From assembly GCA_002269645.1 (NCBI GenBank), contig NIVC01001831.1, positions 168,920-232,919 on the forward strand: a DNA stretch of 64,000 bases, in the 5' to 3' direction. The DNA comes from Macrostomum lignano (lineage: Eukaryota). Position 1 is the first letter of the stretch; every line of letters starts with the position of its first letter. The position numbers and the translations under genes were made by a program. Below are positions 1 through 64,000 of this stretch, piece after piece. The notes beneath the pieces are model-generated. The model was not told the origin of the DNA. It ran no database searches and worked only from the letters and a program-made list of their open reading frames with translations.

Positions 1-36
1 CACGGCCGACCGAATTTTGGAGGTTGCGCATGTATG
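1..36. mobile_element. Right end of a hAT-type MITE (same family as 23870-24166), truncated by window start
   Basis: ggccgac..aa.tttggaggttgcgcatgtatg matches the right terminus of the TSD-bounded element at 24134-24166, including the 14-bp TIR gttgcgcatgtatg. Confidence 0.8.
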
Positions 37-344
37 ATGTTTCACTTCTCCTAAAGCCTCAGTACTCAATCTGAGCACAATGTGCTTTCAACTTGGCTCT
101 CTTAAATTTTTACTTAGTAACAATGAATAGTCCTAAATTAAGGATAATGATCAATATGTAATTTTATACTAGGCTAATGCATTATGACTAACTGACTAGA
201 GCCTATATTCCTGCATGTTTGCAGTTGCAGCAGTTGCCTCAATTGTAGTTCATTCTTCCGCCCATTGGCATCTAGCACTGAGCACCCTGCCCCTACACCA
301 TAGTCACTGAATCTCGCATTCTTCAAAGTTATCTCCAATCATCA

Positions 345-2507
345 ATGGGCAACTCGGACAGTCGATCTCGGACACCGTCCGCCCGCATGGACGATGGCGG
401 CCAGCTGCCCGGCGGGGGTCCGCGCCGCGGCGGCTCTCTGGACCTGCCTGACGAGGCTGTTGATTATCCTGCGCTGATCAAGGTGAGCCTGGCCTGGGGC
501 TTCTGTGCTGCTTGGCCTACTGATGAGTAGCGAGAGACGAATGTGAAACGAATTTCTCTGGGCACTGGTAGCTAAACACGAGGGTAAAGTCGTTAATGTC
601 ATTTGTAAGGTCGATCCGCCATTGGCAGATAAAAATTGGGAGATTGGCACTCTACCCCATTTTTCCGGGATCGAGACGAGTGATGCCAAATATGTTATCC
701 GTGCATCAATATGAAATATACATCGTTTAAAGCAGGAAATAAAATTTTGAAAGGTAATAAAAATTGCTGTCTGTTGTTTGAAAAACAAACAAAGGCCTGA
801 GCGCCAACATAGCCGACTAAATCCCGGGCGCCGGCGTCAGCCAGCGGGCAGTGGACGAAACGGCGAGTGAGCGCCTGTCCTCGGCGGTAGGGTGCCTGCA
901 GCGTCAGCGGGGATGATGTGGCCTGCCAGCCGGAGTCGCTGAGGACGCAGCAGGTCGCTTTGATAAACGAGACCGGTGCGACGATGCAGTGCCGTGTTGG
1001 TCACTTGCTCTTCGGCTCGATCTTGAAGGCTGCGCTAAGCTGGCGAGCGGCCGCCGCGGCAGCTTGCCGTTCGGACGAGTCCGTGAGCGTACAGGTCTCG
1101 GCCACGTCAGCATAGTGGCGGACAGATCGTTAATGCCATTTGGCATGACACCGGGGAACCGCAGTAGCCAGTTCCGATTACTAGAGCATTATTTGAAGGC
1201 TCGCAAGGATGCAGCCAGAGTATTTTCAATTTAATCCCCTCAGCAAAGCAGCGTGGAGCAGGAATACGGATTTCGCATTCGGGCTGAGACAATCAGCGAG
1301 CAGCCGGGCGATCACGTGACGGCCAGCAAGCTGCCCACCGTGTTCAAATGGAGCGGCGCTGGCAAGGAAGTCTTTCTTAGCGGGAGCTTCAACAACTGGC
1401 AGGCCAAGATCCCCCTGGTGAAGAGGTGGGTAAACATTAAGGGAATGACCGGGCCTTGGCGTTTGATAGGGAGGCTTGAGTAATGGTGGGGGTCGTTGTG
1501 AGCCCTGGAAATTTCTGGTGCGGTCACCTAGGAATCCAGGACATCATAACTTCAGGTGGGGACATCATGACCCCGGGGAATCCGGATGGGACATCATGAA
1601 CCCAGGGAATTCAGGTGGGCATCCCATCTTGGCCAGCTACTCGAACCCTGTTCCAGCTGCAGTAATCAGTATTACAGTACTCGCACTGCATTCCCGCCCA
1701 ATTGCAGCCAGGACCACTTCTACACCATTGTGGACTTGCCCGAGGGCGAGCACGAGTACCAGTTTATTGTGGACGGCAAGTGGCAGGCCAATCCGAAAGA
1801 GGTAAGCATGCTGTTCGCTTGTTATACGAAAATGTTAGGAACTCTGCTTTTACATCTTTGGCACACGTTCTTCAAACCCCCGGTCAGTAGCCCCTCTCCC
1901 GGCGGTTCATTCCATCGCTAAGCTGCTCTGCATTGATAATCCTGGATTTGGTTAGCTTGCATGGAGCTGTGCCATTCTATCCCTACTGTTGACAGTCGAA
2001 GGGCTGCATGCTCCATTCTACTTACTAAGTAGTTCACACACAATTCCGCCTCGACAGCCGACCCGTCAAAATGCCGGCCGCGGCGGACCGCTTAACAATG
2101 TCCTCGAGGTGAAGTCCTCGGATTTTGAAGTGTTCGAAGCTCTGGCCATGGACATCGCCGAGAGCACGCAGTCCAAGGAGCACGGTCAGTCTGAGGTGTC
2201 CGAGCGCCTGCGGCACCGGTCTGGCAGCCCGCCGGGCCGCTACACCAGCCAGGTGCCTTCTGGCTCCGCCAGGCAGCCGGCCGGGCCGAACCGGGCGCCC
2301 CCGGTGCTGCCGCAGCAGCTGCTGCAGGTCATCCTGAACCGGCCCACCGACTCGCGGCTGGACCCCAACCTGCTGCCCGAGCCCGAGCACGTCATGCTGA
2401 ATCACCTGTACGCGCTGAGCATCAAGGATGGCGTCGTGGTGCTGTCAACTATCCACCGGTATCGCAAGAAGTTTGTTACCACCGTCATGTACAAGCCGTG
2501 CGACTGA
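345..2507 (+). CDS. PRKAB: 5'-AMP-activated protein kinase beta subunit; exons 345-482, 1244-1425, 1708-1801, 2058-2507
   Basis: GT-AG introns join in frame. N-terminal MGN (myristoylation-type), glycogen-binding CBM (PTVFKWSGAGKEVFLSGSFNNWQAKIPLVKS..LPEGEHEYQFIVDGKW) and C-terminal ASC domain (DPNLLPEPEHVMLNHLYALSIKDGVVVLSTIHRYRKKFVTTVMYKP). Confidence 0.95.
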
Positions 2508-3109
2508 GCTCCGCCTGGGTGTGCCAGTAATAAGCGCTGCGTTTTGGTGGCTGGTCCAGTAGATCAGTGTTTTAACCAGATAGATTGGCAAATGTTTTAT
2601 ACTTGCATTGAACTTGTATCCAGATTGTCTTCGTGTATTGTCAGTTGCTCGAGTCACAGTTGCTTTATCTGGCATTAGTCTTATCTGTGTACAGCTTACA
2701 TAATTGCGAGTGGGAGCTATTGTGGAGTATTTTGGAGAATAGGGTGGCTTCTTGCTATGCTATTAAATAGTATCACTAATTTACCTAACGTTGAATTTTT
2801 AGTCTGTAACCAAACTCAATTATTTTTTTCTTGCGCTTCAACAACAATAAGACGAAATGGACGCAATCCAAGTGCTGCAGGGTTATTCATCTCCAGTCAG
2901 TTTGCCTGCTGTTTTTCTGCCATTATATCACCGAAGCGTAATTGTTTTTGCTGGTGCTGTGTTCTCTGCCCATTAGTATTCTATGCTCATATTTCTGTCA
3001 ATTAATTCCCGAGATCAATGCCTTCTAAATTGCCTGACTGCTGACATCTTCACTCAGCCTCCTCTTAATGAATACTCTGCTATCGGATACTATAAAGATG
3101 TGAGCATAT

Positions 3110-3960
3110 GGCTGCTCCGAGGGTAGGAAGTTGGAGGGGTGGCTGCTCTCCGTGGGTAGGAAGTTGGAGGGGTGGCTGCTCTCCGTGGGTAGGAAGTTGG
3201 AGGGGTGGCTGCTCTCCAGGGGTAGGAAGTTGGAGGGGTGGCTGCTCCGGGGGTAGGAAGTTGGAGGGGTGGCTGCTCCGGAGGTAGGAAGTTGGAAGAT
3301 GGCTGGCTTGGGGTAGGAATTTAGGGGGGGGGGCGGCTGCTCCGGGTAGGAAGTAAGTTGGAGGGGTGGCTGCTCCGGAGGTAGGAAGTTGGAAGATGGC
3401 TGGCTTGGGGTAGGAATTTAGGGGGGGGGCGGCTGCTCCGGGTAGGAAGTTGGAGGGGTGACTGCTCTCCGGGGGTAGGAAGTTGGAGGGGTGGCTGCTC
3501 CGGAGGTAGGAAGTTGGAGGATGGCTGGCTTGGGGTAGGAATTTAGGGGGGGGCGGCTGCTCCGCGTAGGAAGTTGGAGGGGTGACTGCTCTCCGGGGCT
3601 AGGAAGCTGGGGGTGGCTTCTCCGGGGGTAGGGAAGTTGGAGGGGCGGCCGCTCCGGGAGTTGGAGGGTGGCTGTTCCGGGGGTAGGAAGTTGGAGGGTG
3701 GCTGCTCCGGGGGTAGGAAGTTGGAGGGTGGCTGCTCCGGGGGTAGGAAGTTGGAGGGTGGCTGCTCCGGGGGTAGGAAGTTGGAGGGTGGCTGCTCCGG
3801 GGGTAGGAAGTTGGAGGGTGGCTGCTCCGGGGGTAGGAAGTTGGAGGGTGGCTGCTCCGGGGGTAGGAAGTTGGAGGGTGGCTGCTCCGGGGGTAGGAAG
3901 TTGGAGGGTGGCTGCTCCGGGGGTAGGAAGTTGGAGGGGTGGCTGCTCTCCGGGGGTAGG
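3110..3960 (+). repeat. G-rich minisatellite, ~30-bp unit GGGGTAGGAAGTTGGAGGGTGGCTGCTCC
   Basis: Directly visible tandem array with variant units. Confidence 0.95.
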
Positions 3961-4464
3961 AAACGGATGCGCTGCAGTTGGTTGTCGCTGATTGAAAATG
4001 TACGATCATAGCTCGTGTATAATCATGTCTTGTACATGTATAATCGTACACTATTCTGGATACTTTGAATGTCTTTTGTGCCTATAAGTAGTGTTATCTG
4101 TATGTAAATTTTGCGTAAACTTAGCTTGATCACGCATCCCCACACTCTATCGGTGACATCATTGAAGAGCCGCTGTCCTATTTATAAAAATTTTTACTCA
4201 AAAGCCTAGCCTAGTTTTATCTGTCTAACACTTTTGGTATCTGAAATGTCATTTTGTTATACAATAAATTCGCTATTTTTTGAGTCCTCCTGCTCTGCTA
4301 GCACTTCTAATAAGCTTTGGAGCAAAGCCACGGAAGCATAAAACCTTTGAAGAATGGTGATGTTGAAGAATCAGTTCTGGAACAGAGAAGTTCTAGTAAA
4401 TATTGTAATATATTCTGGTAAACTTGAGGGGGTGTCTGATAACGTTTAGAGCAAAACGCTCGGA

Positions 4465-5092
4465 AGAAATTCTTGTAATATTGATGGATTGGGTCTTGTA
4501 ACACGGGAAATTCTTGTAATATTGATGGATTGGGTCTTGTAACACAGGAAATTCTTGTAATATTGATGGATTGGGTCTTGTAACACGGGAAATTCTTGTA
4601 ATATTGATGGATTGGGTCTTGTAACACAGGAAATTCTTGTAATATTGATGGATTGGGTCTTGTAACACGGGAAATTCTTGTAATATTGATGGATTGGGTC
4701 TTGTAACACGGGAAATTCTTGTAATATTGATGGATTGGGTCTTGTAACTCGGGAAATTCTTGTAATATTGATGGATTGGGTCTTGTAACACGGGAAATTC
4801 TTGTAATATTGATGGATTGGGTCTTGTAACTCGGGAAATTCTTGTAATATTGATGGATTGGGTCTTGTAACACGGGAAATTCTTGTAATATTGATGGATT
4901 GGGTCTTGTAACTCGGGAAATTCTTGTAATATTGATGGATTGGGTCTTGTAACTCGGGAAATTCTTGTAATATTGATGGATTGGGTCTTGTAACTCGGGA
5001 AATTCTTGTAATATTGATGGATTGGGTCTTGTAACTCGGGAAATTCTTGTAATATTGATGGATTGGGTCTTGTAACACGGGAAATTCTTGTA
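4465..5092 (+). repeat. 41-bp minisatellite GGGAAATTCTTGTAATATTGATGGATTGGGTCTTGTAAC(A/T)C, ~15 copies
   Basis: Near-perfect tandem array. Confidence 0.97.
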
Positions 5093-5468
5093 TCGGAGGA
5101 GGAACTCTAAACTACTGTAAGTAGCACTACGTTAAAGCCATTGATCTGCCAGTATCGCATAGGCAGCTGCAGCAGTATCAATGGTAGTGCTTCAGGCCGA
5201 AGGATGGGAGGATGGCGGATCAAATAAGAGAAGCTCGCAAAACCGGTTCGCCAACTTGATGCTGCTTATGCAGCATATCCGCCAGTCATTGAATGCGCTG
5301 GGCATCGGCAAGATGACTTCCGCAGCTGCTGTTTGGCTCAGGCTCTGAAGTACAATCTATGTAAAATATATTTCTGGGCGCGGGTGCTGTTTCAAAATAG
5401 TCCAGCTAGTGCTGGCATAGTGACTGACAGTCCATTTTTCAGTTACTGCAGCCGCTGGTGCAGCTCCG

Positions 5469-5753
5469 CTAATTTTCACGGCTCCAGTGGCGCCGCTTCA
5501 GCCTGAAAATGGACGACGAGGCTCCGTGTTGCTGCGCGAGCTGCTTGCTCGGCGCGACGTCCGGGCCCAGGTCCTGCAGCAGCAGCAGCTGCTCCAGCTC
5601 GGAGCTGTCCAGGTCGGCACCGCCGTTCAGCAGCTCGGCCAGCCGCTTCATCATCTGGACTTCGTCGTCGGCGGCTGCCGGGGCCGCCTGGCCAACTGAC
5701 GCGAAACTGCAGAGCAGCAGCGCCAAGGCGGCGATCGCTGAGCGGATCGGCAT
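5469..5753 (-). CDS. Candidate secreted prohormone/neuropeptide precursor (94 aa)
   Basis: MPIRSAIAALALLLCSFASVGQA signal-peptide-like N-terminus, acidic spacers, basic sites MMKR and RLKRR; host-like GC-rich codons. Confidence 0.5.
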   Translation of the reverse strand: MPIRSAIAALALLLCSFASVGQAAPAAADDEVQMMKRLAELLNGGADLDSSELEQLLLLQDLGPDVAPSKQLAQQHGASSSIFRLKRRHWSREN

Positions 5754-5904
5754 TCTGGTTGAGGAGGCTGTCGGTCTGCGAGCGTGGGTGGGCAGCCATG
5801 CAAGGTTATCCGTATAGAGAAGCACCGGAAAAGCTGCAGATGGCACACAGACACTGCTAAAAGTATTTGCTCCAATCTGCTTCAGAAACTGTTAGGGCCA
5901 GGCA

Positions 5905-6622
5905 GTCCCGGACCAAGCATCTGCATTGGATCGAAGCACCAGGCCAGGGAGTGTTGGACCAAGTATCTGCATTGGATCGAAGCACCAGGCCAGGGAGTGT
6001 TGGACCAAGTATCTGCATTGGATCGAAGCACCAGGCCAGGGAGTGTTGGACCAAGTATCTGCATTGGATCGAAGCACCAGCAGGCCAGGGAGTGTTGGAC
6101 CAAGTATCTGCATTGGATCGAAGCACCAGGCCAGGGAGTGTTGGACCAAGTATCTGCATTGGATCGAAGCACCAGCAGGCCAGGGAGTGTTGGACCAAGT
6201 ATCTGTATTGGATCGAAGCACCAGGCCAGGGAGTGTTGGACCAAGTATCTGCATTGGATCGAAGCACCAGGCCAGGGAGTGTTGGACCAAGTATCTGCAT
6301 TGGATCGAAGCACCAGGCCAGGGAGTGTTGGATCAAGTATCTGCATTGGATCGAAGCACCAGGCCAGGGAGTGTTGGACCAAGTATCTGCATTAGATCGA
6401 AGCACCAGGCCAGGGAGTGTTGGACCAAGTATCTGCATTGGATCGAAGCACCAGGCCAGGGATTCTTGGACCAAGTATCTGTATTGGAAGCACCAGGCCA
6501 GGGATTCTTGGACCAAGTATCTGTATTGGAAGCACCAGGCCAGGGATTCTTGGACCAAGTATCTGTATTGGAAGCACCAGGCCAGGGATTCTTGGACCAA
6601 GTATCTGTATTGGAAGCACCAG
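5905..6622 (+). repeat. ~46-bp minisatellite CCAGGCCAGGGAGTGTTGGACCAAGTATCTGCATTGGATCGAAGCA, shorter variants at the 3' end
   Basis: Tandem array; overlapping repetitive ORFs in many frames are artefacts. Confidence 0.95.
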
Positions 6623-7345
6623 GTTGATTTAGAAACTCGTTGATCACTCGATCGCGATATTAGAAGTCAGCGTCCAAGTGCGCACGCCTCTAATTTTAAG
6701 GACTTCAGTATTTAAGTTAAGCTGCACCCATGTGCTTTCTTCGTAATCCTACGTAATTTTGCAAAGCTATTGGGAGACCAAATTCGTGCTAAAGCTGGGA
6801 AGCCGCGGCCTCGGCACCTGAGGACTTCTTTGTCAGGCAGCTGAGCAGCCTCACGTTCGGCTCAAGCAGGCCACCATTGTTCTCGCAGTTAAACGCAGCA
6901 ATTACCGCACGCACTCGGGTGAGGCCTGCGATTTCCGCTGGGGTGTTGAAAACTTGAAAATACGGAGGCTGAGGCTCCGCATGGCAGCGGGGCTGCAGCA
7001 GCCCCTGGGGCAGCGAGGCCTGCAACTGCGGCAGCTGGGCGTCACTCCTTTGTTCCCAGAGTCGGCTTCCTATACGAGGCCTCCGTGAAAGCTGACACTT
7101 TCTTTTTCTCTTTGCCGTGACAGCTGCTGTGTACCTTTGACTTGAAGCTGCTTTTGAGCGAAAAATAGGAGTAAATGTTTCACTGACTTCTCTGCGGGGT
7201 ATGGGATAGCCTGGCTGAACAAAAAAAGAATTATCTTTGTGACGATAATTACGGATTCGCTTGGTGGACTCGAAGGGTCACGTGCGAAGTAAATACTCTT
7301 TAGCCTAATCGTTTATTCAGTCTGCCTTGCAATAATTATAAATTT

Positions 7346-7498
7346 AGGTAGGTAGGTAGGTAGGTAGGTAGGTAGGTAGGTAGGTAGGTAGGTAGGTAGG
7401 TAGGTAGGTAGGTAGGTAGGTACAGTGTAGGTAGGTAGGTAGACATGTTTAAGCAGATAGTTAGACAGACAGACAGACAGACAGACAGGCAGACAGGC

Positions 7499-7535
<37 letters not shown>

Positions 7536-7690
7536 GGCAGACAGACAGACAGACAGACAGGCAGGCAGGCAGACAGACAGACAGACAGACAGACAGGCAG
7601 GCAGACAGACAGACAGACAGACAGACAGGCAGGCAGGCAGACAGACAGACAGACAGGCAGGCAGACAGGCAGGCCGCAGACAGGCAGACA
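7346..7690 (+). repeat. Compound microsatellite (GGTA)n then (GACA/GGCA)n
   Basis: Directly visible. Confidence 0.97.
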
Positions 7691-9244
7691 CGCACAGAGG
7701 CTCTCACCTCAAAGCTGCAAAGGCTCGGGTGCTGCCAGTGAATGCCTGCCGGTGCGCGGTGATTTTGCCAATTTTCGTCTCCGACGCCAAGTTGCGCGGA
7801 AATCTTTCATTTGCTGCTCAATTTATCCCACTAGTCTCATCTCGCATCCCCTGCCGATAGGCGAATTTCCAGTCCCCCCTGCTGGGCAGAGGTGAGCTGT
7901 GGGATTGGGCCAAGATGGGAGCGGTTGCTAGGGGCAGCATACGGGAGACTGGGGAGAGGCCTCAGAGCGGGCGTGTCATTTCGGGCGAAGGCGAGCATCA
8001 GATGGGGCGCATGGGGTTCGCCTGCGGCTGTGGGGACAAGAAGGCCGGTGAAGACATGCTGGATATTTATGACTCAGATGTGCTCCGTTCGCGCTCTTCC
8101 TACATAGACATCATCAGCTAAAGGGACGTAGTAGAGACGGGAAAAACAGGAGCATAAATAAAACTGAAAGGGATGGCGAGAGATGAAGAGAGGGTGGAGA
8201 AAATGTGAGAGATTAGAAAAGAGAAGAGATCAGCGGGTAATTTTCGGGTAATATATTAAAGCACAAATCAATAAATGAATGAATTAAAATTGGAAAGGCA
8301 GATGGCGGCACACGCGGGACTTCAATTTATTTCCGGATTCTTCAAAGGCCATCTGAGCGATCAGCAAAAACAGTCAGCCAGTGCAGCTGCTGAATGCCAA
8401 ATCTGAGCTGTAAAATTCATACCTGCCGCATCTCAGCGGCAATCAGCAATCAAAATCGGGAGCACAGCTTCAGTTGCAGATTTTCAAAGCACAGAGTATA
8501 CCATGATTTCGCGTTAAATTTATATCCAAGCTCGCCTCATCCCATTCAGGCTGGGATATCTGGCACAGGCCTATCTGCTCCATTGGATCATTTCCCATTC
8601 TCAACAGGCTCCGAGAAGCTGTGGGGAGCGGAGAGTTGGAGCCGACAACGCTTGCGTATCCCGGCAGCCCAGTAACAACATCCGCAATGCGTCATTAATT
8701 ATTACTGACGCCCCGTCGCTGCCTCTGAGCTGCCGGGCCGTATTTTAAGGACGAGAGGAGACTTTCGCCTCTGCCGCACAGCTCAGCCGCTTACACCTGG
8801 ACAGGTCTCGGCTCTTCGGATCCACTGCGTTCTGTTGCCAATAGCAACCGGTAGGTGAGTGTAGCTGCCGCTTCTATCCATTGACTTGCCTATAATTCTT
8901 ATCTGCCCGGGGCATCGCTGAGCCAGGAGATGTTTGACTTGCCTCTCGAAGCCGTGTTGACAAAAACATTTGTTTAAACAGCAGCGTTTCCGCAATTGAA
9001 GTTGAAAATCAATTTGCTGGAACACAGCGAGAGCCGCTCTCGCTTTGCTAGCGCGGAGGACAAGCGGAGGCCATAGGCGAGTGCTCGAATTGCTAATCCC
9101 CAGACTGGTAATCCCTAGGATTAGGATTGCAGGCTCTCTTGCAGACAGCCAATGCGCCAGCTTAACGGATTATCCTAATAGAAGCTTTGTGCAGGCGGTG
9201 GAGCTGATTGAATACCTGAGTAACTGAGGATCTGAAGAGAGGGC

Positions 9245-9645
9245 GGTGGTGGCCCAGCAACTGAGGATCTGAAGGGAGGGAGGTGGTAGCCCAGCAACTG
9301 AGGATCTGGGAGGCTGGCCCAGCAGCTGAGGATCTGGGAGGATAGCCCAGCAACTGAGGATCTGGGAGGATAGCCCAGCAACTGAGGATCTGGGAGGATA
9401 GCCCAGCAACTGAGGATCTGGGAGGCTGGCCCAGCAACTGAGGATCTGGGAGGATAGCCCAGCAACTGAGGATCTGGGAGGATAGCCCAGCAACTGAGGA
9501 TCTGGGAGGATAGCCCAGCAACTGAGGATCTGGGAGGCTGGCCCAGCAACTGAGGATCTGGGAGGATAGCCCAGCAACTGAGGATCTGGGAGGATAGCCC
9601 AGCAACTGAAGATCTGGGAGGGTAACCTAGCAACTGAGGATCTGA
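9245..9645 (+). repeat. 28-bp minisatellite CCCAGCAACTGAGGATCTGGGAGG(ATAG/CTGG)
   Basis: Tandem array; same family recurs at 17665-18110. Confidence 0.93.
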
Positions 9646-9730
9646 GGGGGCATGGTGGGCCCGGCCAGACTAGCTGAGCAGTCCGACTGACAGCCGAATG
9701 CCAGACGAGATCACGTGACCATGTCCCGGC

Positions 9731-10414
9731 ATGACAGCCGGAAATTCGCATTCGCAGCTTCCGCCATTGACCATCTGGTCCAGCAGCGCCGTCCCCATGG
9801 CAACAGTGGAGCAGCTGCTGCGGGCCTGCCGCTCCGGCCGTCTGTCAGCGGTGACGCAGTGCCTGCAGCTCGGCGCCGACGTTAACGCAGCCTGGCCAGG
9901 CGACCAGACGGACCGGACGCCGCTGCTGGCCGCCCTGGAGGCGGGGCACCAGGAGGTGGCGGAGCACCTGGTCGCCAAGGGCGCCGACGTCGGCAGGCCG
10001 GACAGGAGGGGCTCCACGCCGCTGCACGTGGCCGCCCGCGGCAACAACGTGGCGGGCGTCCGGCTGCTGATCGCCCGCGGCGCCGACCGGAACGCTCAGG
10101 ACGCGGCCGGTCGCAGCCCGCTGATGCAGGCGGTGCAGTCGGGCGCCCTGGCCGCGGCCACCGAGCTGGCGTTGCGCAGCGGGCCGGGACTGCTGCTGGA
10201 GCTCGAAACCCGACCGGGCGGCGAAACGGCCTTCACGCTGGCCGCGGCCACCGGCAGCGTGGCGATGCTCGGCCTGCTGGTGCGGGCGGGCTCCGACATC
10301 CGCCGGGTGAACGGGCGGGGCCGGGACGCGCTGGCGGTTGCTGGGGACCTCGGCAACCAGGCGGCCGAGCGGTTCCTGGCTGAGCTGTACATCCGCAGCG
10401 GCCGCGGCACTTGA
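9731..10414 (+). CDS. Ankyrin-repeat protein (single exon; alternative start ATG 9797)
   Basis: Multiple ankyrin motifs: RTPLLAALEAGHQEVAEHLVAKGADV, GSTPLHVAARGNNVAGVRLLIARGAD, GRSPLMQAV, GETAFTLAAATGSVAMLGLLVRAGSD. Confidence 0.9.
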   Translation: MTAGNSHSQLPPLTIWSSSAVPMATVEQLLRACRSGRLSAVTQCLQLGADVNAAWPGDQTDRTPLLAALEAGHQEVAEHLVAKGADVGRPDRRGSTPLHVAARGNNVAGVRLLIARGADRNAQDAAGRSPLMQAVQSGALAAATELALRSGPGLLLELETRPGGETAFTLAAATGSVAMLGLLVRAGSDIRRVNGRGRDALAVAGDLGNQAAERFLAELYIRSGRGT

Positions 10415-10617
10415 AGCTGGATGGCCCGGGAGCTCTTGCTGACGGACCGGAGCAGCGATGAGCCGCTGCAGGAACTCAGGCTCTACTGCGCTCTTACTGT
10501 ACATGTATTCCAATTTGCTCTGTTTATGTATCGATTTTTGCGTGTATGTTTGAGACCGTCTGCGCGCCACCACTCTTCCAACCCCTATTCTGTCCGCCTC
10601 TCGAACACCCCATTTGT

Positions 10618-11180
10618 TAGTCTGCTGTGTACAATTCTACAGTCTGCTGTGTACAATTCTACAGTCTGCTGTGTACAATTCTACAGTCTGCTGTGTACAA
10701 TTCTACAGTCTGCTGTGTTCAATTCTACAGTCTGCTGTGTACAATTCTACAGTCTGCTGTGTACAATTCTACAGTCTGCTGTGTACAATTCTACAGTCTG
10801 CTGTGTACAATTCTACAGTCTGCTGTGTACAATTCTACAGTCTGCTGTGTACAATTCTACAGTCTGCTGTGTTCAATTCTACAGTCTGCTGTGTACAATT
10901 CTACAGTCTGCTGTGTACAATTCTACAGTCTGCTGTGTACGATTCTACAGTCTGCTGTGTACGATTCTACAGTCTGCTGTGTACGATTCTACAGTCTGCT
11001 GTTACAATTCTACAGTCTGCTGTGTACAATTCTACAGTCTGCTGTGTTCAATTCTACAGTCTGCTGTGTACAATTCTACAGTCTGCTGTGTACAATTCTA
11101 CAGTCTGCTGTGTACGATTCTACAGTCTGCTGTGTACGATTCTACAGTCTGCTGTGTACGATTCTACAGTCTGCTGTTAC
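10618..11180 (+). repeat. 22-bp minisatellite TCTGCTGTGTACAATTCTACAG
   Basis: Tandem array. Confidence 0.96.
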
Positions 11181-11948
11181 AATCTACAGTCTTCAATTTA
11201 GTCTGTTCAGTTGAATTTATCGGAATCTCACTGGGAAAAAATTTCATAATCTCGAAATTTCAGAGTCGAAAACTCTTGTTAGTCTCTTGTTACGCTAGCT
11301 CACAATTGAAACGAAAACGATATGAATCCCGTGAAGTTTCGTCACGTGTTAAAGTGACAGGATGCCTTTTCAAGCCTCTGCGAAGTTCAGAGCTGATGAA
11401 GTTTACTGTGAACTTTCGAGATTCTTCAAAATCTTTATGGAAATTTTAACAAAATAAACCTGTAGAATTGCAGAAAGGCCAATAACTCTATTTATTATTT
11501 AACGCCTTGTATTAGGACAAAATCTAATGCTATATTGACACGCGTGTATTCAATAGTAGTTGAACATTTTCTACACAGCTAATCACTAACTACATGTGTA
11601 ACTACTGCACAGCAATGCATCAATCAGCTTTACAACGCCGAACCGAGATGACGCAAACACGCCAGAAAAGAGGCTCGCGAAGAAGCAGCCAGGATTAGAA
11701 CAAAAAAGCAGACAAAGCCGGTCAGGAAAAGCACTGGCCACCTTAGCTAGGGAAGAAGGCAAATGTAGCTAATCTGATCCCAATTAGGAGAGCGCAGGTG
11801 CCCAGCAGCGCATACTTGAATGGAAATAAAAATCTAATATGATCTGTCAGTTAGCGGCATAAACAGCGGTCGCGTATCCAGTTGACTAAGCAAATATTCA
11901 ACCAAAACAGCGCACAGAAAATATCGCATCTGAACTGCAGGCGGCCAG

Positions 11949-13089
11949 CTACAGGGACTGCAGAAGCTGATCCGCCAGAGTGCAGGTGGCCTTGGTGGGG
12001 TCCGGCTCCACGTCCAGCTGCTTCACCACGCCGTCCTCGATCACCATGACGAACCGCTTGGCCCGGAGGCCGCCCAGCAGGTGGCTGAGGTCCAGCGACA
12101 GGCCGGCGGCCTCCACAAAGATGGCCTGGGTGTCGCTGAGCATGCGCACCTGAGAATTGGCGGAGAGGGGCAGCTCGGGAAGGTCACGGCGATTTCAAAT
12201 CTGGCAAGATATTATGATTGTTCATTAGCAGCCACTTTCCACAGCTTCAGTCCCCAATCCCATTGTGTCTGTCAAAACTTCGCCGATTGCATTACCGAGG
12301 TAATACCGAATGCCAAGCACCTGAGTGCATCCAGTTCAATGAATTTATGAGAACTTTGGAGACTCAGGAATTAAGCTGTGAGAATGTTGGCAAGGCACTT
12401 TGTCTAGCTGTGAGAATCCAGTCAATGCAGTGACTGGCAATCCAGTCAAGGCAGTGACAACTCCCAGTCAAGACAGTGACAATCCAGTCAAGGCGGTGAC
12501 AATCCAGTCAAGGCGGTGACAATCCAGTCAAGGCGGTGACAATCCAGTCAAGGCAGTGACAACTCCCAGTCAAGACAGTGACAATCCAGTCAAGGCAGTG
12601 ACAACCCAGCCAAGGCAGTGACAATCCAGTCAAGGCGGTGACAATCCAGTCAAGGCAGTGACAACCCAGCCAAGGCGGTGACAAGAGCCGGACGTGTTTA
12701 TCGCTGAGCTGCTCTGCCCAGCTGCTCACCTTTCCCTCGGCTCCGTTCGCGTCAGACCAGGCCTGCATGACGAACGGGTCGTTAACCGCCAGACAGAACA
12801 CCTGGCTGATTCCCTTGGCCTTGAGCTTGTCGTAATCCCGCACGTAGCTGGGCAGGTGCACCCGGCTGCAGGTCGGCGTGAAGGCGCCCGGCACGCCGAA
12901 CAGAATGCTGCGCTGGCCGGCGAACAGCTCCTGAAGGTTGACCTTCTTCATCTCGAGGCCCTCCACCAGCTCCATGGCTGGCAGCTTGTCGCCAACCTTC
13001 AGCGACATGGCGCGGGCCGGCAGCAGCTGGCCAGCCAGCCGGAGCCGCAGGGAGCCCAGCTGGCCTGCACAGAAGCCCAGACGGTGCAT
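11949..13089 (-). CDS. PRDX5: Peroxiredoxin-5 (atypical 2-Cys) with N-terminal transit-peptide-like extension; exons 13089-12730 and 12149-11949
   Basis: GVPGAFTPTCSRVHLPSY active site, CLAVNDPFVMQAW, RAKRFVMVIEDGVVKQLDVEPD..ATCT; phase-0 GT-AG intron. Confidence 0.95.
12415..12685 (+). repeat. ~20-24-bp minisatellite CAATCCAGTCAAGGC(G/A)GTGA inside the PRDX5 intron
   Basis: Tandem array. Confidence 0.9.
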
Positions 13090-13299
13090 AATCGAGCTGG
13101 CTGCGGGGGTGGCGGGAAGGGGCTGCAGATCAAATTAAATCTTTAAGCACGTATTGACTTCTCTGTAATCTAATTTTGATCTAAGGAGCTGTCATACCTT
13201 TACAACCTAATTCGTATTCAATACTTTTCGTTACCATGTCTTTTACATCTTACATGTTTAATCAACTCTTTTACTGCCCAGCTAATGCACATGTGATCC

Positions 13300-14620
13300 A
13301 ACTCACTCCCCAGAGACCCAAATCACTCCTCAGTGACCCAGCTCACTCCCCAGTGACCCAATTCACTCCTCTTTGACCCAATTTACTCACCAATGACCCA
13401 ATGTACTCACCAATGAGGTAATTTACTCATCAATGAGGTAATTTACTCATTAATGACCCAGCTCACTCCCCAGTGACCCAATTCACTCCTCTTTGACCCA
13501 ATTTACTCACCAATGACCCAATGTACTCTCCAATGAGCTAATTTACTCATTAATGCCCCAATTTACTCATTAATGCCCCAATTTACTCATCAATGACCCA
13601 ATTTACTCATCAATGAGCTAATTTACTCATTAATGCCCCAATTTACTCCTCAGTGACCCAATGTACTCTTCAATGACCCAATTTACTCATCAATGAGCTA
13701 GTTTACTCATCAATGACCCAATTTACTCTCCAAAGAGCTAGTTCACTCATCAATGACCTAATTTACTCATCAATGAGCTAGTTTACTCATCAATGAGCTA
13801 GTTCACTCATCAATGACCTAATTTACTCATCAATGAGCTAGTTTACTCATCAATGACCCAATTTACTCTCCAATGAGCTAGTTCACTCATCAATGACCTA
13901 ATTTACTCATCAATGAGCTAGTTTACTCATCAATGACCCAATTTACTCATCAATGAGGTAGTTTACTCATCAATGACCCAAATTACTCATCAGTGAGCCA
14001 ACTTACTCATCAATGACCTAATTTACTCATCAATGAGCTAGTTTGCTCATCAATGACCCAATTTACTCATCAATGAGCTAGTTTACTCATCAATGACCCA
14101 ATTTACTCATCAGTGAGCCAACTTACTCATCAATGACCCAATTTACTCATCAGTGAGCCAACTCACTCATCAATGACCTAATTTACTCATCAATGAGCTA
14201 GTTTACTCATCAATGACCCAATTTACTCATCAATGAGGTAGTTTACTCATCAATGACCCAAATTACTCATCAGTGAGCCAACTTACTCATCAATGACCTA
14301 ATTTACTCATCAATAAGCTAGTTTGCTCATCAATGACCCAATTTACTCATCAATGAGGTAGTTTACTCATCAATGACCCAATTTACTCATCAGTGAGCCA
14401 ACTTACTCATCAAGGACCTAATTTACTCATCAATGAGCTAGTTTACTCATCAATGACCCAATTTACTCATCAATGAGCTAGTTTACTCATCAATGACCCA
14501 ATTTACTTATCAGTGAGCCAACTTACTCATCAATGACCCAATTTACTCATCAATGACCCAACTTACTCATCAATGACCCAATTTACTCATCAGTGAGCCA
14601 ACTTACTCATCAATGAACAA
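13300..14620 (+). repeat. 20-bp minisatellite ATTTACTCATCAATGACCCA / GTTTACTCATCAATGAGCTA, diverging toward its 5' end
   Basis: ~65 copies with patterned variant units. Confidence 0.95.
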
Positions 14621-15341
14621 GTCACTTCTCTAACTGCACTGTCCGAAACCTGGGATCCAGGAGTGTGCACCCTGAAAACCTGACTAAGTAAACTTTCCCG
14701 CAATACCAAAAGAAAAAGACAGCAAAGACAGCTCAAATTTATACAGATGCTGGAGAACACTGTTTCAGAAAAGTCACATCAGGCCCGGTGACAGCCAGAT
14801 TAAGAAACTACTCAGACATCAAGGTGCTGAACGGTCATTGCAGTTAGTGCACAGCTAAACACAGGAAAAGCCTGGGTCAAGCACAAACCACTGGGACGCA
14901 GGGCGAGAGCAAAGCGATAGAAGGGAGTTAAAACACAGGATCGATGAGTAATAGAGATAGATGGCTTAGCGTTACAAATACAGCAATAATAGGTCCACAT
15001 TCAAGTACTACTACTGACAGTTCATAACAGTAGTTAATGAAGCAGGTGCAATATATAATTTGCCATAAATAAAAACTTATAGGGATGCAGAGGAGAAACG
15101 GGGATTGAAAAACAACAGCAAACAGTGAGCCGCTGGGTTCATAGTGCAAATATATTAATAAACAATGACTCGCCTATCCTGCAATCTAGATTAGCTATGA
15201 TACACCGCCAGTGGCTGCTGCTCACGCACTCACAAAACTGTCTTCTATTCAATGCCAATTTGAGTCTAAGCGATACGGCATCGAGTAAAATCCGCACTAT
15301 ACTACTAGCCAGCCGCTGCACTATGAGTAGTAAGCCGCAGC

Positions 15342-18300
15342 TCAGCCGGTGTAGTTGCCGCTCTCAAACAGCTGCTCGTCGTAGAAGTCGGCTCCAACTC
15401 GGCGGCCGCCGAAGTACCGACCGTCCAGGCCTTCGATGGCCCTGGCGGCCTCGGCCGGCTCGGCAAACCGGACAAATACAACGACGGTGCCGCCGGTCTC
15501 CGGAGCAAAAACCACCAGGTTGGCCACGGTGCCGAACTTGGCGCACTCCTCGGTGACGTCCTCCTGGAACTGGTCGTCCAGCTCGCTGGCCGAGCCCACC
15601 AGGTTGCGCAGGGTTACCACCCGGCTGGGCCGCTGCAGGCGCTGCGTGAGCACCTGCCGGGCCTCGGAGCCGCGCACTGTCGGCTCGGCCTCCAGCATCT
15701 GCTCCGTGCCCGCCGTCTGCCGATCGGCCGCCGCTCCCTGCTGGTTGGCTGCTGCGGACTCTGAGGGGATTCGAATTCGAGCCGGGAACCGCATAGCAAC
15801 CAAGTTTGAGCAGATATGGACTTACCTGAATTGCCTATGGTATGCGGACCAACCAGCCTGCCTACTATCGAGTAGCAAGTAAGGGATTCTTTAGAGCGAA
15901 TCTATGCACTACTTTGCTCAGTAGCCTATAGCAGCATAGACTATTAAGTCCACTTCCACTGATATTTTGAACCTGCTTATTATGGAAATATCGACTATTA
16001 GCCTCCTTTCTGGTGTAGCAAAAGTAATTCTCAATGCGATTCTCCTGACTGCTCAACTAACATGTACATGATGTACTTCCGTGATTTCTGACTGCTCAAC
16101 TAATATGTACATGATGTACTTCCGTGATTCCTGACTGCTCAACTAACATGTACATGATGTACTTCCGTGATTCCTGACTGCTTAACTACACATGTACATG
16201 ATGTACTTCCGTGATTCCTGACTGCTCAACTAACATGTACATGATGTACTTCCGTGATTCCTGACTGCTTAACTAACATGTACATGATGTACTTCCGTGA
16301 TTCCTGACTGCTTAACTACACATGTACATGATGTACTTCCGTGATTCCTGACTGCTTAACTAACATGTACATGATGTACTTCCGTGATTCCTGACTGCTT
16401 AACTACACATGTACATGATGTACTTCCGTGATTTCTGACTGCTCAACTAACATGTACATGATGTACTTCCGTGATTCCTGACTGCTTAACTAACATGTAC
16501 ATGATGTACTTCCGTGATTCCTGACTGCTTAACTAACATGTACATGATGTACTTCCGTGATTCCTGACTGCTTAACTAACATGTACATGATGTACTTCCG
16601 TGATTCCTGACTGCTTAACTAACATGTACATGATGTACTTCCGTGATTCCTGACTGCTTAACTACACATGTACATGATGTACTTCCGTGATTTCTGACTG
16701 CTCAACTAACATGTACATGATGTACTTCCGTGATTCCTGACTGCTTAACTACACATGTACATGATGTACTTCCGTGATTCCTGACTGCTTAACTACACAT
16801 GTACATGATGTACTTTCGTGATTCCTGACTGCTCAACTACACATGTACATGATGTACCTCCGTGGTTCTCCTGACTGCTCAACTACACATGTACATGATG
16901 TACCTCCGTGGTTCTCCTGACTGCTAAACTACACATGTACATGATTTACCTCCGCGGTTCTACTGACTGCTCAACTACACATGCACCTCCGCGATTCCCC
17001 TGACTGCTCAACTAAATGTTCTCGTACCTCTGCGACCGACCACGCGGCTTATTGACCGACAAACCGATAGACAGCTACACGCAGACTTCAGAATGCGAGC
17101 GGGCTGTGGACGGGGGGTGCGGGAGGGGCAGCGAGTGGAGACGCGACAGGCTGGGGCGAGAGGAGAGGACGGGCCTGCGGGGGGTCTCAGTAAAAAGTGC
17201 ACCGACAGACGCCAAGTGCGGCGGGCGGCAACGCCTTCGAATTGAAGACTCAGATAGCCTTGAAGCGGCCAGAGAGGCTGAACGCGGGCCCACTGGCTCA
17301 TCAATCTCTCCAAGTCTGAGCACTGCTAAAATTGGAAGTCGGTCAGGATAGGAGAGAATAGCCAGTCGGAGTCAGAGCTGAGCAGGACGAGCAAAAGGCC
17401 AGAAGTTTTGTAAAATAATCAATTCAGCGAGACTCTAGCTTGGCCTTTGAGCAAGCTGAGAACAGACAAGAAGCAGAAATCCGGCTTAGAAAGATGAGGC
17501 AGGTGGCTTAATGGATAGAAATTTAGAAAAGCAGAAACAGGATTTATGGAAGTGATTCCAGAAAAGGAAATGCAACAAGATATGACTGAAAAATGCAGGA
17601 AGCCTCGATGTAATTGATAAGTGCAGAGTGAGATGACTGTGGCAGGCATCCGGATCTGGGATAGCGGTGGCCCAGCAACTGAGGATCTGGGAGGCTGGCC
17701 CAGCAACTGGGGATCTGGGAGGCTGGCCCAGCAACTGGGGATCTGGGATGCTGGCCCAGCAACTGGGGATCTGGTAGGCTGGCCCAGCAACTGAGGATCT
17801 GGGAGGCTGGCCCAGCAACTGGGGATCTGGTAGGCTGGCCCAGCAACTGAGGATCTGGGAGGCTGGCCCAGCAACTGAGGATCTGGGAGGCTGGCCCAGC
17901 AACTGGGGATCTGGGAGGCTGGCCCAGCAACTGGGGATCTGGGATGCTGGCCCAGCAACTGACGATCTGGGAGGGCGATTGTCCAGCAACTGAGAATCTG
18001 GGATGGTGGCCCAGCAACTGAAGATCTGAGAGCGCGGCCCAGCAACTGAGGATCTGGAAGGCTGGCCTAGAGACTGAGGATTTGGGAGGGCGGCCCAGCA
18101 ACTGAGAATCTTACACCAGGAATGGTTGACACCATTGGATAGAAGAGTCAATACAAATGAAACTGTACAAATGAAACCGTACAAATGAAACCGTACAAAT
18201 GAAACCGTACAGTTGAAAACTGTACAGCTGCTCATCATATTCTACGCAATAATGTCTAGTCATGACGTCATAAAATAGGCAATTAAAGCTCAGAAAATCC

Positions 18301-20512
18301 ACAACGAACAGCGTGTGTCTCACCTTGAGCTGGCGGAGGCTGACCCGGCTCCGCGGCCTGGGTCCCGGTGGCGGCAGCCGGCTTGGCGGGCTGGTTGGCC
18401 AGGGCGGCGGCGAGGCCGGGCATGAGGGTGGTGGGGTTGGTGATGGCCCGGCCAACGCGGAGCAGCTGGCCGCCCAGGTCGAAATTGTTCATGCTGCCCA
18501 TGGCGTCAGTGGCGGCTTGGTTCTGAGATTCAGGCGCGGAAGCAGGGGCGGTGCAGCGAATAAAGCTGTAGGCTGGCACGTTCGTGAACTGGTCCCTGGG
18601 TCCTTTGGTGAACTGGTCTCTTGGGTCCTTTGGTGAACTGGTCTCTTGGGTCCTTTGGTGGACTGGTCTCTTGGGTCCTTTGGTGGACTGGTCTCTTTGG
18701 TCCTTTAGTGGACTGGTCTCTTGGGTCCTTTGGTGGACTGGTCTCTTGGGTCCTTTGGTGGAGTGGACTGGTCTCTTGGATCCTTCGGTGGACTGGTCCC
18801 CTGGGTCCTCTGGTGAACTGGTCTCTTGGGTCCTTTGGTGGACTGGTCACCTGGGTCCTTTGGTGGACTGGTCCCCTGGGTCCTTTGGTGGACTGGTCCC
18901 CTGGGTCCTTTGGTGGACTGGTCCCCTGGGTCCTTTGGTGGACTGGTCACCTGGGTCCTTTGGTGGACTGGTCCCCTGGGTCCTTTGGTGGACTGGTCCC
19001 CTGGGTCCTTTGGTGGAATGGTCCCCTGGGTCCTCTGGTGAACTGGTCTCTTGGGTCCTTTGGTGGACTTGTCCCCTGGTCTTTTGGTGGACTGGTCCCT
19101 TGGTTTATGTTAACCTAGTCCACTTGCCGCCCCCCCCAATGACCCAGACCCAGACCCAGACTAAGAGGTCTTTTAATGACCTTTTAAAGACGGCCGCTCA
19201 AAGTGCATAGCAACAGACTAAAGCTCTCACCGTCTCATACTGGATGTAGCCATAGCCCCTGTGCCGCTCCGGCCTCTTGGGATCGGGCACCAGCGCACAG
19301 TACTTGACCGGGCCGAATGCCTCGAACACGGACCGCAGCTCGCTCTCGGTGAGATCCAGGTGCACATTGCACACGTACACAGTGGATTGAAGGCCGCCTT
19401 GTTGCACGAGATCTTCAACTAGCTGGGCAGGCTGGGGCACGTTGCTGGGCCGGCTGACCCGCAAGGTTCGGCCTGTCAGCACCACGCCGTTCATGCTGTC
19501 TATGGCCAGGGTCGCCGCCTCGGGCAGGTCGTACTCCACGAAGGCGAATCCCTTGTGCCGTTGCTGCACAGGGTCCCAGCCGACGTCCAGGCTGCGCATC
19601 GGGCCGAATGGCATGAAGGCGCGGCGGAGGGCCTCCTCGTTGGCGTCCGAGCCGATGCCGCCGACGTATACGCGACTGAGCAGCAGCTGGGCCTGCGCTC
19701 TGCGGGAGGTGGCGACATGGGATTCAGGGAGCGGTCAGAGAGGATCTTAGGGTGGGTCAAAGAGGATCTTAGGGTGGGTCAGAGAGAATCTTAGGGTGGG
19801 TCAAAGAGGATCTTAGGGTGGGTCAAAGAGGATCTAAGGTTTGGGTCAGAGAGGATCTTAGGGTTGGGTCAGAGAGGATCTTAGGGTGGGTCAGAGAGAA
19901 TCTTAGGATGGTCAGAGAGAATCTAAGGGTTGGGTCAGAGAGGATCTAAGGGTGGGTGAGAGAGAATCTAAGGGTTGGGTCAGAGAGGATCTTAGGGTGG
20001 GTCAGAGAGAATCTTAGGGTGGTCAGAGAGGATCTTAGGGTGGGTCAGAGAGAATCTTAGGGTGGATCAGAGAGGATCTTGGGGTTCTGGGTGCCTGTTA
20101 GTCAGTGAGGATAATGCTAAATGAAGTGGGTCAGCAAGGATAATTGGGGTAATGAGTCAGAAAACCATAAATAAAATTTGATGTCTGTAAATATTTTTAT
20201 GTTGACGAGGACACAGAAAAATTTCTACCTTCTCATATTAAGCATCTGCTGGTCCTGGTTATGCTGCGACTGCTTTTGCAAAGCCCGTTGAATGCTGAGC
20301 TCCAAAGCGAACCTTTTGGCGGCCTCCAGCCGGACAGCCTCGTCTCCAGTTGGCCGCTGCACAATGGCGCAGGGCCGGTGCCGCCTGCCGCAGCCGGAGC
20401 CGCGGCCCAGCAGAGTTTTCTGCTCCCACTGGTTGTGCAGGGCGTTGGTGGCCGGCAGGCCGTTGCTGGTCAGCAGGCTGTCTATGGCTGACCTGGCCGG
20501 CCGGTCGGCCAT
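15342..20512 (-). CDS. PUF60: Poly(U)-binding splicing factor PUF60/half-pint; exons 20512-20229, 19699-19231, 18522-18324, 15760-15342 (5' end may extend)
   Basis: RRM1 (RVYVGGI..HKGFAFVEY), RRM2 (VYVCNVHLDL..HRGYGYIQYE..SMNNFDLGGQLLRVGRA) and C-terminal UHM (VVTLRNLV..EECAKFG..FVRF..DGRYFGGRRV); GT-AG junctions keep frame. Confidence 0.95.
16045..17012 (+). repeat. 43-bp minisatellite TTCCTGACTGCTTAACTAACATGTACATGATGTACTTCCGTGA in PUF60 intron 3
   Basis: Tandem array. Confidence 0.96.
17665..18110 (+). repeat. 28-bp minisatellite CCCAGCAACTG(A/G)GGATCTGGGAGGCTGG in PUF60 intron 3
   Basis: Tandem array, homologous to 9245-9645. Confidence 0.93.
18585..19105 (+). repeat. 25-bp minisatellite GGTCCTTTGGTGGACTGGTC(T/C)C(T/C)TG in PUF60 intron 2
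   Basis: Tandem array. Confidence 0.95.
19735..20085 (+). repeat. ~22-bp minisatellite AGAGGATCTTAGGGTGGGTCAG in PUF60 intron 1
   Basis: Tandem array. Confidence 0.93.
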
Positions 20513-23500
20513 CACCCGGACTCGGTAATTATCCACCTGCTGCGGAGGCAATCAGCGTTGGCAGATCATACATTAATATACTGGCATGTGGTATAAATAG
20601 GGATAAAAACATAAAAGACCTGCCAACAGGAGCTTCTAGTTGAAACTGCAATAGCAGGCTTAAAGTGCACAAGCAACAAAAAATGAGCAAACTAATGGCT
20701 AATATTTTGACTTTCATTTGCATAAAACAAAGTCATCATAGGCCTATGCCAAGAGCCTCTTAAGAATTTGTCTGAAGATGCAAAGCTTTCTAGACTTGCA
20801 AGACAAAAGGAATGTCAAAATGAATAGAAATTTGAGTCATAATAATAAGCCTGCTCTAAAAACCTGAAAATTGGTTTGAAATACTAAGCAAAACTTGAGC
20901 AGAACAATTGCATTTGAAGCAAGTTTTAAGATTGCAAAAGTAATCAATTATCTTTACATATACTACAATTAGGAGATAATAGATATATAGTCTGCAATTC
21001 TGCCAACTCTGCCATCTCTATTTAAAATTGGCACATTTATCTTTTTCCTTAAATTGTACTTTGATACAGTTGACACAATTATGAAAAATAGTATATTATT
21101 TAGTATATTTAGATTATGCCAAACAGAACAAATGATAGTTGTAAAACAGATTATAATTATGCTATAACTAGGTCATAATATTCAAAAAAGTTCATTTTTG
21201 TTACTAATCAACAAATATTTTTTCTATGTTTTTATGTGCAATTTGATATAGTTAAGGGACAATTATTATCTGATAGGACCCTATTTCAATCAATATATTT
21301 AGTACAGAACAAACTTCTTTCTATTATGTATTTATTTCTATACAACAAGGCTATTAGCAAACTATTTGTTGGGAACAATGCTAAGGCAAATCAAGATTTT
21401 TTTGTATAATAATTAAGTTTTTTTCAAGGGTATCCTGAAAATCATATTATGTGATAGTTGCAAGTGCTGGCTGCTCTCTTAGTATGTTTATTTGCTTTTG
21501 TAGATTGACATCAGCTAGCAAAGAAACTGCAAAAGAAAGGAACTGCAAAGGATTCTGAAAAGTCAGCTGCCCATAGTCCGGATCATGCTGGGTGCACACC
21601 CAAACAAAAATTAAATAATTACAAATGTACGCTGAAAAAAAATGTAGTGCATGCCCATTCTCAAAAATATGCTGGTGTTTGCAACAATAAATGACCTTTA
21701 TGTTGTGACAATACAATACCTTTTTTAAATTGCATAAAAGACCCTTATTATTAGATATTATAGATAATTCGGTTGCTTTTTATGCTTTTTTGGTGATACT
21801 ATTTATAGCAGAAAATTTAAACACATAAAGACCATAGTCAGGATCATGTCATGGTATACACTGGAATAAAAAGTCCCCTAAAAAATCTACGCCACTTCAT
21901 ACTGAAATGTACGCCAAGGTCCTAGGAACTTACGCCAGGTTTTCTAGGCTTTGCAACAATAAATGACCTTTTTTGCGTTACACGGTTTAAAATTTTTTTT
22001 ATAAATTATTTAACAAATGTGTGGTTTTCATTTAAAGTAAATTGGCTTACAGTTAATGGCAACAAAAATCAATTTTTTGTTTTATAAGTTTTTTTTAGAA
22101 AATTACACAATTAGTTTGCATGGAATTTAAAATTTTTGTAAATCACGAATAGTTATGAACTTTCATCTTACAAGTTTTATGGTTTTTATGATTTTATAAT
22201 AAGATTCTGAGGTTATGGCGTTATGCCAACAATTGTTAATATTAACTTTGGCATGAAGGTTGGAGTTGGCAATCGCTGCTTGGCATACTTACACCATGGC
22301 ATCACGCCAAAAGGTACGCCAAATATATTTTGCCTCATTTTTTATGCCAATTGTATGCCAAAAAAGTAAACTTTTCAATTGTATGCCGGAAATTTCTGAC
22401 GTAATGTACATCATCTTGACTATGGCACAAAGATTTGTTTAAATGCTCTTTTACAAGCTTGAAAAAATCGGAAAGCTTGAAATTTGCGCTAAAAATTAAC
22501 TTCTTTCATCTTTCACAATGACTTTATAAAGCATGATTCTATAAAGTGCACACCAGATATGCACACATACTATTCTCTCAGGAGTGATGCACGCCAACTG
22601 TGCATACCTAATTTTGGCATGCAAGGCCAATGCATACCTGAATTTTTAGGCATATACTACATGATCTAGAGTGTGGTCAGCTACATGAATAGGCCTACCT
22701 AAGAATTATAGGCCTAAAACTATGATATCGATAAGGTTGATAAAAGTAATTTTAAATAGATGTTGAGGATAGCTATATTACTTATAAGCCAAGGAGAGAA
22801 ATTGTGATAAGATGAAAAACACTGAAGGACCATTCTATATAATTATGGTTGTAACATGACAGACTATTTTTACTTATAAAATGAAATCTAATAATAGAAT
22901 ATACTAAACCAATATTTTGAATGAAATATTATTTTGTCAAGAATATGTTTATAAAGTTTCATATAGATATCATCATTAGTATAGATGCTATTAAACCTTG
23001 AATTGCACTTATGGCCGTAACAACAGGATTTTTGACATATAGAAACTAAAAGGTAAAAGTCTTATAACATTTTTCATTTTTGATATTTTGCAATATTTTT
23101 TTTAAATTTGACTAAGAACATCTTTAGAAGTCATACTCTTTTATTAGAATATATAAACTCAAAAAGGCAACGAATATACAAAAGAAAAGGCAGCCTTATG
23201 GTCGTAACATTATGGTCATAACATATGTTTTCTGTTAATTCAGTAACTTTGAAGTACTAATATAAAAAATATAATAGATTATATGATTGCTAATGTTTTT
23301 ATCTGATAATGCAAGTACTATAATTTTATATATAGTTTGTTTTAACCTTCTAAAGCTTTCTATTTGTTTTTAAAAGGTACATAAACTTAATTATGTCTTT
23401 TGCTTAGAAAATGTCTAATTTTTTACAAAACTAACTTTTGCCAATTGATAATATACTCATCCAACATTTTATCATTTATTTATTCTTAGATTGTATACAT

Positions 23501-23869
23501 TACATACTCGTACAAAAAAAATTGTTAAACAAATTGGCTGATAAGGCAATGACAAGCAAAAATATTGACTTTTTTCTATTTTCCAAATATGTCTATCTTA
23601 TATGGAATGGGCCTAAAGCATGTCACTCTAGATTGTGCTTGGTGCATAAAAACATAAAAACAGGATATAATTCTTCTAATAACCATATAACATAAATAAA
23701 ACTTCTATACTATACATTATAGAATATGATAAAAAGCAGAGAAAGATAAAAAAACAACTCATTAAAAAAGCACTCAAGACCAGGATAGAATCTTTGCATT
23801 GCATGGCAATTTTAGAATTGAAACTTGCAAAAAGATTAGGCCCTAGGCTAGCCTAACTATAGGCCCTAC

Positions 23870-24166
23870 CATACATGCGCAACAGTCGGCCGAGTCGGCC
23901 GATCCGGCCGACCGATTTGGCGGCCAACCAAGGAAGTCGCAAAAATGCCAACCCGAAAAAACACAGAGTAGTAGTACTATGTAGCTGACGAGGCATTTTG
24001 GCTTTATAAGATAGTCATAGTTACTCCTGCCGTTTACCCAAAGTTGCGTTAATTTTGCTTTCGGGTTTTTTTACATGTAAGTCGCATTTTTGGCCAAAAA
24101 CTACGTCGCATTTTTGTTAAAACTAAGTCGCATGGCCGACCAAAATTTGGAGGTTGCGCATGTATG
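23870..24166. mobile_element. Non-autonomous hAT-type DNA transposon (MITE), 297 bp
   Basis: Perfect 14-bp TIRs CATACATGCGCAAC...GTTGCGCATGTATG flanked by 8-bp TSD GGCCCTAC (23862-23869, 24167-24174). Confidence 0.9.
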
Positions 24167-24467
24167 GGCCCTACCAACTTCTCTACTTTCAAATGGAGTC
24201 AATTTGTCTGCAAGTTGACAAGTTGGCGGCAGGCGAAGTGATTGGAATCCTTCTGATAGGCCAATGCAATCGCATACTTTAACTTTGTCTTATTATGTAA
24301 TAGGCTAAATGGGGAAAAAGCTTAAAAAATCTCCCGTCTAGCCTGGAAAAAGCTTGTCTATTGAGCTTTTTCTTATAGACTAGTACGACACCCAACGGCA
24401 GTAGGCTAGATGGGGAAAAGCTTAAAAAATTTCTGTCTAATATCTTGAGGGTTGACTTAGTCTTACT

Positions 24468-25679
24468 GGTTCCTAGACACTTCGTCATCTTACCATTGTT
24501 ATCCACTCATATTTCTAGACACTTTGTCATCTTACCACTTTGTCAATTGTCATCTACAATACTATTGTAAACATATTGTCATCTACTCACTGGACACTTT
24601 GTCATCTACTTTGTTTGAAAAACTTATTGAATAGCTAGGCCTATATGTAACTTCATTAGCTAAGTTATATTGAGTAGTCAAAAAATAATAATAATTTGTA
24701 AATAGGGGGGCCAATGCATACCTGAATAGCAAAATTAAAAACAACTTAAAAAATAGTACTGTGGTAAAGTTTTGCGTCTGAGAAAAAGTAGAATTAAGAA
24801 GGTGAGCACTATCATTTTTTATGCGACATGTTTCGCCTCGCATCAGGCATTGTCAGGCTCTTAAAATTAGTAACAATTTATTTGTTCAATAATATTTAAC
24901 AATTAAGACTAAGAACGGGTCGATAAAGAGTCCTTAGAGTATTCTAGGTGTACACTTGTGCTCATCTCACTCTCTTTCTCTCTCTCTTTCTCTCTCCCCT
25001 CATTGCAACTCTGAGCGCTCCGTCGGACTGTACAATCTAGGCCTACTATTAATTTATATACATTTCTGACTTTTATTGACCCATTCTTAGTCTTAATTGT
25101 TAAATATTAATAAACAAATAAATCGTTACTAATTTTAAGAGCCTGACAATGCCTGATGCGAGGCGAAACATGTTGCATAAAAAATGATAGCGCTGAGAAC
25201 TTTCTTAGACTTAGTTCAACTTAAAAATACATAATAATAAATACACAAAAGTACACTATTCATAAACATAATTAAATCTACATCGTTACAACTCCACGCC
25301 AAGGACGACTTAGTCGTCCTTGCTCCACGCATTGTTGCGGAAGCGAAGCTATAATAAAATTACAATGAACACTTGTACACATACAGCGTGCATTTAGATG
25401 CCAATTATAGCGAGAAGTTGAATTCCTAAACGTGTATTTAATCCTATATTTTACAGACTATTGATTGAGAAACAATTTACATGTATAAAAAAAGTTGAGA
25501 ACAATCGAATAACTATTTTACAGCTTCGCGAAATCTTGGGATGACGAAGTGTCCTCAAAATTTGGTCACTTTGTCATCTAGATTTCTAACAAATTTTTTG
25601 TATGACGAAGCGTCCAAAAACCATGGTCACTTCGTCATCTGGATGACGAACTGGTAAGATGACGAAGTGTCCAGGAACC
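24468..25679. mobile_element. Non-autonomous TIR DNA transposon (Merlin-like GG termini), ~1.2 kb
   Basis: TIRs GGTTCCTAGACACTTCGTCATCTTACCA / TGGTAAGATGACGAAGTGTCCAGGAACC, subterminal GATGAC(G/A)AAGT repeats, 8-bp TSD GTCTTACT on both sides. Confidence 0.85.
24805..25194. mobile_element. Fold-back of two ~120-bp inverted arms, Penelope-like pLTR-type, nested in the TIR element
   Basis: 24805-~24922 is the reverse complement of ~25070-25194 with few mismatches; each arm has a CTGAcaA..GGCGAAAC-AT-GTY hammerhead-like motif. Confidence 0.6.
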
Positions 25680-26871
25680 GTCTTACTTAAGTAGTAAGTT
25701 AGCGGTTAGCCTACCAAAATAATTTTTTTAGGAACGTTGGCCAAAGTTTATATGGGATCTGTAAGCTTATTAGTCATATTATAGTTGCGCAGTTTTCAAC
25801 TGGTAGCTGTTCTTTTCAGCTAACAGACATGAATCTCAAACTGTTAATCATGCTTTAAGAAAAAAGCAGAACACTCCCTTTGTTTATTTCAAAATAAAGT
25901 GATCGAACAATAAATAAGAACTATTGACACTTTAAATAAAAGTGTAAGCAGCTTAAAGACTAAAACAAAAAGGCACTTTTAAATTTAAATAACCCTAGCG
26001 CTACACAACTTCTACGCACCAAAACTTTTTTCTAATTTAAAAAAAATAAACTTTTAACAATGAAACTAATAGCAACTTTGTTGCGGCTCTATAGACTCAA
26101 ATTACCGTTTTATAAACTTAAACGGTTCAGATTTTTATACTTGAAACACACTCTTGACATACGAGTACAATTGCAACTGCTGCGTCTCACACGGCTTTTT
26201 AAAACAAGGGTACTTATTTTTTGTTTTGGTGCAAAATAAATTGTACCTAAAACTGCTATTATACCTTGATCATTACTCTTGTGATTAGGGGCGAGAAAAA
26301 TGCAGTTTCGTATTAAGCATTGAGTTTTTAATAGGTATTTGAGTTTGAAGCTACTGCCTACTGCATGAGTGAAATAAATAATTTATTACGTTATGTTGAA
26401 TTTGTATTTTATTTTTAATTGATATGTTTACTGTTTTGCCCTAATGATGCATAAAAATTATAATTTAGTAAACTATCATTTCATTAATTTAATTAGTGTA
26501 AGTAATTGCAACATTATTGTCGTTTTAAATTACCATGGAGTCTAGATTTATATTTAAATTAGCCTGCATCAGCTTCGTGGTTTTATAATAATATTGTATA
26601 CCGAAATCGTATTGAAAATAAATATTTTCAATGAAATAATGCAATATTAAAAATCGTTCATAATTTTATGAATAAATTTCCCTTCTCATTTCACTTTTTA
26701 AAGAAATAATTAACTTATGGAACCAAAAGAAGTTAAGCCAACTGCCATTTGTCTACTATAATATAACTTCATAAAGACACGTCTCTTGAGTATGATCACT
26801 TCATTTAATATCATTTAATTTCTTTCTAATAAACTAGTCGGGTTTTTTAGCAAACTAATGTTACATTCAAG

Positions 26872-29352
26872 GAGCATCTGACCTCACACATTGGGCTGTG
26901 CGAGCTTCCGCAGCCGGCTCTGGATCTGCTGACACGCCAGCTGGGCTGGCGAGACCTCCTCAGCCTGGGTCGCGTTTGTCGCCGCCTCCGCGCTGCTGCC
27001 TCGCGCGACTCGCTGTGGTTCGCAATCTGCGCGCGCCGCGGGTGGACAAAATTCGGTCTACCTGGTGCCGAGTCGCTCCTCTCGCCAGCGGATGCCGACG
27101 CCGCTAGTGAAGGTCGCTTTGGTGGCTGTAGCAGCGGGGGTGCTTTTGGCACGTCGCCAGTTTTTCCTGGGCCGTCGAGCGCCGAGGAGGAGCTGCTTTG
27201 GGGCCGGTGGAAGATGGTGTTTCTCAAGGCAAGGTGAGAGGATTTGCTCAACCCAGTCAACTGTCAATATGCCAATCTGGCAAGGTGAGGTGGCCCCCAT
27301 TTCTTGCCAACTATTCAAGAGGTTATAACTCAAAGGATTCTGAAAGGAGCCATCAAATCACATGGCTGACGTACATGCCGAGAATTACACCGCGTGACAA
27401 CATAAAAACTGCTAATCTGCTAATTTTACCGTAGACTTGTAGGGCGTCAGTTCCCCAGGAATCCCCAGGCTACAAAGCCAACACCCTTAGGCCTGGCTTT
27501 GTGTCCTGCCACGACTCTTTCGCTTTCGCAACGCGCAGATACTTAAAGAAGAGCTGGTCAACAGGCAGATACTTGGTCTCGCCGCCGTTGAGGCCTCCAA
27601 AATCAGCGAATCCCTCTGGCTGCGACAGCGCCATCAGCGCCTTCGCTTGCAACTCCAGCGTGGCCGTCACCGGCACTGGCGAGGGCCTGCTTTGCGTGTG
27701 GCACTGCCGCAGGGCTCAGCTGATGGCCCTGCGGCTGATGGACGATCCGGTGAGGGCTGGAGCTTCTTGGATGCTGCAAAAATTTAGTCTAGACTTTATA
27801 CGAGTACTTCAGGGTTGCGTAGCCCAGTGGTCCAGCGCGGCGCTTTGATGTACCAGCGGCCCAGGCTCGATTCCAAGTGCAGTCACATTAATTTGGGGCT
27901 AAATTGGAATCCCCACTTGGGTCTGCTCGTGCAAACTAACGGCCTTGAGGGCCAACGACCAAGGCACAGTGGAGTAATGTACAGTACATGCCTAACGATA
28001 AATAAAGTTAGGGCCGCTGTACACTCCTGTGTGAGTGTGTGCGATGACTGCGTACTTACGCTGCGTACTTATCTGCGCGCTTGTGTGCCTGCTCAGGAGA
28101 GTCGGTGGAATGGGCAGTAATGCCTCTTGCTGGATGTCGTTTAAAGTGCGCCAGGGTGTACACGGACAGCCCCTGCATCCAACCTCTACCTACCTGTACG
28201 AGTACTTCATTCCGCTGTGTTCCCCGCACAGATCTGCTCCATCTGCATCGGCTCCGCTGGCAGTGGCAGCAGCGGTGGCAGCTGCTTCGTCTATATTGGC
28301 TGCGACAATGGCATCGCGTACGAGATGGAGCTGACTGGTGCAGCTTCGTGTGATAAGGCAGCTTCGGAATGGAATCTACAGCAGCTGACGGTGCGCAGGT
28401 GCTTTCGCTGCTGCTCCGAGTTCGACAGCGAAGGCGGTCTTGAAGTTCAACTGCTGTGCTTTGTGCGTTGCGAGGACTTTCTGCAGCTGTCTGGGTCTGG
28501 TAAGCAATACTTTGCTACTTACAGTAGCTAGGCAAGATTGAGTGTCATTTTTAGAATATTTTCAAAGATCTGAAAGTGCTCGGGATTGAGTTAAACCCAT
28601 CCCACACAGAGCCCTCACCGGACGCCAGCCTGCTGCAGTCCAACATGCTTATTGCCTACACGAGCAGCGGCAGCCTAAGCTCCTGGCGCCTCGACACGGG
28701 CGCTCGCATCGGCGCCTGTCTGAGCGCAGGGCAGTCAGCTGGAGGCGGCGACTGTGACACCCTGGCTTCCAGCTCCGTCTCGCATCAGCTGCTGGCTGTG
28801 GGCTCCTGGGATTGCGCCGTGCTGCTTTTTGACTGCCTCGCCTGCAGGCAGCTAGCAGCTCTGGCTGGCCACACGGAGGCTGTGTCCTGCATCTGGCTGG
28901 AGGCATCGACAGGCCGACTGGCCACGGGCAGCCTCGATGGCAGCGTCCGTCTTTGGCGATTCAGCTTTGGCGACGGCCGGTTTTGCAGCGCAGGCGCGCC
29001 GACGATCATGCGGGACTGCCACCCGGAGGTGTACTGCCTGGCCAGCCACGCCCACCTGCTGGCCAGCGGCGGCTCCGACTCCGAAATACTCATCAGCGAC
29101 TGGTCCGACCAGCAGCTGCACCGTCTCTGCGGTCACGTGGGCGTGGTGCGCAACCTGAGCATGAGCCGCCTGCGGCTGGTGTCCAGCGGTGACGTGCGCA
29201 AAGTGATGGTCTGGGACTACAGGAGAGGCAAGCAGCTCAGCGTGCTACACCGGAACCCAACTCTGGTGCAGTTCATGCACGCCTGCGACACTTTGCTGGT
29301 CTTGGCGGCTCCCGGCAAGGCCGGCTGTCTGGTTTGCATCGCCTACTGGTAG
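26872..29352 (+). CDS. F-box/WD40-repeat protein; exons 26872-27233, 27491-27749, 28232-28499, 28568-29352; first exon not located
   Basis: F-box LCELPQPALDLLTRQLGWRDLLSLGRVCRRLRAAASRDSLW (absent from the ORF track) and WD repeats LAGHTEAVSCIW..LATGSLDGSVRLW, LCGHVGVV..VMVWD; in-frame GT-AG joins. Confidence 0.88.
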
Positions 29353-29494
29353 GCGCCGCAGCTTGGACTGGTGGGCGAATTCGTCAGGAGGCTGCCGCCT
29401 TGATTCGCATGAGGGCACTGGAAACAGTTGATGGTCTGGTCTTCCGGCAACCGAGCTGCTTCATTAGATTCCTTTTTAGTTCTACCGAAAGGAA

Positions 29495-30730
29495 CTCTCT
29501 TTCATTATCTGCCGTCAGTGTCTAATTGTAGAGCTCTCTATCATTAGTGGCCGTCAGTGTCTAATTGCAGAGCTCTCTATCATTAGTTGCCGTCAGTGTC
29601 TAATCGGAGAGCTCTCTTTCATTAGTTGCCGTCAGTGTCTAATTGGAGAGCTCTCTTTCATTAGTTGCCGTCAGTGTCTAATCGGAGAGCTCTCTTTCAT
29701 TAGTTGCCGTCAGTGTCTAATCGGAGAGCTCTCTATCATTAGTTGCCGTCAGTGTCTAATCGGAGAGCTCTCTATCATTAGTTGCCGTCAGTGTCTAATC
29801 GGAGAGCTCTCTATCATTAGTTGCCGTCAGTGTCTAATCGGAGAGCTCTCTATCATTAGTTGCCGTCAGTGTCTAATCGGAGAGCTCTCTTTCATTAGTT
29901 GCCGTCAGTGTCTAATCGGAGGGCTCTCTTTCATTAGTGGCCGTCAGTGTCTAATCGGAGAGCTCTCTATCATTAGTGGCCGTCAGTGTCTAATTGGAGA
30001 GCTCTCTATCATTAGTGGCCGTCAGTGTCTAATTGCAGAGCTCTCAATCATTAGTGGCCGTCAGTGTCTAATTGGAGAGCTCTCTATCATTAGTGGCCGT
30101 CAGTGTCTAATCGGAGAGCTCTCTTTCATTAGTTGCCGTCAGTGTCTAATCGGAGAGCTCTCTTTCATTAGTGGCCGTCAGTGTCTAATCGGAGGGCTCT
30201 CTTTCATTAGTGGCCGTCAGTGTCTAATTGGAGAGCTCTCTATCATTAGTGGCCGTCAGTGTCTAATCGGAGAGCTCTCTATCATTAGTGGCCGTCAGTG
30301 TCTAATTGGAGAGCTCTCTATCATTAGTGGCCGTCAGTGTCTAATTGGAGAGCTCTCTATCATTAGTGGCCGTCAGTGTCTAATTGCAGAGCTCTCAATC
30401 ATTAGTGGCCGTCAGTGTCTAATTGGAGAGCTCTCTATCATTAGTGGCCGTCAGTGTCTAATTGCAGAGCTCTCAATCATTAGTGGCCGTCAGTGTCTAA
30501 TTGGAGAGCTCTCTATCATTAGTGGCCGTCAGTGTCTAATTGCAGAGCTCTCAATCATTAGTGGCCGTCAGTGTCTAATTGGAGAGCTCTCTATCATTAG
30601 TGGCCGTCAGTGTCTAATTGCAGAGCTCTCAATCATTAGTGGCCGTCAGTGTCTAATTGCAGAGCTCTCAATCATTAGTGGCCGTCAGTGTCTAATTGCA
30701 GAGCTCTCTATCATTAGTTGCCGTCAGTGT
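29495..30730 (+). repeat. 39-bp minisatellite CCGTCAGTGTCTAATCGGAGAGCTCTCTATCATTAGT(G/T)G, ~31 copies
   Basis: Tandem array with internal palindrome GAGAGCTCTC. Confidence 0.96.
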
Positions 30731-31213
30731 CCTAATCAGGGCACACCAAAGATTTGCGGTTTTGACTTCTAATAGAATAACTTTGTAACTTTTTTTACCT
30801 ATATGTGTTTTTTCCCGTGTGCTCAGAGCATATGAAAATTATGAAATCCTGCGGTGCCACGCTTTAAAGAAAGAAATATTGATAAAAACTAGCATTTACA
30901 TGTACATGTGCTTCGACAGTGACAAATCAGTGCTTGTAATGTTTTACATAATGTTTACAACGAATTAGATTCACAGGCTAAATTTCCATTAATATTTATC
31001 CACGCAAAATGTTTTCCAAAGATCTTAATTTCGTCTTCCTGTCTTTGCCGGCCCAAGACCTGTCGTGAGCCGCGCAGCTTTAATCACCTTGGCGTAATCT
31101 GGTTCTAGTAGTTGAGGCCTAATCCAGATTCCAAAGGCCAAAATTGTCTGTCAGCCAAGATGACATGCAGCAGTCACTCGACTTAATGAATTCACAAGGG
31201 ATGCGTGGAGGGG

Positions 31214-31646
<433 letters not shown>

Positions 31647-31832
31647 CGAGACTTTTTAGTACATTAAAATACAAAGATTAAAATGAAACAGGTTGATAAT
31701 CTATGGTTGGTCGGATTTCCGAAGTCTGTATAGGAATGACTCGGCTGTAACAACAAATGATACGTACATGTAATTGAATCTTTACTTCATGTAGAAGTTT
31801 TCAATTTTCCTTCCTGGCAGTACAAAGTCCCG

Positions 31833-33411
31833 TCACTCAGCCTTCAGAACTCCAGGCACGGGTTGCTGGGAGCATCCGATGCGGTGCCGCAAATCGAGGG
31901 GCTCCCGGCCTCGCTGGCCTCGACTGGCGGTGGTCTCGCAGCGCCAGGAGGCCCGCAGGCTCAGCCGGATCGGCTGTGCCCGCGCCTGAGCCGCCCGCTG
32001 GGAGGCGCCACCTTCAATGCGGCTACCCAGCCGGGAGCTGCCAGCCTGCAGGCACTGGCGCTCCGACCGCGCGCTCTCCTGACCCGCGCGCTTCCGGCGC
32101 AGCAGGCGCCAGAAGCCGAAGGTGGCGCTGAACGCCTGGCGGAACTGCTTGCTCATGCAGCAGTACAGCACGAAGTTCACCGAGTTGTTCACCAGGGCCA
32201 AGGTGTTGAGCAGCGCTGCGTAGGCACCCATGAAGCACTGGACCGCCGGCAGGCCCAGTTGCTCGTCCTCGAGGATGTTCAGCATGCTGACCGGGATCTC
32301 GTAGACGATGTACAGCACAATGATGACCATTAGGAAGGCGGTGGTGCGCCTGTGGCGCCGGGACCTGCGCTCGTGCCTGGCCGACCCGGGCTTCGGGTTC
32401 GCCAGCGATTCGCGACGGCGCTCGGTGCGGCGCAGACAGCGGATGATGCAGCAGCAGAGCCCCGCCATCAGCAGGCAGGGCAGCGCCTTCTGGGCCAGGC
32501 AGTTGAACAGCCGGATCTTGAAGGCGTGCCGCTGCTCCATCGACACCTGATCAGGCGATTGGGGTCGTCAAGCCCTCAGCTGAGCACAAAGCTACATGTA
32601 TACCCTTTAAATAAGCCCCAGATTGCACTCAGCTGAGCAGCAGATTACACTCAGCTGAGCAATAGATTACACTCAGCTGAGCACCAGATTACACTCAGCT
32701 GAGCACCACATTACACTCAGCTGAGCACCAGATTACACTCAGCTGAGCACCAGATTACACTCAGCTGAGCACCAGAAATTACACTCAGCTGATGGGGATC
32801 CAGGTACCAAAAACAAGTTCACAACGGTACCCACAGCCCCCCCAGCTCACCTGGTAGGCGGTTTCGTTTCCGGCCACGCTGCCTCCTTGCTGCCTCAGCG
32901 GCTCCACCCTCAGATTCGCAGCGTACGGCGCCAGCGCGGCGCAGTTCGCCAGAAAGGCGAGCAGCAGCGCCAGGCGCGCCCTGGCCAGGCCGAACCAGAC
33001 CTTCGTGCGCGGCGCGGCATGGTACTGCAAGTAGAAGAAGCGAAACAAGGCCAGCAGGACTCCGCACCAGAGAGCGAAGGCGTGCATCAGGTACATGACG
33101 ACATTGCAGACAAGCAGCGCCGCCTGCCAGCCGTAGCTGCTGGCCGCCCGCTGGAACTGGGCCTGCAGAACTGCCGCAGCCAGGAAAATGAGCACCTTGC
33201 TGAGGTCGCTGACCGCGATGCCCAGCAGGATGCTGTTGGTCGGCGTGACCATCTTGCGCTGGCTGAACACGGCGATGTTGAAGCAGTTCATCAGCACCGA
33301 CAGCAGCGAGATGCTGCCGATCACCGGGACGCTGACGGCCGCAAAGCTCAGGCTGAGGGAGCTCTCCGGGCAGGTGGGGCCGGTTGAGTTGTCGAGGCCG
33401 ACGCTGGACAT
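31833..33411 (-). CDS. Rhodopsin-class GPCR, myosuppressin/FMRFamide/Srw-like peptide receptor; exons 33411-32851 and 32546-31833
   Basis: Seven hydrophobic segments; N-glycosylation site DNST; MNCFNIAVFSQRKMVTPTNSILLGIAVSD, LALFRF, RRTTAFL, YEIP, NNSVNFVLYCCMSKQFRQAF; phase-0 intron. Confidence 0.9.
32570..32790 (+). repeat. 22-bp minisatellite CAGATTACACTCAGCTGAGCAC in the GPCR intron
   Basis: Tandem array with palindrome CTCAGCTGAG. Confidence 0.9.
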
Positions 33412-33462
33412 TCTGCTTGCTGCTGGAGTAGCGCGGGTGTGTTGCGGTGCGAGCCCTGCCCT

Positions 33463-33571
33463 CTGTCTATCTGTCTGTCTGTCTGTCTGTCTATCTGTCT
33501 GTCTGTCTGTCTGTCTTAGTGTCGGTCTGTGTGTCTGTCTGTCTGTCTGTCTGTCTTAGTGTCGGTCTGTG

Positions 33572-33620
<49 letters not shown>

Positions 33621-33759
33621 TAGTGTCGGTCTGTGTGTCTGTCTGTCTGTCTGTCTGTCTTAGTGTCGGTCTGTGTGTCTGTCTGTCTGTCTGTCTGTCT
33701 TAGTGTCGGTCTGTGTGTCTGTCTGTCTGTCTGTCTGTCTGTCTTAGTGTCGGTCTGTG

Positions 33760-33794
<35 letters not shown>

Positions 33795-33801
33795 GTCTGT
33801 G

Positions 33802-33877
<76 letters not shown>

Positions 33878-33893
33878 CGCCTGTCTGTCTGTC
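33463..33893 (+). repeat. (GTCT)n microsatellite with higher-order TTAGTGTCGG interruptions
   Basis: Directly visible. Confidence 0.96.
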
Positions 33894-34644
33894 AGCACGC
33901 AGGATTCAAAGTGCAGGCATACGGGAGCGTCCTCTCCGAATCAGTCGCTGAGTCGCCGTTTCCCAGCCTGCTTCCCCATCCCTTATTGCAGACGTCTCAC
34001 TGCCAGCCCACGCGATCGGGGGAAGTGGCTCTGGAAAAAGTGAGGAAATCGAGTTTCTGCAATTATTCTAGAAGCAGCAACAGCCGACAGGCGCAGCAGA
34101 CGCAGCTGCTGGCGCCACAATCTGTCTCTGTCAGCTGGTGCGGACGCGAAGGCAGCAGGCGGGCGGCTCTGGGCCAGCGGTATAAATAATTAATAATTAA
34201 TGAGCTTCACCCCCGAACTTGCTCAAGTTCGCAAAGCAGTGCTGGACTGCCGGAACGGAAGCGAAGATGGAAAATCCTCCTAGAGGTCTTGGCGCACCTG
34301 TGGTGCACCATGGCCGTGGCACGGATCCCATAGATTTGCTAAGACTCAAGGACACAGGACGGACTATTCAAGGCATCAGTGTTTGGGCGAACCTCTTTCG
34401 ACGCTACTATTGCAGCATTAATAGCATGCTTCAGACTTTGCAACTGTTTATTATTAGTTTGGCAGGTATGGAGGAATCATCCAGCCGTGTGGCAGCTCAA
34501 CTTCCAGCCCGACAGGCTTACTCTCAGCCTGGGAGGCGGATGTGAGCTGCTGCTTGGCTGCAGCTTGTCAGCTGGAACACGGACTGGACTCAGCCAGCTG
34601 CACCGATGAAGCTCAGGCAGCTGCGACTCCCTCACTTTACCCTA

Positions 34645-35065
<421 letters not shown>

Positions 35066-35354
35066 AAAAGGCTTCCCGGCACTTACGATCGCACAAATTT
35101 GAACGGGCCTCGGGGACTTGCGGCAGTCAGTTCACAGTTCAGCAGCAGTCCAGTAGCGCGGATGTCCTCAATTATTCTGGCGGGGAGCCCAGCAGGAGCG
35201 AATGGCTTTGCATGGCTCCAGTGATTCGCCAGCGGCAGTAGTCTCATCATTTAAGCTCACTCAGCAGCCAATGGAGAGCGGCCTCGCTGCCGAAATGGGA
35301 CTTCTATGAGTCTTATCCGGCGTTTAAGTGGACAATGCCTAATTCCTAGTATGC

Positions 35355-37425
35355 CTGTATCAGTCACAGTGTCAGTCTGTATCAGTCACAGTGTCAGTCT
35401 GTATCAGTCACAGTGTCAGTCTGTATCAGTCACAGTGTCAGTCTGTATCAGTCACAGTGTCAGTCTGTATCAGTCACAGTGTCAGTCTGTATCAGTCACA
35501 GTGTTAGTCTGTATCAGTCACAGTGTCTGTCTGTATCAGTCACAGTGTCAGTCTGTATCAGTCACTGTATCAGTCACAGTGTCAGTCTGTATCAGTCACA
35601 GTGTCAGTCTGTATCAGTCACAGTGTCAGTCTGTATCAGTCACAGTGTCTGTCTGTATCAGTCACAGTGTCAGTCTGTATCAGTCACAGTGTCTGTCTGT
35701 ATCAGTCACAGTGTCAGTCTGTATCAGTCACAGTGTCAGTCTGTATCAGTCACAGTGTCAGTCTGTATCAGTCACTGTATCAGTCACAGTGTCAGTTTGT
35801 ATCAGTCACAGTGTCAGTCTGTATCAGTCACAGTGTCAGTCTGTATCAGTCACAGTGTCAGTCTGTATCAGTCACAGTGTCTGTCTGTATCAGTCACAGT
35901 GTCAGTCTGTATCAGTCACAGTGTCAGTCTGTATCAGTCACAGTGTCAGTCTGTATCAGTCACTGTATCAGTCACAGTGTCAGTCTGTATCAGTCAGTGT
36001 CAGTCTGTATCAGTCACAGTGTCAGTCTGTATCAGTCACAGTGTCAGTCTGTATCAGTCACAGTGTCAGTCTGTATCAGTCACAGTGTCAGTCTGTATCA
36101 GTCACAGTGTTAGTCTGTATCAGTCACAGTGTCAGTCTGTATCAGTCACTGTATCAGTCACAGTGTCAGTCTGTATTAGTCACAGTGTCAGTCTGTATCA
36201 GTCACAGTGTCAGTCTGTATCAGTCACAGTGTCAGTCCGTATCAGTCACAGTGTCAGTCTGTATCAGTCACAGTGTCAGTCTGTATCAGTCACAGTGTCA
36301 GTCTGTATCAGTCACAGTGTCTGTCTGTATCAGTCACAGTGTCTGTCTGTATCAGTCACAGTGTCAGTCAGTATCAGTCACAGTGTTAGTCTGTATCAGT
36401 CACAGTGTCAGTCTGTATCAGTCACAGTGTCTGTCTGTATCAGTCACAGTGTCAGTCTGTATCAGTCACAGTGTCTGTCTGTATCAGTCACAGTGTCAGT
36501 CTGTATCAGTCACAGTGTAAGTCTGTATCAGTCACAGTGTCAGTCTGTATCAGTCACAGTGTCAGTCTGTATCAGTCACAGTGTCAGTCTGTATCAGTCA
36601 CAGTGTCAGTTTGTATCAGTCACAGTGTCAGTCTGTATCAGTCACAGTGTCAGTCTGTATCAGTCACAGTGTCTGTCTGTATCAGTCACAGTGTCTGTCT
36701 GTATCAGTCACAGTGTCAGTCAGTATCAGTCACAGTGTTAGTCTGTATCAGTCACAGTGTCAGTCTGTATCAGTCACAGTGTCTGTCTGTATCAGTCACA
36801 GTGTCAGTCTGTATCAGTCACAGTGTCAGTCTGTATCAGTCACAGTGTCAGTCTGTATCAGTCACAGTGTCAGTCTGTATCAGTCACAGTGTCAGTCTGT
36901 ATCAGTCACAGTGTCAGTCTGTATCAGTCACAGTGTCTGTCTGTATCAGTCACAGTGTCAGTCTGTATCAGTCACAGTGTCAGTCTGTATCAGTCACTGT
37001 ATCAGTCACAGTGTCAGTCTGTATCAGTCACAGTGTCAGTCTGTATTAGTCACAGTGTCAGTTTGTATCAGTCACAGTGTCAGTCTGTATCAGTCACAGT
37101 GTCAGTCTGTATCAGTCACAGTGTCAGTCTGTATCAGTCACAGTGTTAGTCTGTATCAGTCACAGTGTCAGTCCGTATCAGTCACAGTGTCAGTCTGTAT
37201 CAGTCACAGTGTCAGTCTGTATCAGTCACAGTGTCAGTCTGTATCAGTCACAGTGTCAGTCTGTATCAGTCACAGTGTCAGTCTGTATCAGTCACAGTGT
37301 CAGTCTGTATCAGTCACAGTGTCAGTCTGTATCAGTCACAGTGTCAGTCTGTATCAGTCACAGTGTCAGTCTGTATCAGTCACAGTGTCAGTCTGTATCA
37401 GTCACAGTGTCAGTCTGTATCAGTT
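35355..37425 (+). repeat. 22-bp minisatellite TCAGTCACAGTGTCAGTCTGTA, ~2 kb
   Basis: Tandem array with occasional shortened units. Confidence 0.97.
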
Positions 37426-37876
37426 AGTGTTGAAATTAATTAATTAATAATTTTTACTGTTTCTTTGCTGCAGAAAGTCGTAGGAAAATCTAATTTACTT
37501 AATATGGAAAGTTAAGCAGGAACTCTCAGACATTTTATTTGAAGTCTGGCGATCTCAGAGAGCTGGCGTCTCCAGAGCGTGCAATCAGAATCCCCTTAGC
37601 GCAAAGCAGTCAGTTCACCTCCTCATCGCAAGCGGCAGGTTTCATCAATGGGAGACGCGACGCGCCTTATCAAAGTTTTTGCCTTTGATGGATTTTTCCA
37701 ACTAATTTGCACGAACAACACCCCCGCTCGCAGTCCGGTAGTGGCGTTTCAGTCGAGGATGTCTATGGTCAAGAGACCATTGGTTGGGGCGATGTGGATT
37801 GGAAGGCTGAAATAAACTACATGTTGCTAAATAAAGATGCGCCCAAACTAACTTTGTGGTGAAGACAAACACTACA

Positions 37877-37937
37877 GGGTTATGGTTAGGGTTAGGGCTA
37901 GGGTTATGTTTAGGGTTAGGGTTAGGGTTAGGGTTTA
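37877..37937 (+). repeat. Interstitial telomere-like (TTAGGG)n, degenerate
   Basis: gggttatggttagggttagggctagggttatgtttagggttagggttagggttaggg. Confidence 0.8.
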
Positions 37938-38340
37938 GTAATATAAGAATTGATTCTTATTCGGAGAAAACAAAGCGCAAAGTGCCTTCATTCTGTGGCA
38001 TATCTTGCTTGTACTTTCTGAGATAGCAGGTTTTCTCACTCCATCAAATGTTTTCCGCAATATTTTCACCCTGTCAACCTCATTAACTGCGTTCTAAGAA
38101 ATAACCGACACTCTCTCGCTCACTACAGAAACAAAGCTTATGTGAATGAAATCTGGCTGCATTTATCCAGATTAGCAATTAAAATAGGAACCAGCTTGTT
38201 CGTGCTTCACTACTGAAGTAGTATTGGAGTTCATGGTTTGGTGCGTATGTATATATTTTTCGTAATAGTGAGAGAGCGTTAAAAAGGCCCTTATTCGGTC
38301 CCTGTGATGCTCAGGGCGAATTCCATGAGATGAGCTGAAG

Positions 38341-41004
<2,664 letters not shown>

Positions 41005-42347
41005 TGCTGCGCGTTCTGAGGAGCTGCGGACAGGAACCACGGCGACACAGACCCACAGTCAGAACTACATCTAAATGCAACCCCACTAAGGTGCACAGAC
41101 TCTCGAAAATAAGTTTGCTTAAAATCGCTGGAGATCTTCTCTCGAAAGGATTGCCCGAGGGAGATTCGGGAGCGCGAGACTTTTCCGCGGGGATTTTCTC
41201 CTGCACATTTTCCCCACGAGGCCCGCAGGGGATTTCCAGCTGAGGTGTCCTGCAGGTTTTTTTCCCATGCGAGCCTACCGCAGAACTACATGTACAGAGT
41301 TACATAGCAATAGCGGAACCTGCTCACTTGCCGGATGTATCCGATTTAAATTCACGCGCACCTGAGTTTGAGTCCTGCAAGTGTCAACCAGCGGTCCGGA
41401 CGGGAGCTGCTCTGCCGCAAAATTCCAGAGGTTGGGCGCGCCGGGTTTTGTGCAGAAATTTATGAATCGGGGGGGGGGGCTGCTGCTTGTCTCAGGCACA
41501 ATGCCAGACAGGGCCGTAAAAAATGAGAATCTGAGCCCGGGTTTTTTCAGAGTGCACTCACTCCGAGTCCGCCTTGTCTTGCACCTCTCATATTCATAGT
41601 TCCCCTGCTCTCATCGGCCTCATCATTCTGGCACTCCCTGCCTCCCTGCATTGTGCTGGCCAGTTTGCTGCGCGAGCGCCCCTCAATGCTGCTCAGCCCT
41701 GTCCACCGCGCTGTTTAAACAGCCCCAACAAGCACGCATTTTGGCTCCTAAGTGTAGCAAACTGGTTACTGCCGCCAAGTGTCTGGGACATGGAGCTCTT
41801 GACCTGAACTCTGGAAAGGTAAGAGCTGACCAGGCCATGGAGGTCTCGATCTTGGATCCAGAGAGAAACCGAAGCCAGGGAGGTTGGCTACGAGTCCCCG
41901 CAACCTAGAGCGAACCGCTGCTGTCAACAGTTTGCAAAACCATGGACTTTTAATTTCAAAACCGAGGAGACTTGCTTGGTCTGCAGCTCTTTCTTACCCC
42001 ATTTCAAGTTGCACTCGAGTGAGAGAGAAAGAAAGTTTAAACTTTGTGTCAGAAAAATTACAGCAGTTAAGCAGACTGTTGGCCTCACAAGTTTTTAGGT
42101 TTTTTATGACCCTTTAATGTTTGCCGCTGTCATTCCCATTTAGCTAGCTCGTATTTTATGGCATTGAAAATGCCACAGCAATGGTCTGTGTAAAATTGGT
42201 CCAGACTGAGATTAGTGTGCATTTCACAAGTTTGATAGTTTATAATCCTTCTTGAAAGCAGGTACAATATGGATTTTGAATTCTTGTAGAAGAACAAGTA
42301 AAGCGAAATTGTTTTAGAAGCGAAATTGTGGTAACCAAGTTGAGTAT

Positions 42348-42877
42348 GGCTGCTGAGGAGTGGGGTGGCTGCTGAGGAGTGGGGTGGCTGCTGAGGAGTG
42401 GGGTTGCTGCTGAGGAGTGCGGTGGCTGCTGAGGAGTGGGGTGGCTGCTGAGGAGTGGGGAGACTGCTGAGGAGTGCGGGAGACTGCTGAGGAGTGGGGA
42501 GGCTACTGAGGAGTGAGGTGGCTACTGAGGAGTGGGGAGGCTACTGAGGAGTGAGGTGGCTGCTGAGGAGTGGGGAGGCTACTGAGGAGTGGGGTGGCTA
42601 CTGAGGAGTGGGGAGGCTGCTGAGGAGTGGGGTGGCTGCTGAGGAGTGGGGAGGCTACTGAGGAGTGAGGTGGCTACTGAGGAGTGGGGAGGCTACTGAG
42701 GAGTGGGGAGGCTACTGAGGAGTGAGGTGGCTACTGAGGAGTGGGGAGGCTACTGAGGAGTGAGGTGGCTACTGAGGAGTGGGGAGGCTGCTGAGGAGTG
42801 AGGAGGCTGCTGAGGAGTGGGGAGACTGCTGAGGAGTGGGGAGGCTACTGAGGAGTGAGGTGGCTACTGAGGACTGA
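42348..42877 (+). repeat. 19-bp G-rich minisatellite TGGGG(T/A)GGCT(G/A)CTGAGGAG
   Basis: Tandem array. Confidence 0.94.
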
Positions 42878-43334
42878 GGCTCGAAGAATTGCAGAGTAAA
42901 AAAACAAGTGCTACATTTACATTACAAACAGATCAGAAACCGCGTTAAAAAATGATTCAATAATTCCAACATTCCAATACTACAATGCACTACAGACTAC
43001 AATAATTCCAATTTCAACAATATCCATTATTGTAATCGTATTCTCACTACCATACCATGGTGATTGTATTGAAGTATTGAATAGTCCCTGGTTTACATAC
43101 AAATTCTCTGGTATAAATCATGCATGTTGAACTGCATGCGCGTGTGCTCGGCGTACACACGTACGAGTTCGTACGCTCGTAGAACGCGGAGCTGAGGAAA
43201 CTGTCTATGGTCAGAACCCCGTCACAGATCTGCCATCTCTTTAGATTTCACCGCCAACGTCACAACAACAGCAGCAGAAAAGTCTCAACCTCATCGATTG
43301 CATCAAGCCGCACAGGACGGGTTCTGGTTAAAGA

Positions 43335-43679
43335 ATGCACGACTTTCTCCTGATGGCAGCGTTCGTGTCAGCCACTGCAATGGCAGTCGTAGCCCTGGGG
43401 ACGACCGCCGCGGCATTAGCCGTGCTCATTCTGGGCCGCGACCCCGGCAGGCTCAAGAAGGCCGTCCTGCAGCCCAAGCAGGCCGCCGTCTGCGGCAGCC
43501 CGGCGGCCGCGGAGCTCGGCAGCGTCACCCGCGAGTCGTCTTCGATCGTGCCGATGGAGCGGCTGGACCAGCCGGAGAGTTTTGTGAGCCTCCAGCTTCA
43601 TCAGCTGAGCTGCTCAGCCTCCGGGGACTGCAGCAGCTGTGCAGATGAGCAGCAGGTGAAGGACTTGGCCAGCCATTAA
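43335..43679 (+). CDS. Possible small single-pass membrane protein (114 aa)
   Basis: ATG-initiated ORF with host-like GC3-rich codons, hydrophobic N-terminal stretch followed by basic residues; no recognised family. Confidence 0.4.
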   Translation: MHDFLLMAAFVSATAMAVVALGTTAAALAVLILGRDPGRLKKAVLQPKQAAVCGSPAAAELGSVTRESSSIVPMERLDQPESFVSLQLHQLSCSASGDCSSCADEQQVKDLASH

Positions 43680-44559
43680 TTCAATAATAGCTCGGCAATT
43701 CTCCAGCGCTAATTTATGACGAGTTGCGGCGAAAGTTTTCAGCCGATGAAATTCGATTTTCATTCGTTCCTCCGCGTCTGCGGAGCTCAGAGTTGTCAAA
43801 TTTTCTTTCTGCAGAGCAGGAGAGTTCGACACGTTTTCATTTCAGCCAGACAGTCAGCAGCAGTTCTTTGTCGACCAGCGGAGCTCTCATTCTTTTGTTT
43901 TTTTTAAGATAACTTGCTTTTTCTCTCAGCTTTTAGAAGCACAGCTTTGTACAAATGCGGCTCTGCAAGTGCAGCATAGGTTAATAAGAAATACATGAGA
44001 ACTCCAGAACTCCGCCAGTCTGGGACCGGGTCGGAGATTTCGGCTTCCATTTTTGTCAGGCAGCTGCCCTAGAGCGACAATGTACTTTTGTCAAGATCTG
44101 CACTTTTGTGGCGTTCTTCGTTTCTCATAGTATAGAACACGCGGAGCAGCTTAAACGTACATTTAGCAATAAACGTCAGGTGCTCAGGTCAAAACAGCAA
44201 TTGCTATTAAGTTTTCCAATTGCGATGCAAGTACTGACGCGCAAGTTTATTTCAAACTGATCGTTAAACAGCTAATAGGATTGCTGGGCATTTTAAATCA
44301 TTCCAACAATAAAGAGTTATACATTGCAAAAATTTAATTATGAACTAGCTAGTCATCAGTCGTTAGAAAAAATTGCTAAATACTATAAGAATCTGTAATA
44401 AAAGATTAACGCGACCGTAAATAACCGACCAGCAATGATCACTCATGGATAGAGCTATCGGGTTGTTTTTCTATTAAAAATTGAAAATTCGATGAACTTC
44501 TCATTTTTATATATATGATTTTTCTGTGCGATTCTAAGGATATCATTAATGCTACATTA

Positions 44560-45540
44560 ACTGCTCAACTCAACTCTGTTCAGCTCAGCTCAACTCAGCT
44601 CAGCTCAACTCAGCTCAGCTCAACTCAACTCAACTCAACTCAACTCAACTCAGGTCAACTCAGCTCAACTCAACTCAACTCAACTCAACTCAACTCAACT
44701 CAGGTCAACTCAGGTCAACTCAGCTCAGCTCAACTCAACTCAACTCAGGTCAACTCAGCTCAGCTCAACTCAACTCAGGTCAACTCAACTCAACTCAGGT
44801 CAACTCAGGTCAACTTAGGTCAACTCAGGTCAACTCAGGTCAACTCAACTCAGCTCAGCTCAACTCAGGTCAACTCAGGTCAACTCAGGTCAACTCAACT
44901 CAGCTCAGCTCAACTCAGCTCAGCTCAACTCAGATCAGCTCAACTCAGCTCAGCTCAACTCAGCTCAGCTCAGCTCAACTCAGGTCAACTCAACTCAACT
45001 CAACTCAGCTCAGCACAGCTCAACTCAGCTCAGCTCAACTCAGCTCAGCTCAGCTCAACTCAGGTCAACTCAGCTCAACTCAGCTCAGCTCAACTCAACT
45101 CAGGTCAACTCAACTCAACTCAGGTCAACTCAGGTCAACTTAGGTCAACTCAGGTCAACTCAGGTCAACTCAACTCAGCTCAGCTCAGCTCAACTCAGCT
45201 CAGCTCAACTCAGCTCAGCTCAACTCAGGTCAACTCAACTCAACTCAGCTCAGCTCAGCTCAACTCAGCTCAGCTCAAGTCAGCTCAACTCAGCTCAGCT
45301 CAGGTCAACTCAGGTCAACTCAGCTCAGCTCAGCTCAACTCAGCTCAGCTCAACTCAGCTCAGCTCAGCTCAACTCAGGTCAACTCAGGTCAACTCAGCT
45401 CAGCTCAGCTCAACTCAGCTCAGCTCAACTCAGCTCAACTCAGCTCAGCTCAGCTCAGCTCAACTCAGGTCAACTCAGGTCAACTCAGGTCAACACAGCT
45501 CAACTCAGGTCAACTCAGGTCAACTCAACTCAGTTCAGCT
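44560..45540 (+). repeat. Pentamer array (CTCAA/CTCAG/GTCAA)n
   Basis: Directly visible. Confidence 0.96.
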
Positions 45541-48051
45541 GCCCGGCCAGCCCAGTCGGCCACCCGGCTAAAGCCGTCCGCCCTCGCGCACTTCGCCCCG
45601 GCCACCGCGGCCGCCAGCCTCAACGCCTCGGCCAGTGACCGGCCAGCGCGCAGGCCGTGCAGGCAGGCAGCTACGAAGCTGTCGCCGGCGCCCAGAGTGT
45701 CCACGACTGGACCGTCGGGCGCCGCGGCCGGCACAGATATGATGTCGCTGCCGTGGCCGCCTCCGCTTCTGACAGCCCCGGCGCAGCCCAGCTCGCCCCA
45801 GGCGCAGATGACGGTGGCGCTGAATGAAGCGGAAATTCCCGGGGGGGGGGGGGTAATTCCGCTTTAGTTTGGGAATATTCTGGGCAATGAGGTTCAATCG
45901 AGCCCTATTCCTAGAAATTCGATCTATAATCGTTTCCTAGAAACTGTCGCTATCATAAAACACGGCTTCCTAGAAAATGGGACTGCATCGAATTTTGTTT
46001 TCCTAGAAAATAAGATAAATTTATCGGGTTATTTTCCTAGAAACTGGAATTTGATCTATTTAATTAAAATGCTAAAGTTCAAGCAACAATTCCATTTCTT
46101 AGAAAATTGGTTCAATCGAATTTACTTTTAATAAATTTCTATTTAAATCAAATCTTTTTTCCATAAAAATGCAGAGAACTGGGAAATTGAAATCTTGCAC
46201 TTCCCAAGGCTACATGTAAATTCCTGCTCACCCAACATCTACTCGCTCCAGAAACAATCGAACCGCGGCCACCTTGTCAGCTGCTCCGTGAAAGCTGGCG
46301 AACTCTTTGGACAGGAAGATGACATCGCAATTCCCGAGCAGAGAGGCTTCGGAGGATGGGAAAAATTCGTTTTTAGATGGAGGAAATGCAAATGAGCATC
46401 ACCTTGAGAGGGAATCCGTGCATGTCGTCAGGGTTAACTTCACTATCATAAAGCTGACACCTGTGTCCCCAAGTGGACACCCTATACTGAAGTGGACACC
46501 CGGTTTTGAAGTGGACACCCTATCCTGAAGTGGACACCCTATCATCAAGTGGAAACCCTATCCTGAAATGGACACCCTATCTTTAAGTGGACACCCTGTC
46601 CTCAAGTGGACACCCTATCCTCAAGTGGACACCCGATCCTGAAGTGGACACCCGATCCTCAAGTGGACACCCGATCCTGAAGTGGACACCCGATCCTGAA
46701 GTGGACACCCTATCCTGAAGTGGACACCCGATCCTGAAGTGGACACCCGATCCTGAAGTGGACACCCGGTTTTGAAGTGGACACCCTATCCTGAAGTGGA
46801 CACCCAATCCTGAAGTGGACACCCGATCCTGAAGTGGACACCCGGTTTTGAAGTGGACACCCTATCCTGAAGTGGACACCCAATCCTGAAGTGGACACCC
46901 GATCCTGAAGTGGACACCCGATACTGAAGTGGACACCCTGTCCTCAAGTGGACACCCGATCCTCAAGTGGACACCCTGTCCTCAAGTGGACACCCGATCC
47001 TCAAGTGGACACCCTGTCCTCAAGTGGACACCCTGTCCTCAAGTAGACACCCGATCCTGAAGTGGACACCCGATCCTGAAGTGGACACCCGATACTGAAG
47101 TGGACACCCTATCCTCAAGTGGACACCCTATCATCAAGTGGACACCCTATCCTCAAGTAGACACCCGATCCTGAAGTGGACACCCGATCCTCAAGTGGAC
47201 ACCCTATCTTCAAGTGGACACCCTATCATCAAGTGGACACCCTATCCTCAAGTGGACACCCTGTCCTCAAGTGGAAACCCTGTCCTCAAGTAGACACCCG
47301 ATCCTGAAGTGGACACCCGATCCTGAAGTGGACACCCGATACTGAAGTGGACACCCTATCCTCAAGTGGACACCCTGTCCTCAAGTGGACACCCTGTCCT
47401 CAAGTAGACACCCGATCCTGAAGTGGACACCCGATCCTGAAGTGGACACCCGATACTGAAGTGGACACCCTATCCTCAAGTGGACACCATATCATCAAGT
47501 GGACACCCTATCCTCAAGTAGACACCCGATCCTGAAGTGGACACCCGATCCTCAAGTGGACACCCTATCTTCAAGTGGACACCCCATCATCAAGTGGACA
47601 CCCTATCCTCAAGTGGACACCCTGTCCTCAAGTGGACACCCGATACTGAAGTGGACACCCGATCCTGAAGTGGACACCCGATACTGAAGTGGACACCCTA
47701 TCTTCAAGTGGACACCCGGTCTTGAAGTGGGTGCGACTTTACAAAGCTGAGCAGACAGACTCACTCAGTTCGGGGCGGCACTTCTCCAGCTCAACGGAGG
47801 TTCGAATCCGCATAGCAACGGAAGCGCTGCTCATGGAGGCTGCGCGCTGGTTCATCGCTCGGATGTGGCTCAGCATGGCGGCAATTTCAGAAACGTTTCG
47901 ACGACCCTGCATGGAATTTTAGCGTGTGCGAGCGTGTCCGGCCTGCGAGTTCAAAGTTCAGTCCGATCTCACCTCGAAGTGAATCCAGCCGACATCCGCA
48001 GCCGCAAAGTCCCGGTCTCGAAGCTGGTCGAAGGAGAACTCGGGAAAATCT
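45525..48051 (-). CDS. KHK: Ketohexokinase (pfkB family), 3' four exons 48051-47973, 47906-47765, 46346-46232, 45819-45525; 5' exons not in window
   Basis: VGWIHFE|GRRN..TSVELEKCRPEL|..CDVIFLSKEFA..|ATVICAWGELG..VVDTLGAGDSF..AGAKC..GF matches KHK (WIHIEGRN, SVEVEKPR, DVVFVSK, VCAWAEEG, VVDTLGAGDTF, AGKKC); in-frame GT-AG joins. Confidence 0.9.
46475..47728 (+). repeat. 19-bp minisatellite AGTGGACACCC(G/T)ATCCT(G/C)A in a KHK intron
   Basis: Tandem array. Confidence 0.95.
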
Positions 48052-48106
48052 CTATGAAGCGAGTAGAAGGCATGAGGGGGCTTCTGGGACAAAATTTTTC
48101 ACCTCC

Positions 48107-48758
48107 TCCATAATCCCATTAAATCCATCCATATTATCCCTGACAGAATCAGAAAAAAAGGGGGGTCGCACCTGCTCCAAAAACTTCGTCCATAATCCCA
48201 TTAAATCCATCCATATTATCCCTGACAGAATCAGAAAAAAAGGGGGTCGCACTCGCTCACAAAACATCCTCCATAATCCCATTAAATCCATCCATATTAT
48301 CCCTGACAGAATCAGAGCATAACAGGTGTCCTACTGTTATGCTCTGAGGGTTTATGCTCTGAGCATAACAGCTCCAAATCCACCCATAACATTTCTAAAA
48401 CAATCAGAAAATAATCTGCATTCTTCTCCCCACATTCAATTCGCAACGTGCTACCAGATCCCTAAGACTTTAAATCATCAGCGCAGGGTCCTTACCCATT
48501 GAAAAAAATTAAATTCTCAATAAAAATGTTTCCAGTTGTCTCTCCAGGTTCCTATTATACTCAGCCTCATCCATTGTACAAATCCAAGTACCGATGCAAA
48601 CTAGAATGCAGCGAGTACATGAGAAAATATTGGCCCGATGTTGATATCAATGCCCCTAATATTAATCTAGCTCTCCAAAGACATTGGTTTCATAAGTATG
48701 GAGTAACCTACGTAAAAGATTACGATAGCTACTATAACTTTGCAGAAATCATTAGGCA
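48107..48758 (+). repeat. Left TIR (visible part), with ~3 tandem ~82-bp subrepeats and a 95-aa ORF
   Basis: Reverse complement of 63363-64000. Confidence 0.95.
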
Positions 48759-48786
48759 GTTGAAGCTTACTAAAAAAACAGACTAA
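48499..48786 (+). CDS. TIR-encoded hypothetical protein (95 aa from TTG; ATG at 48526); frameshifted copy in the right TIR
   Basis: Open frame; the second copy differs partly at synonymous positions. Confidence 0.5.
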   Translation: MKKIKFSIKMFPVVSPGSYYTQPHPLYKSKYRCKLECSEYMRKYWPDVDINAPNINLALQRHWFHKYGVTYVKDYDSYYNFAEIIRQLKLTKKTD

Positions 48787-49520
48787 GTTCATTTATTCAC
48801 AAGTATATTTACATAAAACAGGAGGAAATAAGGAGGAAAGAGCAGACACTGAGTGTGCAGGGCTATCCGGCCGAGAATTTCCTATTATTCGGATCCAGAA
48901 GAATATTGATTTTCCTCCCGCTCATTTCGTGTACAGCAAATCGTATATGGCAATAGCCCCATAATTCTGCCCGCTTGCCAGACTCTAGCAGCCCCGTCCG
49001 TTCCCGTCCATGGCTCCCGTCCCGTCCCTCTCTCCCTCTCTTGCTTGCCAGTGCCTCAATTGTAGCACAATAGAAGCTAGAACGCCCTTGCCTCTTGGAC
49101 TTGGAGTTGTAAACTATAGATTTTCCTCCCGCTCATTTCGTGTACAGCAAATCGTATAGGGCAGAGTTCTTCCAGGGTTAATATAGATTTATACTTACTG
49201 GGTATACGAGAGCGTATTGTGTCTTTAACCGGTTCCACCAGCTGCTGCCACATTCGCCGCCCCAGGGATAACAACGTTACCGTGTCAGTGTCGATCGCGC
49301 GGAAGCTACTGTATCTATTGTATAATACACTGAGAAAAAATTCCTAGAGCCATATCTTAAAGTAGAGCTTAGTATTGAGCAGAGCTCTACCTACTAAAGA
49401 ACTACTGATTCCCGATTCAGTATCCATATACGCGCTAAATATTTTTTTAATCTGCAAGGTAATAATTATTAATATATTTGCTTATACTAGTTCTGCTTTT
49501 TTTCATTTACTTCACCTACA

Positions 49521-50159
49521 ATGTGTTTTAGAATTTCAATGGACATAGCAATGCCTACATTTGAGGATGATTTGGTTGCTCTAGTAAGGAGGATGTGCGA
49601 GAGTGATGACATGAAGCAATCGAAGTATTGGATTGAGGAATTTAACAAAGTTGCGAGGCGATTCAATAAGTGTGTGATTAATCTACCATCTATCACTGGT
49701 AGGGTGGAAGGAATTGACGAACGAAAGAAGTTGGAGCACATCAATGAGGCTGCGAACTTACTCCGTGATTCACTTGCTCGTGTCATTCCACAACCGGCTG
49801 TGGAATTTGTCTCTGGGAGGCATGACATTGCAGATGTTGTGAATGAGCTCAACAAAATTGACAAAATGATAAATGAACTACAAAATCAAGGACTTCAATA
49901 CGGAATAAAGGCTGGAAAAATTCTGATCCGCATGAAGCTCGTACTGTCTGCTGAGGAATATAGAGCGTTTGCCATGAAGCTTCGATTTAAGCCGGTTTGG
50001 GGGAATTTCTTAATTCGGGTGGCAAGACTCAGCAACACTCGCCCTATTCTAAATCGTTGTGGCATCTCGCTGTATCGACTGCGCTCAATAATTAAGTATG
50101 CCGATGAGGCATTGAAGATGCTAGAAGAAGAAGAAGAGGCCAGTGCACTCCTGGGTTAA
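49521..50159 (+). CDS. Polinton accessory helical protein with a DUF3102-like segment
   Basis: 212-aa ORF; YGIKAGKILIRMKLVLSAEEYRAFA..F..W.NFLIRVARL resembles the DUF3102 pattern (by eye). Confidence 0.6.
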   Translation: MCFRISMDIAMPTFEDDLVALVRRMCESDDMKQSKYWIEEFNKVARRFNKCVINLPSITGRVEGIDERKKLEHINEAANLLRDSLARVIPQPAVEFVSGRHDIADVVNELNKIDKMINELQNQGLQYGIKAGKILIRMKLVLSAEEYRAFAMKLRFKPVWGNFLIRVARLSNTRPILNRCGISLYRLRSIIKYADEALKMLEEEEEASALLG

Positions 50160-50219
50160 CTAATCTGCTGTGACTAATGACTCTTGCTGCTATGACTCTT
50201 GCTTTTTCACATAAAAAAC

Positions 50220-50435
50220 TTTTCACACTGAATACTGCAGTATCTGCTGCTTTTCACATTGAATACTTTTCACATTGAATACTGCAGTATCTGCTGCTTT
50301 TCACATTGAATACTTTTCACATTGAATACTGCAGTATCTGCTGCTTTTCACATTGAATACTTTTCACACTGAATACTGCAGTATCTGCTGCTTTTCACAT
50401 TGAATACTTTTCACATTGAATACTGCAGTATCTGC
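50220..50435. repeat. 47-bp composite tandem array with five copies of the palindrome ATACTGCAGTAT
   Basis: TTTTCACATTGAATAC x9 alternating with TGCAGTATCTGCTGC. Confidence 0.93.
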
Positions 50436-50580
50436 GGCACATTGAGTATAGGATAATGGTTGACAAGAAACAGCTGCCATATCCGTTCCGCTCAACACCC
50501 AACCACCACGCGGCAAAATGTCATAAGGAAAATATAGCCGCCTTTACAAGCTTTCTTTTCAACCGCTAGAGCCACTTGAA

Positions 50581-51045
50581 TCATTCTGCTCTCTCAACCC
50601 CCAGCTCTTTCAGCAGTCTTCCAAGTTCTTTACGTGGCGCGTGCAATATAAAGCCCACCTCTCTTCCCAAACACCCACCCTCGGCGTTAATTCCCAACCC
50701 CAATTTTGTCTTACCAAAAATAACAGCTTTAACTAGCTTCCGAGCGATCGATTCCTTCCACCCGCTTGAAGCCCCTATATTGTCTAGTCTCTTAAGCATT
50801 TCTTTGTCCCAGCGATTCTTCTCCTCAGGAAAATCTCTATATTTAACATCGTGCCACATGCAGACAGAGTCTAGCTCGTTCACAGGCTCATGCCCAGGAT
50901 GTGGATTATTGTTTTTATCTAACTGTATTTCAAGTGGATTCAAAGGCCCGCAATATTTATAGCCGGGAAGTGTCCAGCCTTTGTTTGGATGAGGAAGCTT
51001 TTCTATCAGTCCATGTGAATCTATTTTACCACCAGAGCGCTGCAT
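50581..51045 (-). CDS. Parvovirus-type phospholipase A2 domain protein (PLA2X-like)
   Basis: Ca-binding loop LPGYKYCGPLN and catalytic EPVNELDSVCMWHDVKY; C-terminal KTKLGLG; likely start ATG 51045. Confidence 0.88.
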   Translation of the reverse strand: MQRSGGKIDSHGLIEKLPHPNKGWTLPGYKYCGPLNPLEIQLDKNNNPHPGHEPVNELDSVCMWHDVKYRDFPEEKNRWDKEMLKRLDNIGASSGWKESIARKLVKAVIFGKTKLGLGINAEGGCLGREVGFILHAPRKELGRLLKELGVERAE

Positions 51046-51075
51046 TATTTTATTTAAAATTTTCTTTTTAAATAA

Positions 51076-52083
51076 ATGACAGATCAGAAACTTAAAAAAC
51101 TCTACTACAGCGACAAAGGATTCTTTGTAGGCAAAAATGCCGTTAGTAAACTCATGGAGCTGAGTAAGGAACCAAAAGCTACAGTAGAAAAATGGCTCTC
51201 TAAGCAGGCTGTCTTTCAAATCTATTTCCCACCAGTAAAATTTGAAAGGCCCCATTTCAGTATTTATAAACCTAATGAGGCGCACCAAGCAGATCTTCTG
51301 TTTCTCCCCAATGACTCGGGCTACAAGTATGCTCTTACAATTACAGACGTTGCTTCCAGATATAAGGAAGCTCGCCCACTCAAGACGAAGAAGTCAGAAG
51401 CAGTTGCAGCCGCCCTCCAAGATATTTATAAAAACTCACCCCTTAGTTACCCTGAAATCTTTATGACAGACCCTGGTAAAGAATTCATGGGTGCAGTGAA
51501 ATCACTTATGGAAAAGAAAAATACAGAGATTCGCTATGGCAGAACTGAGCTCCACAGAGATCAGGCTTTTGTGGAAAGATTCAATCTAACTCTAGCCAAG
51601 AGGCTATTCACTAAGCAGACAGCTGAAGAGCTGAAACTAAAAAGTGGCCAATACTACACCAAGTGGACAGACCGGCTCCCCACTGTTATAGAACAACTGA
51701 ACAATGAAGTCACACGCATGACTGGATTGAAACCGTCCCATGCAATTAAACAAGACACTGTCGAACTTAAGTCATCTCATAAAACAGACAACAACACGAC
51801 AACCCCACACAACACACACAACACAAAGCACACCTCGAACTACCCTAAGCTTCCAGGAGTTGAATCACCATACATACTGACAAACTCTGAGTTTCTACGC
51901 TTTTTATATCTACCTGGAGAGCTAGAGAAAGACACCAAAAGAAGAGCTACAGATCCATACTTCAGCCTTGATGTACATAAAATAGACAGACATTTTACCT
52001 CCGACTCCGGTGACTATTACTTTTTATCTCAGGCCTTTAACCCTAAATCCCCACACGGTCATTCACTAGAGCTGAACTCCTAG
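51076..52083 (+). CDS. Retroviral-like (rve) DDE integrase of Polinton
   Basis: HQADLLFL..YALTITDVASRY..PLK.K, IFMTDPGKEF, AFVERFNLTL. Confidence 0.95.
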   Translation: MTDQKLKKLYYSDKGFFVGKNAVSKLMELSKEPKATVEKWLSKQAVFQIYFPPVKFERPHFSIYKPNEAHQADLLFLPNDSGYKYALTITDVASRYKEARPLKTKKSEAVAAALQDIYKNSPLSYPEIFMTDPGKEFMGAVKSLMEKKNTEIRYGRTELHRDQAFVERFNLTLAKRLFTKQTAEELKLKSGQYYTKWTDRLPTVIEQLNNEVTRMTGLKPSHAIKQDTVELKSSHKTDNNTTTPHNTHNTKHTSNYPKLPGVESPYILTNSEFLRFLYLPGELEKDTKRRATDPYFSLDVHKIDRHFTSDSGDYYFLSQAFNPKSPHGHSLELNS

Positions 52084-52128
52084 TGATACCAGCTGACACA
52101 GAAATTAATTAAAATATTAAAATAAAAA

Positions 52129-52575
52129 ATGACAAAGATTGAAACCAGAACCATCAATAAACTCAATAAAATCATTGAATCAAAGAAACCAGGTCTTATA
52201 TCAATTAAAGGTATCAAAGTAAAAATCGATCCCACGCAGCAAATAGTTCAGTGTAATGAACAAAGACACAGCATCACAGATGAAAAGTCAGGAGGAATCC
52301 TACCATTAGCAGCTCTTATTCCGATCATTGCAGGCGCTGTAAGTGCCGCAGGTGGTGTAGCTGGAGGTGTAGCAACTGCTGTTAAAGCTGGGAATGATAG
52401 AGCCCACCAGCTAGAATTGCAAAAGATTGCAAGAGACAAAGGTATAACAATTAAGGCAGGAGAGGGCTGCCCTGATCCTGATGATTGTGAGCATGAAAAT
52501 TCTGTAAGCAAGTCTGACATTGTCAAAGCCATCATGACATTGCACAATGCTGGGTTTACAATAATGCGTATGTGA
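52129..52575 (+). CDS. Adenovirus protein X (mu)-like core/membrane-active protein
   Basis: SGGILPLAALIPIIAGAVSAAGGVAGGVATAV resembles adenovirus pX RGGILPLLIPLIAAAIGAVPGIASVA. Confidence 0.7.
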   Translation: MTKIETRTINKLNKIIESKKPGLISIKGIKVKIDPTQQIVQCNEQRHSITDEKSGGILPLAALIPIIAGAVSAAGGVAGGVATAVKAGNDRAHQLELQKIARDKGITIKAGEGCPDPDDCEHENSVSKSDIVKAIMTLHNAGFTIMRM

Positions 52576-52698
52576 TGAGGTTTTAAACCCCACGTTATCC
52601 AGCTTCATAAACCTAACGCTACTTATAGGATGTAGAAACAGTTCAACTTTTCTATCAGGGTGGTCACCCTCAAAATTTTTTTTATATTTTCGAGAAAA

Positions 52699-55600
52699 AT
52701 GCCAAAAGCCAATCCAGCAAGAGATTTAGTCAACAAATATTTTTCGTCTCATTTACCCTACCCTACAACCTTACAAGGCGTCTCATTTCAAGACAAAAGT
52801 AATTCACTAAGAGAAGCATGCAAACAAAAGTTCAACACCGACCCTGGTCACCTGGGAAGCTATGAAAAACAGTTGGAAATCATCAATCAATTAGAATCAA
52901 ACCAGTATGCGCCTATAAAAATTCTGCAAAGGAACACCAAGAGAGGAGTCGCAACTTAGTTAACAAATATGAAACTCTCACTGGTGAAAAAGCAAAGTAC
53001 CCACAAAATAAGCAGGAACAAGAGAAATTAGAGCAATTAATCCATTTAAAAGAGTCGGAGCTTGCCACTGAAGAGATTAATTTTGCACAGACGAAGTTTA
53101 CAGAACATTACATAGAGTACACAATCCCAATAAACGGCACCAACGGTACCACCGCAAACATCTACGACTATAAAGACAGCATCCAATCAGTTGTTGATCA
53201 CACACTCAAAACACGCAAGACTTTTAAACTACAGATATCATTCAAGATTGCGTTTTATATGCCTGCAAAACCCACTGAGCATCTCGAGTATTACATGACA
53301 ACAAAGGCAAAGCCATTCACCCCAACAGACACACTGGATCCTTTCCTTCAAGATGTCAATAAGAAAATTGAAGCGTTTACATCCAGAGGTTCCGGGTGGG
53401 TCGTGGGAGGGATTCAAAGAGCGACTGTCATGGTCATGAAATATGACCCACTTAAAGCCTCCTCTTATATAGAGCTCCCGCATAAGCTAGCCGGTAAAAA
53501 AGCTTGCATAAATGTTAAAAATAAAGACAATTGCTGTGCTCTATGGGCAGTTCTTTCTGCACTTTTTAGTGTACCTCACCACCCCGAAAGAACCTCAAAT
53601 TATCAAAATTATTTCAACTACTATCTCATTGAATGCGAAAAGAAGGGAATCAGGTTTGACAAAGGAGGCCTGGCGATCTCTCAGATCCCAAAGCTAGAAG
53701 AAGTGTTTAATAACAAAATTAGAATCACAGTCTTTGAGTGGAGTGAAAAAACTGAGAAAGTTCAACCGGTCAGATGTAGCAAAGACGTTTTAGATCCGAG
53801 GGGAAAAGGCGGACTGAAGTGGATCTTCTAGTGATTGGTAATTTACTAGAGGAGGCTCACTATGTTTGGATTAAAGATCTTTCAAGACTCATTCACAAGC
53901 AGTTGAATAATCATCACGAGGCTGTTGCCATCTGCCGCTTGTGCCTTAAGCATTACAGTGGACCTGAACGCTTTGAAAAGCTAACAGAGCATGAATTATC
54001 ATGCGAGGATCACCCGACAAACTGCTCTCTTCCTTCAGCTGAAGAGAAGTATCTCCGTTTTAAGAACTATCACAAGATGGAGAAGCTCCCATTTGTTGTA
54101 TATGCTGATTTCGAATGCTCAATCATGCCGGAAACTCAAAAACAAACTCAAACTCAAAAACATGTCCCCAATTCAGTAGCATATGCCTTTATTAATACAA
54201 AAGGACTTGTTGAGTATAATTATTTCTTTGGAGAGCAGTGTGTGGAGCAGTTTATTGCCAGAATGTTAGAGTTGCAAAAAGTGATTAGCACCCTTCAACC
54301 TGTTCCAATAATGATGACTGAGGAGGATGAAAGTAATTTCCTATCAGCAACTCATTGCCACATCTGCAGGAAACATTTAACTTGCACTAATATTAAAAAC
54401 CCCACCGTTAGGGACCACTGCCACTTTACTGGGAAATTTAGAGGTGCAGCGCATAACACCTGTAATCTAAAGCTAAAATCGAACATTCATGATCTAACGA
54501 TATTTTGTCACAACGCAAAGAACTATGACATGCATTTAATAGTTGAAAAAATCGGCATGATTCCAGACATACACCTTGATTGCATCGCAGAGAACAAGGA
54601 GAAGTTTAAGTGTGTTGATATTAAACAGGATAATTCGGGTACAGGTAAAATAAGACTGAAGGATTCATATCAATTTCTAGCTGCCAGTCTAGACGAACTA
54701 AGCAAGAATCTAAAAGATGAACAATGTACATATACAAAGATGTTTGCAAGTAAAATTAACAACACTGATGAATCATTTAAACTCCTGAGAACCAAAGGCT
54801 TCTACCCCTATGAAAATATTACTGGGTATCACGTATTTGAAGAAGGTTTACCACCACAGGAGAAGTTCTTTTCAAAGCTAACAGACTCTGGAATCTCTGA
54901 CAAAGACTATGAGCACGCGAAGCATGTCTATAATTACTTTAATTGTCAAAACTTCTTCCAGTATCACCTGCTTTACCTCTTCACAGATGTGTTTCTGCTG
55001 GCTGATGTGTTTGAAACCTTCAGATGCACCTGGTACACAGCATATGGCCTCGATCCAGCACATTATGTGTCTCTGCCTGCCACTAGCTGGGAATCTTTGC
55101 TTAAAATGAAATGGGATCAAGATCCAGATTGGTACATTGAACTTCTTACAGACATTGACATGTACAATTTTGTCGAATCGTCAAAGCGAGGGGGAATCTC
55201 AATTTGTGTTAACAGGTATGCAAAAGCAAACAATCCCTACATTGAATCTTACAATAAGGAGCAGCCCTCAAACTACATTACTTACTTGGACGCTAATAAT
55301 CTCTACGGGTGGGCGATGAGTCAAGATCTTCCAGTTAGAGATTTTCGATGGCTACCCTCATCAGAATTAAATGGGACTTTTCATTGGCTGCCATTTATGA
55401 GGTTGATGTTTACATTCCACCAGAGCTTCACGACTATTTCTCTGACTTTCCACCCTTCCCAGAGAACATCAAGTGCCCGAAAATAATCGAAACTCCCAAT
55501 GATAATAATGGAACTTGGCACCTGTCAGGAACAGAAAAAGAACATACAGAGAAACTAACACAGAATCTAAACAACAAGACACGTTACAAAATCCATTACA

Positions 55601-56567
55601 AACTGCTTCAGTATTTTATCTCACTTGGTTGCAGGGTCACCAAAGTTCACCGGGCTCTTACATTTACAGAGGAAGCGTGGATGAAACCCTACATTGATAA
55701 GAACACCCAGTTTAGGACCAAAGCAACCAACGACTTTGACAAGAACCTCTTTAAGTTGGCCAACAACTCTGTCTATGGCAAGACTCTTGAGAATGAGCGG
55801 AAAAGAACAAACCTGAAACTTGTTACCTCATCAGAGCCTGATGTTATTCAGGCAAATATGTCAAAGCCAACATTCAAAGAACTCCATATCTTTAATAGCT
55901 ACTTAGGTGTGATCATATTTTACAAAACCAAGGTGACGCTGCGCAAGCCGATCTATACAGGTGTCACTGTTCTCGACGAATCAAAACGTCTGATGTACCA
56001 GTTCTTCTATGGCATGAAGCAGCAGTACAAGGATAAAATGAAACTCTTGTACACTGACACAGACAGTTTTATTATGGACATTCAAACAGAAGACATTTAT
56101 CAGGACATGCTGCAGCAAAAAGATTTGTTTGACTTGTCTGAGTATGATGAATCTTTCAGGACGCAGAATGGCGATCAAGTGTTTGACGCCACTAACAAGA
56201 AAGTGATTGGGAAAATGAAGGACGAGATTGCTGGTGACATAATCACTGAATTCATTGGGTTGAGAGCAAAGTCCTATTTTATAAAATGTGAGTCGTCAGA
56301 CCCAATAAAAAATCAAAGGGAATTCCGAAACGTGTGGTTAGGAAGGAAATTAATGAAGCTGAATACAGAGACGCCTTGAATTGCAACAAAAAGACATCAC
56401 ATGAGTTCTCAAAGCTACAATCTAAAAACCATATTATTCACACAATTCAGCAAAAGAAGATTGGACTGTCAGGTGCAGATAACAAGAGATTCATTTTTGA
56501 TGACAATATCAACAGTCTACCGTTCGGGCATTGGAGGTTAGGTTTAGGAGGTGGATATTGGGTTTAG
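52699..56567 (+). CDS. Protein-primed family B DNA polymerase, split by at least 4 frameshifts (~52940, ~53815, ~55375, ~56310)
   Basis: ExoI YADFEC, ExoII HNAKNYD, ExoIII YLFTDV, EndoVII-like CHIC..RDHCH..RGAAH..CN, motif A YLDANNLYG, motif B KLANNSVYGK, motif C YTDTDS, LRAKSY. Confidence 0.95.
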
Positions 56568-56600
56568 GTTTGAGAGAAAGTTTAATAAACCTCATAAAAA

Positions 56601-57002
56601 ATGACAACAAATAACTTTCTTGAAGATTTGGCTAACGAACTGGAAATCCCAAACTTTAGAGGAATATTTATGAGGGACACTCTGCCTGATTTTCCTCTAA
56701 GAAAGGAATGCGGCATCATGAACTTTGACACCACCGATAAGCCAGGATCTCATTGGGTTTGCTGGGTGATTGATCCCGATCGCAAGCACAAGTGTTATTA
56801 CTTCGATAGCTATGGGACGGCAGTACCAGAAGAGCTAAGAAATTATATGAAGGGAAAAAATAATAAAAAAATTTATCGCTCAGACTTTATTCTCCAAGGT
56901 CTTAGCAGTGATATTTGCGGTGAGCTGTGCATGACTGTTTTGTATGCAATGACCAAAACACGAAAGACCTACAAGGAAATTATTCTTGGCTGTGTTTCAT
57001 AG
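56601..57002 (+). CDS. Adenain-like (C5) cysteine maturation protease
   Basis: FRGIFMRD, GSHWVC (His), YFDSYG (Asp), Q....DICG (Gln/Cys). Confidence 0.93.
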   Translation: MTTNNFLEDLANELEIPNFRGIFMRDTLPDFPLRKECGIMNFDTTDKPGSHWVCWVIDPDRKHKCYYFDSYGTAVPEELRNYMKGKNNKKIYRSDFILQGLSSDICGELCMTVLYAMTKTRKTYKEIILGCVS

Positions 57003-57675
57003 GGGTTCATTGTGCATTTCTCGTCGTCCTTCGTTCTCGTCCTTCTTGCCGACTTTCTTTCCACATAATGTTGAAAAACTTTCTCGAGTTCATTTCTCAG
57101 CTGACTCATGTCATCAGTACCGACCATGTTCAAGTTCATTCGAATTGATTGTTCATAAAGATCCTGAATGGTTTTGAACTCATCCTCTGAAATGAACTTA
57201 TCCTCGATTGCCCTTGAAATGTACCCTATGATTGAAGTGTGCACCCCTTTCTCTTTTACTTGCTTCTCCTGTAGCTGCTTTAGTTTTTTTCGCCTGTTTC
57301 GCGCTAATGCTCCAGTAATTGCTGAAATAAGTCCACATGCAGCACCCACAGAGCCGAGCGGGATTGCGATTGGGGCTGTGATGACTGGCAACGTTGAGAC
57401 AGCTGCAGCAGATCCAGATAGAACAGACACAGATCCTAGAATCATATTGCTGTAGTCGAAAAATTTACAGTGGCTTTCATAGCGCTTAATTTTCTTTGTG
57501 TTGTGGAAAATATTTTTTTCAAGATCATCGCGCATTTTTTGAATCTCCACAGTCGAAACTGTTGAGAGTTACAAGTAATGACGGGGTAGAGTTTTTGTTG
57601 CTCATATTGGGGTGCACTAGGTGCACTAGGTGTTGTGGGAGCGTTCGGATCATAAAGAGAATTTTGAGCATCCAT
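56969..57675 (-). CDS. Polinton transmembrane/coiled-coil protein (gasderminX-type), frameshift near 57550
   Basis: N-terminal PSAP..LYP..QQFRL joins EIQKMRDDLEK..RYE; hydrophobic hairpin LGSVSVLSGSAAAVSTLPVITAPIAIPLGSVGAACGLIS; I.RAIEDK.ISEDEF. Confidence 0.7.
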
Positions 57676-57782
57676 TTTTAGGGAATTTTTTAAAAAAAAT
57701 CGGCAACTAGTTGGTGGTGGTTAGATTTGTTTTACGGTTGATTGCTTCGTCTGCAGTGACGGCAACAGGTCTCTGAATCTGC

Positions 57783-58525
57783 CTATTCATTATCTGTGAG
57801 CTCCATTCTACGCATGATCTCAAACAAGTCGGTTGGATCACTTGTTTCCCTTGTGGTCTGTGGTGCCTCTTCAGCGTCAATGTTTTTGAGATTATGCAAG
57901 CGTTCAAGACGACCGATTCTTCTCACCGATTTCTGCCATTCGGTAAAAACTAAATCTACAAAGACTTTATTTGCAGTAATTCTTACTTTGATTTGATCAT
58001 GCAACGCTGTTGACTGAGTCATGAACTCTTCTAAATTCCTCACTTTACATGTGTTGGTTGCGACGTTTTCTTTAATTCTATCATGCAATGCTGTTGACTG
58101 GTTCATGAACTCTTCTAAATTCCTCACTTTAACTGCGTTTGTGAAAACTCCTTCTTCAAGAATGCGCATCCGCCTATCAATGGAGTTTCTCAGAAGATTA
58201 ATTGTCGATGCTAAATTTGTTCTTAAACCGTTGATTTGCGAGACTATCGAAGTTATTTCTGACCTAAGTTCATTAGTTGCGTTTAACAACGGCACATAAA
58301 GCTTATCACTTTCAAACTTCTGCCTAGCTACTTTAAGCCTGAGATCTTCCATGTTTATCTGTAGCTGGTGCATGGAGCGCTCTAATTGTTTCAGTCTGTT
58401 TTTATTCAGTTTGATCTCTGGGATCTTTTCGTCGCTGTTGATATATCGCCTGTCAAGGATGGATATTGAGCTGATGTAAGAGCGCTGTTGCCAGAAATGG
58501 ATTCACCTGCAAAGTTTATCGACAT
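57783..58525 (-). CDS. Coiled-coil hypothetical protein with an internal duplication; frameshift near 58460
   Basis: 196-aa open frame with KVRNLEEFM(N/T)QSTALHD twice; upstream MSINFAGE start in another frame. Confidence 0.65.
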
Positions 58526-58541
58526 CTTTTAATAGCAAATT

Positions 58542-59342
58542 TTAAATTACAGTTCTTTTTTCTTTGCTGATAATCACAAACTGGTAAGGCTGATTCCACT
58601 TGTCATAGCAAAGATTAACGAATTCCTCTTGTGAAATCTTTCTGCTTGAGTTTTTTGTTGGATTTATGAAATAGGCAGGCGCAATGACCTCATTGTAAAA
58701 TCTTTTTAACCTGTCCTGTGGAATGGTTGGAAACAGGAGAATCAGATTGCAGTTCCCACGAATTGTTTTGTTCGGGAGCTCGAACCAGTTCTGTGCAATG
58801 TAAATTACATTACAATTGTTATGTCGCCCTCTTGTAAAATAGTTTTCTATCTGCTTCTGTGGGCCTGTCATACAATCATCAAAGACGATCAAATGCTTTC
58901 TCCCCTTTTCTAGCTCATCTGGTTGGGGTAGAAGTTTGGTCTTTGGATCAGCCTGTGGATCTCCATAGGTGAACACTTTAATGTTCTGCCATTTTTCATT
59001 GTCTTTGAGGTGCTTTGCATATTCGGCAGCTACAATTTCAGGGTTACTGGGAAGGCTCATTTGGTTATTAAAACATGCAATAATGTCCTCTTTGTTCAGC
59101 TTGTTTTGAAGCCCTGCAATCAGCATTCTATACTCATCTTGATACAGTGTGGGAGAGTAGATGTGCAGAGTGTCATAGTCGATAAATCCAGGTCTAAGAA
59201 GCATGTTAAAGACTCTGAATGTTTTACCTGAACCTGACGAACCAACAACAATGCATCTGAAGTGACTCGGGATTGACTCATGATGAGAAAACTTAATCTG
59301 ATTACGCGTCCAGTGAGGATTGAAGTCGTTTGAAAAGTCCAT
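58542..59342 (-). CDS. A32/FtsK-like genome packaging ATPase
   Basis: Walker A VVGSSGSGKT, Walker B LIVFDD, YFTRGRH, YIAQ, IRGN. Confidence 0.95.
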   Translation of the reverse strand: MDFSNDFNPHWTRNQIKFSHHESIPSHFRCIVVGSSGSGKTFRVFNMLLRPGFIDYDTLHIYSPTLYQDEYRMLIAGLQNKLNKEDIIACFNNQMSLPSNPEIVAAEYAKHLKDNEKWQNIKVFTYGDPQADPKTKLLPQPDELEKGRKHLIVFDDCMTGPQKQIENYFTRGRHNNCNVIYIAQNWFELPNKTIRGNCNLILLFPTIPQDRLKRFYNEVIAPAYFINPTKNSSRKISQEEFVNLCYDKWNQPYQFVIISKEKRTVI

Positions 59343-59384
59343 TTTTTTCTATGATGAAAAAAAAATAATTAAATAATAAATAAT

Positions 59385-59572
59385 TTAGATGTGTCATTTC
59401 GGGACTTAGATGTGTCATTTTGGGACTTAGATGTGTCATTTTGGGACTTAGATGTGTCATTTTGGGACTTAGATGTGTCATTTTGGTACTTAATGTGTCA
59501 TTTTGGGACTTAGATGTGTCATTTTGGGACTTAGATGTGTCATTTTGGGACTTAGATGTGTCATTTTGAGAC
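59385..59572 (+). repeat. 21-bp tandem repeat TTAGATGTGTCATTTTGGGAC, ~9 copies, upstream of the ATPase
   Basis: Directly visible. Confidence 0.95.
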
Positions 59573-59615
59573 TAGTCTTGTACCTTTACATTTCTTGTAC
59601 CCTCGGAAAGTACCT

Positions 59616-60001
59616 TTAGTCAAATTTGAAACCACTTCCTTTTTTAATGCTTGCTCTCATCTTCTCATAGACTGCAGGGTCCACACTGTCTGGTTTGGGG
59701 CCAGCGGGGCCAGCGGGCCAGAGGTTGAATCTCTTGTTTAGGTGTTACAGTATCCTTTATCTTTTTGGCTGCTGTGGCTACACTGCCAGCCGCTTCGGCA
59801 ACGTTCTTGATGTTCTCTTTGTTCTCTCCAATGACCTTAAAAATCTTAGCCCCCTGAGCGATCAAATCGGCAAGGCCATTCCCGGAGCGCTTCTTTTCTT
59901 GGATAGTGGCCTGCAGGGAAAAGTCCAGATCCGCGTTTAATAAGATTAAGTTCCTCTTTGTCATAGTATTTGTCAATGTCTTTTTCGAAAATAAGTGGCA
60001 T
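59616..60001 (-). CDS. Small putative virion core protein, reconstructed across two frameshifts (MPLIFEK..KRGSGLF..KKRSGNGLADLIAQGAKIFK..KKGSGFKFD*)
   Basis: Pieces in ORFs 59846-60106 and 59665-59976 plus a third frame ending at TAA 59616; repeated GxG motifs and an amphipathic helix. Confidence 0.6.
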
Positions 60002-60017
60002 TTTTACTTGAAATAAA

Positions 60018-61154
60018 TTATTTTTTGTTGAACCGCGAAAGCAGAAGCTCTCTCGCCCTTTTATCGATGTATTTTCTCTCAAGCATTTTGTCCAGGATGT
60101 TGACAAATTCTTTTCTATTCTCGTCTTTCATTCCGGTCTTTGCCGCTCCTAGAAGAACCGCTACTCGCTTGTAGATTTCAGCTATTCCTTTTCCAGTTGG
60201 GTGGTTGGTCTTGGGGTTGTGGAGTTGGTTGGGCTTGTGGCTGCTGGGGAGGTGATCCAAAAGACTGCTCACTTTCAGAGATGGAACTGTCATGTGGCGC
60301 CTGTCTTTGTTGAGGTGTGAAAACTCTTTGCTTGATTCTGTTCATTCGATCTGGAGAGTGTTGTTCTAAGTGTTGCCAGTCTGTTGGGTGATCATTTTTA
60401 TATTAGCTACTTGAGTCGGATCTGCATTTTCCAGTTGCCTGAGTACTTGTTCTTCTGTGAAATGTTGCTGCTGTTGTGGCGGTTGCTGTTGTTGCTGTTG
60501 TTGTTGTTGTTGTCTTATGACTTCCTGATCCGGCAAACCAAACCATTGTTTAAAGTATTTGTATTTTCTAAATCTGTTCAAGACAATCCGTTTTCATGTA
60601 AAATTTTCAACACCGTTGTTCTTGAGCATATCTATATCCCTATCGAGAGCAAAGTAACAAGATCTTTGTAATTTTTGAGCTGCTTTTTAGACGTATTCTC
60701 TTAGTTTTAGTCATGTAATCAAGTAAGTTTGAGTGAAGGATTCTTTTAGTTTGCGCCTTTTTGAGAAATTTTCCTTTTCATCAATGTTGTAAATCCACGG
60801 TTCTTTATATTTTTTTCGCCACTATTCCAAAACATATTTCCATCATCCACTACGCGGCCAAAAAGTTATCGTCACTTTTCATCTGACGGTTGTTTGGGTT
60901 CCTGAGCCTGTGGTTTCCTGGTGAAGATGGGATTTTACCCAATGTGTTTTGCAAGTGGCTCTCTTGAATATCATCAACTGCTTCTTCACTGATCGAATTT
61001 CTTCTTCTGTGTATCCGGGTTTATGAAACTCTGTGGCTGCTTGGACAAACTCATTGTAGGATTGTTGCTCCTTATTTATTAGCCCGGTAACTCGTTTCTC
61101 TGCTTGTGCTAGCTTCTCCAATTCAGATATCTGCTGTGTACTTTTTCGCTTCAT
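60018..61154 (-). CDS. Conserved Polinton protein, heavily frameshifted (poly-Q segment; C-terminal TGKGIAEIYKRVAVLLGAAKTG..EFVNILDKML)
   Basis: Same-strand ORF fragments; C-terminal motif resembles the Maverick 'RL.LL.....AGN....E...ILD.L' family (from recall). Confidence 0.55.
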
Positions 61155-61184
61155 TTCTTATTTTATTTTATTTTTAGTTAAAAA

Positions 61185-62467
61185 ATGAACGACCCACTGA
61201 CACCAGTTTTCTACAAAATTAACAAGCCTATTTTGAGTGATGATAGCACAATCAAAGCGACTCAGGTAAGAGTTCCCAGTCAGGAAAATCAGAATGAAAC
61301 TAATCTTGGTCCTGGCCAAACACTGACATTTACATACAATGGATGTTCGTCTTTGGTTAGTGTGCACAGTCTTAAGAGCGGCTTCCATATGACATTTCAA
61401 TTCAAGACAAAGGGTGGTGCGGATGCGGCTCGTGCTAACGTTGACAAGCATGATGCGGATGTGGCTCTGATCAGTAACTTTTGGGCGTACATGTTCAAGG
61501 AGTTTAGTGTATCGAATGGGAGCACTGAGTTGGAGCGAATCGCCAACTTTGGAATTGTCTATGACGCTCATTGTTTGATCGAGAATCCTGATTTTATTCA
61601 GTTGGGAAGTGGTGCGGGTTTTATTGCAGATGAAAAAGAAGGAGACATCAATGACAGTGGCTATAAAAAGAGGAAGAAGAGATACAACTATGCATTGCAA
61701 GGTGGATGATGCTGCTAAAACCCGCTGTATCGGTCTGTTGATGTATTTGTACCACTGAGATTCATGAGTGGATTCTGTAATACATTTAATCGACTGACTA
61801 GTAACTTTAGCTACACCTTTAGGATGACTAGAGATGATCGCAGTAGAGTGTTGTGGACTGGGGCGGATCACACAAGGATGGAGGTGAAGCTAACCGGAAT
61901 CGAGCTGTATTTGGAAGTCATTGAGCCAAAGACTGCACTAAAAGCGGATTATCTTAAGGCAATAGAGAAGGACATTGATGTTGCATACACGGCCTACATG
62001 TGTCGAGATGAGCGAAACGAAACTAGAACAAACATCTGCATTAAAGAGGGATCATGCAGCAATCCAGGTATATTATTATTAACATGAGAAACCCAAATAG
62101 CATTATACGCTACATGCATGGAGACGTGCGGTCCATTCAGCATGAAATCAGTGATAATCTTTACCCTGCACTGCCACAAAATGGAGATTTCAGTCAGAAC
62201 AAGATTAGCAAATTTTACAGCGAGTTGGTCGACTTGGCTGTGAAAGAGAACAATGGAATTGCTATCACTGCTCTTCAATATGGAACTCTATATCCAATGT
62301 TTGGCGCTGATGTGTCTGCCAGACAAATGCCTACTGATAACAGCCCTGTGAATATCGTGACTAACATTGAGAGGACTGTCGCAACACCCGTGGACCTGTA
62401 CATTATCTATGCATTTGAGAGGAAGGTGAAGCTTAACATGATCAACAATTCATCCAGTAAAGTTTAA
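61185..62467 (+). CDS. Major capsid protein (double jelly-roll type), frameshifts near 61705 and 62065
   Basis: Three collinear fragments totalling ~425 aa, beta-rich; N-terminal SDDSTI, YPLRFMSGF, LYPALP..F, YPMFGADVSARQ; located before the penton gene. Confidence 0.8.
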
Positions 62468-62491
62468 ATATTTTTTTTGTGGGTGAAAAAA

Positions 62492-63353
62492 ATGGAAGCT
62501 ATAGCCGAAAGACTAAACAATATTATTTCGCACTCCAAGGAGAGCATTCCTATTACAATAACTGGGCGGATTAATGACTCAAACGGGATATTTGTTCAAA
62601 AATTAGAGCAGGCGATTAGCCTGGATCCAGGTGCTAATTACCATGTCTATCTTAACGACTTCACTGGTTGGTCAAACGTTCCCAATGTGACGGCAGCAAA
62701 TAATAAGTTTTATTACAAATGGAAAGGTGCAGCAGCAGAACCTGTGGTATTCCCTGTGAGCACGCAAAGTGTGGATACCTACAATTACTTTCTAGAAAAC
62801 GTCTTTACTAAAAGAGGCCATTTTGAGACACCTGATATGAGTAAGCCAGAGAAGAAACTGTTCCCTGTTAAACTAACCTATGATCTCACTGTAATGAGAG
62901 TGGTCATGCAAGTTCACAAAGATGCGGAGGTTGAGTTTAAAGATGACACTTGGTATAGGAATTGGGATTCGTGAAGAAAGTTTATAAGCAGAATCCACAG
63001 CGCGGACTGTCACTCAAGCATCGGGGGCCGTTAGCATGGCCCGGGAAAGTGTACGCGGTTTGTTCTTAGCACCCAATATAGCAGACATTGTAAAGGGTTT
63101 GAATATTCTAATCAGAACTAATCTCAGTCTTGATTGGGTATTTAAGGGAAAGCGAACTAATATTTTGTACAACATCTCCAACTCTGTAGCTGGAGGACAG
63201 ATGGTGGTAGAGAAACCAAATCCAGTGAAAAGAGTTGTATTGAGTAATAAGGAGATTCACGAGATTGTGCTTCAGTTTGAGACTGAAGATGGGATGGGCG
63301 TTGATTTTAATGGGGAAGAGTTTGTATTGACGTTAATCATTGAGAGAATGTGA
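62492..63353 (+). CDS. Minor capsid (penton, single jelly-roll) protein, frameshift near 62970
   Basis: AISLDP..Y.VYL.DF.GWSNVPNVT..NNKFYY; GK..NILY......G...VE.P; I.EI.L....EDG..VDFNGE...LTLII. Confidence 0.82.
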
Positions 63354-63362
63354 AAATCACAA

Positions 63363-64000
63363 TGCCTAATGATTTCTGCAAAGTTATAGTAGCTGTCGTA
63401 ATCTTTACGTAGGTTACTCCATACTTATGAAACAATGTCTTTGGAGAGCTTGATTAATATTAGGGACATTGATCAACGTCGCGGCCAATATTTTCTCATG
63501 TATTCGCTGCATTCAAGTTTGCATCGGTACTTACTTTGTAATGGATGAGGCTGAGTATAATAGGAACCTGGAGAGACAACTTGAAACATTTTTATTGAGA
63601 ATTTAATTTTTTTCAAAGGGTAAGGACCCTGCGCTGATGATTTAAAGTTTAGGATCTGGTTTAGCACGTTGCGAATTGAATGTGGGAGAAGAATGCAGAT
63701 TATTTTTCTGATTGTTTTTAGAAATGTTATGGGTGGATTTGGAGCTGTTATGCTCAGAGCATAAACCCTCAGAGCATAACAGTAGGACCTGTTATGCTCT
63801 GATTCTGTCAGGGATATATGGATGGATTTAATGGATTATGGAGGACGTTTTGTGAGCGAGTGCGACCCCCCTTTTTTCTGATTCTGTCAGGGATAATATG
63901 GATGGATTTAATGGGATTATGGACGTTTTTGGAGCAGGTGCGACCCCCTTTTTTTCTGATTCTGTCAGGGATAATATGGATGGATTTAATGGATTATGGA
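63363..64000 (-). repeat. Right TIR (runs off the window)
   Basis: Reverse complement of 48107-48758. Confidence 0.95.

Follow-up and report, generated by a model that had tools for sequence, protein, structure and literature searches.

Within the 64-kb stretch of Macrostomum lignano DNA analyzed here (the window), an adintovirus-type Maverick provirus most probably occupies an old phase-2 intron of one of the flatworm's ketohexokinase (KHK) gene copies, its left end lying about 8 nt before the splice acceptor, a reading to which we give a probability of roughly 0.75. The original prediction had placed a virus-like element of about 16 kb at a KHK splice acceptor, and both halves of that claim are borne out below, the first by inverted repeats of 95.8% identity together with Maverick hallmark genes and the second by an intron boundary shared, in position and phase, with sea urchin KHK.

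The element is recognizable from its terminal inverted repeats, its gene content and its base composition, the GC content dropping at 48 kb from ~50% in the flank to ~40% in the element. The window ends ~45 bp before the right terminus, and the full element is predicted to measure ~15.98 kb. The features that delimit it are:

48062-64000, plus strand: Maverick/Polinton (adintovirus-like) element, cut by the window end
48062-48761, plus strand: left terminal inverted repeat, opening with AGTAGAAGG, which contains three AGN triplets
63363-64000, plus strand: right terminal inverted repeat, cut by the window end
48072-48316, plus strand: three ~81-bp subterminal direct repeats of the left arm

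The segment 48107-48761 pairs with 64000-63363 through 611 matches, 27 substitutions and 14 gap events, the arms being ~700 bp long, with 655 bp alignable at the above identity when gaps are disregarded. This pairing is far beyond chance, and the terminal 33-mer occurs once in the window (0 expected). The left arm carries 45 extra terminal bases (48062-48106) that have no partner inside the window; their partner would fall just past base 64000. Among the subterminal repeats the outermost copy is the most diverged (70%), and a mirror-image array is found at 63798-64000. No second copy of the element or of its repeat was found in the window, and exact scans with the subterminal repeat returned 0 matches in viral contigs and 0 in metagenome contigs.

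Between the repeats lie the genes of the element, several of which are best understood through a 10.4-kb ENA metagenome contig (ERZ21818092 NODE_5414, here L002) that is its closest relative of usable length:

50581-51288, minus strand: parvovirus-type phospholipase A2 (PLA2) domain protein (PF08398, E = 8.3e-14; homology covers 50698-51084)
51076-52083, plus strand: retrovirus-like rve integrase, single open frame (PF00665, E = 3.3e-09)
52129-52575, plus strand: adenovirus pX-like core protein, single open frame (PF05829, E = 4.5e-07)
53172-56540, plus strand: protein-primed family B DNA polymerase (pPolB), broken (PF03175, E = 7.1e-11)
56601-57002, plus strand: adenain-like cysteine protease, single open frame (PF00770, E = 1.6e-04)
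58542-59342, minus strand: A32/FtsK-type genome-packaging ATPase, single open frame (PF04665, E = 3.6e-06)
61185-62467, plus strand: double-jelly-roll (DJR) major capsid protein gene, broken (E = 8.9e-92 in two frames when the intact L002 protein of 431 aa is the tblastn query)
62477-63353, plus strand: putative minor capsid (penton-like) gene, broken (matches the whole of the 261-aa L002 protein, E = 2.7e-47, in two frames)

With pPolB, integrase, protease, ATPase, capsid, PLA2 and pX-like genes all present, the identification of the element as a Polinton holds. The integrase scores 37.4 bits against a PF00665 cut-off of 32.6, and the protease 21.9 bits against 21.3 for PF00770; each is 42% identical to its L002 homologue (E = 7.8e-65 and 1.6e-29, respectively). 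The PLA2 gene likewise has a homologue in L002, as does the pX-like gene, whose homologue carries the same Pfam match. The closest relatives of the ATPase, at 62-78% identity, are encoded on ENA metagenome contigs of 1-3 kb. For pPolB there are 2199 relatives at E ≤ 1e-30 (best 3e-107), the full-length ones being 1150-1380 aa, and tblastn with eight of its relatives recovers the gene in 3-4 pieces in three frames. It contains three frame changes, and one in-frame stop that appears in the alignment with one relative only. Its N-terminal part aligns with the N-terminal regions of the full-length relatives; with regard to an OTU domain, this part has no Pfam or PHROG match of its own. The major capsid gene has one frame change and two in-frame stops, and the penton-like gene one frame change, so that three element genes are decayed. 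Neither the capsid nor the penton-like pieces match any Pfam or PHROG family by themselves, and their identity rests on the L002 homologues: the 431-aa capsid protein carries PF21738 (DJR-like_dom, E = 1.4e-12), whereas the penton-like role, in a protein that matches no family, is suggested only by its place beside the capsid gene.

Maverick/Polinton elements were reportedly described by Kapitonov and Jurka in 2006 and by Pritham et al. in 2007, and have been surveyed in vertebrates (PMC8097293). The element in the window shares with them a size of ~16 kb, inverted repeats of several hundred base pairs, pPolB (here broken) and an rve integrase, as well as an adenain-like protease, a packaging ATPase and a DJR capsid gene, the virion module being completed by a minor capsid gene assigned by position only. 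Its putative 5' end resembles the AGT/AG-repeat type, at five of six bases rather than six, and its mutational degradation is that of most genomic copies. It differs in having the three subterminal direct repeats within its inverted repeats and in its host, a free-living flatworm; literature searches found no description of Maverick/Polinton elements in free-living flatworms.

Alpha adintoviruses are characterized by an OTU domain fused to a pfam03175 PolB and by PLA2X, in which PLA2 and a C-terminal pX-like domain form one protein (Starrett et al. 2021, PMC8502044). The window element has in common with them an animal host, a pfam03175-type PolB with a long N-terminal extension, adenain, an rve integrase, an FtsK-type ATPase, a parvovirus-like PLA2 domain and an adenovirus pX-like domain (PMC8502044). 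Unlike in PLA2X, its PLA2 (50581-51288, minus strand) and pX (52129-52575, plus strand) are separate genes, as they also are in L002, and the copy is endogenous and broken rather than a free genome. L002 has homologues of the ATPase (47% identity), capsid, penton-like, pX-like, protease, PLA2 and integrase genes, but its genes are intact, lie mostly on one strand and follow another order. Neither L002 nor L001, the longer relatives, has terminal inverted repeats, and because it lacks such repeats and ends L002 says nothing about the terminus.

On the other side of the left junction the window contains part of a KHK gene, in four minus-strand exons:

47973-48051, minus strand: internal exon with the last base of the Gly-119 codon and residues 120-145 of the M. 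lignano proteins P0001 and P0161, DFPEFSFDQLRDRDFAAADVGWIHFE
47765-47906, minus strand: exon for residues 146-193
46232-46346, minus strand: exon for residues 193-231
45525-45819, minus strand: last coding exon and stop codon, residues 231-328 (97 aa aligned with P0001 at 100% identity)
48052-48053, minus strand: 3' splice-site AG of the element-bearing intron

Joined, the exons encode a 209-aa product corresponding to KHK residues 120-328, without stops or frameshifts. That the gene is a ketohexokinase, as had been proposed, is confirmed by its matches: the product finds human ketohexokinase structures at E = 7e-28, with the next family at 5e-06, and named KHK orthologues at ~1e-28, so its best named match within the PfkB family is KHK. 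It is 97-98.6% identical to M. lignano ketohexokinase-like proteins, two of which, P0001 (97%) and P0161 (three of 209 residues different), are full-length at 328 aa. Like the animal enzymes (human 3b3l and 2hqq; sea urchin P0029) it is a PfkB-family kinase, with ~40% identity over the C-terminal two-thirds, and it has exon boundaries in common with sea urchin P0029; it departs from them in that only residues 120-328 are present in the window, in one of at least three near-identical flatworm copies. The absence of the 5' exons, also noted beforehand, stands: a tblastn search of all 64 kb, the element interior included, finds nothing that matches P0001 residues 1-119. The product of this copy is itself absent from public proteins, where the two full-length siblings are recorded. 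The flatworm thus has at least three near-identical KHK copies, at least two of them full-length besides that of the window. Intact downstream exons do not prove function if the insertion is young.

The start of the exon at 48051 coincides with an intron boundary of long standing. The exon is bordered by ...cgcttcatag/AGATTT on the acceptor side and TTCGAG/gtgaga on the donor side, and its beginning, xx/A GAT TTT CCC GAG, fits a split Gly codon in HDRG/DFPEF of P0161 (HDRG-DLPEF in P0001). In sea urchin KHK the sequence ...HKNK is split as AA/gtgagt ... cag/G ACT CTA CCA GAG, so that position and phase agree with those in the window, and the homologous exon has both the phase-2 start and the ...HFE/gt end of the window exon. 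Elysia KHK is intronless and so uninformative on intron position. Judged by the boundary shared with sea urchin, the exon start at 48051 is a genuine and ancient 3' splice site, and the element therefore lies in an intron rather than in coding sequence.

Directly beside this site, as had been claimed, lies the end of an inverted repeat. AGTAG is present at 48062-48066 (minus strand 48080-48062: CCCCCTCATGCCTTCTACT), preceded by GAAGCG at 48056-48061, and between 48062 and the acceptor AG (48053-48052) there remain:

48054-48061, no strand assigned: eight host intron bases between the acceptor and the likely element end, of which GAAGCG (48056-48061) is the predicted 6-bp target-site duplication

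Mavericks as a rule make a 6-bp target-site duplication and have the end motif 5'-(AGT)2 or (AG)3 (PMC8097293). AGTAGA at 48062 matches the published (AGT)2 at five of six bases; this is only weakly significant, the chance of a five-of-six match to either hexamer in the ambiguous stretch of ~20 nt being ~0.17. We infer that the element ends exactly at 48062. As similarity between the repeats establishes element sequence no further out than ~48072, the true end falls within 48054-48072. The suggestion of a terminus at AGTAG, ~10 nt from the acceptor, is thus right as to the letters and close as to the distance (8 nt), while the exact end is narrowed only to that interval.

We favor a course of events in which the provirus would have been integrated by its own rve integrase into a pre-existing phase-2 KHK intron, with its left end ~8 nt upstream of the 3' splice-site AG. 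On this reading the 6-bp GAAGCG duplicate would follow just beyond the right end, at ~64045, as would the exons that encode residues 1-119, and the intron would now be ~16 kb longer, its branch-point and pyrimidine-tract region being nearly all element sequence. Such an insertion would be an ordinary event, probably neutral or mildly harmful, and the presence of at least two further full-length KHK copies would account for its being tolerated. It is no evidence of a special relation between element and splice site.

Two other accounts of the anatomy were weighed against this reading. Had the element entered coding sequence, the exon would once have extended further 5' and the apparent acceptor would be fortuitous; the frame upstream of 48051 is indeed open for 16 codons, and its ...SLHR-DFPEF superficially resembles ...ILHDRG-DLPEF of P0001, with two residues (LH) coinciding. 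That match, however, needs a two-codon gap in proteins that are otherwise 97-99% identical, the split GG/A codon restores the Gly of HDRG in P0161, and the sea urchin intron falls at exactly the same codon and phase, so that we regard this account as extremely improbable. It is also conceivable, but improbable, that the KHK copy is truncated and dead, the 5' exons not lying beyond the element owing to a deletion or rearrangement at integration or to a misjoining of element copies; in the latter variant only the left junction would belong to the KHK locus, the right one having another origin. The unmatched residues 1-119 and the lack of a public protein for this copy, while two full-length siblings are recorded, would fit such a loss. 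So would the published M. lignano assemblies, which are highly redundant and repeat-rich, with extensive duplicated blocks at ≥95% identity (PMC5730564); they were hard to build owing to the repeats (PMC5730564), and a chimeric join through a repeated 16-kb element is therefore conceivable. The many small indels between the repeat arms also suggest an imperfect long-read consensus. On the other hand, integrase-mediated insertion normally keeps both flanks contiguous, the motif-like element end cleanly adjoins host intron sequence, and the four downstream exons are undamaged. The window, moreover, holds no further copy of the element or its repeat, and 5.8 billion public proteins include no ATPase nearly identical to that of the element (best 78%), which gives no positive sign of a multi-copy family.

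How the insertion affects splicing is a separate matter from where it lies. The acceptor of the 48051 exon has 15 pyrimidines in 20 positions, against 10-15 of 20 at the gene's three other acceptors, and inside the element there is a yTnAy motif whose A precedes the exon start by 22 nt. Element sequence now makes up most of this acceptor context, which equals those of the other acceptors in pyrimidine richness, in agreement with the earlier suggestion that the element end supplies both tract and branch region. It is imaginable, though less likely than not, that the provirus is removed with the intron and that the KHK acceptor now draws its functional branch point and pyrimidine tract from the last ~30 nt of the element's inverted repeat; a virus-derived end would then have been co-opted as the 3' end of a host intron. 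The acceptor may instead have been disabled, with the original branch point and pyrimidine tract displaced by ~16 kb and the mis-spliced copy persisting as others supply the enzyme; this is a serious possibility, if a little short of an even chance, and it bears on the consequence of the insertion and not on its anatomy. Only eight host bases remain upstream of the AG, the element is old enough to have decayed, the gene is redundant, and an intron of >16 kb is unusual for M. lignano, whose mean intron length is 1.1-1.4 kb (PMC5730564). Against a disabled acceptor stand the replacement sequence, with a plausible branch motif at -22 and no worse than the gene's other acceptors, and the open downstream exons, so little changed from P0161. 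Given the redundancy of KHK genes, a neutral and a disruptive insertion are equally plausible. The M. lignano annotation filtered out repeat-overlapping transcripts (PMC5730564), so that a lack of further element copies among annotated proteins would say little about copy number. That this element family prefers acceptor-like targets is very unlikely, the idea resting on a single case.

An intronic Maverick insertion is of an ordinary kind, and either splicing outcome is incremental and unsurprising to specialists. With this locus, the hosts of adintovirus-like Mavericks come to include a free-living flatworm, a model organism for which RNA-seq data, several laboratory lines and assemblies of sister species exist, and in which the left boundary between host and element is well defined. 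If transcripts of this copy are correctly spliced, the locus would illustrate in nature how an acceptor can function behind foreign sequence and with a viral insert of 16 kb in its intron; if splicing is lost, it would show a disruptive insertion being sheltered by gene redundancy.

The Maverick/Polinton element lies directly at a splice acceptor of a ketohexokinase (KHK) gene, an observation that our analysis confirms, and the interpretation placed on it in the original prediction was supported at every point tested within the window. The features on which this rests are listed below, with the exons carrying canonical AG/GT borders and each acceptor scored as the number of pyrimidines in the 20 nt before NAG.

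KHK exons and element genes, with acceptor scores and gene breaks
48051-47973, minus strand: KHK exon, acceptor with 15 pyrimidines
47906-47765, minus strand: KHK exon, acceptor with 10 pyrimidines
46346-46232, minus strand: KHK exon, acceptor with 15 pyrimidines
45819-45525, minus strand: KHK exon, acceptor with 13 pyrimidines
50581-51288, minus strand: parvovirus-type PLA2 protein, single open frame without breaks
52129-52575, plus strand: adenovirus pX-like protein, single open frame without breaks
53172-56540: family B protein-primed polymerase of pfam03175 type, broken relative to full-length relatives (1150-1380 aa) by three frame changes and, in a single alignment, an in-frame stop
61185-62467: major capsid gene, homologous to an intact 431-aa protein of the metagenomic relative L002 (E = 8.9e-92), broken relative to it by one frame change and two in-frame stops
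62477-63353: putative penton-like gene, named from its position only, homologous to the adjacent 261-aa L002 protein and broken relative to it by one frame change
Between the arms: rve integrase, adenain-like protease and A32/FtsK-type packaging ATPase, each a single open frame without breaks

Joined unaltered, the four KHK exons give a 209-codon open reading with a stop at its end, and the proposed identity of the host gene is upheld by the match of this product to human ketohexokinase structures (E = 7e-28, against 5e-06 for the next family, other PfkB sugar kinases) and to named ketohexokinases of brachiopod, bird, mollusc and sea urchin (~1e-28). By a wide margin the top match is the M. 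lignano protein P0001 (UniRef A0A1I8I0I4, 328 aa; 97% identity); P0161 (A0A1I8HQ02), from the same cluster, differs from the window product at 3 of 209 residues. These matches place the window in M. lignano or a very close relative. The gene has at least two full-length copies elsewhere, and the window KHK makes a third, unrecorded one, in agreement with the large-scale duplication known in the M. lignano genome (PMC5730564). It encodes residues 120-328; as predicted, the 5' exons are missing, and tblastn with residues 1-119 of P0001 gave no match on either strand of the 64 kb, element interior included. A chimeric assembly through the element and a rearrangement are, taken jointly, unlikely. 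The KHK intron between 47765 and 46346 is nearly all 19-bp minisatellite (66 copies, 46471-47730), and a 10-bp array of 99 copies starts right at the stop codon (44563-45540); such arrays abound across the whole window.

The exon frame remains open upstream of 48051, into the element, and two residues of that reading (LH) happen to look like upstream KHK protein sequence, as if the element had inserted in coding sequence. As a test of the exon start, we mapped the sea urchin KHK P0029 onto its own genomic locus, L006, where the corresponding exon encodes (K)TLPELDPKDFEKLDLGKYSWIHFE. Its borders read ...CAT AAA AAC AA/gtgagt ... ttttgtcag/G ACT CTA CCA GAG, with TTT GAG/gt downstream, and the window counterpart reads cgcttcatag/A GAT TTT CCC GAG ... 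TTC GAG/gt. Insertion into coding sequence is rejected in view of the sea urchin intron at the same position and phase, and the exon at 48051 has the true splice acceptor claimed for it. The acceptor AG at 48053-48052 is an ancient intron boundary, because intron position, phase (two codon bases before the intron, one after) and exon 3' end are identical in the two species and the split GG/A restores the Gly of HDRG/DFPEF in P0161; the element sits within the intron. L006 also repeats, at 64% identity, part of the exon lying next upstream of this shared intron (4886-4951 versus 5146-5286), and the two copies have the appearance of an alternative exon pair.

Outward of about 48072, repeat similarity no longer vouches for element sequence, and the boundary falls within 48054-48072. 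In vertebrates, Mavericks terminate in 5'-(AGT)2 or 5'-(AG)3 and generate 6-bp duplications (PMC8097293). From 48062 the window reads AGTAGAAGG, three AGN triplets matching 5 of 6 bases of (AGT)2; we estimate the chance of a 5/6 match to either of two hexamers in about 20 positions at ~1 in 6. The predicted AGTAG terminus at 48062 is reasonable but not proven, the best available choice within a boundary fixed only to that interval. Such an end would lie 8 nt from the acceptor AG, with a predicted duplication GAAGCG (48056-48061), and the whole intron before its final 8 bases would then be element. The acceptor does have the anticipated pyrimidine tract (15 of 20) and a candidate branch region, a yTnAy motif inside the element whose A lies 22 nt before the exon start; this context does not forbid splicing. 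The intron would exceed 16 kb, against a mean of 1.1-1.4 kb in M. lignano (PMC5730564), and retained and lost splicing seem about equally probable; the two other full-length copies could cover KHK function. Another intron of this gene spans only 66 nt, and insertion so near an acceptor would be unremarkable if the original intron was short.

GC content drops from ~50% to 40% at about 48.06 kb and stays so up to the window end. The terminal inverted repeat predicted to adjoin the 48051 exon is present: 48107-48761 pairs with 64000-63363 (611 matches, 27 substitutions, 14 gap events), with three subterminal direct repeats of ~81 bp in either arm. Because the left arm has 45 further terminal bases (48062-48106), the right arm should end ~45 bp past the window, for an element of ~15.98 kb. 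No second copy was found within the window, and an exact scan of viral and metagenome collections gave no match to the subterminal repeat; exact-protein look-ups of four window proteins and P0001 were likewise empty. The element also contains tandem arrays at 50204-50435 (47 bp x4.9) and 59385-59573 (21 bp x9), and an 84-bp duplication (57996-58156) within the ORF 57783-58373.

The gene set corresponds to the Maverick/Polinton hallmark set, the 431-aa L002 protein bearing the double-jelly-roll domain PF21738. The nearest animal class is Alpha adintovirus, which combines a pfam03175 PolB with PLA2 and pX (PMC8502044); that class has a fused PLA2X protein (PMC8502044), whereas the window element and L002 (6960-7469 and 2946-3326) keep PLA2 and pX-like in separate genes. 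The closest ATPase relatives (62-78% identity) are on metagenome contigs of 1-3 kb, and the longer relatives L001 and L002 carry no terminal repeats. The polymerase N-terminal part, before the pfam03175 match, gave a weak Endonuclease VII-like match (E = 3.7e-04, below the curated cut-off). Literature searches found no paper describing adintovirus-like Mavericks in Macrostomum.

Elsewhere in the window, further host coding pieces (AMPK beta C-terminal domain, ankyrin-repeat, peroxiredoxin-like, RRM-protein exons, WD40 and a two-exon Srw-like GPCR) occupy 1989-2507, 9731-10414, 12508-13089, 15342-15803, 19198-19614, 28576-29352 and 31833-33411. An AT-rich stretch at ~20600-26800 (GC 30-37% versus ~50% around it; no long ORFs) is compatible with a large intron, with intergenic DNA or with a non-coding repeat.

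The gene breaks, with arms ~4% diverged, point to an endogenous copy of some age. Some of the counted frameshifts may be long-read consensus errors, since small indels between the arms are unusually frequent (of the 14 gap events, 10 involve one base and 5 fall in homopolymer runs) and their ratio to the 27 substitutions is suggestive of long-read indel errors in the assembly. Errors of this sort do not account for the in-frame stops. Partly decayed and adintovirus-like, this Maverick occupies an intron of a redundant metabolic gene and is of a kind already known.
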